Shown: piece after piece, positions 1 through 64,000 of the stretch
Layout of the letters: every line of letters begins with the position of its first letter
Position numbering within the stretch: position 1 is the first letter of the stretch
Source: Nemertoderma westbladi
Lineage: Eukaryota > Animalia > Xenacoelomorpha
Assembly: GCA_032718475.1 (NCBI GenBank)
Contig: JAUCBJ010007164.1
Coordinates: forward strand, 6,303-70,302
Direction: 5' to 3'
DNA length: 64,000 bases
The notes under the pieces: model-generated
What the model saw: the letters and a program-made list of their open reading frames with translations, nothing else
Told to the model about the DNA's origin: nothing
Database searches by the model: none
Translations under genes and position numbers: made by a program

Positions 1-1118
1 TTCTACTGTAGGTTAATCTGTAACCTGTTCTACTGTAGGTTAAACTGTAACCTGTTCTACTCTAGGTTAAACTGTAACCTGTTCTACTGTATGTTAAACT
101 GCAACCTGTTATACTGTAGGTTAAACTGTAACCTGTTATACTGTAGGTTAAACTGTAACCTGTTCTACTGTAGGTTAAACTGTAACCTGTCTACTGTACA
201 GTAGGTTAAACTGTAACCTGTTCTACTGTAGGTTAAACTGTAACCTGTTCTACTGTAGGTTAAACTGTAACCTGTTATACTGTAGGTTAAACTGTAACCT
301 GTTCTACTGTAGGTTAAACTGTAACCTGTTCTACTGTAGGTTAAACTGTAACCTGTTCTACTGTAGGTTAAACTGTAACCTGTTCTACTGTAGGTTAAAC
401 TGTAACCTGTTCTACTGTAGGTTAAACTGTAACCTGTTCTACTGTAGGTTAAACTGTAACCTGTTCTACTGTAGGTTAAACTGTAACCTGTTCTACTGTA
501 GGTTAAACTGTAACCTGTTCTACTGTAGGTTAAACTGTAACCTGTTCTACTGTAGGTTAAACTGCAACCTGTTCTACTGTAGGTTAAACTGTAACCTGTT
601 CTACTGTAGGTTAAACTGTAACCTGTTCTACTGTAGGTTAAACTGTAACCTGTTCTACTGTAGGTTAAACTGTAACCTGTTCTACTGTAGGTTAAACTGC
701 AACCTGTTATACTGTAGGTTAAACTGTAACCTGTTCTACTGTAGGTTAAACTGTAACCTGTTCTACTGTAGGTTAAACTGTAACCTGTTATACTGTAGGT
801 TAAACTGTAACCTGTTCTACTGTAGGTTAAACTGTAACCTGTTCTACTGTAGGTTAAACTGTAACCTGTTCTACTGTAGGTTAAACTGTAACCTGTTCTA
901 CTGTAGGTTAAACTGTAACCTGTTATACTGTAGGTTAAACTATAACCTGTTCTACTGTAGGTTAAACTATAACCTGTTCTACTGTAGGTTAAACAGTAAC
1001 CTGTTCTACTGTAGGTTAAACTATAACCTGTTCTACTGTAGGTTAAACTGTAACCTGTTCTACTGTAGGTTAAACTATAACCTGTTCTACTGTAGGTTAA
1101 ACTGTAACCTGTTCTACT
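1..1118. repeat. 27-bp tandem satellite (CTACTGTAGGTTAAACTGTAACCTGTT)n, running off the left edge
   Basis: Near-identical 27-bp units read directly; they translate as the SRTGYSLTY repeat in the spurious minus-strand ORF. Confidence 0.97.
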
Positions 1119-1254
1119 GCGTAGGTTATTTTGACGAAGAGTCAAGATAAACTATTAAAGCTGTGTAATTTCTTTTACGATTATTTTGCAACTATTCTTG
1201 ATTTATTATTAATTTATTGATTATTCTGTGTGACCATACGAACGACTAAAGAAC

Positions 1255-2352
1255 ATGGAATCAAAGCCTACATGGTCGAAATGGTCAGAACCAGCCACCT
1301 TAGAAACTGACCCTCAGTGTGTTGATGAGCCTCTACCTCCGAACCTTGTAACCCAATGGCGGGAACAAGGTTACGCGTTAGTAAACGGGTTACTTCCAGA
1401 AACCCTCGTCCAGAAATGTTGCGAGGAGGCTCGGGAAATTCTTTCCTCTTCCGATCCAAACATAAAGGATTTCGGGAGTCCTGATGGCCGGATGGAGTTC
1501 CCCACGGGACTGCAAGGCTGTGACGATGTCGCATTACACCCTCGACTACTAGGAGCGGTAGCACAACTACTGGACATTCCAACCGCGAAGATCCGACTTA
1601 CTCAATCAGATGTTTGGCCGAAACACGGGCAACCACCGGATAACGTCCACGACAAAGTGGACAACACGGACCAACGCATTCACTGCGACTACGGTAACAA
1701 CACGTTGGTGCACCCAGCCGACTGGGATCGTCCAGTTGCAGTGGCTGTTGTCGTTTACTACAGCGATGTCGCCACTTCTGGAGGACCCACTACAGTGGTC
1801 CCCCGACTGGGACCTACAGACCCCGTCTACCAGTACCCTCTAGTGGCCATGCCGGGGCAAGCAGGAGCGCCCATGTGGAACGACCGTGCCACAGTGGAGG
1901 CCTGGATGAAGGATAATAGACCAGAGTACTACGAGTTGCGGAAGCAGCTGTACAGTAGAGAGATGCCGGTTCGGTACACACAAGGCACTGTGCTGCTATA
2001 CCGGCACGATGTTTGGCACCGAGGCACTCCGTTGCTACCTGCACCCGCATTCCGTACCATACACTCTCTGAGTTACAAAGTAGCCGGAATAGATAGCTGG
2101 ACCCAATGGAACCGCGGCTGGGCGTGGAGCATGTACCGTAGTTACGGGGATACAATGGTTCTGGAATCTCTTCTGTCCAGGATTTCTGTCGAACAAAGAA
2201 CAGTGCTGGGTTTTCCGGAAATAAACGATCCATATTGGACAGAGAAGACCATCGAATACGTTAGCGCGAGATTCCAATACTTTGGAATGGACCTTGAGCC
2301 ATATCGTCTGGCTCTACAACAGAGAGAAAGAAATATAGAACTTGGAGTATAA
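1255..2352 (+). CDS. Phytanoyl-CoA dioxygenase (PhyH)-like 2OG-Fe(II) oxygenase, single exon
   Basis: 365-aa ATG ORF with family-like motifs: W-EQGYALV start, HPRLLGAVAQLL, HxD iron ligands (HCD), GGPT, and distal His in WHRGTP. Confidence 0.8.
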   Translation: MESKPTWSKWSEPATLETDPQCVDEPLPPNLVTQWREQGYALVNGLLPETLVQKCCEEAREILSSSDPNIKDFGSPDGRMEFPTGLQGCDDVALHPRLLGAVAQLLDIPTAKIRLTQSDVWPKHGQPPDNVHDKVDNTDQRIHCDYGNNTLVHPADWDRPVAVAVVVYYSDVATSGGPTTVVPRLGPTDPVYQYPLVAMPGQAGAPMWNDRATVEAWMKDNRPEYYELRKQLYSREMPVRYTQGTVLLYRHDVWHRGTPLLPAPAFRTIHSLSYKVAGIDSWTQWNRGWAWSMYRSYGDTMVLESLLSRISVEQRTVLGFPEINDPYWTEKTIEYVSARFQYFGMDLEPYRLALQQRERNIELGV

Positions 2353-5123
2353 ACATTATACAGTACATTTAAATTAACTGTAATAAGGGTTTAAGGGTTC
2401 CTTTCAGTCATCGGTTTATTCAATGTGCATATTATCAAGGACTAGTACAGTAGAAGACCTCCCAAAAACTCAACAATAAGATAATAATACGAAATGGATG
2501 AAGGTTTTAATTTCAACCCATCATTATTAGCGGTAGACTGACTAGAGACTGTCGATGGATTACCGTCTGAACAAAGTTTTGCTGCCGCTGAATGTTTTAT
2601 GGCCAATGGTCTACAGTAGTATGTACAGTATATCTGCCAAGTTTCAGCTTGAACGGATAACAAATAACGAAAAAAATTTCGGTTACCGCACGAAAAATAC
2701 CTGATATGCCTCTGAACTAAACATATTGTAGGGCCTACTCAACTCCACATCCAAAATAGCGATATAGATTGAGACTTGTATGGTTTTGGGGCAACTTTAT
2801 AATTTGCTATATAATTTTTTATTTGTTTATTTTCAAAAATTTTCACATGATGGGTGCAAGGTGAAACGTTTAGTGTATTTGGGTGGAAGTGGAGTGGAGT
2901 GTAGTTGAGCGGATGTGGAGTGGAGTTTGGTGAAAGTGAGTCAAAGTGGGTGACATTCGGGTGGAAAGTTGGGTGTACTGTAGTAGGTAAAAACAAGTAG
3001 TATTTTTTTTAAGAAAAAAATTATAGAGACATAAATTCAAGCACTATAAATTCAGTTATTCAAGCAGTTTGTCCCCGATTCGCCCCACCTTTAAGTCCAT
3101 TCGCACCATATGACTTTATTTAATGTTTTACAAATGCTGTAATATCAACATCAATATCAAATCAAATCTATTATTCTGTTATTCCAATATCAAAAACAAT
3201 ATAGGACATTTCAAAGTTAACACTGTTGTAATACAGTATGCATAGTGCTCTATAATAATATATATAATTAACAACTATACTGTGGTTGGATATGGATAGT
3301 ACAGCTAACAGAAGGCAAACTACAGTCCGTGATGCCATCTCAGATTCTCAACTACTGTACATGTCCAATGATCCTTAACGGATCACATGATGATTTTCGA
3401 ATGGATGAAATGTCTGAAAGTTAATTACACTTCTCCCATTTCGTTGTTTGTAATCAATTAGGCTGAATATTGGCATAACCTACTGTACATATAATGTATG
3501 TACAGTACTAGAGACCACAGGCCAGGTCTATATGATTACGTTGATCAACATACGCAATTATCTACCTTAGTTTGATGAATTATTATTTCTACTACAGTAA
3601 GATCTGTACTGTATAACGATCTTATCGATTCTCGTAAAGATCTTCGCCATTTCTGTCATCGCATGTGATACAAGTTCTTTGCAGAATTTCTCTTGACATG
3701 AACAGATCTTACCAGATCACATTTTAATTTATCAAAAATGTAAGAAGTTCTAAAAAAATTTCCGCTGTTTCGTTGCAAATTAATTAATATAAAGGTCATG
3801 AAATTTAAAATAAAACTGCTGAAAATACAGTGTCACAATTGTTTTTCTTGTATTCTACAGTATAATACATTTAAAGGATAATTACATTATTATAAGTGCA
3901 TAAAACATACTGTATGTATAACAAATAGAACTTAAGTCCATTAACTTTGTACTAATTACTGTACAGTATATACATTGCCATTCCTTATTACAGCAGAAGT
4001 TTCCAATGCGGTCGTTAAGGCTACGTGACCCTCCTGTGTATCAATACCGTTTTAATTTCCACCGCAACACCACAGCGCCAGTTTAGTTTGTACTGTAGCT
4101 TCATTAAGTTGGTGGTATGTAAAGGTATCTGGATCGTCTCTGTCTCTGTCTCTGTCTCTCCTTTGTATACATATTGTTATATTCATCAAAATTCCAGATC
4201 AAATAGGCCTACGCAATCATTTCCTTAGCAACGTTCATTCGACGTCATCTCATAAACGTTAGATATTCGTTCTAAAATGGTGCGGGTCGATTCGCCCCTC
4301 GACCTATTCTCAACAAGTCTATTCCGGCCTATTCGAAGAAAGAGTCGCAGCCCCCCCCCCCCCCCCAAGACATTATAGTACTGTAGTTTAATAGCTATGG
4401 AGTTTTACTATCCTCCTACCACATTTTCACACATGCGAGTCCATTATACCAACTACAGTAATTCCATTATTATTAATTAATTTCTCATGTATTTGTATTG
4501 TACCACATTGTGTAATTGAGCATATTATTTTTTGCAGTTGGTTGTGGCCCTTGTATGTAAGTGTTTGCTTTATTTTATATATCATCTTAATGTGGGAAAT
4601 ATATATACTGTTTATTCAATTCCAGTATTCGCCCCAGTAATATAATATACAGTATGTAATATAATAATGAATAGGGTCTATACTATGACTCACTACTGTA
4701 TCACTGTTCAAATATTTTTAGCAAATTGAGGTATCATTTTTTATCATTCTAATTCAAAAAATCGAATTATAAAGGCAACAGGTGCACATGTTGGCTAGTG
4801 CGATAATTTACAAATTACAATTACGTGTACTGTACAGCTGTGTAGTATATTGCATACATAGTCCGACAATAGCAGATATATTATTAATGACAACAGCATT
4901 GCCAAACTCATGGCATAGCTGACACACATAGCATACCTAATATAATCGCACAATAAAACAAATTCCCTCCACCAAGAGTAATATTGCACTTATTATAAAC
5001 ATTGCACATATATACTGTATACGATATTCAATATAACCTACAGTACTGTACTTGCTCCTAAATACAATCGTACTGCACCGTTTACAGCAGCCCGCTTCCA
5101 ATCCAAGCTAACGCTGATGGTCC

Positions 5124-6323
5124 TGTAAAAGCTTTTGCGGATATAATCAGTCCCCTTGCCCGCAAAGTACCGTTGTAGGTGTTTTAACGGACATAGAAGT
5201 CATTCTTCTATATGTGTGCTTTGGCGGACATGGCAAGGCACAAAACCCGCAATGCGTCAAATCCTCTAGCACAGTGTAGCCTTGATGATTCAGATTACGA
5301 CATCTAACAGCTGGTTGTTGGCATGGAAACGGCCGTTGGACACATGGTTCTTTGTTTAGCTTAACAGCCAATCAGGGCGATTTTTACTGTCGATGTGGAG
5401 ATATTCTACAGATCGTGCTAGGCGTGTTCAGTCTTACTGTTTTCTGTGTTATAGTTTTGTTGTTTCTATCTAGGCCAAGAACACCGGCTCTAGAGTCAGT
5501 TCGTTTTCAGACTTTAGAAGAAACATTAGTAGGCTTAGATTATAGAACGTATAACTGTTATCAACCCAATTATCAGCGCAGTAGCGCAGCGGTACCATCT
5601 GATATTGTTATAATCTTAACCTACCGTCTTAATGCTTTTACTGTTGTTATTATTTGTATCAGTTGGTTGAATATTATTACTTGGAGAACATCGATAAATA
5701 ACCCAAATTTCCCAATTTTCTTGATACACTACAGGTTAGAGAGACAGGTTACATATAGCGATTGCGACTTATATTATCGTGGTTTGTAGTGAATTTAATG
5801 CTATTTGATAAGCACTACATGAGTCAATTGCTGTTCTCTTTATGTATGATAAAATTCATTGACGGTCGGCAGATTAGTGTGCAGTATTGTGCGTTACCGG
5901 TAGTGTGCATGATTGTGGCTGATAACTAAGCATTTCCTAAAGAATGCGCCTCATACGTGAATCATAAGCCTTACCGTCTTACCGTTGTGTTTAGTATAAG
6001 TCATATCTCTGTTTACCTAGATAGAGCGCCACGTCCTAAAGGAACTGTTAATATTTCCCGAAAGTGAATAATATTTGTCAGAAATTATTTATTAACGATC
6101 AATCGAATAATACAGTAAGCTTACACTGCAATAAAATCTAAGCCCTCCGAATCCAGTCTCCCGGGTATATCCAGCGGGTGAATGGACGCGCACTAGGCTG
6201 GCTTCGGCTAATGTTGTGTTTATTGGTATTAAATACTTGTCATATGCTAAAGTCTATTTATAAACCAAAAGACATATAAATTTTGGCAGGTTAAACTGCT
6301 AAAGGTCTTCAAAAGCGCGTACA
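5124..6323 (+). repeat. 5' LTR of BEL copy 1 (1200 bp)
   Basis: Direct repeat of 22486-23685 (about 4 substitutions seen by eye); CCAAT box near 5369, AATAAA near 6131. Confidence 0.96.
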
Positions 6324-6334
6324 ATAACAGTTAT
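6324..6334 (+). promoter_or_regulatory. Non-tRNA primer-binding site complementary to LTR segment 5551-5561
   Basis: ATAACAGTTAT directly after the LTR end; no TGG; it is the reverse complement of ATAACTGTTAT at 5551-5561. Confidence 0.7.
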
Positions 6335-6689
6335 TGTCTTTATTGCAGTAAGCAATAAAGTTGAAAGTACCGGTCGACCGGTAAACCTGAACCGGTACTG
6401 CTGTAGGTCCGTAGGCCCAACTGCCAGAATCGGTACTGCTGTAGGTCCGTAGGCCTAACTGCCTGAACCGGTACTGCTGTAGGTCTGTAGGCCCAACTAA
6501 CCTAACCGGTACTTCCAGTATAAGTACATTAGTATTATTCGATTTTGATTATTGTATACCGGTAGGTCTTAGTACTTAATCAGGGAACGGCCGCCCTGGT
6601 TTTTTATTGAGATTCTACTTATTTCTGTCGGTTTTATTTACATGTAAGTTAATATTGAGCTGAAGACGTGTAAGTCTGCTCAGATTGTT

Positions 6690-7270
6690 CAGATAATTGT
6701 AGGCTGGACTGTTGTTGGACTGTTGTTGGGTCTGGAGAGATTGCGGCGTGTGTAGAGTCTGTCCGATAAAGTGCCAGTTAGTAAGTTGGGGCATCTTGAG
6801 TTGTAAGGTCAACCCCCTCCTAAAGAATAAGTCGTACTACCGTGTTAGAACGCATACTAACTAACCATTTTGGAATCTGCATATACTGTAGTTTATTTAG
6901 GCTTGATAGTAGTCTGCCAGCGTTTTAGCCTGTGTGTTTGTTTGTGTGGTCTGTTCAGGTACCGTAATAGTTATTACTCAGATATTTTGTAGGCTGGATT
7001 GTTGTCTGGCTGTTGTTGGGTCTGGAGAGATTGCGGCGTATGTAGAGTCTGTCCGATAAAGTGCCAGTTAGTAAGTTGGGGCATCTTGAGTTGTAAGGTC
7101 AACCCCCTCCTAAAGAATAAGTCGTACTACCGTGTTAGAACGCATACTAACTAACCATTTCGGAATCTGCACATACTGTAGTTTATTTAGGCTTGGTGGT
7201 AGTCTGCCAGCGTTTGGTTTGTATTTTGTTTGAGTATTCTGTACGGGTAGCGTAATATTTATTATTCAGA
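6690..7270 (+). repeat. ~290-bp tandem duplication in the BEL 5' leader
   Basis: TCTGGAGAGATTGCGGCG...GTAGTCTGCCAGCG recurs at 6731 and 7021; an equivalent duplication is present in copy 2 (~40715-41290). Confidence 0.88.
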
Positions 7271-8564
7271 GTTTATGCGATTATTCGCAACATTCATGTC
7301 CCCAAGTTTATTCCTACAGTAATTGTGCTTGTTACACATACCGTTATAGTTAAATTAACCCCGGTACTACACGGGCTGCTTGGCGTAGGTAAAGACTGGT
7401 GACTTTGTGCTCCGGTCACTCCAGCAGATGCCGTGGTTCTTTTAACTGTTCAAGTATATTTAACTGCTAGTTATCTGTTTTAATAAGTACTTGTACCTAA
7501 TTTAGGGTTTAGTGTACAGTGCTTTCCGAAAGTAATTAGTGTGTAGGCAGTGTATTGTGTTGTAAAGTGGTTAATAGGCACGTTGGATCTGGTAGTCTGC
7601 GGTAATTAACTTCCAGGTAGGAACACTCCGTGATACATAATGTAGTACCTATAGCGATACGGCTATAGGTCGTCAGACGGTGGTATTTTTCCTATCTGGA
7701 CAGCGCAATATATCTACTACTACTTATTATTTTCAAATACCGTAGTACCCTGTCCGTTGTAATAACCAGAATTCTAACCCTTTGTTAGGCTGGTTTGTAG
7801 ACTTCCTGTAAAATTACCCTAAAATTTCGTACGTAATATTTTTGTTGTGTTTAATTAGAGAATTAATCTCACCCGTATCGTAAGTAATTTGTAGTATTAA
7901 GTAACTTAGGTAAATTAGAATTATTTGTTTTAGTGTCCAACAAGTAGCACTTCACTGAGAGCGCACAGCTTCTGTGTAGTGACTCCCCCCAGAAATAATA
8001 ACATTTATTTCAAATATTGACAAAACCCATTTTAAACGGGTATATATATATTATAAATCAACTCAAACGATTTATAAATAGTAGGCCTGCCATACAACAA
8101 CTAGGTCTCAATATCAGTTGGACTACTGCTTAAATAACGGTAATAAAGTAGGTTAAAGTAACCAAGTAACCCTAAAATTTCAGAAATTCAATTATTCTAA
8201 AATAATTGACATACCGGTATTTACCATAGGCTTATTATATTTATTTCTATAAATTTGGGCTGAAATCATACCGGTATCCTGTAATTAATTCTAGTTCATA
8301 ATTATACTTATATATACTATAAGTGTAAGCTACATACCGGTATTCACGATAGGCCTATTATATATTTATATATATTTGTGCTAAAAATTATATACCGGTA
8401 TTTTGTGACAAACCTAGTCTACCATACTTATATATACTATAAGTGTATACCGGTATTCTAATATATTGTAATTAATTACCGGTACGAGGCCAACGGTCAT
8501 ACTGAATTACTAGACTTGCTTTAACTGTAACTATAGCAGTAAGCATTCAACTGTATAGCTAAGT

Positions 8565-9581
8565 ATGTCTGACACAAAGCAAAACCTGTCAGACAGTCTA
8601 ATCGATACAACCATCTGTGACACAGATAGGAGTGTGGAGCGATTAAGAAAGGGGTTCAGCTCACTTCCTACTGAAAGAAAAGTCATCCCTCCAGTAGTAG
8701 TATCAGACCCTAGGCTAATCCAACACCGTAGGTCTATCATCGGCACTCGGGCCCAGGTCAAACGGAACCAAGAGGCAGCTGTCCAACAGCAGCAACATCC
8801 TAGTCAAGAAACTCGTTCCCAGCGACCCGATAGCTCCAGTAGTTCGGATACTGTAGAGCTGACCCCCGAACGCAGAGTGAAGATGGCGGCTACAGCCTAT
8901 TCGGATCCCCTTCTCACCCTTCCTGCCGCAGTACTAACTACTATATTGATTGCGGTGGAGGAACACCAAGGCGATTGGGCGAGAAGTAAGCGAGCGACCC
9001 AAGATAGTTATGCGGGATACGCCAGGGAAGAATTGATGTCTATTGTCGAGTCACAATGGAACTTTCCCGGACTCGGACTCCCGTTAGATTTGTCCGAAGC
9101 TACTTGGGAAGACATACACAGGATGGGAGTGACTAAAGATACGATGGATCCAGCTGTTTGGAAGAGGTCGGCAGCAGGATATGTGCAGGGATTCTTCGGC
9201 TCCTTAGAGCGATTAGAAGAACAACTGTTTCGACAACCCCAAGGACCTCAAGAGCAGGAAGAGCTGCTATATCAAGTACACGAAAGAACCCTACGCATTA
9301 GACTAATCCTATCAGCCTTTGAGGAAACTTCCAAAAGAAGACAGGACACGTCGCTGCAAGTTGCTGTCAAGACTTGGTTCCAGCGGGTAGGTCTCAAAGT
9401 ACAAGAAACGGCCCAGTGGAAATCCCAGCTGGCTGAGAGACCAACCTATGAAGAATCAACCGATGCCACCTTTTCTCAAGTGGAAAGCGAAGTGACCGCA
9501 GAGAGACCGCGAACGAGAGACGCCATAGACATCTATCTGTCAGATTATCAACGTTGGACTCAATCGATGCGGAAAGGTTAG
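8565..9581 (+). CDS. gag: N-terminal part of BEL Gag (frameshifted relative to the main ORF)
   Basis: Begins MSDTKQNLSDSL, matching the start of copy 2 Gag (MSDTKRALSDSL), which is in frame with the Gag core; overlaps the next ORF in the -1 frame. Confidence 0.7.
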   Translation: MSDTKQNLSDSLIDTTICDTDRSVERLRKGFSSLPTERKVIPPVVVSDPRLIQHRRSIIGTRAQVKRNQEAAVQQQQHPSQETRSQRPDSSSSSDTVELTPERRVKMAATAYSDPLLTLPAAVLTTILIAVEEHQGDWARSKRATQDSYAGYAREELMSIVESQWNFPGLGLPLDLSEATWEDIHRMGVTKDTMDPAVWKRSAAGYVQGFFGSLERLEEQLFRQPQGPQEQEELLYQVHERTLRIRLILSAFEETSKRRQDTSLQVAVKTWFQRVGLKVQETAQWKSQLAERPTYEESTDATFSQVESEVTAERPRTRDAIDIYLSDYQRWTQSMRKG

Positions 9582-12500
9582 CTGCAAACCAAGCTAAATT
9601 TGATGAAAAACTCCGCCTCGCTAGAGTCCAGGAAGAACAAGTAAAGAAAAAACGGATAGAGGACCGAAAGGCAGCAGCAGTAGCAGCGGCAATGGCAGAA
9701 GCGGAAGCGGCAAAAGCGGCAGCGGCAGTGAAATCCGCAGCAGCAAAGGCAATGGCAGAAGCGGAAGCGGCAAAAGCAGCAGCAGCAAAGGCAGTGGCAG
9801 AAGCAGAACGGAGAGCGTCTGAAGAGACTACCCAACTGGAGTTGGAAAATCTGCAAGAGACGCAAGACTGCATAAATAAACAGTTAACTGCTAGTCAAAT
9901 GCAGATGATGAGTCGATCTACTCCCAAACGCCAAGGATACACATCATCGGAGGAAGGCGAGACCACCGATCCTGAAGGCGGAGGAAATAGATCTCGTCTA
10001 AGCAGGCGTAGAAAAACATCTCACCGTCACAAATTGCCTGATTTGCCCTCAGCGGTTAGAAGACAACTAGCTAGCACAGACTTAGGTAGTACAGAACCCA
10101 CAGACCAAATTATTAAGGTCAAAAGACTCCCTATGATAGTTGATGAGCCTGAAATAATTAGGCCTGTCGTTCCCAAAGCCACTCCTGTGCTAGAGAACCC
10201 TGTACTTCCAGTGCTTAACTCTAAATTCCCTCTACACAGTATTACACTGCCTGTACCCGGTAGAACAGTCCATGCGAATATCCCTGTCCTGGACACTGAG
10301 AGAGAAATCAAAGATTTGTCTCCCGTCGTCCCGCGTTGGCCCGCTACAATGTTGGCGACTCCCGCTTCGGCGGTTGAGTGGGTAGAGGAGGGACGGCGGG
10401 GGATGAATCTCCTGCTCGGACAGATGCAGGAGACTGTCCACCAACTTAAGGGAACAGTAAGGGAAAGTAGGTTAGAATTGCAAGAAGTGCAGCAAAGCAT
10501 CGCGCTAGAACGCGACAAATTAGTCAATATACAAAAGGGTATACCAATACCCCCTGTAACATTGTGTCAACCTGTTAGGTCTGAAGTATTACATGCGCAA
10601 GGTGTGGAGCCTACACGCATCTATACTGCTAGTGAAGTAGAAACTCCTATAGCAAACCCTATTAAGGGTGATTATAAACCTGTTGTTAATGATATTCCCT
10701 ATAGACTTGATAATAATAACACGATGGCCCAAGAAAGCTTTACACGTCAGATGGCTAGAACAGAAGCCCGCCAAGCGGTCAAAGTGGGAGAGATCGTCAA
10801 ATTCAATGGAGATGAGATGAAATGGTTACCTTTCAATGAATATTACAAAGATAGCATACAGAACTCTGTACTATCTAACGGAGAGAAGCTTAGATTCCTC
10901 ATCAAGTGTTTGGAAGGACCTCCCAAGTTAATGGCGTTAAAGTTTATTGGACACCCAGATGGATTAAGACAAGTTTGGGATACATTAAACACCAGGTATG
11001 GTAACAAGGATAACATAGCTAAGTATTTGTATGCAAAATTAGTAGCCCCCAGAAACTTCCTTAGTAGCGGGATTATAGAGTTTTCCGATGAGATTCAGGA
11101 GATCTGTAGACAATTGGACTGGTTAGGTAAGTCTCATGAATATCAGAGTTCCATGGTTATTGGAGCAGTAGTCTCTACTTTACCAAAGGGTGGAGTATGT
11201 ACACGCTGGGACAAGAAAGTGTTGTATATGAATGAGCAGCAACGACGAAGCCCTACCATGGCTGATCTCATGTCCTTCTTAGATGGTGAAGTAAAACTAC
11301 AACTCATCAAGCAGTCCAGAGAGAAAACATCGGAAAATAAGGTAAGTGAGAAACCCGTTTCTAGGAGAAGAGTAACACCAGTGTGTTACACTGACGACGG
11401 CGAAAGCCAAGCTTCTCAAGAAGAAGACAGCGGGAAAGACACTGACCGATTTTACTACGTTAACAAAACCTCAAAGGACGTAAGTAAATACAAGGCTCGA
11501 ACCAAAGATAGGAGAGAACAGGTTGCCAAGACTCCTCCTCAGTCTCCTAACAGAATGCACGGAAGAAAGCCCGAAGAAAGAACGAGAGTGCATCACGTTA
11601 CCCAAGGTAAAGTGAGTAACACCAAACCAAACTGTGCGCTGTGCGACGGGCCCCACCGTTTGAGTGCGTGTGCTGAATTTCTAAAGAAATCCCTTGTAGA
11701 CAGACGTGCAGTCATGTGGGATAAGCGGTTATGCTATAATTGCCTCAGATCAGGACACCAATGGCGAACCTGTTACTCTGACGTAAAGTGTGCAAAGTGT
11801 GGCGCGAAACATCACATCTTGTTACACAGTGAGTTCGAACGAGACAACCCGAGTCAGGTAAGTGAGCCCGAACTACATGTCCAATTCAGTGATGTAAATG
11901 ACACTGATCAAGAGTCTGAGATGGAAGGATTCTATACTGACGAATTCTCCGACGCCAACGAATCCTGTTACCTAATAAATACCGCAGTATATCGAGCACT
12001 TACTTACGAAAAGGACACCGACAATGAGTTCCCCCCAACTACCTTTGCCAGACAACCATCTTGGAAAGCTCCAACTTCCAACGTAGGAATCAGAGAATTT
12101 CCTGTAGTGCAGGTAAGAGTTCACGGTCCCAACAAAAGTTACATAGTGAACGCCCTCCTTGACTCCGGCAGCACAGGAACATTCATCGATCAAGAACTAG
12201 CCGAAGATATCTTTGCTGGACAACCCAAATTCCGGACTAAATTGAATATGTCAGGAATTATGCAGGTTTGGAAATCTACCATAACGGCAGATTACTATGT
12301 AGGTGCGTTGTCTACCCCTCAGGATAAATTAGGAGCACAAAGTATAAGGTCAGTAAAAATGGTGGCTATAAAGAACTTCGCTACTACCCAAGTAGAACCT
12401 TATAACTGGGACGAGGATGAGAGCATCCAACAGCTTAAGATACCTCGATTCCAGACAGATTATCCTGGAGTGCAAATACTCATCGGCCAAAACGCGCATG

Positions 12501-13816
12501 AGGCGCTCGAGACATTGGAGAAACGGCCTGCTCAACCGCAGCCACTACAAACCTATGCGGTAAGAACTAGAGTAGGTTGGTACTTTACTGGACCTTCCCG
12601 CAGAACTCTCGAAGAGAGAATGCCACAAGAACGAATATATCAAGTAAACGATTGGGAAGTGGAGAGCAGTGAGGTGGACGAACTAACTGAGGGAACACCA
12701 TACTCCTCAGATAATGACGACATCTATCAACTCTTCGATGAAGAGAACACAATCGACCTACTTACAGAAAACAAAACTTGGAAAAACCAGGTGAACCTAT
12801 GTCAACTGATTCGCCCATCGGGACCCATTGATTACAATGACGAACTAAATGATGAGATAGAGCGCTACAACGCTAGAACTCGGGACGAACTCGCCGTACG
12901 ATTCTTTACTCAAGAATTGGTAGAGCCCAATTCATACGATAAGGCCCTATCGATAGAAGAAGAAAGAGCCAAGCAAATCCAGGAAACAACTACACGTTTT
13001 TTAAAAGATCAAGGTAGATATGAAATCGGCCTACCATTTCGAAAACGAGAACCTAGATTTATAAATAACAGACCCTTGGCAGAGAAAAGAATCACTCAAT
13101 TACATCGACGCCTTACGGCTAATGCTTCAGCTAAAGAAATGTACCAAACTCAATTGAAGAAATTTATTACAAAGGGATACGCGGAGCGTGTACCGGAAGG
13201 AACACCAGTAACTGAGAGAACGTATTACTTAACACATCATTACGTTCCCAAACCCGGTAAACCCCATGAAGTACGAGTCGTATTCGATGGCTCCGCTCTA
13301 TATATGGGCCAATCCCTCAATTCCGAGTTGTTACCAGGACCCAACTTACTTCAATCTTTGTTGGGAATACTTTTAAGATTAAGACAATATTCCATTGCGT
13401 TCGCCTCCGATATAGAAGGAATGTTCTTACAAGCCAAGGCGCTGGATAGAGATAGAGACAGCCTAAGATTTCTGTGGTGGCCTGAAGGAGATCTCAACCA
13501 GAAACCGGTAGAGTACTGGATGACCATCCAGGCTTTTGGGATCATATCAAGCCCTTCCAACGCCTGCTCCGTGGTGCGGACCACTGCGAATGACAACCGA
13601 GACGCCTTCTCCAAAGAGGTGATAGACAACATCAAGCGCGATATATACATGGACGACAATTTAAAGTCCCTTCCATCAGTAGAAGAAGCCATTGATGTCG
13701 CGAAAGGAACGGTAGAGTGTTTGAAAAGAGGTGGATTTCGACTGACGAAATTCACCAGCAACTCCCGTGAGTTTCTGGAAGCGATACCGGTAGAAGACCG
13801 AGAACGAAAGACCTAG
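9554..13816 (+). CDS. gag-pol: BEL/Pao Gag-protease-RT polyprotein
   Basis: Ala-rich coiled-coil repeat; FNGDEMKW gag core; three BEL-type Zn knuckles (CALCDGPH..C, CYNCLRSGH..C, CAKCGAKHH..LH); protease ALLDSGS; RT RVVFDGS, DIEGMFLQ, YMDD. Confidence 0.93.
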   Translation: MDSIDAERLAANQAKFDEKLRLARVQEEQVKKKRIEDRKAAAVAAAMAEAEAAKAAAAVKSAAAKAMAEAEAAKAAAAKAVAEAERRASEETTQLELENLQETQDCINKQLTASQMQMMSRSTPKRQGYTSSEEGETTDPEGGGNRSRLSRRRKTSHRHKLPDLPSAVRRQLASTDLGSTEPTDQIIKVKRLPMIVDEPEIIRPVVPKATPVLENPVLPVLNSKFPLHSITLPVPGRTVHANIPVLDTEREIKDLSPVVPRWPATMLATPASAVEWVEEGRRGMNLLLGQMQETVHQLKGTVRESRLELQEVQQSIALERDKLVNIQKGIPIPPVTLCQPVRSEVLHAQGVEPTRIYTASEVETPIANPIKGDYKPVVNDIPYRLDNNNTMAQESFTRQMARTEARQAVKVGEIVKFNGDEMKWLPFNEYYKDSIQNSVLSNGEKLRFLIKCLEGPPKLMALKFIGHPDGLRQVWDTLNTRYGNKDNIAKYLYAKLVAPRNFLSSGIIEFSDEIQEICRQLDWLGKSHEYQSSMVIGAVVSTLPKGGVCTRWDKKVLYMNEQQRRSPTMADLMSFLDGEVKLQLIKQSREKTSENKVSEKPVSRRRVTPVCYTDDGESQASQEEDSGKDTDRFYYVNKTSKDVSKYKARTKDRREQVAKTPPQSPNRMHGRKPEERTRVHHVTQGKVSNTKPNCALCDGPHRLSACAEFLKKSLVDRRAVMWDKRLCYNCLRSGHQWRTCYSDVKCAKCGAKHHILLHSEFERDNPSQVSEPELHVQFSDVNDTDQESEMEGFYTDEFSDANESCYLINTAVYRALTYEKDTDNEFPPTTFARQPSWKAPTSNVGIREFPVVQVRVHGPNKSYIVNALLDSGSTGTFIDQELAEDIFAGQPKFRTKLNMSGIMQVWKSTITADYYVGALSTPQDKLGAQSIRSVKMVAIKNFATTQVEPYNWDEDESIQQLKIPRFQTDYPGVQILIGQNAHEALETLEKRPAQPQPLQTYAVRTRVGWYFTGPSRRTLEERMPQERIYQVNDWEVESSEVDELTEGTPYSSDNDDIYQLFDEENTIDLLTENKTWKNQVNLCQLIRPSGPIDYNDELNDEIERYNARTRDELAVRFFTQELVEPNSYDKALSIEEERAKQIQETTTRFLKDQGRYEIGLPFRKREPRFINNRPLAEKRITQLHRRLTANASAKEMYQTQLKKFITKGYAERVPEGTPVTERTYYLTHHYVPKPGKPHEVRVVFDGSALYMGQSLNSELLPGPNLLQSLLGILLRLRQYSIAFASDIEGMFLQAKALDRDRDSLRFLWWPEGDLNQKPVEYWMTIQAFGIISSPSNACSVVRTTANDNRDAFSKEVIDNIKRDIYMDDNLKSLPSVEEAIDVAKGTVECLKRGGFRLTKFTSNSREFLEAIPVEDRERKT

Positions 13817-16530
13817 ACTTAATAAAGGACGATCTTCCAGAAACCAAGACGCTTGGCTTGAAGTGGGACACAGAAAGAGATATCCTGTTTTTTCAGCTAA
13901 AGCAGCGAGATAATCCAGTTCGGACCAAGCGGATTTGTTTAAGTATCCTGAGCACTTATTTCGACCCATTGGGATTTATTAGCCCAGTTATATTGATTGC
14001 TCGGAGTTTAGTACAACAAATGTGGCTTGAAAACCACTCATGGGACGATCCACTTAAAGGAGAACTGTTAAAGAAGTGGATGAAATGGGAAGATTCTCTA
14101 CCTGCCATCGAGAGCTTTGTAATTTCCCGTGCATATTTTGGTCATGTTCTTCCTACGTATTCCTATCAACTCCATGTGTTTGGAGACGCCAGCGACATGG
14201 GAATAGGTATAGTAGCATATCTGCGAGTCGAAACTCCGGATGGAATCAAAGTCGCCTTGGTTACCTCTAAGGCATTGATTAACAACAAGCTAAAGGTTCC
14301 TCGAGTGGAGTTAAAAGCGGCTTTATACGCTACAGCCATCGGCCGGAACGTAACAGAACAAATCGACTATCCACTGGAGAAAACTGTTTATTGGACCGAC
14401 GCTTTACTCGTGTTGGAGTATATAACCAATGAAGTCTGTCAGTTCAGCGTTTTTGTTACTAACAGGGTAGCTATTATTCTTAGTCGCACAAAGATAGATC
14501 AATGGAGACATTGCCCCGGTACGATTAATCCCGCCGATATCGCCTCCAGGGGAGCAACTCCACAGGAACTGATAGATACTCCAGACTGGTTGGGTGGACC
14601 CGACTTCCTGAGTAAGGAAGAGGATGAATGGCCTCCTCACCTTACTACGGCGGAGATTAGACAAGCCAAGGGAGCGGAGAAAGTCAAACCTAAAACCCGG
14701 GCGAGTAAATCGAAGTTATTTAAACCGACTATCGATCTATCTGTATTACATACTTCCGGAAACGATGCTTCGGATCCACAATCCCTCGCCACAAATAAGT
14801 CTGTTGTGGAAATTAGAGATAGAGATTGGAAATCTGGAACACCAGACGTCTCGCAAGGAATCTCACCCCTGCTGCAGAGAGCAATGCATCACTACAGTTC
14901 CTGGAATCGGCTCTGTAAAGCCGTCACATATTTAAGGCGATGTTTTCATCATCACTACTCCAGGACGAAGACCATTAGTGATACCGCTCCATTGACATAT
15001 GCGCAAGTTCATGTTATTAAAAATTTACCCAAATATAAGACATCCGACCGGTTTCTAAAGGAGAAAATCAGTTACCAGGAGCATGAAGAAACCAATAAGC
15101 AGATACTGAGACTCCTGCAATGCTATGAGGATTCCGATAAGTATTTCCTGTTGTTGAGAAATCCGCAGATGCGCTTAAGGGATCGCTTCTCTAGCACAAT
15201 GATAGATGGGTTAATACGTGTTGGAGGAAGGCTCACCAATGCGCCATTATCCTTTGACACTAAATTCCCCATACTCATTAGAAATCTTGAAGTACAAATC
15301 AAGATGATTGTAGATGTTCACAGTAAACTTTATCATGCTGGTAGAGAACGAGTTCTTAGCGAAATTCGAACTCGCTATTATTTTGATAAACCCCGTAGAG
15401 CTCTGAACCAAGTTCTTAGGAACTGCATACCCTGTAGGAAAGCATTCAGTAGGCCTTTAACACAGCGAGAGGCAGAATTACCTAGGGAACGAGTAAGCTT
15501 CTATGAACCACCTTTTACTAATACTGGTGTAGATTTATTTGGCCCTATTGAAGTATATCGTGCTAGGACTATAGTCAAGAGATGGTGTGTCATCTTCGTA
15601 TGCATGACTTGTAGAGCCATCCATCTCGATATGGTGAACGATCTATCTACCAACAGCTTCGTATTAAGTTTACGCCGACAGATCGCTCGCTTCGGGACTA
15701 GTAATACCATGAGATCGGATAAGGGAACGAACTTCATTGGTGCCAACAACGAAATCCAGGCTTACGTGAAGGACTGGAACCAAAGACAGGTGGACGATCA
15801 GCTAAGGATAACAGCGTCTAGCTGGACCTTCAACGCCGCCGACGCCCCTTGGTGGGGAGGAAGTTGGGAGAGATTAATTAGAAGTGTCAAGACCGCATTT
15901 CACTTTATAGTGCCATGCCGCGCGTATCTCACCGACGAACTTTTGCGGACGTTAATGGAGGAAATAGCTGCCTATCTCAATGAGAGACCGCTTATGCCAG
16001 TCTTATCGAGTCCCGATTCCCTGGAAGCGCTAACACCCGCGCACTTTCTACTGAAGAAACCTGTAGCCATGCTCCCACGATTGGAGATTACCGACGGAGA
16101 CGAATACTGCCGTCGAACTTGGCAACTTATGCAGTTGCTATCTCGTCGTTTCGCTGACCATTTCGAGAAACATTATCTGCCCACGCTACAACTTCGAACT
16201 AAGTGGTTTGCGCAGCAAGAAAACGTCAGCGCCGGAGATATGGTGCTTATTGTAGATTCAGACCTTCCACGTAAACGGTGGCAGACAGGTCGTATCATCG
16301 AGACTCACATCTCGGATTATGGTTTAGTACGCTCGGTAGAACTCGTCGTCATGCGGCGTAACTTCAAGAAGCCAGGCATAATCTTTGAGACGCAACAACT
16401 CAACCGCCCAGTTGGTCGTTTATGTTTACTGGAAAGAGACCGAGAACTCTCCGGAAACTATGGAAGGCAAGACACTCTTCCCACGACCACCTCCCTAATT
16501 CCTCAAACATCTAGGGACTCCCCAACGTGA
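13801..16530 (+). CDS. pol: BEL/Pao RT C-terminus, RNase H and integrase
   Basis: Frame opens RTKDLDLIKDDLPETKTLGLKW; RNase H FGDAS/ELKA/WTDA; NPADIASRG; integrase H-H-C-C, GVDLFGP, SDKGTNF, GSWERLIR; 1-nt frameshift near 13800. Confidence 0.93.
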   Translation, partial: RTKDLDLIKDDLPETKTLGLKWDTERDILFFQLKQRDNPVRTKRICLSILSTYFDPLGFISPVILIARSLVQQMWLENHSWDDPLKGELLKKWMKWEDSLPAIESFVISRAYFGHVLPTYSYQLHVFGDASDMGIGIVAYLRVETPDGIKVALVTSKALINNKLKVPRVELKAALYATAIGRNVTEQIDYPLEKTVYWTDALLVLEYITNEVCQFSVFVTNRVAIILSRTKIDQWRHCPGTINPADIASRGATPQELIDTPDWLGGPDFLSKEEDEWPPHLTTAEIRQAKGAEKVKPKTRASKSKLFKPTIDLSVLHTSGNDASDPQSLATNKSVVEIRDRDWKSGTPDVSQGISPLLQRAMHHYSSWNRLCKAVTYLRRCFHHHYSRTKTISDTAPLTYAQVHVIKNLPKYKTSDRFLKEKISYQEHEETNKQILRLLQCYEDSDKYFLLLRNPQMRLRDRFSSTMIDGLIRVGGRLTNAPLSFDTKFPILIRNLEVQIKMIVDVHSKLYHAGRERVLSEIRTRYYFDKPRRALNQVLRNCIPCRKAFSRPLTQREAELPRERVSFYEPPFTNTGVDLFGPIEVYRARTIVKRWCVIFVCMTCRAIHLDMVNDLSTNSFVLSLRRQIARFGTSNTMRSDKGTNFIGANNEIQAYVKDWNQRQVDDQLRITASSWTFNAADAPWWGGSWERLIRSVKTAFHFIVPCRAYLTDELLRTLMEEIAAYLNERPLMPVLSSPDSLEALTPAHFLLKKPVAMLPRLEITDGDEYCRRTWQLMQLLSRRFADHFEKHYLPTLQLRTKWFAQQENVSAGDMVLIVDSDLPRKRWQTGRIIETHISDYGLVRSVELVVMRRNFKKPGIIFETQQLNRPVGRLCLLERDRELSGNYGRQDTLPTTTSLIPQTSRDSPT

Positions 16531-18147
16531 TACGTCTGGAGTGGGTGCATGACTATATTATTCTATCTATTTTTATTATATTTTATATGAGAACGTTATT
16601 ATGTACTTTATTATAATCGTTTTATTTAATTTTATTTAGTAGAATGTTATTTTAGATTATTTAGTAGGTTAGTGCAATATATTAGTGTTTATTACGTAAT
16701 TACACATAATATATTTAATATGACGGCGAGAAATAATTCTTTCTTTTTCCTTACTGTCCGTATTATATTATAAATACGAGACTACATGTAAGATGACATG
16801 TCAGTACTTATTAAAGAACAATAAAGCTCCTGCTATATTTAAGTATTATCGGTAGGCAGAGTATTAGGAATGCAAAGTTCAGATCCTCGTGTCTCGGCTA
16901 AACCAAGCTCTGGGTAGACCTTGGAAACGACTTGCCTCTTCACACTGACATTGCTTCGTGCGATATTGCTCTTCTACTTTATATTAAATAATACATATAG
17001 TAGCGTGATGTCCCTATAACAGTAGCGTAAAACGCAAATAAATCTGTTAAACCTTTTGACCATCTGTAATTTTAGTCGATTAAGATATCGCGGCACCCAC
17101 CGATATACTTGAAAGACAAATTCTAGAATCAGTGGTTAACGTCCCCAGACAAGTTCTGGAATAAATCGGTGCCTATCTTAAATATTAATTTAATATTTAT
17201 TAAAATCTGTAAAATGCAGATCCTTTAAAATTTCTAGTCAATTAAGATATCGCAGCACTTACCGATACTCTTAAAAGACAATTTTATAGAATTAAGGATC
17301 CTAGGTCCCCAGACATGCTCTGGAATAAAATTGTGCCAATTTTACCATCAAATAATAAAATTCACGGGAATAAAGTTAAATTCATATCTTAAATGAATTT
17401 CATAAATTGTCATTTTGTGCAATTTATAACATTCCCAAAATTCCATTAATTAATAGATCATGGGAGCGGAGATTCATCCTATTGAGTGTATTAGAGTGCG
17501 AGAATCTCCAACATATAGTCAATAGCCGATAAAATTAATAAAATCATGTATAAAGAGGATATTGACAATTAAAGAATTACTATTAAATAGCATTCCAGAT
17601 CTGTATGCATGAGAATTACCCTAATTCTACCGCTAGCTTTCCATAATGTCACCATAGCAACACCCACGCTAGAATTAGAAGCAAGTTAAAAGAACAATAG
17701 AAAGCTTGTCCCATTGCATAGCATAGAGAATACATAGCACACTGTTAGTATCCAAGGATACACAGTAATAACGTGACATTCTGGAAGGCACTGACTAACG
17801 GACAAATGGCCTGTATGTGTACAATTGGTGACAGTTGTGTTGGAATTTGTGCGTTATAGGTGAATGTTACTGCTAAAGTATGTTTACAGTAGCTAGTCGC
17901 AATTGTAAAAGTAGCCCAACTCTCCTATAGAAAGAACCTAAAGTGGATCCAAGCCTTTGGGACGGACAGTGGAGTGACTTGTGCCGGTTATCGTTGTCGT
18001 GCTGTTGCTACATGTTGGCGTAAACACCGCGACGACGGTACATCGGCGCTGAGAATCCCACTGTCCGGGGGCAACGAGAGGTAGGCAGCGACGCCCGCTA
18101 GCCTAAACATAAACTCATTTCGATATTAATAAACTCAGATAGCAGAT

Positions 18148-21100
18148 ATGACGGAGTTGATAGAAGATGATCTTGGTATCAGGGAGCGATATACTCTACC
18201 TTTACAAGCATTTGTGGATAGCTTGATACGCGGTGAAGCCGATCCAACCATTACGGAGGGCGATGGTCGTTATATCGAACCGCCGATGTCCCAAGAGCAA
18301 CTTACGCGTGAATTGGACTATCGAAAATTCACCACTCGCTATACGCATCGTAATGGTACGTATATGGACTTCTTAACTACCGGCCATCCTATCGATTTAC
18401 ATGATACGGACGATGTAGACACCGAAAGGGAAATGGTTCTATTTAAATATCATACCCAGCGGAGTCGTAACGATAAACCGAGAATAGAACACGAAAATTC
18501 TATTCGTAACAGACTGGAAAGAGAAAACGTTGAAGAACCGGATAAAAGCATCGACTTCAACGACTACCTGGAATTTTTGAGAGAAACCTATCTCAACATC
18601 GCCAGTCAGCAGAACCTAGAGACTCGATATCCTCAAGGTATACATCATGACCCTATTGTAGAACTCAAACGGCTCTATTTCACTATGATGTATCTTACCG
18701 CCGATCGTCCACTACCTGTTATCCCGGATAGTTTTGAACAAATGGAAGAATATTGTAAAACTGGAGAACGATCACCCGCGTTTCCTCTACAGGACGTACG
18801 TCTTTGGTATTATTGTGACGAATGCCCTAGACCCAACCAACAAACTGAAAGACATAAACATCCGCGGAGACGTTGCGCTAAACACAGTTTTACGCGTTAT
18901 ACTTACGGGAGTTTCGAGCGAAACATGTTCGACGTATCACCTACGATCGCTCGTCTTAAACGATCACTGAATAAACCCATGATCAGAGTTCCGGAATACT
19001 CGGTCAGGCCTCCTCATTCCCTAGTGAGACCTCAAACTCTTGATCCTAACAGTATCACTGATCCTCCCGAACTCTATTCACTGTTCAAAGATTTAGTGCT
19101 ACCCGAACAATTAATCGGTGGTGCTCCGGTAGTGGGTTCGTTAGACATTCGCCCATCCTACTTAGCCGGATTGGGACGCGGGCATCTAATATCGCCATTT
19201 GATCCTTACAATCGTCCAGGATTAAACCCGATGCAACCCGCCACGGAAGTCGAGGAGAGCGTTATAAGAAACGCTTTAGACGCTATTCGACAGAAGATCG
19301 GAAAGGGAACACAAGATTGTTTAGAGAAACGTAAATTACAACAACAAGTCCAATCGGTGAAGGAGTTAGCCTTGCCACAGTTCGATAGAGAATCCAAAAC
19401 CTCGAGGAGGACATCGAGCTTGGACGCACGTATTCTCTACAAGAGTTTCTAGATGAACGCTTACCGAGACAAGCGGAAGAAAATCTACTCGAGGAGAAAC
19501 ACATGAAAATGGACGAGAGAGAAGAAGCCGCTTTAGCCCAACCCAAAGCTCAAATCCTTATGACAGATCTCTACTCTAAAACCGTCCGTCATCCCTCGAT
19601 GGTTCCACATTTCGGAGACAAACTCTTCGCGACGATACAACCCCAACCGGTTGATATCAGTACAGGATCGCAAAATCTTATCGCTGACGCCCCTATGTTA
19701 CAGCGTCCGCCGATCGAGGCGGCTCGTGTTGACGGTATACTCGTTGAACCTCCGGACAATCGATCGGATCTTGTCCGTCGTATGGTACACGATGTCAACA
19801 TACGCGCTAGACCTTTACAGAACTCGTTTTATGGGATTAAAGACCACCCTTATTACGTTAATCTGACTCAGTATTATATGGTAAAACCAGAAGACCCGAC
19901 GCATAATTTAAAGTTTCTACCACTAATAAATCCTCTAGACGTTGTCGAACTCGAACAATTGCAGAAACATCTGGATCAGTTAGTAAAGGTAAACTCATTC
20001 AGAAAACCATATAACATTTCTCGAATCGAGAAGGATATAAAACCTCCTTATAATCTCGATGGATTTATTAAAACTCGATTAGTCCATTGGAATCTAGATG
20101 TATTATTTGAAGAAGAGAAAATACAAAGATATGGAAATGTGGAGACGTATACCACTCGGCACATGAAGTATAGTGATCTCCCTGACGCTAACCAATGCGC
20201 CACCTTGTGGCATCCAGTAGGGATGACCCTAGAGAACGCCACCAAAGAGTGGAATGAAACTCTTAATGTCATTGAGATGTATGGAGTTGTCACCTACGAT
20301 AATGAAGGTAGCGTTCCGGTCGGGGAACTAGGAACTACGCGCATGATCCACATACGCGGATTAGCTGGTTCTACCCACGTGTTTACTCGAGCGTGTTCCG
20401 ACGTGATTGATTATTCCTTTGAAACTCTCACCGAAACGCAAAAGAATCTCCGACATGGACAATTCGAACTCGCGCAGCGTTACGTCATTGACACCGAACG
20501 CAAACCGGCCATGGGTATCGATGGATCGATGTTACCCCAGCCCGTACTCGAGATGTTGTTCAACGAAAGAATCCTTAAAATCGGCTCAGCTGTTTATGGA
20601 GATCTCCAAAACGCAAAACGACTTTCGGAATATGGAAAATATCCCATATCCTTTCGTGGATACGCAGCTGATTGCTCCCTGGGCAGAAGGTCGAGGTTTC
20701 TTTCGCACCATGTATGCTAATACGTCCAGCAGCATTACAAAGGTGCAACGAACTTCCATCGGACATCTTGCCTTTCAGGAATACGGATGGAATTTCAAAG
20801 TCGGAAATCCCATCAACTATCAACAAGTATACGGAGACCATTATTCTCGATTATACTTTGATGGACCATTGACCGCACCTGGCGCCATGTATAGCTTCAT
20901 GAGTGTTCCACTCCGTCCCTCCTTAGCTATCTACACGATCTTTGAAAACACCGCACTTTCCGGTTGGCTAGCCGATGTGTGCAGTCGTACTATACGCGCC
21001 CATCCATTAATACTTGGGACCAAACTCGCTAAGCTAGATGAACATAATAAATTCCTCCGCTTCGAATGTTTCCGGCGATTTTTAACCCCGTTCCGCAACG

Positions 21101-22407
21101 TGGATAGCCAATTTAAAGACCGCGCTTTGACCAAGCTCAGCCTAAGAAACTCAGCTGCAGAGAAGTTAGATAGCGCTGGATTTGCCATTTTCAAAGAGAT
21201 TTGTATATCGAACTTGCACTCCTCTGTTATACAAAGACCTCGAATCCCCACAGGTTATTCTGTCGTGGAAATTCAGACAATAGGTCCACTTGAAGAGACA
21301 GACACGCCCACCTCAGTTATGCACTGGGAAGACGAACCAATATGCCTAGAATCTGAGGAGATTCAGCCTATCGCGCCCCGGAACAGCGACAACGATTACA
21401 TCCTAGAATGGTATCAAGGTCCACAGTGTCTCACTGCGTACGATTATCGACATGCCAACTATGTTTCTAGGCAACGTTGTCGGTTATGCGCATCGAGAGA
21501 CCATGTTACGCCCATGGACACAAACGTCCGCTGTTCCTATTTCCAAGAACAACCGACGATGGAAATTTATTGCGCATATTGCAGACTCAATAACTTGCAT
21601 ATTTTTGCGGTTTGCCCTCAATTTATGACTCAATGTCAACATTGTCAACTAAAGGGACACGCCAGTTTCGATTGCCCTTTTAATCACGATTTGGAAAGCG
21701 TAGATGAAATGATCACACTACGTTACATCAGAGCTTGGGAAGCGAACGCTGATTTACATTGTGATTCGCGCCATCGCTATTATCTTGGACGCGCTTACGA
21801 AGGAGTTTATGCGTTCCATCCTTATCTATTCGCTTCTGTCGAACAGAAATCACGCATATCGAGTTACGAACTACTGAAGCGCGTCGGAGAATGTATTTCA
21901 ACCAAGTTCGTACGCAAATTTCTCAGGAGTGTTAATCCTAGCGACCTTCATTCATATAACCTAATCAATTTTATCCGTCAGGATCCGGACTATGGAGACC
22001 TATTTGTTAACTCACACCCCGAGTTACAGGAAGTATATCGACGGCCTTACGAATACCGAGCCCGCGAACGCGAGTTGGAAAGAACCATTAAACCCAGGAA
22101 GTTTCTGACTGCCTATGGTCCACCCACGGCTCTCGTTCAGACCACTTGTAAAGGACCCGTAAGAGCGGCTGTCCTAAAACGCGCTCTCAAGGCCGTTAGA
22201 CCCCTCTCCCCCGACGTTGATGTCAATCAACCCGGCACTTCGACTGGCGGATACACCGACCATAATCCTACACCCTCTGATGCAATCATATTGCACCCTT
22301 CACCCAGGAGTTATAGCCCTCCTTGTAAAGTGGCTCGCCCCAAAGAGAAAAAGACTCTGGCCAGCTTTAAAAAACTGCGTAAACGCCGTCCACGCAAGAA
22401 AGACTAA
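18148..22407 (+). CDS. Accessory ORF of the BEL element (split into 18148-19452, 19503-20720, 20407-22407): DEDDy 3'-5' exonuclease domain plus CCHC zinc knuckles
   Basis: ExoI-like VVTYDNEG; ExoII-like LPQPVLEMLFNERILKIGSAVYGD; FVDTQ and SIGHLA; ExoIII-like PLRPSLAIYTIFE; three C-x2-C..H..C motifs; basic C-terminus KKLRKRRPRKKD. Confidence 0.72.
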
Positions 22408-22476
22408 CTGTTTAGAGTATTTACGTATATTAGAAACTGTGATTTTTGTATATTTATAGACTTGAATCCCATTTTC

Positions 22477-22485
22477 TGGGAGCGG
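22477..22485 (+). promoter_or_regulatory. Short atypical polypurine tract TGGGAGCGG
   Basis: Abuts the 3' LTR; identical in copy 2 (49111-49119). Confidence 0.7.
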
Positions 22486-23685
22486 TGTAAAAGCTTTTGC
22501 GGATATAATCAGTCCCCTTGCCCGCAAAGTACCGTTGTAGGTGTGTTAACGGACATAGAAGTCATTCTTCTATATGTGTGCTTTGGCGGACATGGCAAGG
22601 CACAAAACCCGCAATGCGTCAAATCCTCTAGCACAGTGTAGCCTTGATGATTCAGATTACGACATCTAACAGCTGGTTGCTGGCATGGAAACGGCCGTTG
22701 GACACATGGTTCTTTGTTTAGCTTAACAGCCAATCAGGGCGATTTTTACTGTCGATGTGGAGATATTCTACAGATCGTGCTAGGCGTGTTCAGTCTTACT
22801 GTTTTCTGTGTTATAGTTTTGTTGTTTCTATCTAGGCCAAGAACACCGGCTCTAGAGTCAGTTCGTTTTCAGACTTTAGAAGAAACATTAGTAGGCTTAG
22901 ATTATAGAACGTATAACTGTTATCAACCCAATTATCAGCGCAGTAGCGCAGCGGTACCATCTGATATTGTTATAATCTTAACCTACCGTCTTAATGCTTT
23001 TACTGTTGTTATTATTTGTATCAGTTGGTTGAATATTATTACTTGGAGAACATCGATAAATAACCCAAATTTCCCAATTTTCTTGATACACTACAGGTTA
23101 GAGAGACAGGTTACATATAGCGATTGCGACTTATATTATCGTGGTTTGTAGTGAATTTAATGCTATTTGATAAGCACTACATGAGTCAATTGCTGTTCTC
23201 TTGATGTATGATAAAATTCATTGACGGTCGGCAGATTAGTGTTCAGTATTGTGCGTTACCGGTAGTGTGCATGATTGTGGCTGATAACTAAGCATTTCCT
23301 AAAGAATGCGCCTCATACGTGAATCATAAGCCTTACCGTCTTACCGTTGTGTTTAGTATAAGTCATATCTCTGTTTACCTAGATAGAGCGCCACGTCCTA
23401 AAGGAACTGTTAATATTTCCCGAAAGTGAATAATATTTGTCAGAAATTATTTATTAACGATCAATCGAATAATACAGTAAGCTTACACTGCAATAAAATC
23501 TAAGCCCTCCGAATCCAGTCTCCCGGGTATATCCAGCGGGTGAATGGACGCGCACTAGGCTGGCTTCGGCTAATGTTGTGTTTATTGGTATTAAATACTT
23601 GTCATATGCTAAAGTCTATTTATAAACCAAAAGACATATAAATTTTGGCAGGTTAAACTGCTAAAGGTCTTCAAAAGCGCGTACA
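22486..23685 (+). repeat. 3' LTR of BEL copy 1
   Basis: Matches 5124-6323; followed by TSD GGTCC. Confidence 0.96.
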
Positions 23686-23838
23686 GGTCCTACATTACAA
23701 ATTAGCACCACCCTACAGCAACAACAACAACAAAAAAGAAAGAAAAACTTAGTATAAAGAAAAACCCGTGGAAAAAATAGTTAATTTTTCCCCACCCCAT
23801 TCCATCAACCCATTTTTTCCCGCCTTATCTTAAATGAT

Positions 23839-24376
23839 CCATGTAAGTATCTGTAAGCTCCATGTAAGTATCTGTAAGCTCCATGTAGGTATCTGTAAGC
23901 TCCATGTAAGTATCTGTAAGCTCCATGTAAGTATCTGTAAGCTCCATGTAAGTATCTGTAAGCTCCATGTAAGTATCTGAAAGCTCCATGTAAGTATCTG
24001 TAAGCTCCATGTAAGTATCTGTAAGCTCCATGTAAGTATATGTAAGCTCCATGTAAGTATATTTAAGCTCCATGTAAGTATCTGTAAGCTCCATCTAAGT
24101 ATCTGTAAGCTCCATGTAAGTATCTGTAAGCTCCATGTAAGTATCTGTAAGCTTCATGTAAGTATCTGTAAGCTCCATGTAAGTATCTGTAAGCTCCATG
24201 TATGTATCTGTAAGCTCCATGTAAGTATCTGTAAGCTCCATGTAAGTATCTGTAAGCTCCATGTAAGTATCTGCAAGCTCCATGTAAGTATCTGTAAGCT
24301 CCATGTAAGTATCTGTAAGCTCCATGTAAGTATCTATAAGCTCCATGTAAGTATCTGTAAGCTCCATAAGTATCTG
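23839..24376. repeat. 21-bp minisatellite (CCATGTAAGTATCTGTAAGCT)n
   Basis: About 25 near-identical units read directly. Confidence 0.96.
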
Positions 24377-24389
24377 CCTAACCCTAAGA

Positions 24390-25060
24390 TGAGGTCACGA
24401 CTCTTGCTTGATAACAAACGACGAAATTTATTTATTGAAGGACAGATGACGAATCTGCTATCAAGGAAACGACTACGTATCCCCCTGTACGCGTTACAAA
24501 CGAGAAGAAAATGGAATTCGTCTTCTACAGTACTAGACCACTATCACACATCGGACCGTCGTACCACCGTCCAGTTTCTATCATTAATTCATAGGAGGAA
24601 CAGCGAAACCTAGCTAACAGCCGTCCCAATGAAATATGAGTCCATCCAGATAATACTCGCTTGAGAAATATAGCTGTCCCTTCGAAGAATCACGGATAGA
24701 TCCCCACCAGGTCTGAATAAATTGATCCTGTAACCTTAATTTAATTTCTAGCATATGTAATTGCATTCCCGTTGTCAATACAATTACTCTTGTCATTCCA
24801 TAACCATGAGAACCCCAATGAATTAAGCAGACCCCTGACTGAAGCCGCCCAGCCCAACAACTCACCCGTACCTTCCACCAGTATGTTGTATAACTGTTTT
24901 GGTAACCTAGCCTCAGACATTTTCAAGAGCTTAAACCAGTACCTAATGATCCGTAATTTCCAATCAATCACCAAAGGAAAGTATCCAGTTTCACCATATG
25001 CCGCAATGTTTGGCCAGCGAGAAATCAATAAACGAGAACTTTAGAAAATATTGAATTAAG
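24390..25060 (-). pseudogene. Degenerate 3' fragment of a LINE (CR1/L2-group) ORF2
   Basis: Minus strand reads AAYGETGYFPL..IRYWFKLL..RLPKQLY, GFSWLW, KLRLQDQF and VEDEFHFLLVC, with stops and frameshifts. Confidence 0.75.
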
Positions 25061-25088
25061 ACAAAATAGGCCCTTTCTGCTTCTCAGC

Positions 25089-25212
25089 TACTCACTCACT
25101 CACTCACTCACTCACTCACTCACTCACTCACTCACTCACTCACTCACTCACTCACTCACTCACACTCACTCACTCACTCACTCACTCACTCACTCACTCA
25201 CTCACTCACTCA
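25089..25212. repeat. (ACTC)n microsatellite
   Basis: Read directly. Confidence 0.97.
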
Positions 25213-26587
25213 GCTAGAGTTCTCTGTGCCAAGTTGAATATGCCAGTGAATGAAAAAACAATTCCTAAGTATTCATAATCATTCCGCACATTCATAACCT
25301 ACCCGTTAGGGGGCGTTCATATAACATATACACCTACATACAACCAACGTTCATTTGCTGCCAGACGTCCGAAACACTAGAATATCAGACTTACTCATAT
25401 TAACTTCCAGATTCCTATAATCGGCATCGCTACTTGTATTTTTCGGCGAAATTTGGCAAATTTTGGTGCTAGCACCAAATTTAGTACCCATCACCAAAAA
25501 GTACAAGTTTGCGATGTCCAGTGCTGTTTTCATTGATTCCATCGGATTCAGGATCTTCATAAACCCGTATAAAGCAAGAAACAATATGATACTATCTACT
25601 GATCAATTTGCTTATTTTCCAAAATTTGGTGCTGGCACAACAATTTTCACCCACCGGCGAAAATTACAAGTTTGAAAACTCTTATGAAATTTTTACTGAT
25701 TCCATTGAATTCAGAACCCTGACAAACCCGACGAACCCCTGACGAAACCAGAACCCCCAAAAAACCCCAATTGCGTAAAAAACAAGTTTCAAACAATCAA
25801 TTTACAAAATTGACATACAGTATTTCAAAATTTGGTGCTGGCACCAAAATTTGTCACCCGCCGAAAAAAACAAGTTTGAAATTTCGAAATCAATTTATAT
25901 GAATTCCATCCAATTGCTAACACCAAAAAAACGGTGTAAATCAAAAATAGAGATGTTACAGTTCATATTTAATGAAATGTAATTTTCAAAAATCGTCTCA
26001 AAAAAGAGCCAAAAGTAGGGTTAAAAAATTGGTGGTATAACTCGAAAACTACCCAATATTTTTGAAAACGGTTTTCACTACTAGGAAGACAATAGATTTT
26101 TAGGAAAAGTCATAAAAATTCAGATTCCCAACTGCGTTTGTTTTAGAATTATAATAAAAAAACCACGGGGGGGGTGTCATATTGACCCCCCCCCCCCCGG
26201 GTTTAATAGGGTTAATATTGTTTTGAAAATGTTCAATAATGCTTCCTTGCAACGTTCAGAACTGTTGGTTTGAACTGTTGGTTTGAACTGTGCTTGAACT
26301 AAAAGTGTAGTTCAAATATATAGTTCGAACGAATATTTAACCACTGCTAAATAGCTGTCAATCATTCACTATTAAATGATAATATGGTAAAATGCCCCCC
26401 CCCCCCCCCCGGACAACTGACCACCGCTGCGTTACTACTAGTAACGTACACGGAGTATGCTTATAGAGCATTCCTCCGCCCACTAATGTACTAAGTGAGT
26501 TACCGATACGTAGGACATAGCATGTAAAGTTATGCATATTTTATTATCGTTGTGTCAATATAAATGGAGGATTATAACAACAACATA

Positions 26588-26605
26588 TGGCGCAGTGTGT
26601 AGGAT
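26588..26605 (+). promoter_or_regulatory. Canonical tRNA PBS of the Gypsy element (TGGCGCAGTGTGTAGGAT, probably tRNA-Ser type)
   Basis: TGG start 2 nt after the LTR end; resembles TGGCGCAG-type Ser PBSs; tRNA identity not verified. Confidence 0.7.
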
Positions 26606-26671
26606 CGTCTAAATGCTGAAATGGGACGTGCAGTAAAACCATAGACGATAAATAACATTAATAGGCCAAAG

Positions 26672-27471
26672 ATGCCGCCTCGGAAGAAACCAACCGCCAC
26701 GGATGACGACGATCTACCGACTATATCCGCCGAAATCGAGTCAGCCATCACTAACCAGATTTCCGACACCGAGGCCCGTATGATGGAGTGCCTCGACAAT
26801 ATGTTGCGTTATTTTTCTGCTGATATGACAGAGAAAATGGACGCCTTTATGACGGTGATTAAACCTACGGCGTTACCTTCCGCGACATCACCGCCACCTC
26901 CGCTTACCGGTACCGACGGGCACCGGGACCGGTACCGGTACACCAGTACCGGCTCCACCATTGTCTACCCCACGCCGAAGGGTTCCGGACACATCAGTTT
27001 TTGAAAAAATCGACGGTGATGTCGATTATGTCCGTTTCCGGCGTTGGAGACAACACTGGCGAGTTTTTGCCTTGCGCGAACAACTGGAGTGTTTCGATCG
27101 ATCGGTCCAGGTGTACACTTTAGTGACAGCTCTCAGTTCACAGTTACAGGACCTTATTAGAGTGTCACTGCGCATTGATGTCGATGACATTACGATATCA
27201 ACTGAGGTAATTCTCGACAGACTCCTACAGCATCTACGCAACAAGCGATCAGTTGCTGTAGACGCAATACGTTTCCGTGAACGGAAACAGCAACCACGGG
27301 AAACATTTGATTCCTTCCGGGTTGCGTTGGACGATCTTGCTGACAACGCGGAGATATGTGGGCATTGCCGTGAAACCCAGATGGTTACTCAGATTCTGGT
27401 CGGCCTCCGTCATCCCGAAACTCGCTCCAAGTTGCTGAAGATTCTCCCAGCACCCGGCCTGGACGATTGCG
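26672..27471 (+). pseudogene. gag: Gypsy gag, 5' part (frameshifted), interrupted at 27471
   Basis: FRRWRQHW, RFRERKQQPRETFDSF, CGHCRETQMVTQILVGL; continues as VRICQAME at 37309. Confidence 0.85.
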
Positions 27472-28557
27472 CAATAGTATCTACATCATTGTCCAGAATA
27501 GGGTGTTTCCCTTCACTTCTATGGGGCTTTCTATTATTCCTACCTGTCCCAAATACGTTGTCTAATGATTTCCAACCTGTCCAATATAGGGGCATCCAAT
27601 CAAATCATCATATGAGCCAACTCCTCTTCATCGGACCAATACCAACATTCCTAAAGTTATGCATCCTGCTTATTGGCTATATAATGTAAAGGTTAATGGA
27701 AAATTCCACTGATATATAATCCAAGTGTCAACTACGAATCCAGGGCTCATTATAACAACCTATACTGGACAGAGCAACGTATTTGGGACAAGAGCTGGTT
27801 GAGGTATATGTACAGTGGAAATTCCCATTCTAAATAAGGGCATTTGGAATACTTGTTCCCTAGTTATGGTTAAAGATATACTGTGGGTGCCTTGCAAATG
27901 GCCTGTAAGACTGTGATGCATTATAGGCTATAGTGTCACCATAGTCACGTTATTTAATTTCATGTTGTACAATTTATTCATATTGTGCAATTTATCATGT
28001 TGTGCAATTTATTCATTATGCAATTTATTCATTGTGCAATTTATTCATGTGGTGCAATTTATTCACTTATAATAAATCTAAATACATTCGTATATTAATA
28101 ATTAAATGACAATCAAATTAGTGATATCGCAACCTCCTCCCCCGGACTCAACTTCATCCCAAATAGTCCTTAATAAGTCTTAAATTTGAATCAAATAGGT
28201 TGTGAGTGTCCCATATAGGGTGTTTGTGTCCCATATAGGTTGATTTTGTCCAAAATAGCCTGTAGCTTTATCAAAATTATTTCAAATAGTTTTTAAATGT
28301 AAAGGAATACTGAAAAGAATATTGACTTCATAATCATAGCTTTAATTCCAATTTGTCCCAAATAGGTTGTTTATGTCCCATATAGGGTGTTTGTGTCCCA
28401 CACAGGGTGTTTTTATACCAAATAGCATGTAACTTTCTCAAAATGATTTTACATAGTTTATAAATATGATGGAAATACTCAAAAGAAAATAGAATCCACT
28501 ATCATACATAGCTTTAATTTAAATTTGTCCCAAATAGGTTGTTTGTGTCCCATATAG

Positions 28558-31271
28558 CGTCACCTTCAAGGCAGAACCCCCTAAGTCGATTTTTTTCGAT
28601 TTTCATGTTTTTGACTTTTTGGGTAATTCGATATCGGCTTTTTCGTCTGGCAGAACCCCGAAGCTTTTCTACCAGCCATTTTTGAGTTATAAGCCAAAGA
28701 CAGTTCCCCGTAACTTATGCCCACTTCGAGGCAGAACCCCCCAAGTCTATAATTGGCTTGCAAAACACCGTAAATTCAAGTATATGAAATTCAGTCCACC
28801 TGGCAAAACCCCTTAAATTAGAAATAACATCATGTAAAACCCCGTAAATCAGAAACAATAGCCTGGCAAAACCCCGTAATTTATCATTTATACTGGTTTG
28901 TATTGCGGCCAGGACACAAATATTAATGAGGGACACAAACATTATTGACCCCCCCCCACCCACACCCCGGCTGGTATACCCCCATATTTTCAATTTACCT
29001 CCTACCACCACCATTCATTTTACCCCCCCCCCCCCCCCCCTCCCCGATTCCTATCTCCCCCTCATGTTCATCATTTTTTTACTCCTACTCCTTCCCTTTT
29101 TACTAACAACATCGTTTATTGTTTTGGTTAGAAAAAACATCTCTGTAACCTGATCCTTTCCTTCAATTGGCAATAACATAGTTTATTGGTTTGGTCAGAT
29201 TAATATGTTATTATTTATTGTTGTTATTTTATTGCTTGACAGTAATGAGAATTGTAATACTGTAATATATTGTATGTATATGGGTGGTAACATGAATCAT
29301 ACTAAGTGCGAAGGGCGATAGTGCCCATGATTAATGTTTGTGCCCTTGATTGATATCTGTCCCTCGTTTATTGTTTGTGTCCCTCATTAATGTTTGTGTA
29401 TTTCATTAATGTTTGTGTCCCTCATTAATGTTTGTGTCCCTCATTAATGTTTGTGACCCTCATTAATGTTTGTGTCCCTCATTAATGTTTGTGCCCCTCA
29501 TTAATGTTTGTGTCCCTCATTAATGTTTGTGTCCCTCATTAATGTTTGTGTACCTCATTAATGTTTGTGTCCCTCATTAATGTTTGTGTACCTCATTAAT
29601 GTTTGCGTCCCTCATTAATGTTTGTGTCCCTCATTAATGTTTGTATCCCTCATTAATGTTTGTGGCCTTGATTGATATCTGTCCCTCGTTTATTGTTTGT
29701 GTCCCTCATTAATGTTTGTGTCCCTCATTAATGTTTGTGTACCTCATTAAATTTTGCGTCCCTCATTAATGTTTGTGTCCCTCATTAATGTTTGTATCCC
29801 TCATTAATGTTTGTGCCCTTGATTGATATCTGTCCCTCGTTTATTGTTTGTGTCCCTCATTAATGTTTGTGTCGCTCATTAATGTTTGTGTCCCTCATTA
29901 ATATTTGTGTACCTCATTAATGTTAGTGTCCCTCAATTAATGTTTGTGTCCCTCATTAATGTTGTATCCCTCATTAATGTTTGTGTCCCTCATTAATATT
30001 TGTGTCCCTCATTAATGTTTGTGTCCCTCATTAATGTTTGTGTCCTACATCAATGTTTATGTCCCACATTAATGTTTGTCACCCTGATTAATGTTTGTCC
30101 CACATTAATGTTTGTGGCGCTGATAAATATCTATCCCTCATTTAATGTTTGTGGCGCTGATAAATATCTATCCCTCATTTTGTTTTTGTCCAAGTTGCTA
30201 TAAGTTACTCTAGGTTGCCGGACGTTTTGGACAATTTGGTCAGCAACTAGCAACTTAATTTGAGCAACATTAACTTTTAGTCTCCGTTATATGAGGCATC
30301 TTTAACAGCAACAAAGTTCGCGTTTACATAGAGCAACTTGATCGGCAACCTGAAATGCTTACTAAGTTGCTGATAGAGTTGCTCAGAATGTTGCCACGTA
30401 CTGTAGAAAAAACAGGTCTTTAATTATTCGTCATGACGTAATGTAAGTGAACTTTACTTTAACGTAGCTGTAACCCTGTAGCTAGACTTTGTTCTTACTG
30501 TAGAGTACCACCCATGGCTATATTTTGTACTTAGAGTTCCGCTTTCTTGAATCTAAATTTTCTTCTTATAGTTCTGCATTTGGCTACATTTTGTTCAATT
30601 TGTATTGATACATGATTCTAACTACAGTCCCGTACTTATTTTAGAAGCAATTAATACCAAAATATCAAAAACTTATGGAGCCCTTTAGAATTTTGAATTC
30701 AACAATTTCCAACATGTGCGTGTATGTTAGCTATATTGTATGTGATTATTTGTTATTATTGCGTTTACAGGTAATACTAACACCTGATCATGTGCTAGTT
30801 AACATGTTAGATAGCACGTATTAGCTAATAACAAATGCGCACATGTATTACGTGCGCACTACGCACTAAATAATTAAGGACGTACGATACGCCTTGGCTA
30901 TTATTTGATATATTTTGCGTGTTTTTTGTAAAAATTCGGACTTATGGTGTTTTACCAAATTGAGGATACCTTGTTTTCTAGGCAATACCCCGCAACTATC
31001 GTATAGTTACGGGATAATACCAGAAAATGGTGTTCCCCCTTGTTTTGGCAAAACACCATAAGTCCGAATTTTTACATAAAAACCGCAATATATTTCAAAG
31101 GTTATTCTAAATCAAATTGAAAGTTTAGTTATATGAATTCTATATATATTTAGTTATCAAAAAACACAATAACAAGTAAACTGAGGCATCTCTTTAAAAA
31201 ATAAACAGTTTTTATCGATTATCTCAGAACTACAAAAATCGACTTAGGGGGTTCTGCCTTGAAGGTGACGA
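28558..31271. mobile_element. Non-autonomous TIR element nested in the foldback array
   Basis: 37-bp TIR CGTCACCTTCAAGGCAGAACCCCCTAAGTCGATTTTT at both ends; splits a CCCATATAG|GGTGTTT unit, possible AG duplication. Confidence 0.8.
29330..30170. repeat. 19-bp minisatellite (CTCATTAATGTTTGTGTCC)n
   Basis: Read directly; inverted copies at ~28911-28945. Confidence 0.93.
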
Positions 31272-34200
31272 AGGGTGTTTGTGTCCCAAATTGCGTGTGA
31301 CTTTCTCAAAATGATTTTACATAGTTTATAAATATAATGGAATAGTTAAAAGCAAATAGAATTCACTATCATAGCTTTAATTTAAATTTGTCCCAAATAG
31401 GATGTTTTTGTCCCATATAGGGTGTTTGTGTCCCGTATAGAGTGTGAATTGCTTATAATAATTTCAAATATTTTCTAAATGTAATGGAATACTCAAAAGA
31501 ATATAGAATTCACTACCATAGCTTCAATTTCAATTTGTCCCGAATAGGTTGTTCATGTCCCATATAGGGTGTTTGTGTCCCATATAGGGTGTTTGTGTCC
31601 CAAATTGCGTGTGACTTTCGCAAATGACTTTACATAGTTTATAAATATAATGGAATACTCAAAAGAAAATAGAATTCACTATCATAGCTTTAATTTAAAT
31701 TTGTCCCAAATAGGTTGTTTTTGTCCCATATAGGGTGTTTGTGTGCCAAATAGCGTGTGACTTTCTCAAAATGATTTTACATAGTTTATAAATATAATGG
31801 AATACTTAAAAGAAAATATAATTCACTATCATTTTTTCCTTTAATTTAAATTTGTCCCAAATAAGTTGTTTGTGTCCTGTATAGGATGTTTCTGTCCTGA
31901 ATAGGGGAATACAGCTTGCCAACACATTGTTGCTGAATAGGGTGTACATTTCTTATAATGATTTTAAATAGTTTCTAAATGTAATGGAATACTCAAAAGA
32001 ATATAGAATTCACTATCAGAGCGTTAATTTAAATTTGTTCCAAATATGTTGTTTGTGTCCCAAATTAGGTGTTTGTGTCCCATATAGGGTGTTTTTGTCC
32101 CATATAGCGTGTGACTGTCTCAAAATGATTTTAAATAGTTTCTAAATCTCATGGAATCATCAAAAGAATATAGAATTCACTACCATAGCTTTAATTTCAA
32201 TTTGTCCCAAATAGGTTGTTTTTGTCCCATATAGGAGGGTGTTTGTGTCCCGTATAAGGTGTGTTTTGCTTATAATGATTTCCAATAGTTTCTAAATGTA
32301 GGGGAATACTCAAAAGAATAGCGAATTCACTACCATAGCTTTAATTTCAATTTGTCCCAAATAGGTTGTTTTTGTCCCATATAGGAGGGTGTTTGTGTCC
32401 CGTATAAGGTGTGTTTTGCTTATAATGATTTCCAATAGTTTCTAAATGTAGGGGAATACTCAAAAGAATAGCGAATTCACTACCATAGCTTTAATTTCAA
32501 TTTGTCCCAAATAGGTTGTTTTTGGCCCATATAGGGTGTTTATGTCCCGTATAAGGTGTTTGTATCCCAAATAGCGTGTGACTTTCTCAAAATGATTTTA
32601 AATAGTTTCTAAATCTCATGGAATCCTCAAAAGAATATAGAATTCACTACCATAGATTTAATTTGAATTTGTCCCAAATAGGTTGTTTTTGTCCCATATA
32701 GGGTGTTTGTGTCCCGTATAGGGTGTGTATTGCTTATAATAATTTCAAGTAGTTTCTAAATGTAATGGAATAATAAAAAGAATATAGAATTCACTATCAT
32801 AGCTTTAATTTCAATTTGTCCCAAATAGGTTGTTTTTGTCCCATATAGGGTGTTTGTGTCCCGTATAGGGTGTGAATTGCTTATAATGATTTCAAATATT
32901 TTCTAAATGTAATGGAATACTCAAAAGAATATAGAATTCACTATCATAGCTTTAATTTAAATTTGTCCCAAATAGGTTGTTTATGTCCCATATAGGGTGT
33001 TTGTCTCCCATATAGGGTGTTTGTGTCCCAAATTGCGTGTGACTTTCTCAAAATGATTTTACATAGTTTATAAATATAATGGAATACTCAAAAGAAAATA
33101 GAATTCACTATCATAGTTTTAATTTCAATTTGTCCCAAATAGGTTGTTTTTGTCCCATATAGGGTGTTTGTGTGCCAAATAGCGTGTGACTTTCTCAAAA
33201 TGATTTTACATAGTTTATAAATATAATGGAATACTTAAAAGAAAATATAATTCACTATCATTTTTTCTTTAATTTAAATTTGCCCCAAATAGGTTGTTTG
33301 TGTCCTGTATAGGGTGTTTCTGTCCTGAATAGGGGAATACAGCTTGCCAAACACATTGTTGCTGAATAGGGTGTACATTTCTTATAATGATTTTAAATAT
33401 TTTCTAAATGTAATGGAATACTCAAAAGAAAATAGAATTCACCATCAAAGCTTTAATTTCAATTTGTCCCAAATAGGTTGTTTTTGTCCCATATAGGGTG
33501 TTTGTGTGCCAAATAGCGTGTGACTTTCTCAAAATGATTTTACATAGTTTATAAATATAATGGAATACTTAAAAGAAAATATAATTCACTATCATTTTTT
33601 CTTTAATTTAAATTTGCCCCAAATAGGTTGTTTGTGTCCTGTATAGGGTGTTTCTGTCCTGAATAGGGGAATACAGCTTGCCAAACACATTGTTGCTGAA
33701 TAGGGTGTACATTTCTTATAATGATTTTAAATAGTTTCTAAATGTAATGGAATACTCAAAAGAAAATATAATTCACTATCATAGCTTTAATTTAAATTTG
33801 TCACAAATAGGTTGTTTATGTCCCATATAGGGTGTTTGTGTCCCAAATGGCGTGTGACTTTCTCAAAATGATTTTACATAGTTTATAAAGAAAAGATATT
33901 TTTTTTATTATTCCATTATATTTATAAACTATGTAAAATCATTTTGAGAAAGTCATACGCTATTTGGGACACAAACACCCTATATGGGACACAAACACCC
34001 TATATGGGACATAAACAACCTATTTGGGACAAATTTAAATTAAAGCAATGATAGTGAATTCTATATTCTTTTGAGTATTCCATTACATTTCGAAACTATT
34101 TGAAATCATTATAGGCACTTCACACCCTATACCGGACACAAATACCCTATATGGGACACAAACAACCTATTTGGGACAAATTTAAATTAAAGCTATGATA

Positions 34201-37200
34201 GTGGATTCTATATTCTTTTGAGTATTCCACTACATTTCGAAACTATTTGAAATCTATTATAAGCACTTCACACCCTTTACGGGACACAAACACCCTATAT
34301 GGGACACAAACAACCTATTTGGGACAAATTTAAATTAAAGCTATGATAGTGGATTCTATATTCTTTTGAGTATTCCACTACATTTCGAAACTATTTGAAA
34401 TCTATTATAAGCACTTCACACCCTTTACGGGACACAAACACCCTATATGGGACAAAAACAACCTATTTGGGACAAATTGAAATTAAAGCTATGGTAGTGA
34501 ATTCTATATTCTTTTGAGTATTCCATGAGATTTAGAAACTAATTAAAATCACTTTGAGAAAGTAACACGCTATTTGGGTCACAAACACCCTATATGGGAC
34601 ACAAACAACCTATTTGGGACAAATTTAAATGAAAGCTATGATAGTGAATTCTCTTTTCTTTTAAGTATTCCATTACATTTCGAAACTATTTGGAATCATT
34701 ATAAGCACTTCACACCCTATACCGGACATAAACACCCTATATGGGACACAAACAACCTATTTGGGACAAATTTAAATTAAAGCTATGATAGTGGATTCTA
34801 TTTTCTTTTGAGTATTTCCATTATATTTATAAACTATGTAAAATCATTTTGAGAAAGTCATACGCTATTTGGCACAAAAACACCCTATATGGGACAAAAA
34901 CAACCTATTTGGGACAAATTTAAATTATAGCTATGATACTGAATTATATTTTCTTTTGAGTATTCCATTATATTTATAAATTATGTAAAATCATTTTGAG
35001 AAAGTCACACGCTATTTGAGACTCAAATACCCTATATGGGACACAAACACCCTATATGGGACATAAACAACCTATTTGGGACAAATTTAAATTAAAGCAA
35101 TGATAGTGAATTCTATATTCTTTTGAGTATTCCATTACATTTCGAAACTATTTGAAATCATTATAAGCAATTCACACCCTTTACGGGACACAAACACCCT
35201 ATATGGGACACAAACAACCTATTTGGGACAAATTTAAATTAAAGCAATGATAGTGAATTCTATATTCTTTTGAGTATTCCATTACATTTCGAAACTATTT
35301 GAAATCATTATAGGCACTTCACACCCTATACCGGACACAAACACCCTATATGGGACACAAACAACCTATTTGGGACAAATTTAAATTAAAGCTATGATAG
35401 TGGATTCTATATTCTTTTGAGTATTCCACTACATTACGAAACTATTTGAAATCTATTATAAGCACTTCACACCCTTTACGGGACACAAACACCCTATATG
35501 GGACAAAAACAACCAATTTGGGTCAAATTGAAATTAAAGCTATGGTAGTGAATTCTATATTCTTTTGAGTATTCCATGAGATTTAGAAACTAATTAAAAT
35601 CACTTTGAGAAAGTAACACGCTATTTGGGACACAAACACCCTATATGGGACACAAACAACCTATTTGGGACAAATTTAAATGAAAGCTATGATAGTGAAT
35701 TCTCTTTTCTTTTAAGTATTCCATTACATTTCGAAACTATATGGAATCATTACAAGCACTTCACACCCTATACCGGACATAAACACCCTATATGGGACAC
35801 AAACAACCTATTTGGGACAAATTTAAATTAAAGCTATGATAGTGGATTCTATTTTCTTTTGAGTATTTCCATTATATTTATAAACTATGTAAAATCATTT
35901 TGAGAAAGTCATACGCTATTTGGCACAAAAACACCCTATATGGGACAAAAACAACCTATTTGGGACAAATTTAAATTATAGCTATGATACTGAATTATAT
36001 TTTCTTTTGAGTATTCCATTATATTTATAAACTATGTAAAATCATTTGGAGAAAGTCACACGCTATTTGAGACTCAAATACCCTATATGGGACACAAACA
36101 CCCTATATGGGACATAAACAACCTATTTGGGACAAATTTAAATTAAAGCTATGATAGTGAATTCTATATTCTTTTGAGTATTCCATTACATTTAGAAAAT
36201 ATTTGAAATCATTATACGCAATTCACACCCTATACGGGACACAAACACCCTATATGGGACAAAAGCAACCTATTTGGGACAAATTGAAATTAAAGCTATG
36301 GTATTAAATTATATATTCTTTTGAGTATTCTATGAGATTTAGAAACTATTTAAAATCATTTGGAGAAAGTGACACGCTATTTGGGACACAAACACCCTAT
36401 ATGGGACACAAACACCCTATATGGGACACAAGCAACCTACCGGTATTTGGACAAATTTAAATGAAAGCTATGATAGTGAATTCTATATTCTTTTGGGTAT
36501 TCCATTACATTTCGAAACTATTCGAAATCATTATAAGCACTTCACACCCTATACGGGACACAACACCCTATATGGGACACAAACAACCTATTTGAGTCAA
36601 ATTTAAGACTTATTAAGGACTATTTGGGATGAAGTTGAGTCTGGGGGAGGAGGTTGCGATATCACTAATTTGATTGTCATTTAATTATTATTATACGAAT
36701 GTATTTAGATTTATTATATGTGAATAAATTGCACCACATGAATAAATTGCACAATGAATGAATTTGCACAACATGAATAAATTGCACAATATGAATAAAT
36801 TGCACAACATGAAATGAAATAACGTGACTATGGTGACACTATAGCCTATAATGCATCACAGTCTTACAGGCCATTTGCAAGGCACCCACAGTATATCTTT
36901 AACCATAACTAGGGAACATGTATTCCAAATGCCCTTATTTAGAATGGGAATTTCCACTGTACATATACCTCAACCAGCTCTTGTCCCAAATACGTTGCTC
37001 TGTCCAGTATAGGTTGTTATAATGAGCCCCGGATTCGTAGCTGACACTTGGATTATATATCAGTGGAATTTTCCATTAACCTTTACATTATATAGCCAAT
37101 AAGGGAGATGCCTAACTTTAGGAATGTTGGTATTGGTTCGATGACGAGGAGTTGGCTCATATGATGATTTCATTGGATGCCCCTATATTGGACAGGTTGG

Positions 37201-37308
37201 AAATCATTACACAACGTATTTGGGACAGGTAGGAATAATAGAAAGCCCCATAGAAGTGAAGGGAAACACCCTATTCTGGACAATGATGTAGACACTACTA
37301 CTATTGCG

Positions 37309-39213
37309 TGCGTATCTGTCAGGCCATGGAAAATAGCGAACGCGATGAATCCGTTCTCGCTTCCGGCAAACCTCCTGTCTCTATAAGGTTTCAAACTATA
37401 AACAGTCCAGGAGCAACTCAGTGGGTCGACCCCCAAACTCGGAGTCAAAGTCGAATAAAACTTTCTCCCCCAATTCCACTTTGGATAAATGCCGCAATTG
37501 CGGTGGTAAACCGCACTCTAATAAAGATAATTGTCCAGCCCGGTCTGCCACATGTCTCAACTGTGGGCGATTGGGCCACTATAAAAAGTTGTGCCGGTCC
37601 TCCTCTTCTAAACCTAGCGGACGAAACGGATGCGTTTCAACCATTATTGCCGCAACCTCGTCTTCCAGTGACAATGGGGACGACGCGATTTGTAAACTGT
37701 CGTACATTTCAATCACCATCGAGGACACAAACTTGGACGAGTCCCTCGGTAAGGTACATCGTGCGCTTCCTGACAGCGGCGCCTCTGCTACTCTTCTTAG
37801 CGGGAAACTATTCGCACAACTCGGGGGTAAACGGTGCAATCTTCGTACAACCGCGTGTTTAAATCTCCTGGCTGCCGATGGTTTACCTCTGGAAACTATT
37901 GGGAGGTTCGATGCTGCTGTATCATACAATGGTGTCCGTGCAACTACACAGATTGTAGTTGCACCCGAGGTAGACGGTATGATACTGTCACGCACCGTCA
38001 TCACCGACTTGGGGATTCTTCCCCGTAACTTCCCCGCGCAAATCGTCCCGATCCCAACCGCAATGCATTCGTGTGGGACGCTTAGTTCCTGTATTTCTCG
38101 TAAACCTAGCGAGTCTTCATCTCCAAACACGCCTGCAATGCAGCTACTGCGCGAGTTCATGGACGTGTTCGACGACGATTCCGCCCCATTACGCCACATG
38201 GACGGCCCACCTATGCATATCCTTTTGAAAGGCAATGCCACTCCATATCACGTAAATGGCGCGCGCCCGATTACATTGGCTCTGCACAATGAAGTGAAGC
38301 AACTCCTCGATAAACTTACATCGCACCGAGTCATCGAACAAATCGATACTCCGACTGACTGGGCTCACCCTATGACAGTCACCCGTAAGCCCAGCGGTCA
38401 GTTGCGCCTCTGTGTTGATTTGCGTCGCCTGAATGACCAGGTTCGCCACCCGTACTACCCATCCCGTCACCACGTACGGTTGTGGCGGGAATAGACAACA
38501 CGGCCAGGATATTCACTGTCCTGGATGCCGCATCTGGTTATTGGCAGATTCCCTTGGACCCCGCCTCTCAGGAACTCACAACGTTTATGACGCCATGGGG
38601 CCGTTTTAAATTCCTAAGGAGCATCATGGGACTCGTATCCTCTGGAGATGAGTTTAACCGCCGGGGCGACGACGCACTTCGGGGACTCCGGGGTGTTACT
38701 AAACTCGTAGATGACATTATCATTTACAGCGATACTCTAGAAAACCATCTTCTAGCCATCCGTGATGTATTACAACGATGCCGGGACCATGGCATTACTT
38801 TGAACCCGCGAAAAATTCAACTCGCTCAGCCCTCAGTTAAGTTTGCGGGCTATATAGTATGGGGAGGGCATTCATTCCGATCCTAACAAATTAAAAGTGA
38901 TCTCAGCCTTCCCATGTCCACATAATATCACGGATTTAAGGAGTTTCATCGGATTGGCAGAGCAATTAGCTCCATTTACGGACTCATTAGCGTCCATAAT
39001 GGCGCCACTGCGACCCCTATTGAGCCCAAAGGCTCAATACATCTGGACTCCAGATCAGCAGCGGGCATTTGAAGCAACTAAATTGGCCCTTACTACTACA
39101 CCAATCCTAGCTCATTTCGACACCGTACTGCCAACCAGCCCAGATGCGCTTTCACGCGCGCCTGTCGACAACCCGTCGGATGACGACATCGTGGATGACG
39201 GCAAGATGGCGCA
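37309..39213 (+). pseudogene. pol: Gypsy gag knuckles, protease, RT and truncated RNase H
   Basis: CRNCGGKPH..C and CLNCGRLGH..C; ALPDSGA; LRLCVDLRRLN; LDAASGYWQ; LVDD; RNase H core deleted between ILAHFD..LPT and PDALSR; several frameshifts. Confidence 0.9.
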
Positions 39214-40423
39214 TGTAAAAGCTTTTGCTGAATTGTCCAGTTATTTTTCCTTATTTTTCCCGTAAAATACTCTGTAGTTGGTTTACCAGGCATAAAAAGG
39301 CCGTGTCCTTGCTGTACTGGTGTTTTAGCGGACATAAAAGCTATTTCTTCTGTATTTGTACTTTAGAGGACATAATCCGTAATTCCGTGACGTAAAAGCT
39401 CGATACTCTTGAAAACAGTGTCGCTACCATGACGACGGCTAGCAGCTGATATTGCCACGTCGACGTTTCTTTGTTTCTTTGTTCTCTCGTTGTTCAGGTT
39501 GACCAATCAGAGCGTTTGTTGTCTCTGTGTTGGAGGTATACAGAAACTCAGTAGTTCAGTGTTATGTTTTGCCCAGAGCCTAAGAACCGGCTTTTGGCAC
39601 CTCCGTGTTTTCAGTTTTTAGTCCTACACTAGTAGGCTTAATTATAAGGACATATATCCGTTATCACTGATGTCTGATGACTGATGTCTGCATACTGCAT
39701 ACTGCAGTACTGCATACACTGCATACTGTGTAACACTGTGCATACTTTATATTGTTATACTGCTATTTACTGTCAGTTCTTCATAATATGGTTGATGAAT
39801 TATTATATTTGGAATAACGACAAATAACCCCGAAAACCCAATATTCTTGATATACCGAAGGTAAGAGAGAAAGGTTACAGATAAATGATTGCGACCTATG
39901 TTGAGTGGTTTGAAGTGAATCTAATGTTATTTGATAGACCCTACATGATTCGGTCCGTGTTCCTTTTATATGTGACTAAAATCAGTGAAGATCGGCAGAT
40001 CAGTGTGCAGTATTGTGCAGCATTGTGTATGAGTGAGACTGATAACGAAGCATTTCCTAAAGAATGCGCCATATATGTGAATTGTAACTAAGCCATATCG
40101 TTGTGAGTAGTTTAAGTCATAACTCTTTTTATATAGATAGAGCGCCACGTCCTAAAGGAACTGTTAATATTTCCCGAAGGTGAATAATATTGTCAGAGAT
40201 TATATAATACTGTCAGTCGAATAATACATTAGGCTTACATAGCAATAAAATTAAGCCGTCGAACCCAATCTCCCGGGTATATCCAGCGGGTGAATGATCG
40301 CGCACAGATTGGTTTCGACTAGTGTAGTGAATTAAATACTTGTCATAGACTAAAGGTGATTTATTATCTAGAAGACATCCTAATTTGGCGGGTTAAACTG
40401 CCAAAGGTCTGAAAGCGCGAACA

Positions 40424-40435
40424 ATAACGGATATA
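40424..40435 (+). promoter_or_regulatory. Non-tRNA PBS of copy 2, complementary to LTR segment 39653-39664
   Basis: ATAACGGATATA is the reverse complement of TATATCCGTTAT. Confidence 0.72.
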
Positions 40436-42722
40436 GCTTCTTTATTGCAGTAAGCAATAAAGTTGAAAGTACCGGTCAACCGGTAAACCTGAACGGTACA
40501 TCTGTAGGTCGGTAGGCCTAACTGTCCTAACCGGTACTTCCCGTATAAGTACACTAGTATTATTCGATTTGATTGTTGTATACCGGTAGGCTGTTTAAGA
40601 GATTAGGGACTGTACACCCCTTGTTTCTTTTGGAGCTTACTTATTTCTGTCAAGTTTTATTTGTTTGTAGGCCAGTATTGAACAGAAGGCGTGTAAGCCT
40701 GATCAGATTGTACAGACAATTTGTAGGCTGAGCTGTTGTCTGATTGCTGTTAAGTCCGAATGAATTGCAGTGTGTGTAGATCACCTGTCCGATTAAGTAC
40801 GGTTAGGAAGTAGGGGCAGCGAACGCTGTAAGGTAAACCCCCAACTAAAGAATAAGTCGCACTACTGGGTTAGAGCGCATACTCCCTAATCATTTCGGAG
40901 TCTGCATGTCCTGTAGTTTATTTAGGCTTGAGAGTAGTCTGCCATCGTTTAGTCTGTACTTTGTTTGTGTAAGTCTGTACGGGTAGCGTATAATTTTATT
41001 TAGATAATTTGTAGGCTGGATAGTTGTCCGGCTGTTATTAGGTCTGAACGGATTGCAGTGTGTGTAGATCATTTGTCTGATTAAGTACGGTTAGGAAGTA
41101 GGGGCAGCGAACGCTGTAAGGTAAACCCCCAACTAAAGAATAAGTCGCACTACTGGGTTAGAGCGCATACTCCCTAATCATTTCGGAGTCTGCATATACC
41201 GTAGTTTGTTTAGGCTTGATAGTAGTCTGTCAGTGTTCGGTCTGTATTTTGTTTGAGTAGTTTGTACGCGTAGCGTAATATTTATTATTCAGAGTTTATG
41301 CGATTATCCGCAACATTCATTCCCCAAGTTTGTTCCTACAGTAATTGTGTTTGTTATACATACCGTTATAGTTAAATTAACCCCGGTACTACACGGGCTG
41401 CTTGGCATAGGTAAAGACTGGTGATTTTGTGCATCGGTCACTCCAGCAGATGCCGTGGTTCTTTTAGCTGTTCAAGTATATTTAACTACTGATTATATGT
41501 TATACAAGTACTCGTACCTAATTTAGGGTTTAGTGTACAGTGCTTTCCGAGAGTAATTAGTGTAGGCATTATATTTGTGTTGTAAAGTGGTTAATAGGCA
41601 CATTCGATTAGCTCTATTAACTTCTAGGTAGGAACACTCCGTGATACATAACGTAGAACCTATAGCGATACGGCTATAGGTCGTCAGGCGGTGGTATTTT
41701 CCTATCTGGACAACGCAGTGTATTTACTACTACTTATTATTTCAAATACCGCATTACCCTGTCCGTTGTAATAACCAGAATTCTAACCCTTTGTTAGGCT
41801 GGTTTGTAGACTTCTTGTAAAATTACCCTAAAAATTCGTATTTTGTGTTTTGTAAATTTTTATGTTTATTTAGAGATTGTAATCTCACCCGAATTGTACG
41901 TAATTTGTAGTATTAAGTAACTTAGGTAAATTAGCATTATTTGTTTTAGTGTCCTATAAGTAACACTTCACTGAAAGCGCACCGCTTTGTGTAGTGATTA
42001 CTCCCCAGAAATAATAACATTTATTTCAAACATTGACAAACCCATTAAAACGGGTATATATATATTATAAATCAAATCTAACGATTTATAAATAGTAGGC
42101 CTACCATAAAACCATTAGGTCTCAATATCAGTCGGATTACTGCTCAAATAACGGTAATAAAGTAAGTAAGGTAACCAAGTAACCCTTGAAATTCAGAAAT
42201 TCAGTTATTTAAAATAATTGATATACCGGTATTTACAATAGGCTTATTATATTTATTTCTATAAATTTTAGGTTGAAATCATACCGGTATTCTGTAATTA
42301 ATTCTAGTTTGTAATTATACTTATATATATACACTATAAGTGTAAACTGCATACCGGTATTTACGATAGGCCTATTATCTTTATTTCTATAAATTTAGGC
42401 TGAAATTATACCGGTACTTGTAATTAATTCTAGTCCAGAATTATATATACTACAAACTGTAAGCTGTATACCGGTATTCCGATAGGCCTATTATATATTT
42501 ATATATATTTGTGCTAAAATTATACCGGTATTCTGTGATAAACCTAGTCTGTAATAATAGTTATATATACTATAAGCATACCGGTATTCTAATATATTAT
42601 ATATATCACGCTACACTGAGTAGCAGTATCGGTAATTAATTACTAGGCTAGCAGTTAATACTGAATTACTAGACTTGCTTAGACTGTAATATAGCAGTAG
42701 GCATTCAACTGTACAAACAAAA

Positions 42723-45700
42723 ATGTCTGACACAAAACGGGCACTGTCAGATAGTCTTTTGGAAGGTGTTAGAATCAGCCTTAGACTTGGACAGGGTCTT
42801 GAAAGGAAGATGGCAGAGGCAATGGCAACAGCAGAAGCGAAAAGAAAGGTGGCAGAGGCAATGGCAACAGTAGAAGCGGAAAGAAAGATAGAGACACCTG
42901 TACTCCCAGAACCTGCCTATAAATTCCCTTTGTACAGTACTAAATTACCTGTGCCCAGTAGGACTGTTCCCGAGTCCGAACCCATCCTGGACGCCGAGCG
43001 AGATATTAAGAATTTATCGCCCGTCGTCTCTCGCTCGCCCGCTACAACGTTGGCGACTCCCGCTTCGGCGGTTGAGTGGGTAGCTGAGGGACGACGGGAG
43101 ATGGGTCTCCTGCTCGAGCAGCTGAGGGAACACTGTTTGTGCTCCTCTCAGCAGGTCCGGGAAATGGAAGAGACTGTTCAGCAGCTCAAGGGAACAGTAA
43201 GGGAAAGTAGGTTAGAGTTGCAAAAGGTGCAGCAAAGTATCGCGTTAGAATGCGATAAATTAGTGAACATACAAAGGGGTATAACACCACCCCCTGTAAC
43301 AATGTGTCAACCCGTTAGGTCTGAAGTATTTCATGCGCAAGGTGTGGAGCCTACACGCATCTATACTGCTAGTGAAGTAGAAACTCCTATAGTAAACCCT
43401 ATTCAGGGTAATTATAGACCTGTTGATAATGATATTCCATATAGAACTGATCATAATCCGAGAAATTTATATACCGATAACTCGATATTAAATAGCACGA
43501 TGGCCCAAGAAAGTTTTACGCGTCAAATGGCTAGAACCGAAGCCCGGCAAGCGGTAAAGGTGGGAGAGATCGTTAAGTTCAATGGAGATGAGATGAAATG
43601 GTTACCTTTTAATGAATATTACAAAGATAACATACAGAACTCTGTACTATCTAATGGAGAAAAACTTAGATACCTCATCGAGTGCTTGGAAGGATCTCCC
43701 AAGTTAATGGCGTTAAGGTTTATTGGACATCCAGACGGATTAGGACAAGTTTGGGATACACTAAACATCAGGTATGGTAATAGGAATAACATAGCTGGGT
43801 ATTTGTATGCAAAGTTGGTAGCGCCCCGAAAGTTTATTAGCAGCGGGATTATAGAGTTTTCCGATGAAATTCAGGAGATCTGCAGACAATTAGATTGGCT
43901 AGGTAAGTCTCATGAGTATCAGAGTGCTATGGTTATTAGAGCAGTGGCTTCTGCTTTACCGAAGGGTGGAGTAGGTACACGCTGGGATAAGAAAGTGTTA
44001 TATATGATGGAACAACAACGACGAGACCCTACCATGGCTGATCTCATGTCATTCTTAGATGGAGAAGTGAAATTACAGCTCCTAAGGCAGTCCAGAGAGA
44101 AGACATTGGAAAACAAGGTAAGTGAGAAACCCGTTTCTAGGAGAAGGGTAACACCAGTATGTTATACCGACGACGGTGAAAGCCAAACTTCTCAAGGAGA
44201 GGACAGCGGGAAAGACACTGACAGATCTTATTATGTCAATAAAATGCCTAAAGATCAGGTAAGTAAATCCGAGTCTCGACCCAATGACAGAAGGGAACCG
44301 GTACAAAAAACCCTTCCTACGTCTCCTAAAAGAATTCAGGTGAGAAAGCCCGAGGAAAGAACAAGTGTGCACCACATAGCACAGGTTAAAGTAAGTAACA
44401 TCAAGCCGAAATGTGTGCTGTGAGACGGGCCCCACCGTTTAAATGCGTGTGATAAATTCCTGAGGAAATCACTAAAGGATAGACGTGAAGTCATGTGGGA
44501 TAAGCGGTTGTGTTATAATTGCCTCAGACGAGGACACCAACGGCGAACCTGTAACTCCGACGCAAGGTGTGCACAGTGCGGCGCAAAACATCATGTCTTG
44601 TTGCACACGGAATTTGAACGAAACAGCCCGAGTCAGGTAAGTGAGTCCGAACTACATGTCCAATTCAGTGATGTGAACGACACTGATCAATCTGAGATGG
44701 AAGGATTCTATACGGACGAGTTCTCCGACCAAAACGAATCCTGTTACCTAATAAACACCACCGCAGTGTATCGAGCACTCGTGTATGAAAAAGACACAGA
44801 CAGCGACCTCACCCTAACTACTTCAGATCAACAACCATCTTGGAAAGCGCCAACTTCCAATATAGGAATCCGAGAATTTCCTGTAGTCCAGTTACGGGTC
44901 CACGGACCTCAGAAGAGCTATATAGTGAACGCCCTCCTGGACTCCGGTAGCACAGGAACATTCATCGATAAAGAACTAGCCGAAGTCATCTTTGCTGGAC
45001 AACCCAAGTTCCGAACCAAGCTAAACATGTCAGGAATCATGCAAGTTTGGAAATCTACAGTAACAGCTGATTATTATGTAGGCGCGTTGTCCACCCCCCA
45101 GGACGAACTAGGAGAACATAGCATAAGGTCAGTGAAAATGGTGGCTATAAAGAACTTCGCTACTACTCAAGCAGACCTTTATAATTGGGACGAGGATGAG
45201 AGCATCCAACATCTTAACATACCTCGATTCCAGACTGATTATCCTGGAGTGCAAATACTCATCGGCCAAAACGCGCATGAGGCGCTGGAGACATTAGAGA
45301 AACGACCTGCTCAACCGCAGCCACTACAGACCTATGCGGTAAGAACTAGAGTAGGTTGGTACCTTACTGGACCTTCCCGTAGAACGCTCAGGGAAAGACT
45401 GCTTCAAGATCGCGTCTGCCAGGTGAGTGAATGGGAAGATGATACTAGTGAGGGAGACGACCCAACTGAGGGAACACCACACTCCTCAGATAATGACAAT
45501 CTTAGCTCCAATGTAGATCAATGGAGATATTGCCCCAAGAAGTTTAATCCAACGGACATCGCTTCCAGAGGAGCAACTCCTCAAGAACTGACAGATACTA
45601 TAGACCGGTTAGGTGAACCCGACTTCCTGAGTAAGGAGAATGAATGGCCTCCCCATCTTACTCCGACTGAGATTAGACCAGCCAAGGGAGCGGAGAAAGT

Positions 45701-46151
45701 CGAACCTGAAACCCGGACGGGTGGATCGGAGTTATTTGAACCCGGGATAGATCTGTCGGTATTACATGTTGCCAGGGACGACGCCGTGGATCTGGGCCTC
45801 CCCACCGCGAGTGGATTCTTCATGAAGATCAGAGAGAGCGATTGGAGCTCTGGAACATCAGACGTCTCGCAGGGACTCTCACCTCTCCTGCAGAGAGCGA
45901 CGGACCACTATAGCTCCTGGAATCGGCTTTGTGACGCCGTCATATACTTTGAGCGATGTTTCTATCGTCACTATTCCAGGACGAAGAGGAAACCTGGAAT
46001 TGTATTCAGGATGCAACGACTCAATCACCCAGTCGGTCGTTTGTGTTTACCGGAAGGGAATGGAGGACTCTCCGGAAACTGTGGAAGGCAAGATTCTCAT
46101 CCCACGACCACCTCCCTAATCCTTCAAACATCTAGGGACTCCATAACGTAA
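42723..46151 (+). CDS. gag: Gag-protease plus residual pol of copy 2, one frame with a single premature TGA at 44421-44423
   Basis: ORFs 42723-44423 and 44493-46151 are in the same frame; TGA replaces the TGC (Cys) of the first knuckle in copy 1. Confidence 0.85.
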
Positions 46152-47808
46152 CAACATATGGAGTGGGCGTGTGACTCTATTATTTTATATTATTTTATTA
46201 TTTTTATATTTACGTATGTATTACTATGTAATTTTATTATAATCGTTTTCTTTAATTTTATTCAGTAGAATGTTATTTTAGAGATTATTTAGTAGATTAG
46301 TGCAATATATTCGTGTTTATTGCGTACGTAATTACGTATATATTATATTTAGTGCGACGGCAAGAAATAATTCTTTTCCTTCTTCCTTACTGTCCGTATT
46401 ACATTACAAATACGTAACTACAGTAAGATGAAATGTCCGTACTTATTAAAGTACAATAAAGCCACTACTATATTTAAGTATTATTGGTAGGCAGAGTATT
46501 AGGAATGCAAAGTTCAGATCCTCGTGTCTCGGCTAAACCAAGCTCTGGGTAGACCTTGGAAACGACTTGCCTCTTCACACTGACATTGCTTCGTGCGATA
46601 TTGCTCTCATACCGTATATTAAATAATACATATAGTAGCGTGATGTCCCTTTAACAGTAGCGTATCACGCAAAATAAATCTGTTAAACCCTTTGACCATC
46701 TGTCATTCTAGTCGATTAAGATATCGCGGCACCCACCGATATACTTGAAAGACAAATTCTAGAATCAGTGGTTAACGTCCCCAGACAAGTTCTGGAATAA
46801 ATTGGTGCCCATCTCAAATATTAATTATTTAATATTTGCAAATCTAATAAATCAAATCTGTAAAATTCAGATCCTTCAACAATTCTAGTCAATTAAGATA
46901 TCGTAGCATTTACCGATATTCTTAAAAAAGACAATTGTCATAGAATTAAGGATCTTGTGTCCCTAGACATGTTCTAGAATCAAAATATGTCCATTTAATT
47001 ATCAAATAATAAAATTTCAGGGAATAAATTTAAATTCATGCCTTTTAATGAATTTAATAAATTGCCATTTTTACGCAATTTATAAAGTTCCCAAAATTCC
47101 ATTAATTAATAGATCAAGGGAGCGGAGATTTATCTTATCATGCGTATGAGTGTGTGAAAGTCTCCCAAACATAGTCAATAGCCGATAAAATTCATAAAGT
47201 CATGTATAAAACAGAACATTGACTATTAAAGAATACTATTAAATAACATCCCAGATCTGTATGCATTGGAATCACCCTAATTCTACCGCTAGCTTTGCAT
47301 AATGTCACCATAGCAACAACCACGCTAGAATTAGAATTGAGTTAAAAGAACAATAGAAAGCTTGTCCCATTGAATAGCATAGGGAATAAATAGCGCACTA
47401 CTAGTATCCAAGGATACATAATAATACAGTGACATTCTGGAAGGCATTGACTAACGGACAAATGGCCCGAATGTGTGTAATTTGTGACAAGTTGTGTGTG
47501 TGGTATTTGTGAGTTTATAGGTGAATGTTACTGCTAAAGTGTGTTTACAGTAGCTAGTCGCAATCGTAAAAGTAACCTAACTCTCCAAGGAAAACCTGAA
47601 GTACATCTAAGCCTTTGGGACGGACAGTTGAGTGACTTGTGCCGGTTGTCGTTGTCGTTGTGCGGCTACGTCGTTGGCGAAAGTACAGCGGCGACGACAC
47701 ATCGGCGCTGAGGATCTCGTACTGTCCGGGGGTTGATTGGGGTAGGCAGCGACGCTCGCTAGCCTAAATATGAACTCATTATAATATGGATAAACTCATA
47801 TAGCAGAT

Positions 47809-49050
47809 ATGGTTGAGTTGATAGAAGATGATCTTGGTATCGGGGAGCGATATACTCTACTTTTACAAGCGTTTGTTGATAGCTTAATACGCGGCGACGT
47901 TAGTCCAACTGCTGCGGAGGACGATGGTCGTTATATCGAACCGCCAATGTCCCAAGAGCAGCTCACGCGTGAGTTGGACTATAGAAAATTCGCTGCTCGA
48001 TATACGCAGCGTAATGGTATGTATATGGGCTTCTTAACTACTGGTCATCCTATCGATGTTCGAATGAAATTCGAATGCGAAAATTCTATTCGAAATCGAC
48101 TCGAAAGAAAAGACACTAAAGAAACAAATGGACGCGGTAACTCCAACGTATATTTGGAATTCTTGATAGAAGCATTGTAACAACAAATAAATATCACCCG
48201 CGTTTACCCTACCAGACGTGCGTCTTTGGTATTATTACGATAAATGCCCTAGACCCAACTAATAAACGGAAAGACATAAACATCCACGTAAACCGAAACT
48301 TGTTGAAGTATCACCCATGCTCACTCGGCTCGAACGATCCTGGAGTAAACCTACGATCAGAGTCCCGGAATACTCGGTCAAACCTCTTCATTCCTTAGTT
48401 GGACCTCAGACCTGCGATCCTGGTGGTGTCGCGGATCCTCGCGGACTGTATTCACTGTTCAAGATCTAGTGCTACCCTAACAATTAATCGGTAACACTCC
48501 GACAGTGATTTCTAGCTAGCCGCCCATCTTACCTAGCCGGATTGTGACGCGGACACCTAATATCACTATCCAACCGTATGGTCGTCCCCGTTTAACGCGA
48601 TACAACCCCTCATCAAGGTGAAGGAGAGCGTTGTACGAAACGAGTTAAACGCTATTCTATAAAGATCAAAAAAGAAACCTGCGTTTGTTCAGATAAACGT
48701 AAGTTATAACAGTAAGTCCAATCGATAAACGAATTGGCCTTATCTCAATTCGATTGGGAAATCCAGAATCTCTAAGAAGTTATCGAACTTGGACGATCCT
48801 ATTCTCTGCGAGAGTTTTTGGATGAACGTATCCAGCTACGAGCGGAGGAAAATCAGCTCGAGGAGAAGCATATCGAAACGGCAGATACCTCGACCATAAA
48901 CCTACACCTTCTGATGCAATCATATTGCATCCTTCACCCAGGAGTTATGGCCCTCCTAGTAAAGTGGCTCCCCCCAAAGAGAAAAAGACTCTTGCTAGCC
49001 TCAAAAAACTGCGTAAACGCCGTCTGCGTAAGAAAGACTAACTGTTTAGA
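47809..49050 (+). pseudogene. Decayed and deleted remnant of the BEL accessory ORF
   Basis: MVELIEDDLGIGERY matches MTELIEDDLGIRERY; C-terminal KKLRKRR-RKKD retained; exonuclease and knuckle region absent; stops present. Confidence 0.85.
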
Positions 49051-50363
49051 GTATCTTTATGTTTTAGAAACTGTGATTTTTATATTTTATAGACTGAAAA
49101 TCCCATTTTCTGGGAGCGGTGTAAAAGCTTTTGCTGAATTGTCCGGTTATTTTTCCTTATTTTTCCCGTAAAATACTCTGTAGTTGGTTTACCAGGCATA
49201 AAAAGGCCGTGTCCTTGCTGTACTGGTGTTTTAGCGGACATAAAAGCTATTTCTTTTGTACTTTAGTATTTAACTTTAATTAACTTGTATTTGTACTTTA
49301 GAGGACATAATCCGTAATTCCGTGACGTAAAAGCTCGATACTCTTGAAAACAGTGTCGCTACCATGACGACGGCTAGCAGCTGATATTGCCACGTCGACG
49401 TTTCTTTGTTTCTTTGTTCTCTCGTTGTTCAGGTTGACCAATCAGAGCGTTTGTTGTCTCTGTGTTGGAGGTATACAGAAACTCAGTAGTTCAGTGTTAT
49501 GTTTTGCCCAGAGCCTAAGAACCGGCTTTTGGCACCTCCGTGTTTTCAGTTTTTAGTCCTACACTAGTAGGCTTAATTATAAGAACATATATCCGTTATC
49601 ACTGATGTCTGATGACTGATGTCTGCATACTGCATACTGCAGTACTGCATACACTGCATACTGTGTAACACTGTGCATACTTTATATTGTTATACTGCTA
49701 TTTACTGTCAGTTCTTCATAATATGGTTGATGAATTATTATATTTGGAATAACGACAAATAACCCCGAAAACCCAATATTCTTGATATACCGAAGGTAAG
49801 AGAGAAAGGTTACAGATAAATGATTGCGACCTATGTTGAGTGGTTTGAAGTGAATCTAATGTTATTTGATAGACCCTACATGATTCGGTCCGTGTTCCTT
49901 TTATATGTGACTAAAATCAGTGAAGATCGGCAGATCAGTGTGCAGTATTGTGCAGCATTGTGTATGAGTGAGACTGATAACGAAGCATTTCCTAAAGAAT
50001 GCGCCATATATGTGAATTGTAACTAAGCCATATCGTTGTGAGTAGTTTAAGTCATAACTCTTTTTATATAGATAGAGCGCCACGTCCTAAAGGAACTGTT
50101 AATATTTCCCGAAGGTGAATAATATTGTCAGAGATTATATAATACTGTCAGTCGAATAATACATTAGGCTTACATAGCAATAAAATTAAGCCGTCGAACC
50201 CAATCTCCCGGGTATATCCAGCGGGTGAATGATCGCGCACAGATTGGTTTCGACTAGTGTAGTGAATTAAATACTTGTCATAGACTAAAGGTGATTTATT
50301 ATCTAGAAGACATCCTAATTTGGCGGGTTAAACTGCCAAAGGTCTGAAAGCGCGAACAGCGCA

Positions 50364-51594
50364 CTATGTACGTGCCGTCACTCGCCAGACCACTACCACA
50401 ATTGCCGGTGGCGACAGTGCCGCACTCACGGACCCAGTACTTACCAAACTGTCGAGCATAGCAGCTGCTGACCCCCTATATATGGAACTCATTTGCGCCG
50501 TCGAGCAGGGTTTCCAGCCAGAGTCCCGTACGAAACCCGGCGGCTTACAATACTGGTCTACGCACAACCAGTTGACCACCTCGGATGGTCTGGTGCTATT
50601 GGGCCACCGTATCGTGATACCATTTGCTGCCCGCAAGGACACCCTATCCCAACTGCACGCATCCCACCAAGGCATCGAAAAAACAATCCGCCGTGCTCGC
50701 CAATGTGTTTATTGGCCCGGAATAACTAATGACATTAAACAAACTGTGGCGCAATGCCACACCTGCCTCGAGATGCGTCCATCTCAGATCCAGGAACCTT
50801 ACCCGACCCGTCCTTTCGAAGATATTAGCGGAGATTTCTTCATGCTGAGTGGGAAGAACTATCTCGCCTTGGTGGACCGGTATTCCGGGTGGCCCGACAT
50901 CGTTAAATTCAATACGCCACCTGACGCCACACATACAATTATGGCTCTAAAGAACTGGTTTGTCCAATACGGCGTTCCAACACGGTTACGATCAGACGGA
51001 GGCACGCAATTTACTGCTCGTGCGTTCACTCAATTCCTGAGTAACTGGGGTGTTAAACCCGTCACTTCCTCCGCTGAATACCCTCAGGGCAACGGGCATG
51101 CTGAGGCCGCGGTCAAGGCCCTTAAACGTCTCCTTGACAAGTCGGGTGGCAACATTGATAGCGATGCTTTCCGCGACGGCCTCTTAGAATTGCGTAACGG
51201 GCCCCGAGAAACCGGTTTATCACCTGCTGAAGTGGTGTTTGGCCATCCATTACGATCGCGCGTACCAGCTCATCACTCAGCGTTTTCTACCCAAGTCCAA
51301 CAAACCCGGACACTTCTAGACGAGACATTGCCAAGTGTCCAAAATAAACGCATTGCAAGATACAACCGACGCTCTCGTAGCCTGCCTGAAATAACTGTTG
51401 GAACCCCCATAATTATTCAGAACCAAAAGACACGGCGATGGGATCGGCGCGGAATAGTCGCGGAGGCAGGTGAGAACCGCAAGTTTTCCATCCAGACACC
51501 ATCCGGACGTGTTCTCATCCGGAATAGGAGACTAATTATTCTGGACACTTTCATCCGAAAATCCAAACCCAGCTTCACCACCCCCTCCGGATAG
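50364..51594 (+). CDS. pol: Gypsy integrase (continuation after the BEL insertion)
   Basis: LHASHQG..YWPG..C..C; GDFF; VDRYSGW; SDGGTQF; PQGNGHAEAAVK; RNRR. Confidence 0.92.
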
Positions 51595-52045
51595 TTCACC
51601 CGAGTTATCATCACATTCCCGGCGAGACCCCTCGGTTACAGAAGCTGAGGTGGGTCCAAGATATGGAAATCGTTCTCGGACACCGGGCTCTGAATCTGTA
51701 CCTGGCCCAACCGAAATTCGGAATCGCTATCCGGATCGAAATCGGAAAATTCCGGACAGATTTGGCTCAACACCAGGCGTGGCCACAATACGTACGAAAT
51801 CCCAACCCGGATCTACAGCGCGGCCCCTCACAAGTTATATTCATAAAACTTTTCACACTTTTCTGGTGAACAAGGCTCCACTTAAATGGGAAACTTAGTA
51901 GGCGCGTAGTGTCTCTATCCGAAAAGTATACGAGACGGGTCAAACCCAAACTATGAGTAAAAACTGATAGACCCAGAATTCACATCGGTTTTAGTTCGCA
52001 CTAAGCTCGGTGCTACATATGGGTTGCAACGAGCTCGAAGGGGGG

Positions 52046-52332
52046 TGTCGTATTATGCACAATGACTACGATGTATAAAAGCACATCACGGATATATGGC
52101 TCGCCCCAGAGGATCAACTATCAGACTGCCTGATCTGAACCCTTGGACAGATATCAGTAGTCACTAGTCAGTAGTAACGTACACGGAGTATGCTTATAGA
52201 GCATTCCTCCGCCCACTAATGTACTAAGTGAGTTACCGGTACGTAGGACATAGCATGTAAAGTTACCCGGTATGCATATTTTATTATCGTTGTGTCAATA
52301 TAAATGGAGCAATGAGGATTATAACAACAACA
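52046..52332 (+). repeat. 3' LTR of the Gypsy element
   Basis: TGTCG...CAACA, after a polypurine run; 3' half matches 26439-26585. Confidence 0.88.
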
Positions 52333-52337
52333 TATTA

Positions 52338-52460
52338 ACTAAAAAAAAATAGTTAAAAAAAGTAAAAAATTCGTTAAAAAAGTAAAAATTCGTTAAAAAA
52401 AAGTAAAAATTTGTTAAAAAAAAAGTAAACAATTAGTTAAAAAAGTAAAAATTTCGTTAA
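52338..52460. repeat. Short A-rich tandem repeat (GTTAAAAAAGTAAAAATTC-like)
   Basis: About 5 degenerate units. Confidence 0.7.
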
Positions 52461-54009
52461 CCCTCCCCCGGTAACGTGGGGTAAAATAATACCCCACCCC
52501 AAGCGGATAAATTTTGATAGTTTTCGACAATCTCTTATTACAGTATTATCTGATTATGTATGTCCAGCTTCATAGTACTGTAGTATCTTCCAAAAAAAAC
52601 TTGTAATCTACCGATTGTGTGGGTCAAACCCATAAAATGTTGTTTATTGAAAAATGTTATGGCCCTTTAATTTGAAAACAACTTAGTTATAGGTACAAGC
52701 GACAAGATGGGGTATAAAAATACCCCATTTGTTGCTGTATTTGGTATTGAATAAATGTTATGGTGATCGTTTAGTGGTGCTTTGTGACTCATTTTGGTTT
52801 CATTCGAACCACAATGGTCGATTTAGTTGTACTAGACACTAGACAGCTAGAGGCTGAGAGGTAATGCTCGATCGGAGCTCCGGCTCCGGCCATTTTGGCA
52901 CCTCCGGCTCCGGTAAAAATATTGCCGGAGTTAATTTTTTAATAAAGTATTATATTTCGTGCATATTCTAATCTGAACAATTATTTACACTATAAGTACT
53001 GTCAGACTGTAGTACAGCTTCAATATCAAGCATAATACTGCAGTATTTACTTAAAGTCAATGACTGACTGACTGTACTGCAGTAGGCCTACTGGCAGACT
53101 GGTACTGGCCTGCTGGCTGACTGGCCAGCTGGCTGACTATTTACAGGTAGGCCCTACTGTAAAAAAATTGTAAATGCTATGATTGTACACTGTACCACTG
53201 CAGCCATTTACTGCTGTCATGCAGTCATGCCAGCATACTGTATGTACTGCAGTACTGGCAGACTGGTACACGTACTGACGTACGGTAGGCTACCTACAGT
53301 ACACTACACACCTCAACCACAGTCTGAGAAGTTAGTGAGTTAGGTACTGTAGGTAATTTTTAGCCGTCAGCGTCAGGCCGTCTGTCCGTGATAAATCAGT
53401 CGGTGAGAAGTCAAAAATTGGACTTGAGTCCAAAATTGGACTTCGACTCCAGTTCAAGTCCTTTTAACTAATTTTCTGAAAATTTGTGAAAGAAAGTCAG
53501 ATTAATTAATTAACTCAATTTTAAAAATATTAGTGAGAAAAAGAGCCTTTTTCAAAGAAATATTTTTTTAATATTAACAATTTTGATGTTGCATTCTTGC
53601 ATTTACATTTATTATGTAGATTCAAGGTACCGGTAAGCTTTGAAACACTCAAACTTCAGAACTTGTAAAATAGGAATGCAAAATTGTTCTTATGAGCTGC
53701 GCGATTTTTTGAGATATGCATGACATATAATACTGTAATAGGCCTACTAAGACTAACATGAGCTGCTCGATTGTGTATGGATTATGATGTGGTGGGGGAC
53801 ATCGACCGTTTTTTTAAATTTTTTGTTTATTTTACTCAGATCAGCAGATGACTGACTAATAGTACGTCAAATATAGTTTCAGAAATTTTTGGGGAATTAT
53901 TTATTGTCCGGTCTGCCGGTTGTAGAACTGAGTCAGAAACCGGTGTATTTTTGCAATGTTTTTTTCCAATGCGATAGATTACCGAAAATTGCATACACTG
54001 TTTTGTACA

Positions 54010-54658
54010 ATGACCAGTCAACAATCTAGTTAAAAATTGGGTGTCAAATATTCGTGATATTTTATACACTATTGGTTATAATAACTATGTGTGGGATCAG
54101 CAATCAGTTGATGTGCTGGCAAGACATTTTATTTCGAAAATCAAATTGCGGCTACAGGACCAATACAAACAGTTGTGGTGGAGTGAAATTGGTAATAGCT
54201 CGAAGGGTAACCTTTATTTTGTTTCACATTTTGGTGCAATACCATACCTTGATACATTACCTTTACAATCACATAATACTGCGCAAACGCATCTCACAGA
54301 TTCGGTGTTCATCTCATCAGTTAGACTGTTAGAAGTTGAGCGTCGTCGTTGGTACAATGTAGAATGCTCCAACCGATTTTGTCAAATGTGCAATAACAAT
54401 AGTATAGAAGATGAGTTTCATTTCCTTTTAGAATGCAGTGCTTATGGCAGTATGGCTTACTCAGAGTTGAGAGTAAAGTATCTTGGAAATTACTTCTCAA
54501 GGTACCCCACCAAATTAAAATTATCCCAATTATATGCATGTTTATATAAAGACTCTGCTAAAAAAATGGTGAATCTAGGCTTATTTATAATTTATGCTTT
54601 TTTGAGAAGAAACACTTTATTAATTAATTACGTGCTCATTATAAATTTCAATTTCTAA
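54010..54658 (+). pseudogene. 3' fragment of a LINE (CR1/L2-group) ORF2
   Basis: KLRLQDQYKQLW, LEVERRRW..RFCQMC...IEDEFHFLLECSAY..LRVKYL; related to the fragment at 24390-25060. Confidence 0.8.
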
Positions 54659-55189
54659 ATAATCGATATTATTACTATAATAATGGTTGAACGGTTTATT
54701 GTTTATATTTGCTCTGCTGGGCCATGCAGCCATTCTGTTATATTATAATCCGGTACGGTAATTGTATTTAATAATGTATAAATTCATGTCTAGTCTAATT
54801 TAAGTACTGTATAGTGTATACTGTCAGACTGTAGTTGTGCAATTTTAAGTAGACCCTTAATTGGGTAGGTACAGTTAATTGATTAAATATACTACTACTA
54901 TTAATGTTAATTACATTGCAATATAATTAAGGATCAAAGCAATATACACTTTTATTGACTCTTACATCTTACAACCGTAACGTCTAAATGTAAATATAAA
55001 TTAAAATATGAATTACCGGTAATATTAAATTATTAGCCTACTGTATTTATGCCTAAACTGCTAAATTATCAGATTATATTTATATATTTGGTTTATGTTG
55101 GTTGACCTGCTCCTATACCGGCAGAGCGGCTATGATACTCTCGTAAAATGTTAAATTGAATTAGTGAAGAACTGACTTTCGGCGTCACA

Positions 55190-56381
55190 ATGAACGTTGA
55201 TTCAAACTCCGTCCGCCGTAGAGAACTATCATCATCTTCCTACCCAGGGGAGAACCACTCTGTTGCCTCAATGCCACCTGTTGCCGCTGCGACACGCCCA
55301 GACTACTACCGCCACAACGGTGGCGCCACAATGAGTCTCAGTAACTATGACTCGGCGGCTGTTGTTAACGACTCCACTTTGCAGCGCGCCTCCTACTCCA
55401 TGTCCAACTCTCGCGGTGTCGGTATGGACGAGCGACCGATCTATCTGAACCGCGATCAATCCAATGCAAGTAGCCACTCGGGTGGCAAATTAATCCCATT
55501 GAGAATTCTACTACTGGACGGCACTGCGCCGGTGTTCGATCTGCCCGCGAAATCGACCGGACGCGCGATTCTCGAAACAGTCTTCGACCACCTCGACCTC
55601 GTAGAAGCAGATTACTTCGGGCTGCAATACGCTGCCGATTACTCCGGAAGTATCTATTGGCTCGACCCCGATAAAATAATCTCGAAACAAGTAAAGAACC
55701 CGTCGAGTATTCTATTCCGTTTCGCCGTCAAGTTTTACATCCCGGATCCGGGGCAACTCCACGACGACTTTACTAAATATATATTCGCGTTACAAATTAA
55801 ACGCGACTTGTCCGTCGGTCTGCTGCCCTGCGGGGAGTCAACCGCGGCCCTGATGGCCAGCTTTATCGTACAAGCCGCAATCGGGGACTACAACGACAAT
55901 CTCCACAGCTACATCTACCTCGCCCACTTCAAGTTCATCCCGGAGCAGACGGAGGAGTTCCTTAAGCGCGTGGTTGAGTACCACAAGGAGCACGTTGGTC
56001 AATCGAGTGAGGACGCGGATTACAATCTGCTTGACATCGCGCGGCGGTTAGAGATGTACGGGTTGCGTCTCCATCCCGTGCAGGATTACGATGGGGTGCT
56101 CCTCCACGTGGCAATCAACCACAGTGGCATCATCGTCTTCCAACTGCACCAACGCATAAACCACTTCAACTGGGCGAAGATCCGTAAACTTACGTTTAAA
56201 AAGCGATACTTTGTTGTAAAGCTGCACGCTGAAACCTCTGGTTACTATAAGAACCGGGTTCTGTTCCTCATGTCTTCTCGGAACGCATGCAAACAGTTCT
56301 GGAAGGATTGTGTGGAACATCACGCATTCTTTCGACTCACTAGAAGTCTTCCTCAACGTAAAAGAAATGTCTTTGCTAAAG
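55190..56381 (+). CDS. FARP1/2: FARP1/2 (Cdep)-like FERM-domain protein, first coding exon
   Basis: FERM motifs DYFGLQY, WLDPDK, VKFY-PDP, IARRLEMYGLRLHP, FNWAKIRKL, FWKDCVEHHAFFRL; donor G|GTAAGT at 56381/56382. The downstream RhoGEF domain is not in the window. Confidence 0.88.
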
Positions 56382-56975
56382 GTAAGTGAATATCGTTGAC
56401 TTAACTGACTTTATTGTTTGATATACATTTAATGTTTGTTTCATATATATATATACGGTAGGCCTACTGGTAAGTATTTCTGTATTTCATACACTAATGC
56501 CATTAATTTCAATTTTCCAACATTAACATTATACCTACTAATTTATCTGCGCAGGGTGATGTATTGTGTAGACAGTGACGTATTGCGCGGCTTAGTCTTA
56601 ACTGCGTTTAAAAATGTCTTTGTCTCTATTTTTCGTCGCCATTTAAAAAAATTTGTTTTTATTGTCTCAGATATTTAAAATGTAGTTAAAATTTAACTTA
56701 CTAGTTCTGTGTTTTAGATTTCGGCCTACGGCCTCAGTAGTTGTACAGATTTATTTGCTTCAGGTAGGGCTATTATATCCGTATTCCGTTCTCTAACAGA
56801 CAATATTTAGAGTATAATGTAGTACCGGTACAATACAATATAGTATAAAATAGTGCATTAGAATTCTATCAATATACCGGTACAGGGGTTGATATACGGG
56901 GGTTATGCTGACACCTACAATACGTAACGTCCCTGCAGGTGAAATGCAAGGTATACCAGTATTGGTCTATTGTAT

Positions 56976-59383
56976 CAAGGACTTCTAGAACATAGTATAC
57001 ATTCAGGACGCGATGCTCGCATACAGTGTTAATTTTTTTAGAGGCCGGTATTCATTATCTTAGTTTCTTAGTTTATAGATATAGTGTAGCTAAATAAAAG
57101 AAATGCAGTTGCAATACTACACTATTGGCGAAAATTATACTACAATACTATTACAAAAATTACTAATACAAAAACTAGCTATAGTAGCAAAAATTCGTTT
57201 ATGGGTACACACACATACAACAATAGTATCGCCTATTACATAGTAAACAGAAACTCAGTGGAAATTTCTCGCAAATTTAACAATCAAATAGTTTAGGACG
57301 CCTTGGTTTTAATCTTAACTTTTTATTCTAGAACTTGTTTCATCAAGTTAAAAGATCATGTACATACTAGCTACTGTTGTAGTTGGGCACTACTATGTTA
57401 TGGGTACCCACTTTTTGACCATTTATTTGACAATGTTAATGGAATTATCTTGAGGTTTTTTGTCTTAGAATATTAATGTCATCTTCTGTTAGACGTTAGC
57501 TATTGTTTTTTTTATGGTAGCTAGTGATTTATTTTAGGTAGCTACTGTTTTTAAAATTACAAAACCAAATTTTTGGTACCTAATTTTTGATCAATTTTAC
57601 CATGTTATTTTATATTATCATGATGTTTTTCGTTCTAGAACATAAATTTCACCTTCTGAGAGAGGTAACCTATTATTTTTTATTAAGGTAGCTAGTGTTT
57701 TTAAAGGTAGCTAGTGATCTTAAAATTACAAAATAATATTTTGGACCATGTTAATGGATATTATCAAGATGGTTTTTTGTTCTAGAACATAAATTTTTCA
57801 CCTTCTGAGAGAGGTTAGCTATTATTTTTGATCTATATTTATGATCTATAAGTAGCATTAGGTGAGTAGATCTCTCATAATTTATTAGTCAATTAGTTCG
57901 AACATACAGTACATGATAAAAATATAACAGACATCTCTGCAAATCATCACATTAGGGATGCCACGCAATTGCTCTGTGGCAGGCTGTAAAGGAAATTATG
58001 TCTCGCAAGAAGAGAAGGTAACAGTTTACCTGTTCCCAAAAAAACTTAATAGACCAACATCATTGGTTGGAGAATATACCAAATATGTAGAATAGAGAAA
58101 GTAACGGCAAATATTGGAGTGTGTGCGCGACATTTGGCCAGAAAACACCGAGATGATCAAGATAAAAAGGTATGAACGACCGCTGGAGGCTCCATCAGTA
58201 TTCGGAACTGATATAAACAACAGACAAACTTCATCATCAAGAGGAGTTATTGACTTCGTCCTTGAAAATGAAGAATACAGCATTAGTGAGACAGAGAAAA
58301 GCGCTTTGATGTACAGTACACATGCGGCTATGTGACCTTCAAGGGACAACTGCCCATTGATGTCTCAGAGAGATTGTTCACAACTTCCAGAGTGTGACTT
58401 CACGAACATGGTCTCTAGAGGGAAGCTTTCAATTCCACGTGCAGACATATTTCATCTATCCTGTGCTTCTCTGTCACTTACCAAACGGCGCTTTATTGGA
58501 TGTACAACCAGGATGAGGCTATATCATATATGATAATACCGTGGTCGATAGTGCTATTGATGGTAGGAAGGCAGGTATTATCCACAGACTGCAATATACT
58601 GATGAAGGGACTCTCCAAGTTCTACAGCAATAAAGCGGCTAATGACAGATGTAGAGACTAACAATAGAAAGAAGAGTAAACTGAATAGCCAATTGGGCTG
58701 CAATAACATAAATTAGACAGAGACTCTGTTGAATAAGAGCTTACTGTAAGCTAAATGTGTTATCGAAAATGAACACTTATTCTGAATAAAAATTAAGTAA
58801 AAAAGTAAAGTTTTTCAGCCGTTAGGTCGGGAATACATTACGCATAAAGTTCTTTGACTTATTCTCAGTAAATAAACAGTCAATTTCCAGTAAACAATAA
58901 TAAGTCTAACAAGTCTAACTGTAATGCTATACTTAGGTTTATATAAGCTTCTTATACTTATGTTATACTTATAAACGTATAAAAACTGCCTCCGTACAGA
59001 TTATACGAAATATTGTGGCTCGTACAGTATATTTTATTAGGAGTTCGGTTTCAGTGGTAGATACAATCAGGTATTTCACACAACTTATTTCAAAGGTTAT
59101 TTCGAATATCTTTCAACAGTTAGTTATTTTATACTAATAAATTATCGCTAGCAAATTGTCGTAAAATATTTACATTAAAAGAAAGTACATTAGGTTGTTA
59201 GCAATACAAATTAAAAACATTAAAAACGTTCGCATTAAAAACAATGAAAGGAAATTGAGAAGTTTACTTCTGTAAATTAAAGTAATTAGGCATACACTGA
59301 ATAGAAAAAACCGGCCTCTAATAAAATTAACACTGTATGCGAGCATCGCGTTCTGAATATATACTATGTTCTAGAAGTCCTTG
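56976..59383 (+). mobile_element. P-superfamily DNA transposon derivative in the FARP intron
   Basis: ~75-bp TIRs CAAGGACTTCTAGAACATAGT...; 7-bp TSD ATTGTAT (56969-56975, 59384-59390); internal THAP remnant. Confidence 0.85.
57958..58210 (+). pseudogene. THAP zinc-finger remnant of a transposase
   Basis: MPRNCSVAGCKGNY..VYLFPK, then WLENIP and GVC..HW across frameshifts. Confidence 0.72.
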
Positions 59384-59520
59384 ATTGTATGTACCGGACA
59401 CCGGTATTAATTTACTATCAGATTTGCCTTAGTGCCTTACAGTTGTTTTGTTATTCTGTAAACGGGGCAGGTGGTTGAGCGCCGGGCCTGCAATCTAATG
59501 GTTGTATCTAATAGTAATTG

Positions 59521-59890
59521 TATTACCAAATGCTTCGTTTCGTTGACCATTTTTTCGTTTCGTTATTACCAAATGCTTCGTTTCGTTTACCATTTTTTCG
59601 TTTCGTTATTACCAAATGCTTCGTTTCGTTGACCATTTTTTCGTTTCGTTATTACCAAATGCTTCGTTTCGTTGACCATTTTTTCGTTTCGTTATTACCA
59701 AATGCTTCGTTTCGTTGACCTTTTTTTCGTTTCGTTATTACCAAATGCTTCGTTTCGTTGACCTTTTTTTCGTTTCGTTATTACCAAATGCTTCGTTTCG
59801 TTGACCTTTTTTTCGTTTCGTTATTACCAAATGCTTCGTTTCGTTGACCTTTTTTTCGTTTCGTTATTACCAAATGCTTCGTTTCGTTAT
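59521..59890. repeat. 43-44-bp tandem repeat (TATTACCAAATGCTTCGTTTCGTTGACCATTTTTTCGTTTCGT)n
   Basis: About 8.5 units read directly. Confidence 0.95.
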
Positions 59891-59984
59891 GCCACCCCCC
59901 TGCGCCTGCATGGAATAAACATCTAAGTAATAAAGTTATGAAAATGAGCCTATTGACTATCTACCTAACTACAGTATCAGTTAA

Positions 59985-61850
59985 CAGTGGCGGATTTAGG
60001 GGGGGGGGGGGGGGCTTTGGGCTATGCCCCCCCCCCCCCCCCATTTTTTTGAAAAAATGTTGAAAGGGCCGTAATTTAATTTCAATAATGATATCAGATT
60101 AATTTCGCCTACTTTGCCTTTCCAGCAAAGCAAAATATTTTAGTTACATTAGATAGGATTCATATTATCCCAGCCCAGGCATATGGGTGGCCAAGGAAAG
60201 ATAATAAAGACTCCATCTAAATGTTGTATCCCTCAGCCACATCACCAATAATGCCCCCCCCCCCCCCCCCCCCATCTCTACCATAGTAGTCTGTAAAATA
60301 TGGCCTTGTAATTTGAACGTAATGAAAGGAAGGGGGGCCTAATTGACCTAGCAGGAGGGTGCGGCGCAAGTCCGTATGGTGACCATTATATCGGGGGAGG
60401 GGGGGGGGGGGGGGCAGAGGCCAAATCTTGGGGGGCAAACCCATAACTGGGTTTAGGGGGCATTCAGCAAAGTGAGAGTTAATTTAGTACATAAAGTAAA
60501 ATCAATATTGTTGAAGAGTGTTTGGGACGAGCCACGAAGTTGACGGACCCTTGGAGAACTAACACTCTGTTAAGTGAGTGGGTCAATAATAGCAAATAGT
60601 TGTCGTTGCGATTTTGAAATGCCAATAACATTGTCGGATTTAATTAAACCTGTCGAGTTTAAAATTTGTAAGCATAAATATATGTCCAAAAGTTAAGGTT
60701 AAAATTACAAAAAATAAAATTTTAGATATGTATACGAGCGCAAGCAACCATCAGCGCCTAGCCTTTTACTACTGTATTAGCTGCAAGCTGGCTCCCAAAC
60801 TACAGTCAATAGGTCAACAGCTAACCAACAACTCCTGCCATGGTAGCCAATGAGAGAACCTGTCGCTTTTGTGTATTTTTAGTAATTTTGTTGAGCTTCA
60901 ATCTGATAGGCTTTAGAGTAAAGTGCAATTGAATAGCAACATAGAACAAATACATAACGGTAAACCATACAATGTAATTCGGCACAGGCTCTGGCAATGC
61001 CAGTGGCATTATAATTGGACCAAATGGAATGGTCAGGTCAGTTGGTAGAAGTATTATGTGAATCCACTAATATTGATCACCATTCACCAACGATATTATT
61101 ATTAATTAATGTGAACAAGACGAGAGAACAAGACATAACTGGGGGGGGGGGGGGGGGGGGGGGGGGTAGTGGGTCTTGTCTGGGGGGGCAGTGCCCCTGA
61201 AGCCCCCCCCCCCCCCCCCCCCCCCCCCCCCGTACGATACGGGCCTGGCGGCGCCTCACTGTCGCTGTTATTCAGCACTGTGGGTACAGTGTACGTAAGT
61301 ACAATTGGGAACAGTTTTGACTCCATCTGTGTTCAAGCAGTCTGACACTGGTCAATACCAATGTAATATAAGATAGTTACGTTGCTCAATGTATTAATAT
61401 AGTGATGTAATCCCCCAAGGCCAATACGTGGTTTGATTGGACAGAGCTTGTTTAAGTAGCTGGTAGATAGATGGTCAACTTCTACTTAGATTTGTTTACC
61501 AGTAAGATTTGTAATATTTTACTTAAGATTGTTTACCAGTAATATGTGTAATATCCTTTATACTTATAAAATAAATATCTCCTGTACTGATTATAAATTG
61601 AATGAGATAGATTAATATAAAAAACTACTGTAGACGCCTAATATTTTTATTGAAAATATGGCGGTGCCGGTGGGGTTTATGTTTTTCCTTTTAATTGCGT
61701 TATATTTACAATTTAGATTTTTTTTTCCTGGGGGGGGGGGGGGGGGGGGGGGTTAACATTATGCTGGCTGTAAGAGGATTTGTGTATGGTATTTATAAAA
61801 TGCCCCCCCCCCCCCCCCCCCCCCTCCATAAATTCCTAGATCCGCAACTG
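59985..61850. mobile_element. Composite of MITE-like remnants with G/C runs
   Basis: CAGTGGCGGATTTAGG ... CCTAGATCCGCAACTG imperfect termini; no TSD found. Confidence 0.4.
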
Positions 61851-63161
61851 CCTCTGTCTGTTAATACGAACAATAGTGTCTGTGTCCTATGGCTAGCACC
61901 GTTACAGGACAATTGCCCCCCAATTTCACATTTGCACCAAACAATAAATTAGCAAAATAAATGAAGTCGTTCCTAACTCGTAATAGTCTTCCTAACTTGT
62001 TACAACATTAAACAATAATTATATATAGCTAAGTCCGTGTTTGTTATATTTAACAAAACATCCATGTTTACTTATTTATGTGCTCAATAATTTCGATATT
62101 TTCCAACTGAAGTATTTCATTACAATAAGAATAAAATGTTAATGCCCTGAATCCACGAAATTACGTCACAAAAAAGCTATAGCTAGCATAAAGTAAATCA
62201 AATAGTCCTAGAAAAAAAAATCGTGCATAATTTGTAAAACACATAAAAAAATTAAAAGTTTGAAGTGTTGATATTATTACTTGAATATCATAAAACCATA
62301 AAGGAAGACATTCAAAGGATTTCAAGATTTAAAAATATATTCCTTAAATTTAATATCGGGGGGCAATAAATTGTCCGGGGAGCAATTGTCCTAGTTCCGG
62401 CTAGTACACTACGTAATCGGATTGGCTGTCTCCGATTGTATTGTATATACTGTATGATATATTATGCCATCGAGGGAGGGATACTTTGAAGTTTGAATGA
62501 ACCATATTTTGGCGAAGAATAATAATTTTCCCGATTTGGACACTTTAATCCATCAATATGCGTATAGATCTTTTCTGTAAAATTGAAAATTAATCATTTA
62601 ACTGAGTTCTACTTTGAACAATAACTTGAAATTTAACTATCATGGGTTAAATAGGTAGTGTCAGAGTGGATACAGTAACAATATCTGAGCAGGTTCAATC
62701 AAATCCGAGTAACAGCTGTAGACAATTCGCACTGTTGTGTCTAGGAGTTAATGCTTTTTTACTCAATCTCAGCGGTGCATTGGTTTCTGGTGGTAACATC
62801 CTTTTCTGGTGGGGAAAAAGGTATGTCTTTGTATAGTTATGGAGTAATCACCCTATGTATTGCACCCTACACTCCTTACAGGTAAACTATAACAGCTAAA
62901 CCTAATTAATCATAAACCTAATTAATCTGATTACCTCATAAACCTAATTAATTGCCTTATAGCTCATTTACACTCTTCCGGCAAACATTTTGGGATCTCA
63001 TGGAAAAAAGCGTTGTAATAACTAATAAAGGCCCAATTTTTGGATATTGTGATATCATAAACCTAATTCACAATAATTATGTATTAATTTGTTGTTGGTA
63101 GAAATCCCTATCGCTATCAATTAGTTACCGTACGGACTTATAAGTTGTTTTTTGTTTTTAG

Positions 63162-64000
63162 GTTCATCATTTCGGTACAGCGGCCGCACACAGAAGGAGG
63201 TTGTTGAGTTGGTTCGGGAGATGGACCTCCACCAGTCCAACCAGACGGCCCCGGTGGAAAGCAGGTCGCTACCGAGACAGGAGGGACGGGAGTTCCTGGA
63301 GGGAGGCTCGTTATACCGCGGGGGTGGGGAGGAGCGGTTCAACGGAGTGGGCAGCACGGGAAGTTATCAGAGCCATCCAGTGGGGGCCCACCACGGGGGT
63401 CAGCAGGTGGGGGCGTACCAAGGGGGTCAGCAGGTTGGGGCTTACCAAGGGGGTCAGCAGGTGGGGGCGTACCAGGGGGGTCAGAATGAGGAAATGTTCA
63501 TCCACTCAACGGGCGCGTACAACACCGTCCCGAGCGGGTCCATAGCGGGTGGATCGATGGTTGGTGGCTCTGTTGCTGGTGGGTCTATGGTAGGCGGGTC
63601 TGTCGCTGGGTCCACCCGCTCACTGACCCACGGATGGGTCGCCAACCAACCCACCTATCCCCACGACGAACTCCGCTCCTTGCCGCCCCCGTTGCCGCCA
63701 CATCCCTACCGTCTCGATGCCCCGTACGACAGCTCCGAGCAGCATCTCTACGTAAACTTCCCGCTCACCGAGGAAACTCGTCGGGAGCTGGCCAACTCGT
63801 CGCGCTCGGCCACGCCTACCCCGCCCCCCGTCGGGGCCGCGCGCCTGCGACCCAGCTCCCTGGGCTACCGGTCCCAGGAGGCCATCGATAGCGATCAGCA
63901 GCTGCGGGATCAGTACGGGGCCCTGCGAGACGACGGGGGCAGTCAGGAGAGCGTTGCCATAACGACGCCGACGCTTAGCGACCCACCCGGGGGAGGTCCT
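63162..64000 (+). CDS. FARP1/2: FARP-like gene, next exon (FERM-adjacent domain plus low-complexity linker), open to the window end
   Basis: Acceptor TTTTTAG|G; phase-1 join gives KG-SSFRYSGRTQKEVVE, the FERM-adjacent motif; frame stays open. Confidence 0.88.

Follow-up and report, generated by a model that had tools for sequence, protein, structure and literature searches.

Self-priming of reverse transcription has been reported for the Tf1/sushi and Tcn1 groups of LTR retrotransposons (partial texts of PMC6317226, PMC4600332, PMC10085805 and PMC5341516), and cutting of the Tf1 primer by RNase H has been reported (PMC7175516, partial text). Both groups, together with Tf1 and Tf2 of Schizosaccharomyces pombe and Tj1, are Ty3/gypsy chromoviruses. 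In plants, self-priming was predicted from sequence for the Ty1/copia elements TAR, Houba and Osr-1, so that more than one origin of the trait is already assumed (PMC6317226, partial text). For the BEL/Pao superfamily, the ICTV Belpaoviridae profile gives a genome of 4.2-10 kb and a tRNA-Arg or tRNA-Gly site of 18 nt; replication is described there as poorly understood and is presumed to be tRNA-primed (PMC8742986). Self-priming of a BEL/Pao element was, in the original prediction, not known to have been described, and literature searches returned no report of it; most subscription papers, Repbase reports and supplements lay outside the scope of these searches. Neither tRNA nor self-priming turned up in a term look-up in PMC3118150 and PMC554778.

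The window (the whole stretch of DNA analysed, 64,000 nt) contains two related BEL/Pao elements, copy 1 (5124-23685) and copy 2 (39214-50358). LTRs of the TG...CA type, a purine tract and a target-site duplication were found in both. The LTR pair of copy 1 differs by 4 substitutions in 1200 positions with no gaps, and that of copy 2 by 3 substitutions and 29 gap columns; with so few substitutions, and with 5-bp target duplications, both copies are young. Pfam matches on the elements were DUF1759, Peptidase_A17, Integrase_H2C2 and DUF5641, and the same set was found on homologues. As judged from protein sequence, this domain set (Gag DUF1759, a Pao-type RNase H/Peptidase_A17 region, an integrase after RT-RH, and DUF5641) indicates BEL/Pao (Belpaoviridae). 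By eye, the RNase H region carries four acidic residues where RNase H motifs normally place them. In copy 1 the reading frame shifts to the next ORF within 13771-13816, and another frame change lies near 9452-9581. Membership of the Tf1/sushi group is contradicted by the BEL/Pao domains, and no chromodomain match was obtained with Pfam. A site of 18 nt that complements the 3' end of a tRNA, as in the ICTV profile, was not found, TGG being absent after both 5' LTRs. This is a departure from described Belpaoviridae and gives no ground to doubt the protein-based assignment. Coordinates are collected in Table 1.

Table 1. Positions of the features discussed in the text, numbered along the window.
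Feature	Position	Strand	Remarks
Copy 1 5' target-site duplication GGTCC	5119..5123	+	second occurrence 23686-23690
Copy 1 5' LTR	5124..6323	+	TG...CA, 1200 bp
Conserved TTTTCAG word, initiator-like or acceptor-like	5504..5510	+	homologue 39608-39614; candidate start of the RNA, some 40 nt before the primer
Upstream helix strand	5522..5530	+	forms 9 bp with 6207-6215; copies differ by 2 compensatory and 1 one-sided change
Strand pairing with 5953-5958	5547..5552	+	6 bp, 1 compensatory change; competes with primer start
Copy 1 putative self-primer	5551..5561	+	predicted 3' end 5561
Anti-primer strand	5920..5926	+	pairs with 5557-5563; predicted mask of primer segment in 3' LTR RNA copy
First AATAAA region	6128..6135	+	may form the third duplex of a Tf1-like pretzel with leader 6339-6346
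U5-IR-like stem, 5' strand	6186..6191	+	pairs with 6315-6320; 6 bp, 1 compensatory change
Second conserved poly(A)-signal-like word, ATTAAA	6228..6233	+	copy 2: 40331
Copy 1 primer-binding site	6324..6334	+	ATAACAGTTAT; no TGG, no spacer; exact reverse complement of 5551-5561
9-bp leader hairpin just past primer-binding site	6338..6360	+	same sequence in both copies
Copy 1 ORF: Gag (DUF1759), protease, RT (YMDD)	9452..13816	+	
Copy 1 ORF: RNase H region (Pfam Peptidase_A17), integrase, DUF5641	13771..16530	+	
Three extra copy 1 ORFs	18133..22407	+	no transmembrane segments; mostly deleted in copy 2
Purine-rich tract preceding copy 1 3' LTR	22478..22485	+	identical in copy 2
Copy 1 3' LTR	22486..23685	+	
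TGG of tRNA-type primer site, Gypsy-type element	26588..26590	+	internal contrast
Copy 2 target duplication GCGCA	39209-39213 and 50359-50363		5 bp as in copy 1
Copy 2 5' LTR	39214..40423	+	
Copy 2 putative self-primer	39653..39664	+	
Copy 2 primer-binding site	40424..40435	+	ATAACGGATATA; exact reverse complement of 39653-39664
Copy 2 3' LTR	49120..50358	+	

Copies 1 and 2 represent subfamilies, with an identity of about 79% across the 3' half of the LTR and of 70% across LTR and leader. The family occurs in great abundance, 8256 contigs of one run and 1954 of another aligning to 961 LTR bases. The nearest proteins to those of copy 1 are just 30-41% identical (approximate values). Exact DNA patterns of the family matched 0 stretches in metagenome_contigs and viral_contigs, and the family RT query retrieved 0 loci from viral_contigs. 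Copy 1 measures 18.6 kb, against the 4.2-10 kb of the ICTV profile, and has a long leader with tandem repeats of about 290 nt (6689-7270) and a long non-coding stretch downstream of pol. None of its three extra ORFs is envelope-like. The middle one (19389-20720) has a probable 3'-5' (DEDDy-type) exonuclease domain (Atlas score 0.93), which apparently runs on into the next frame (the start of 20407-22407) and is followed by a zinc knuckle.

The bases following each 5' LTR were inspected, and no TGG of a tRNA-type site was present in either copy. The 11 nt at this place in copy 1 and the 12 nt in copy 2 are each an exact reverse complement of a segment of the element's own LTR. The two LTR segments are homologous, falling in the same aligned columns (LTR positions 428 in copy 1 and 441 in copy 2). 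Pairing ends at the LTR boundary, since a start one base earlier leaves just 7 and 6 nt. Two base pairs differ between the copies; both differences are compensatory, and the duplex holds no G-U pairs. The missing TGG, the exact complements at a homologous LTR site, the stop at the LTR boundary and the two compensatory pairs had been described in the original prediction and stood up to checking, as did the presence of a normal TGG site in the neighbouring Gypsy-type element, where it lies two bases past the LTR end. Throughout the window the complement occurs in the two LTRs of each copy and nowhere else. The arrangement is that of Tf1, with a site flush with the LTR, a perfect LTR complement and a 3' end facing U5. 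In both copies the complement is contiguous, and is not of the type assembled across the splice joint of an LTR intron.

The Gypsy-type element (26439-52332) has a truncated 5' LTR and is the host of BEL copy 2. It is broken by a 147/167-bp satellite array (about 28100-36700) as well as by copy 2, and part of it is duplicated in inverted orientation (27475-28560 and 36247-37297). Elsewhere in the window, a single uninterrupted ORF at 55160-56389 encodes FARP/FRMD7-like FERM N, M and C domains, the best matches being just 50% identical.

The complementarity of primer site and LTR is real and non-random. Complements of at least 11 nt were obtained from 7 of 16128 internal start positions in copy 1, and complements of at least 12 nt from 1 of 8658 in copy 2, which places the chance rate at about 1e-4 to 4e-4 per copy. 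When two substitutions were simulated on each strand, perfect pairing persisted in 532 of 164203 cases. The primer duplex was the sole Watson-Crick helix of at least 10 bp common to the two LTR-leader regions, and none appeared in 30 column shuffles. In three control regions the counts of such helices were 3, 0 and 0, with no compensatory pairs; these regions are more conserved and thus have fewer chances to co-vary. The copy 1 site is near-palindromic; taken alone, copy 1 can also be read as a 10/11 direct repeat or as a local hairpin (6321-6337, folding P about 0.9). The copy 2 site is not palindromic, and the inverted relation is therefore the conserved one.

Contigs from four runs, one of them possibly from the window's own source, were aligned to 6285-6372. 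Differences from copy 1 concentrate from 6335 on, immediately past the 11th base of the site; within 6324-6334 a single substitution was tabulated, at 6334 in one shallow contig. Two further site types were seen among 18 of the 37 loose-end rows: the copy 2 type altered at position 5 (two runs) and the copy 1 type with one additional base (three runs). With the window copies, the family has at least four primer-site types; those from contigs are unphased with the LTR site and show variety and not covariation, the phased comparison being that of the two window copies. A tRNA-primed site is recopied from the tRNA in every cycle and hence stays fixed. The variety within this family suits a self-encoded primer and fits a fixed tRNA poorly. 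At the U5 stem, the allele shares at 6186 and 6320 agreed roughly in two of the four runs (0.46 vs 0.52; 0.47 vs 0.55) and disagreed in two shallow ones (0.19 vs 0.50; 0.85 vs 0.48); these shares reflect one inherited change. In the loose ends of two runs, a variant of the leader hairpin, which holds a third AATAAA, carried a matched stem-preserving change (unphased).

The comparison was extended to related families, as the original prediction had proposed. Eighty-one distant BEL/Pao loci were fetched, and a 5' LTR end could be called in 17 of them, in six by LTR alignment and in eleven by a motif following CA; the motif was derived partly from the first loci, and the sample is not blind. Contiguous and spliced complements to the own LTR were sought at offsets of 0-5, which takes in spacers of 3-4 nt. 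In this non-blind sample, 9 of the 17 sites paired with their own LTR over 11-15 nt; with the sites shuffled, 1 of 380 trials gave a pairing of 11 nt. One locus (L004) has a contiguous 11-nt complement. The other eight (L001, L016, L017, L018, L034, L036, L051 and L060, all from metagenomes and with non-TGG sites) have their 11-15-nt complements only across the joint of an LTR intron (GTAAGT or GTGAGT ... AG), and represent six independent families on the tree. Among the eight loci with no complement, four had TGG-type sites and four had little LTR sequence in the contig. A blind scan for contiguous matches at all CA-preceded positions of the fetched loci gave no excess. Three loci (L010, L013 and L057) carry tRNA-type TGG sites after a 3-4-nt spacer, and both priming types therefore coexist in the superfamily. 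In a tree of 41 rows, a branch with support 96/86 holds the splice-joint loci and excludes copy 1, which forms a long branch of no settled place; self-complementary sites are thus present in no fewer than two distant parts of BEL/Pao. Exon 1 supplies just 4-10 of the paired bases in the spliced loci, a hint that their primers may be internal.

Minus-strand synthesis in the window family is probably primed, after a nick, by an LTR-derived RNA ending at 5561 and not by a host tRNA. This tRNA-independent self-priming, the central proposal of the original prediction, is favoured by a duplex that is exact, LTR-flush and co-varying, by the variable site within the family and by the self-complementary sites of distant BEL elements. 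The RNA would start at 5551 or at most about 50 nt upstream, and its segment 5551-5561 would pair with the primer-binding site beside the U5 stem. A nick after 5561, most likely made by the RNase H of the element as reported for Tf1, would free a 3'-OH, which the RT would extend into U5 and R. Under the standard scheme of LTR replication, the next primer-binding site would then be a plus-strand copy of the attached primer, and this would account for the perfect, wobble-free covariation. For the RNA copy of the 3' LTR, folding predicts that the segment is masked by the helix 5557-5563/5920-5926 and by others, so that the 3' R template would be spared from cutting.

Signs from folding and from motifs point both ways as to whether the primer is formed by the first 11 nt of the transcript, as in Tf1. 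The helices that use 5522-5552 co-vary between the copies, which indicates that this sequence is structured in some RNA. Their place of action would be either the 3' end of the transcript or an RNA with an upstream start, for example at the TTTTCAG word, and they raise the possibility of a longer leader whose 3' end is the primer. We consider the two forms of primer about equally probable. A TATA-like word precedes the primer by about 10 nt, a spacing that would be too short for a start at 5551; if this word is a TATA box, transcription would begin downstream of the primer, and this is the main hint for a case against self-priming. Formation of the primer at a poly(A) site was rejected, neither AATAAA nor ATTAAA being present upstream of 5561 in either LTR. 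Donor-like and acceptor-like words are conserved inside the LTR (5735-6021; about 39861-40137 in copy 2). An LTR intron at 5735-6021 acting as a switch was rejected for now, with no such joint among the 7 joints listed and no restoration of the copy 1 duplex on blocking. A hypervariable stretch (5564-5612) starts two bases past the primer 3' end; copy 2 has short tandem repeats there, and contig depth drops about 70-fold.

RNAs of about 800 nt were folded, and the P values given here are model outputs that are sensitive to the RNA ends and carry limited weight. From the primer start to just past the site, the duplex had a P of 0.92 in copy 1 and 0.96 in copy 2; with starts up to 10 nt from the primer and the same end, the ranges were 0.92-0.96 and 0.96-0.98. 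When the copy 1 RNA was lengthened to 6420 the P fell to 0.002, and forcing the duplex cost 4.6 kcal/mol; with starts at least 20 nt upstream of the primer it was 0.0. The copy 2 duplex survived starts 30-40 nt upstream and was lost at 60 nt. In folds of the 3' LTR RNA, the masking helix had a P of 0.97 (copy 1) and 0.88 (copy 2). The primer duplex is free of wobble pairs, and neighbouring helices show G-U pairs or one-sided changes. The U5 stem and the 8-bp duplex 6128-6135/6339-6346 are candidate equivalents of the two side duplexes of the Tf1 pretzel (PMC10085805, partial text). No covariation was seen in the 8-bp duplex, and the 9-bp leader hairpin competes with it. A ribozyme or other known RNA family was rejected: Rfam gave no match across 5100-8600 at E up to 1, and a three-way junction lacked, by eye, the hammerhead core.

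It is unlikely, on our assessment, that the duplex is real but serves another purpose, the 3' LTR copy of 5551-5561 (then part of U3) pairing with the 5' leader so that the genome RNA forms a circle or a dimer, while an unseen RNA acts as primer. The CYC elements of Ty1 are a parallel for such circularisation. The TATA-like word just upstream of the primer, the many further conserved long-range helices of the LTR and the defeat of the copy 1 duplex in several folds would all suit a structural role. Against such a role stand the precise, LTR-flush position of the duplex at the place of a primer site, with no other primer site present, and its freedom from wobble in contrast to the neighbouring helices. 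The segment is, moreover, predicted to be masked in the 3' LTR RNA, and the complement that exists in 8 of 17 distant loci only after LTR-intron splicing points to RNA of the 5' LTR. An origin of the match by chance in an AT-rich LTR is barely credible: the copy 1 site is indeed AT-rich and near-palindromic, but the start-position rates, the shared-helix shuffles, the simulated covariation and the shuffles of distant loci all speak against it.

Two further readings concern the source of the primer. Half-tRNA primers are known in Ty1/copia (PMC6317226, partial text), and a host small RNA (a tRNA half, a set of isoacceptors or another RNA) could prime here, the LTR match being a by-product or a decoy. 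We rate this as very unlikely given at least four site types in one family, an LTR site that changes in step in the two phased copies, the missing TGG and the lack of Rfam matches in 5100-8600 at E up to 1; the 64-kb window holds no tRNA genes. Self-priming might also do without an RNase H nick: a second, shortened transcript would be trimmed as far as the protected duplex, for example by the 3'-5' exonuclease-like ORF of the element. The resemblance of ORF 19389-20720 to such exonucleases (Atlas 0.93; Pfam DNA_pol_A_exo1 on 12-40% of its cluster members) and the presence of similar DEDDy-type ORFs in other LTR elements, those of rotifers (PMC5408684, partial text), lend this some colour. It is nevertheless highly improbable: the ORF itself has neither a Pfam nor a PDB match, most of the ORF region is missing from copy 2, and nothing links the exonuclease-like ORF to priming. 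Priming by a nicked LTR-derived RNA is thus the reading preferred here.

If this is true, a mechanism shown solely for fission-yeast Gypsy elements would extend to a third LTR superfamily and to animals, in a young, high-copy family. Annotation based on tRNA sites would miss or mislabel such elements, which could also escape host control exerted through tRNAs or tRNA fragments. From the duplex one would predict that the RNA begins at 5551 or slightly upstream, that it is cut after 5561 and that strong-stop DNA carries LTR-derived RNA. It is possible, but in our view rather doubtful, that self-priming is widespread across BEL/Pao in a form unlike that of Tf1. A longer leader, of about 50 nt in the window family, would then supply the primer with its 3' end, and every lineage would possess a device that restricts use to the 5' copy: in some families an LTR intron, in the window family a conserved primer-masking RNA switch of the 3' LTR copy.

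The window family resembles canonical Belpaoviridae in the set and order of its domains, its TG...CA LTRs, its 5-bp target duplication and its purine tract. With the fungal GalEa Conserved Hairpin Site it shares the absence of a tRNA site and a hairpin directly past the 5' LTR; an LTR complement, exact and co-varying in the window family, is not reported for GalEa (PMC5445492, partial text). With TAR, Houba and Osr-1 it has in common that self-priming is predicted from sequence, in their case in another superfamily and kingdom. The closest likeness in the primer site is to the Tf1 group, whose 11-nt site is complementary to the own LTR and directly follows the terminal CA (partial texts of PMC7175516, PMC4600332 and PMC10085805). 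The first five bases of the site are identical in Tf1 and both window copies (PMC11042837, partial text), and candidate flanking duplexes on either side of the site recall the three-duplex pretzel of Tf1 (PMC10085805, partial text). Unlike the Tf1 group, the family has BEL/Pao and not Gypsy proteins, an LTR of 1.2 kb with about 760 nt separating primer from site, a competing helix that is predicted to mask the primer segment and a transcript start that may lie upstream; it is known here from sequence alone. The family is therefore not a member of Tf1/sushi, yet on the testable features it appears to work like Tf1.
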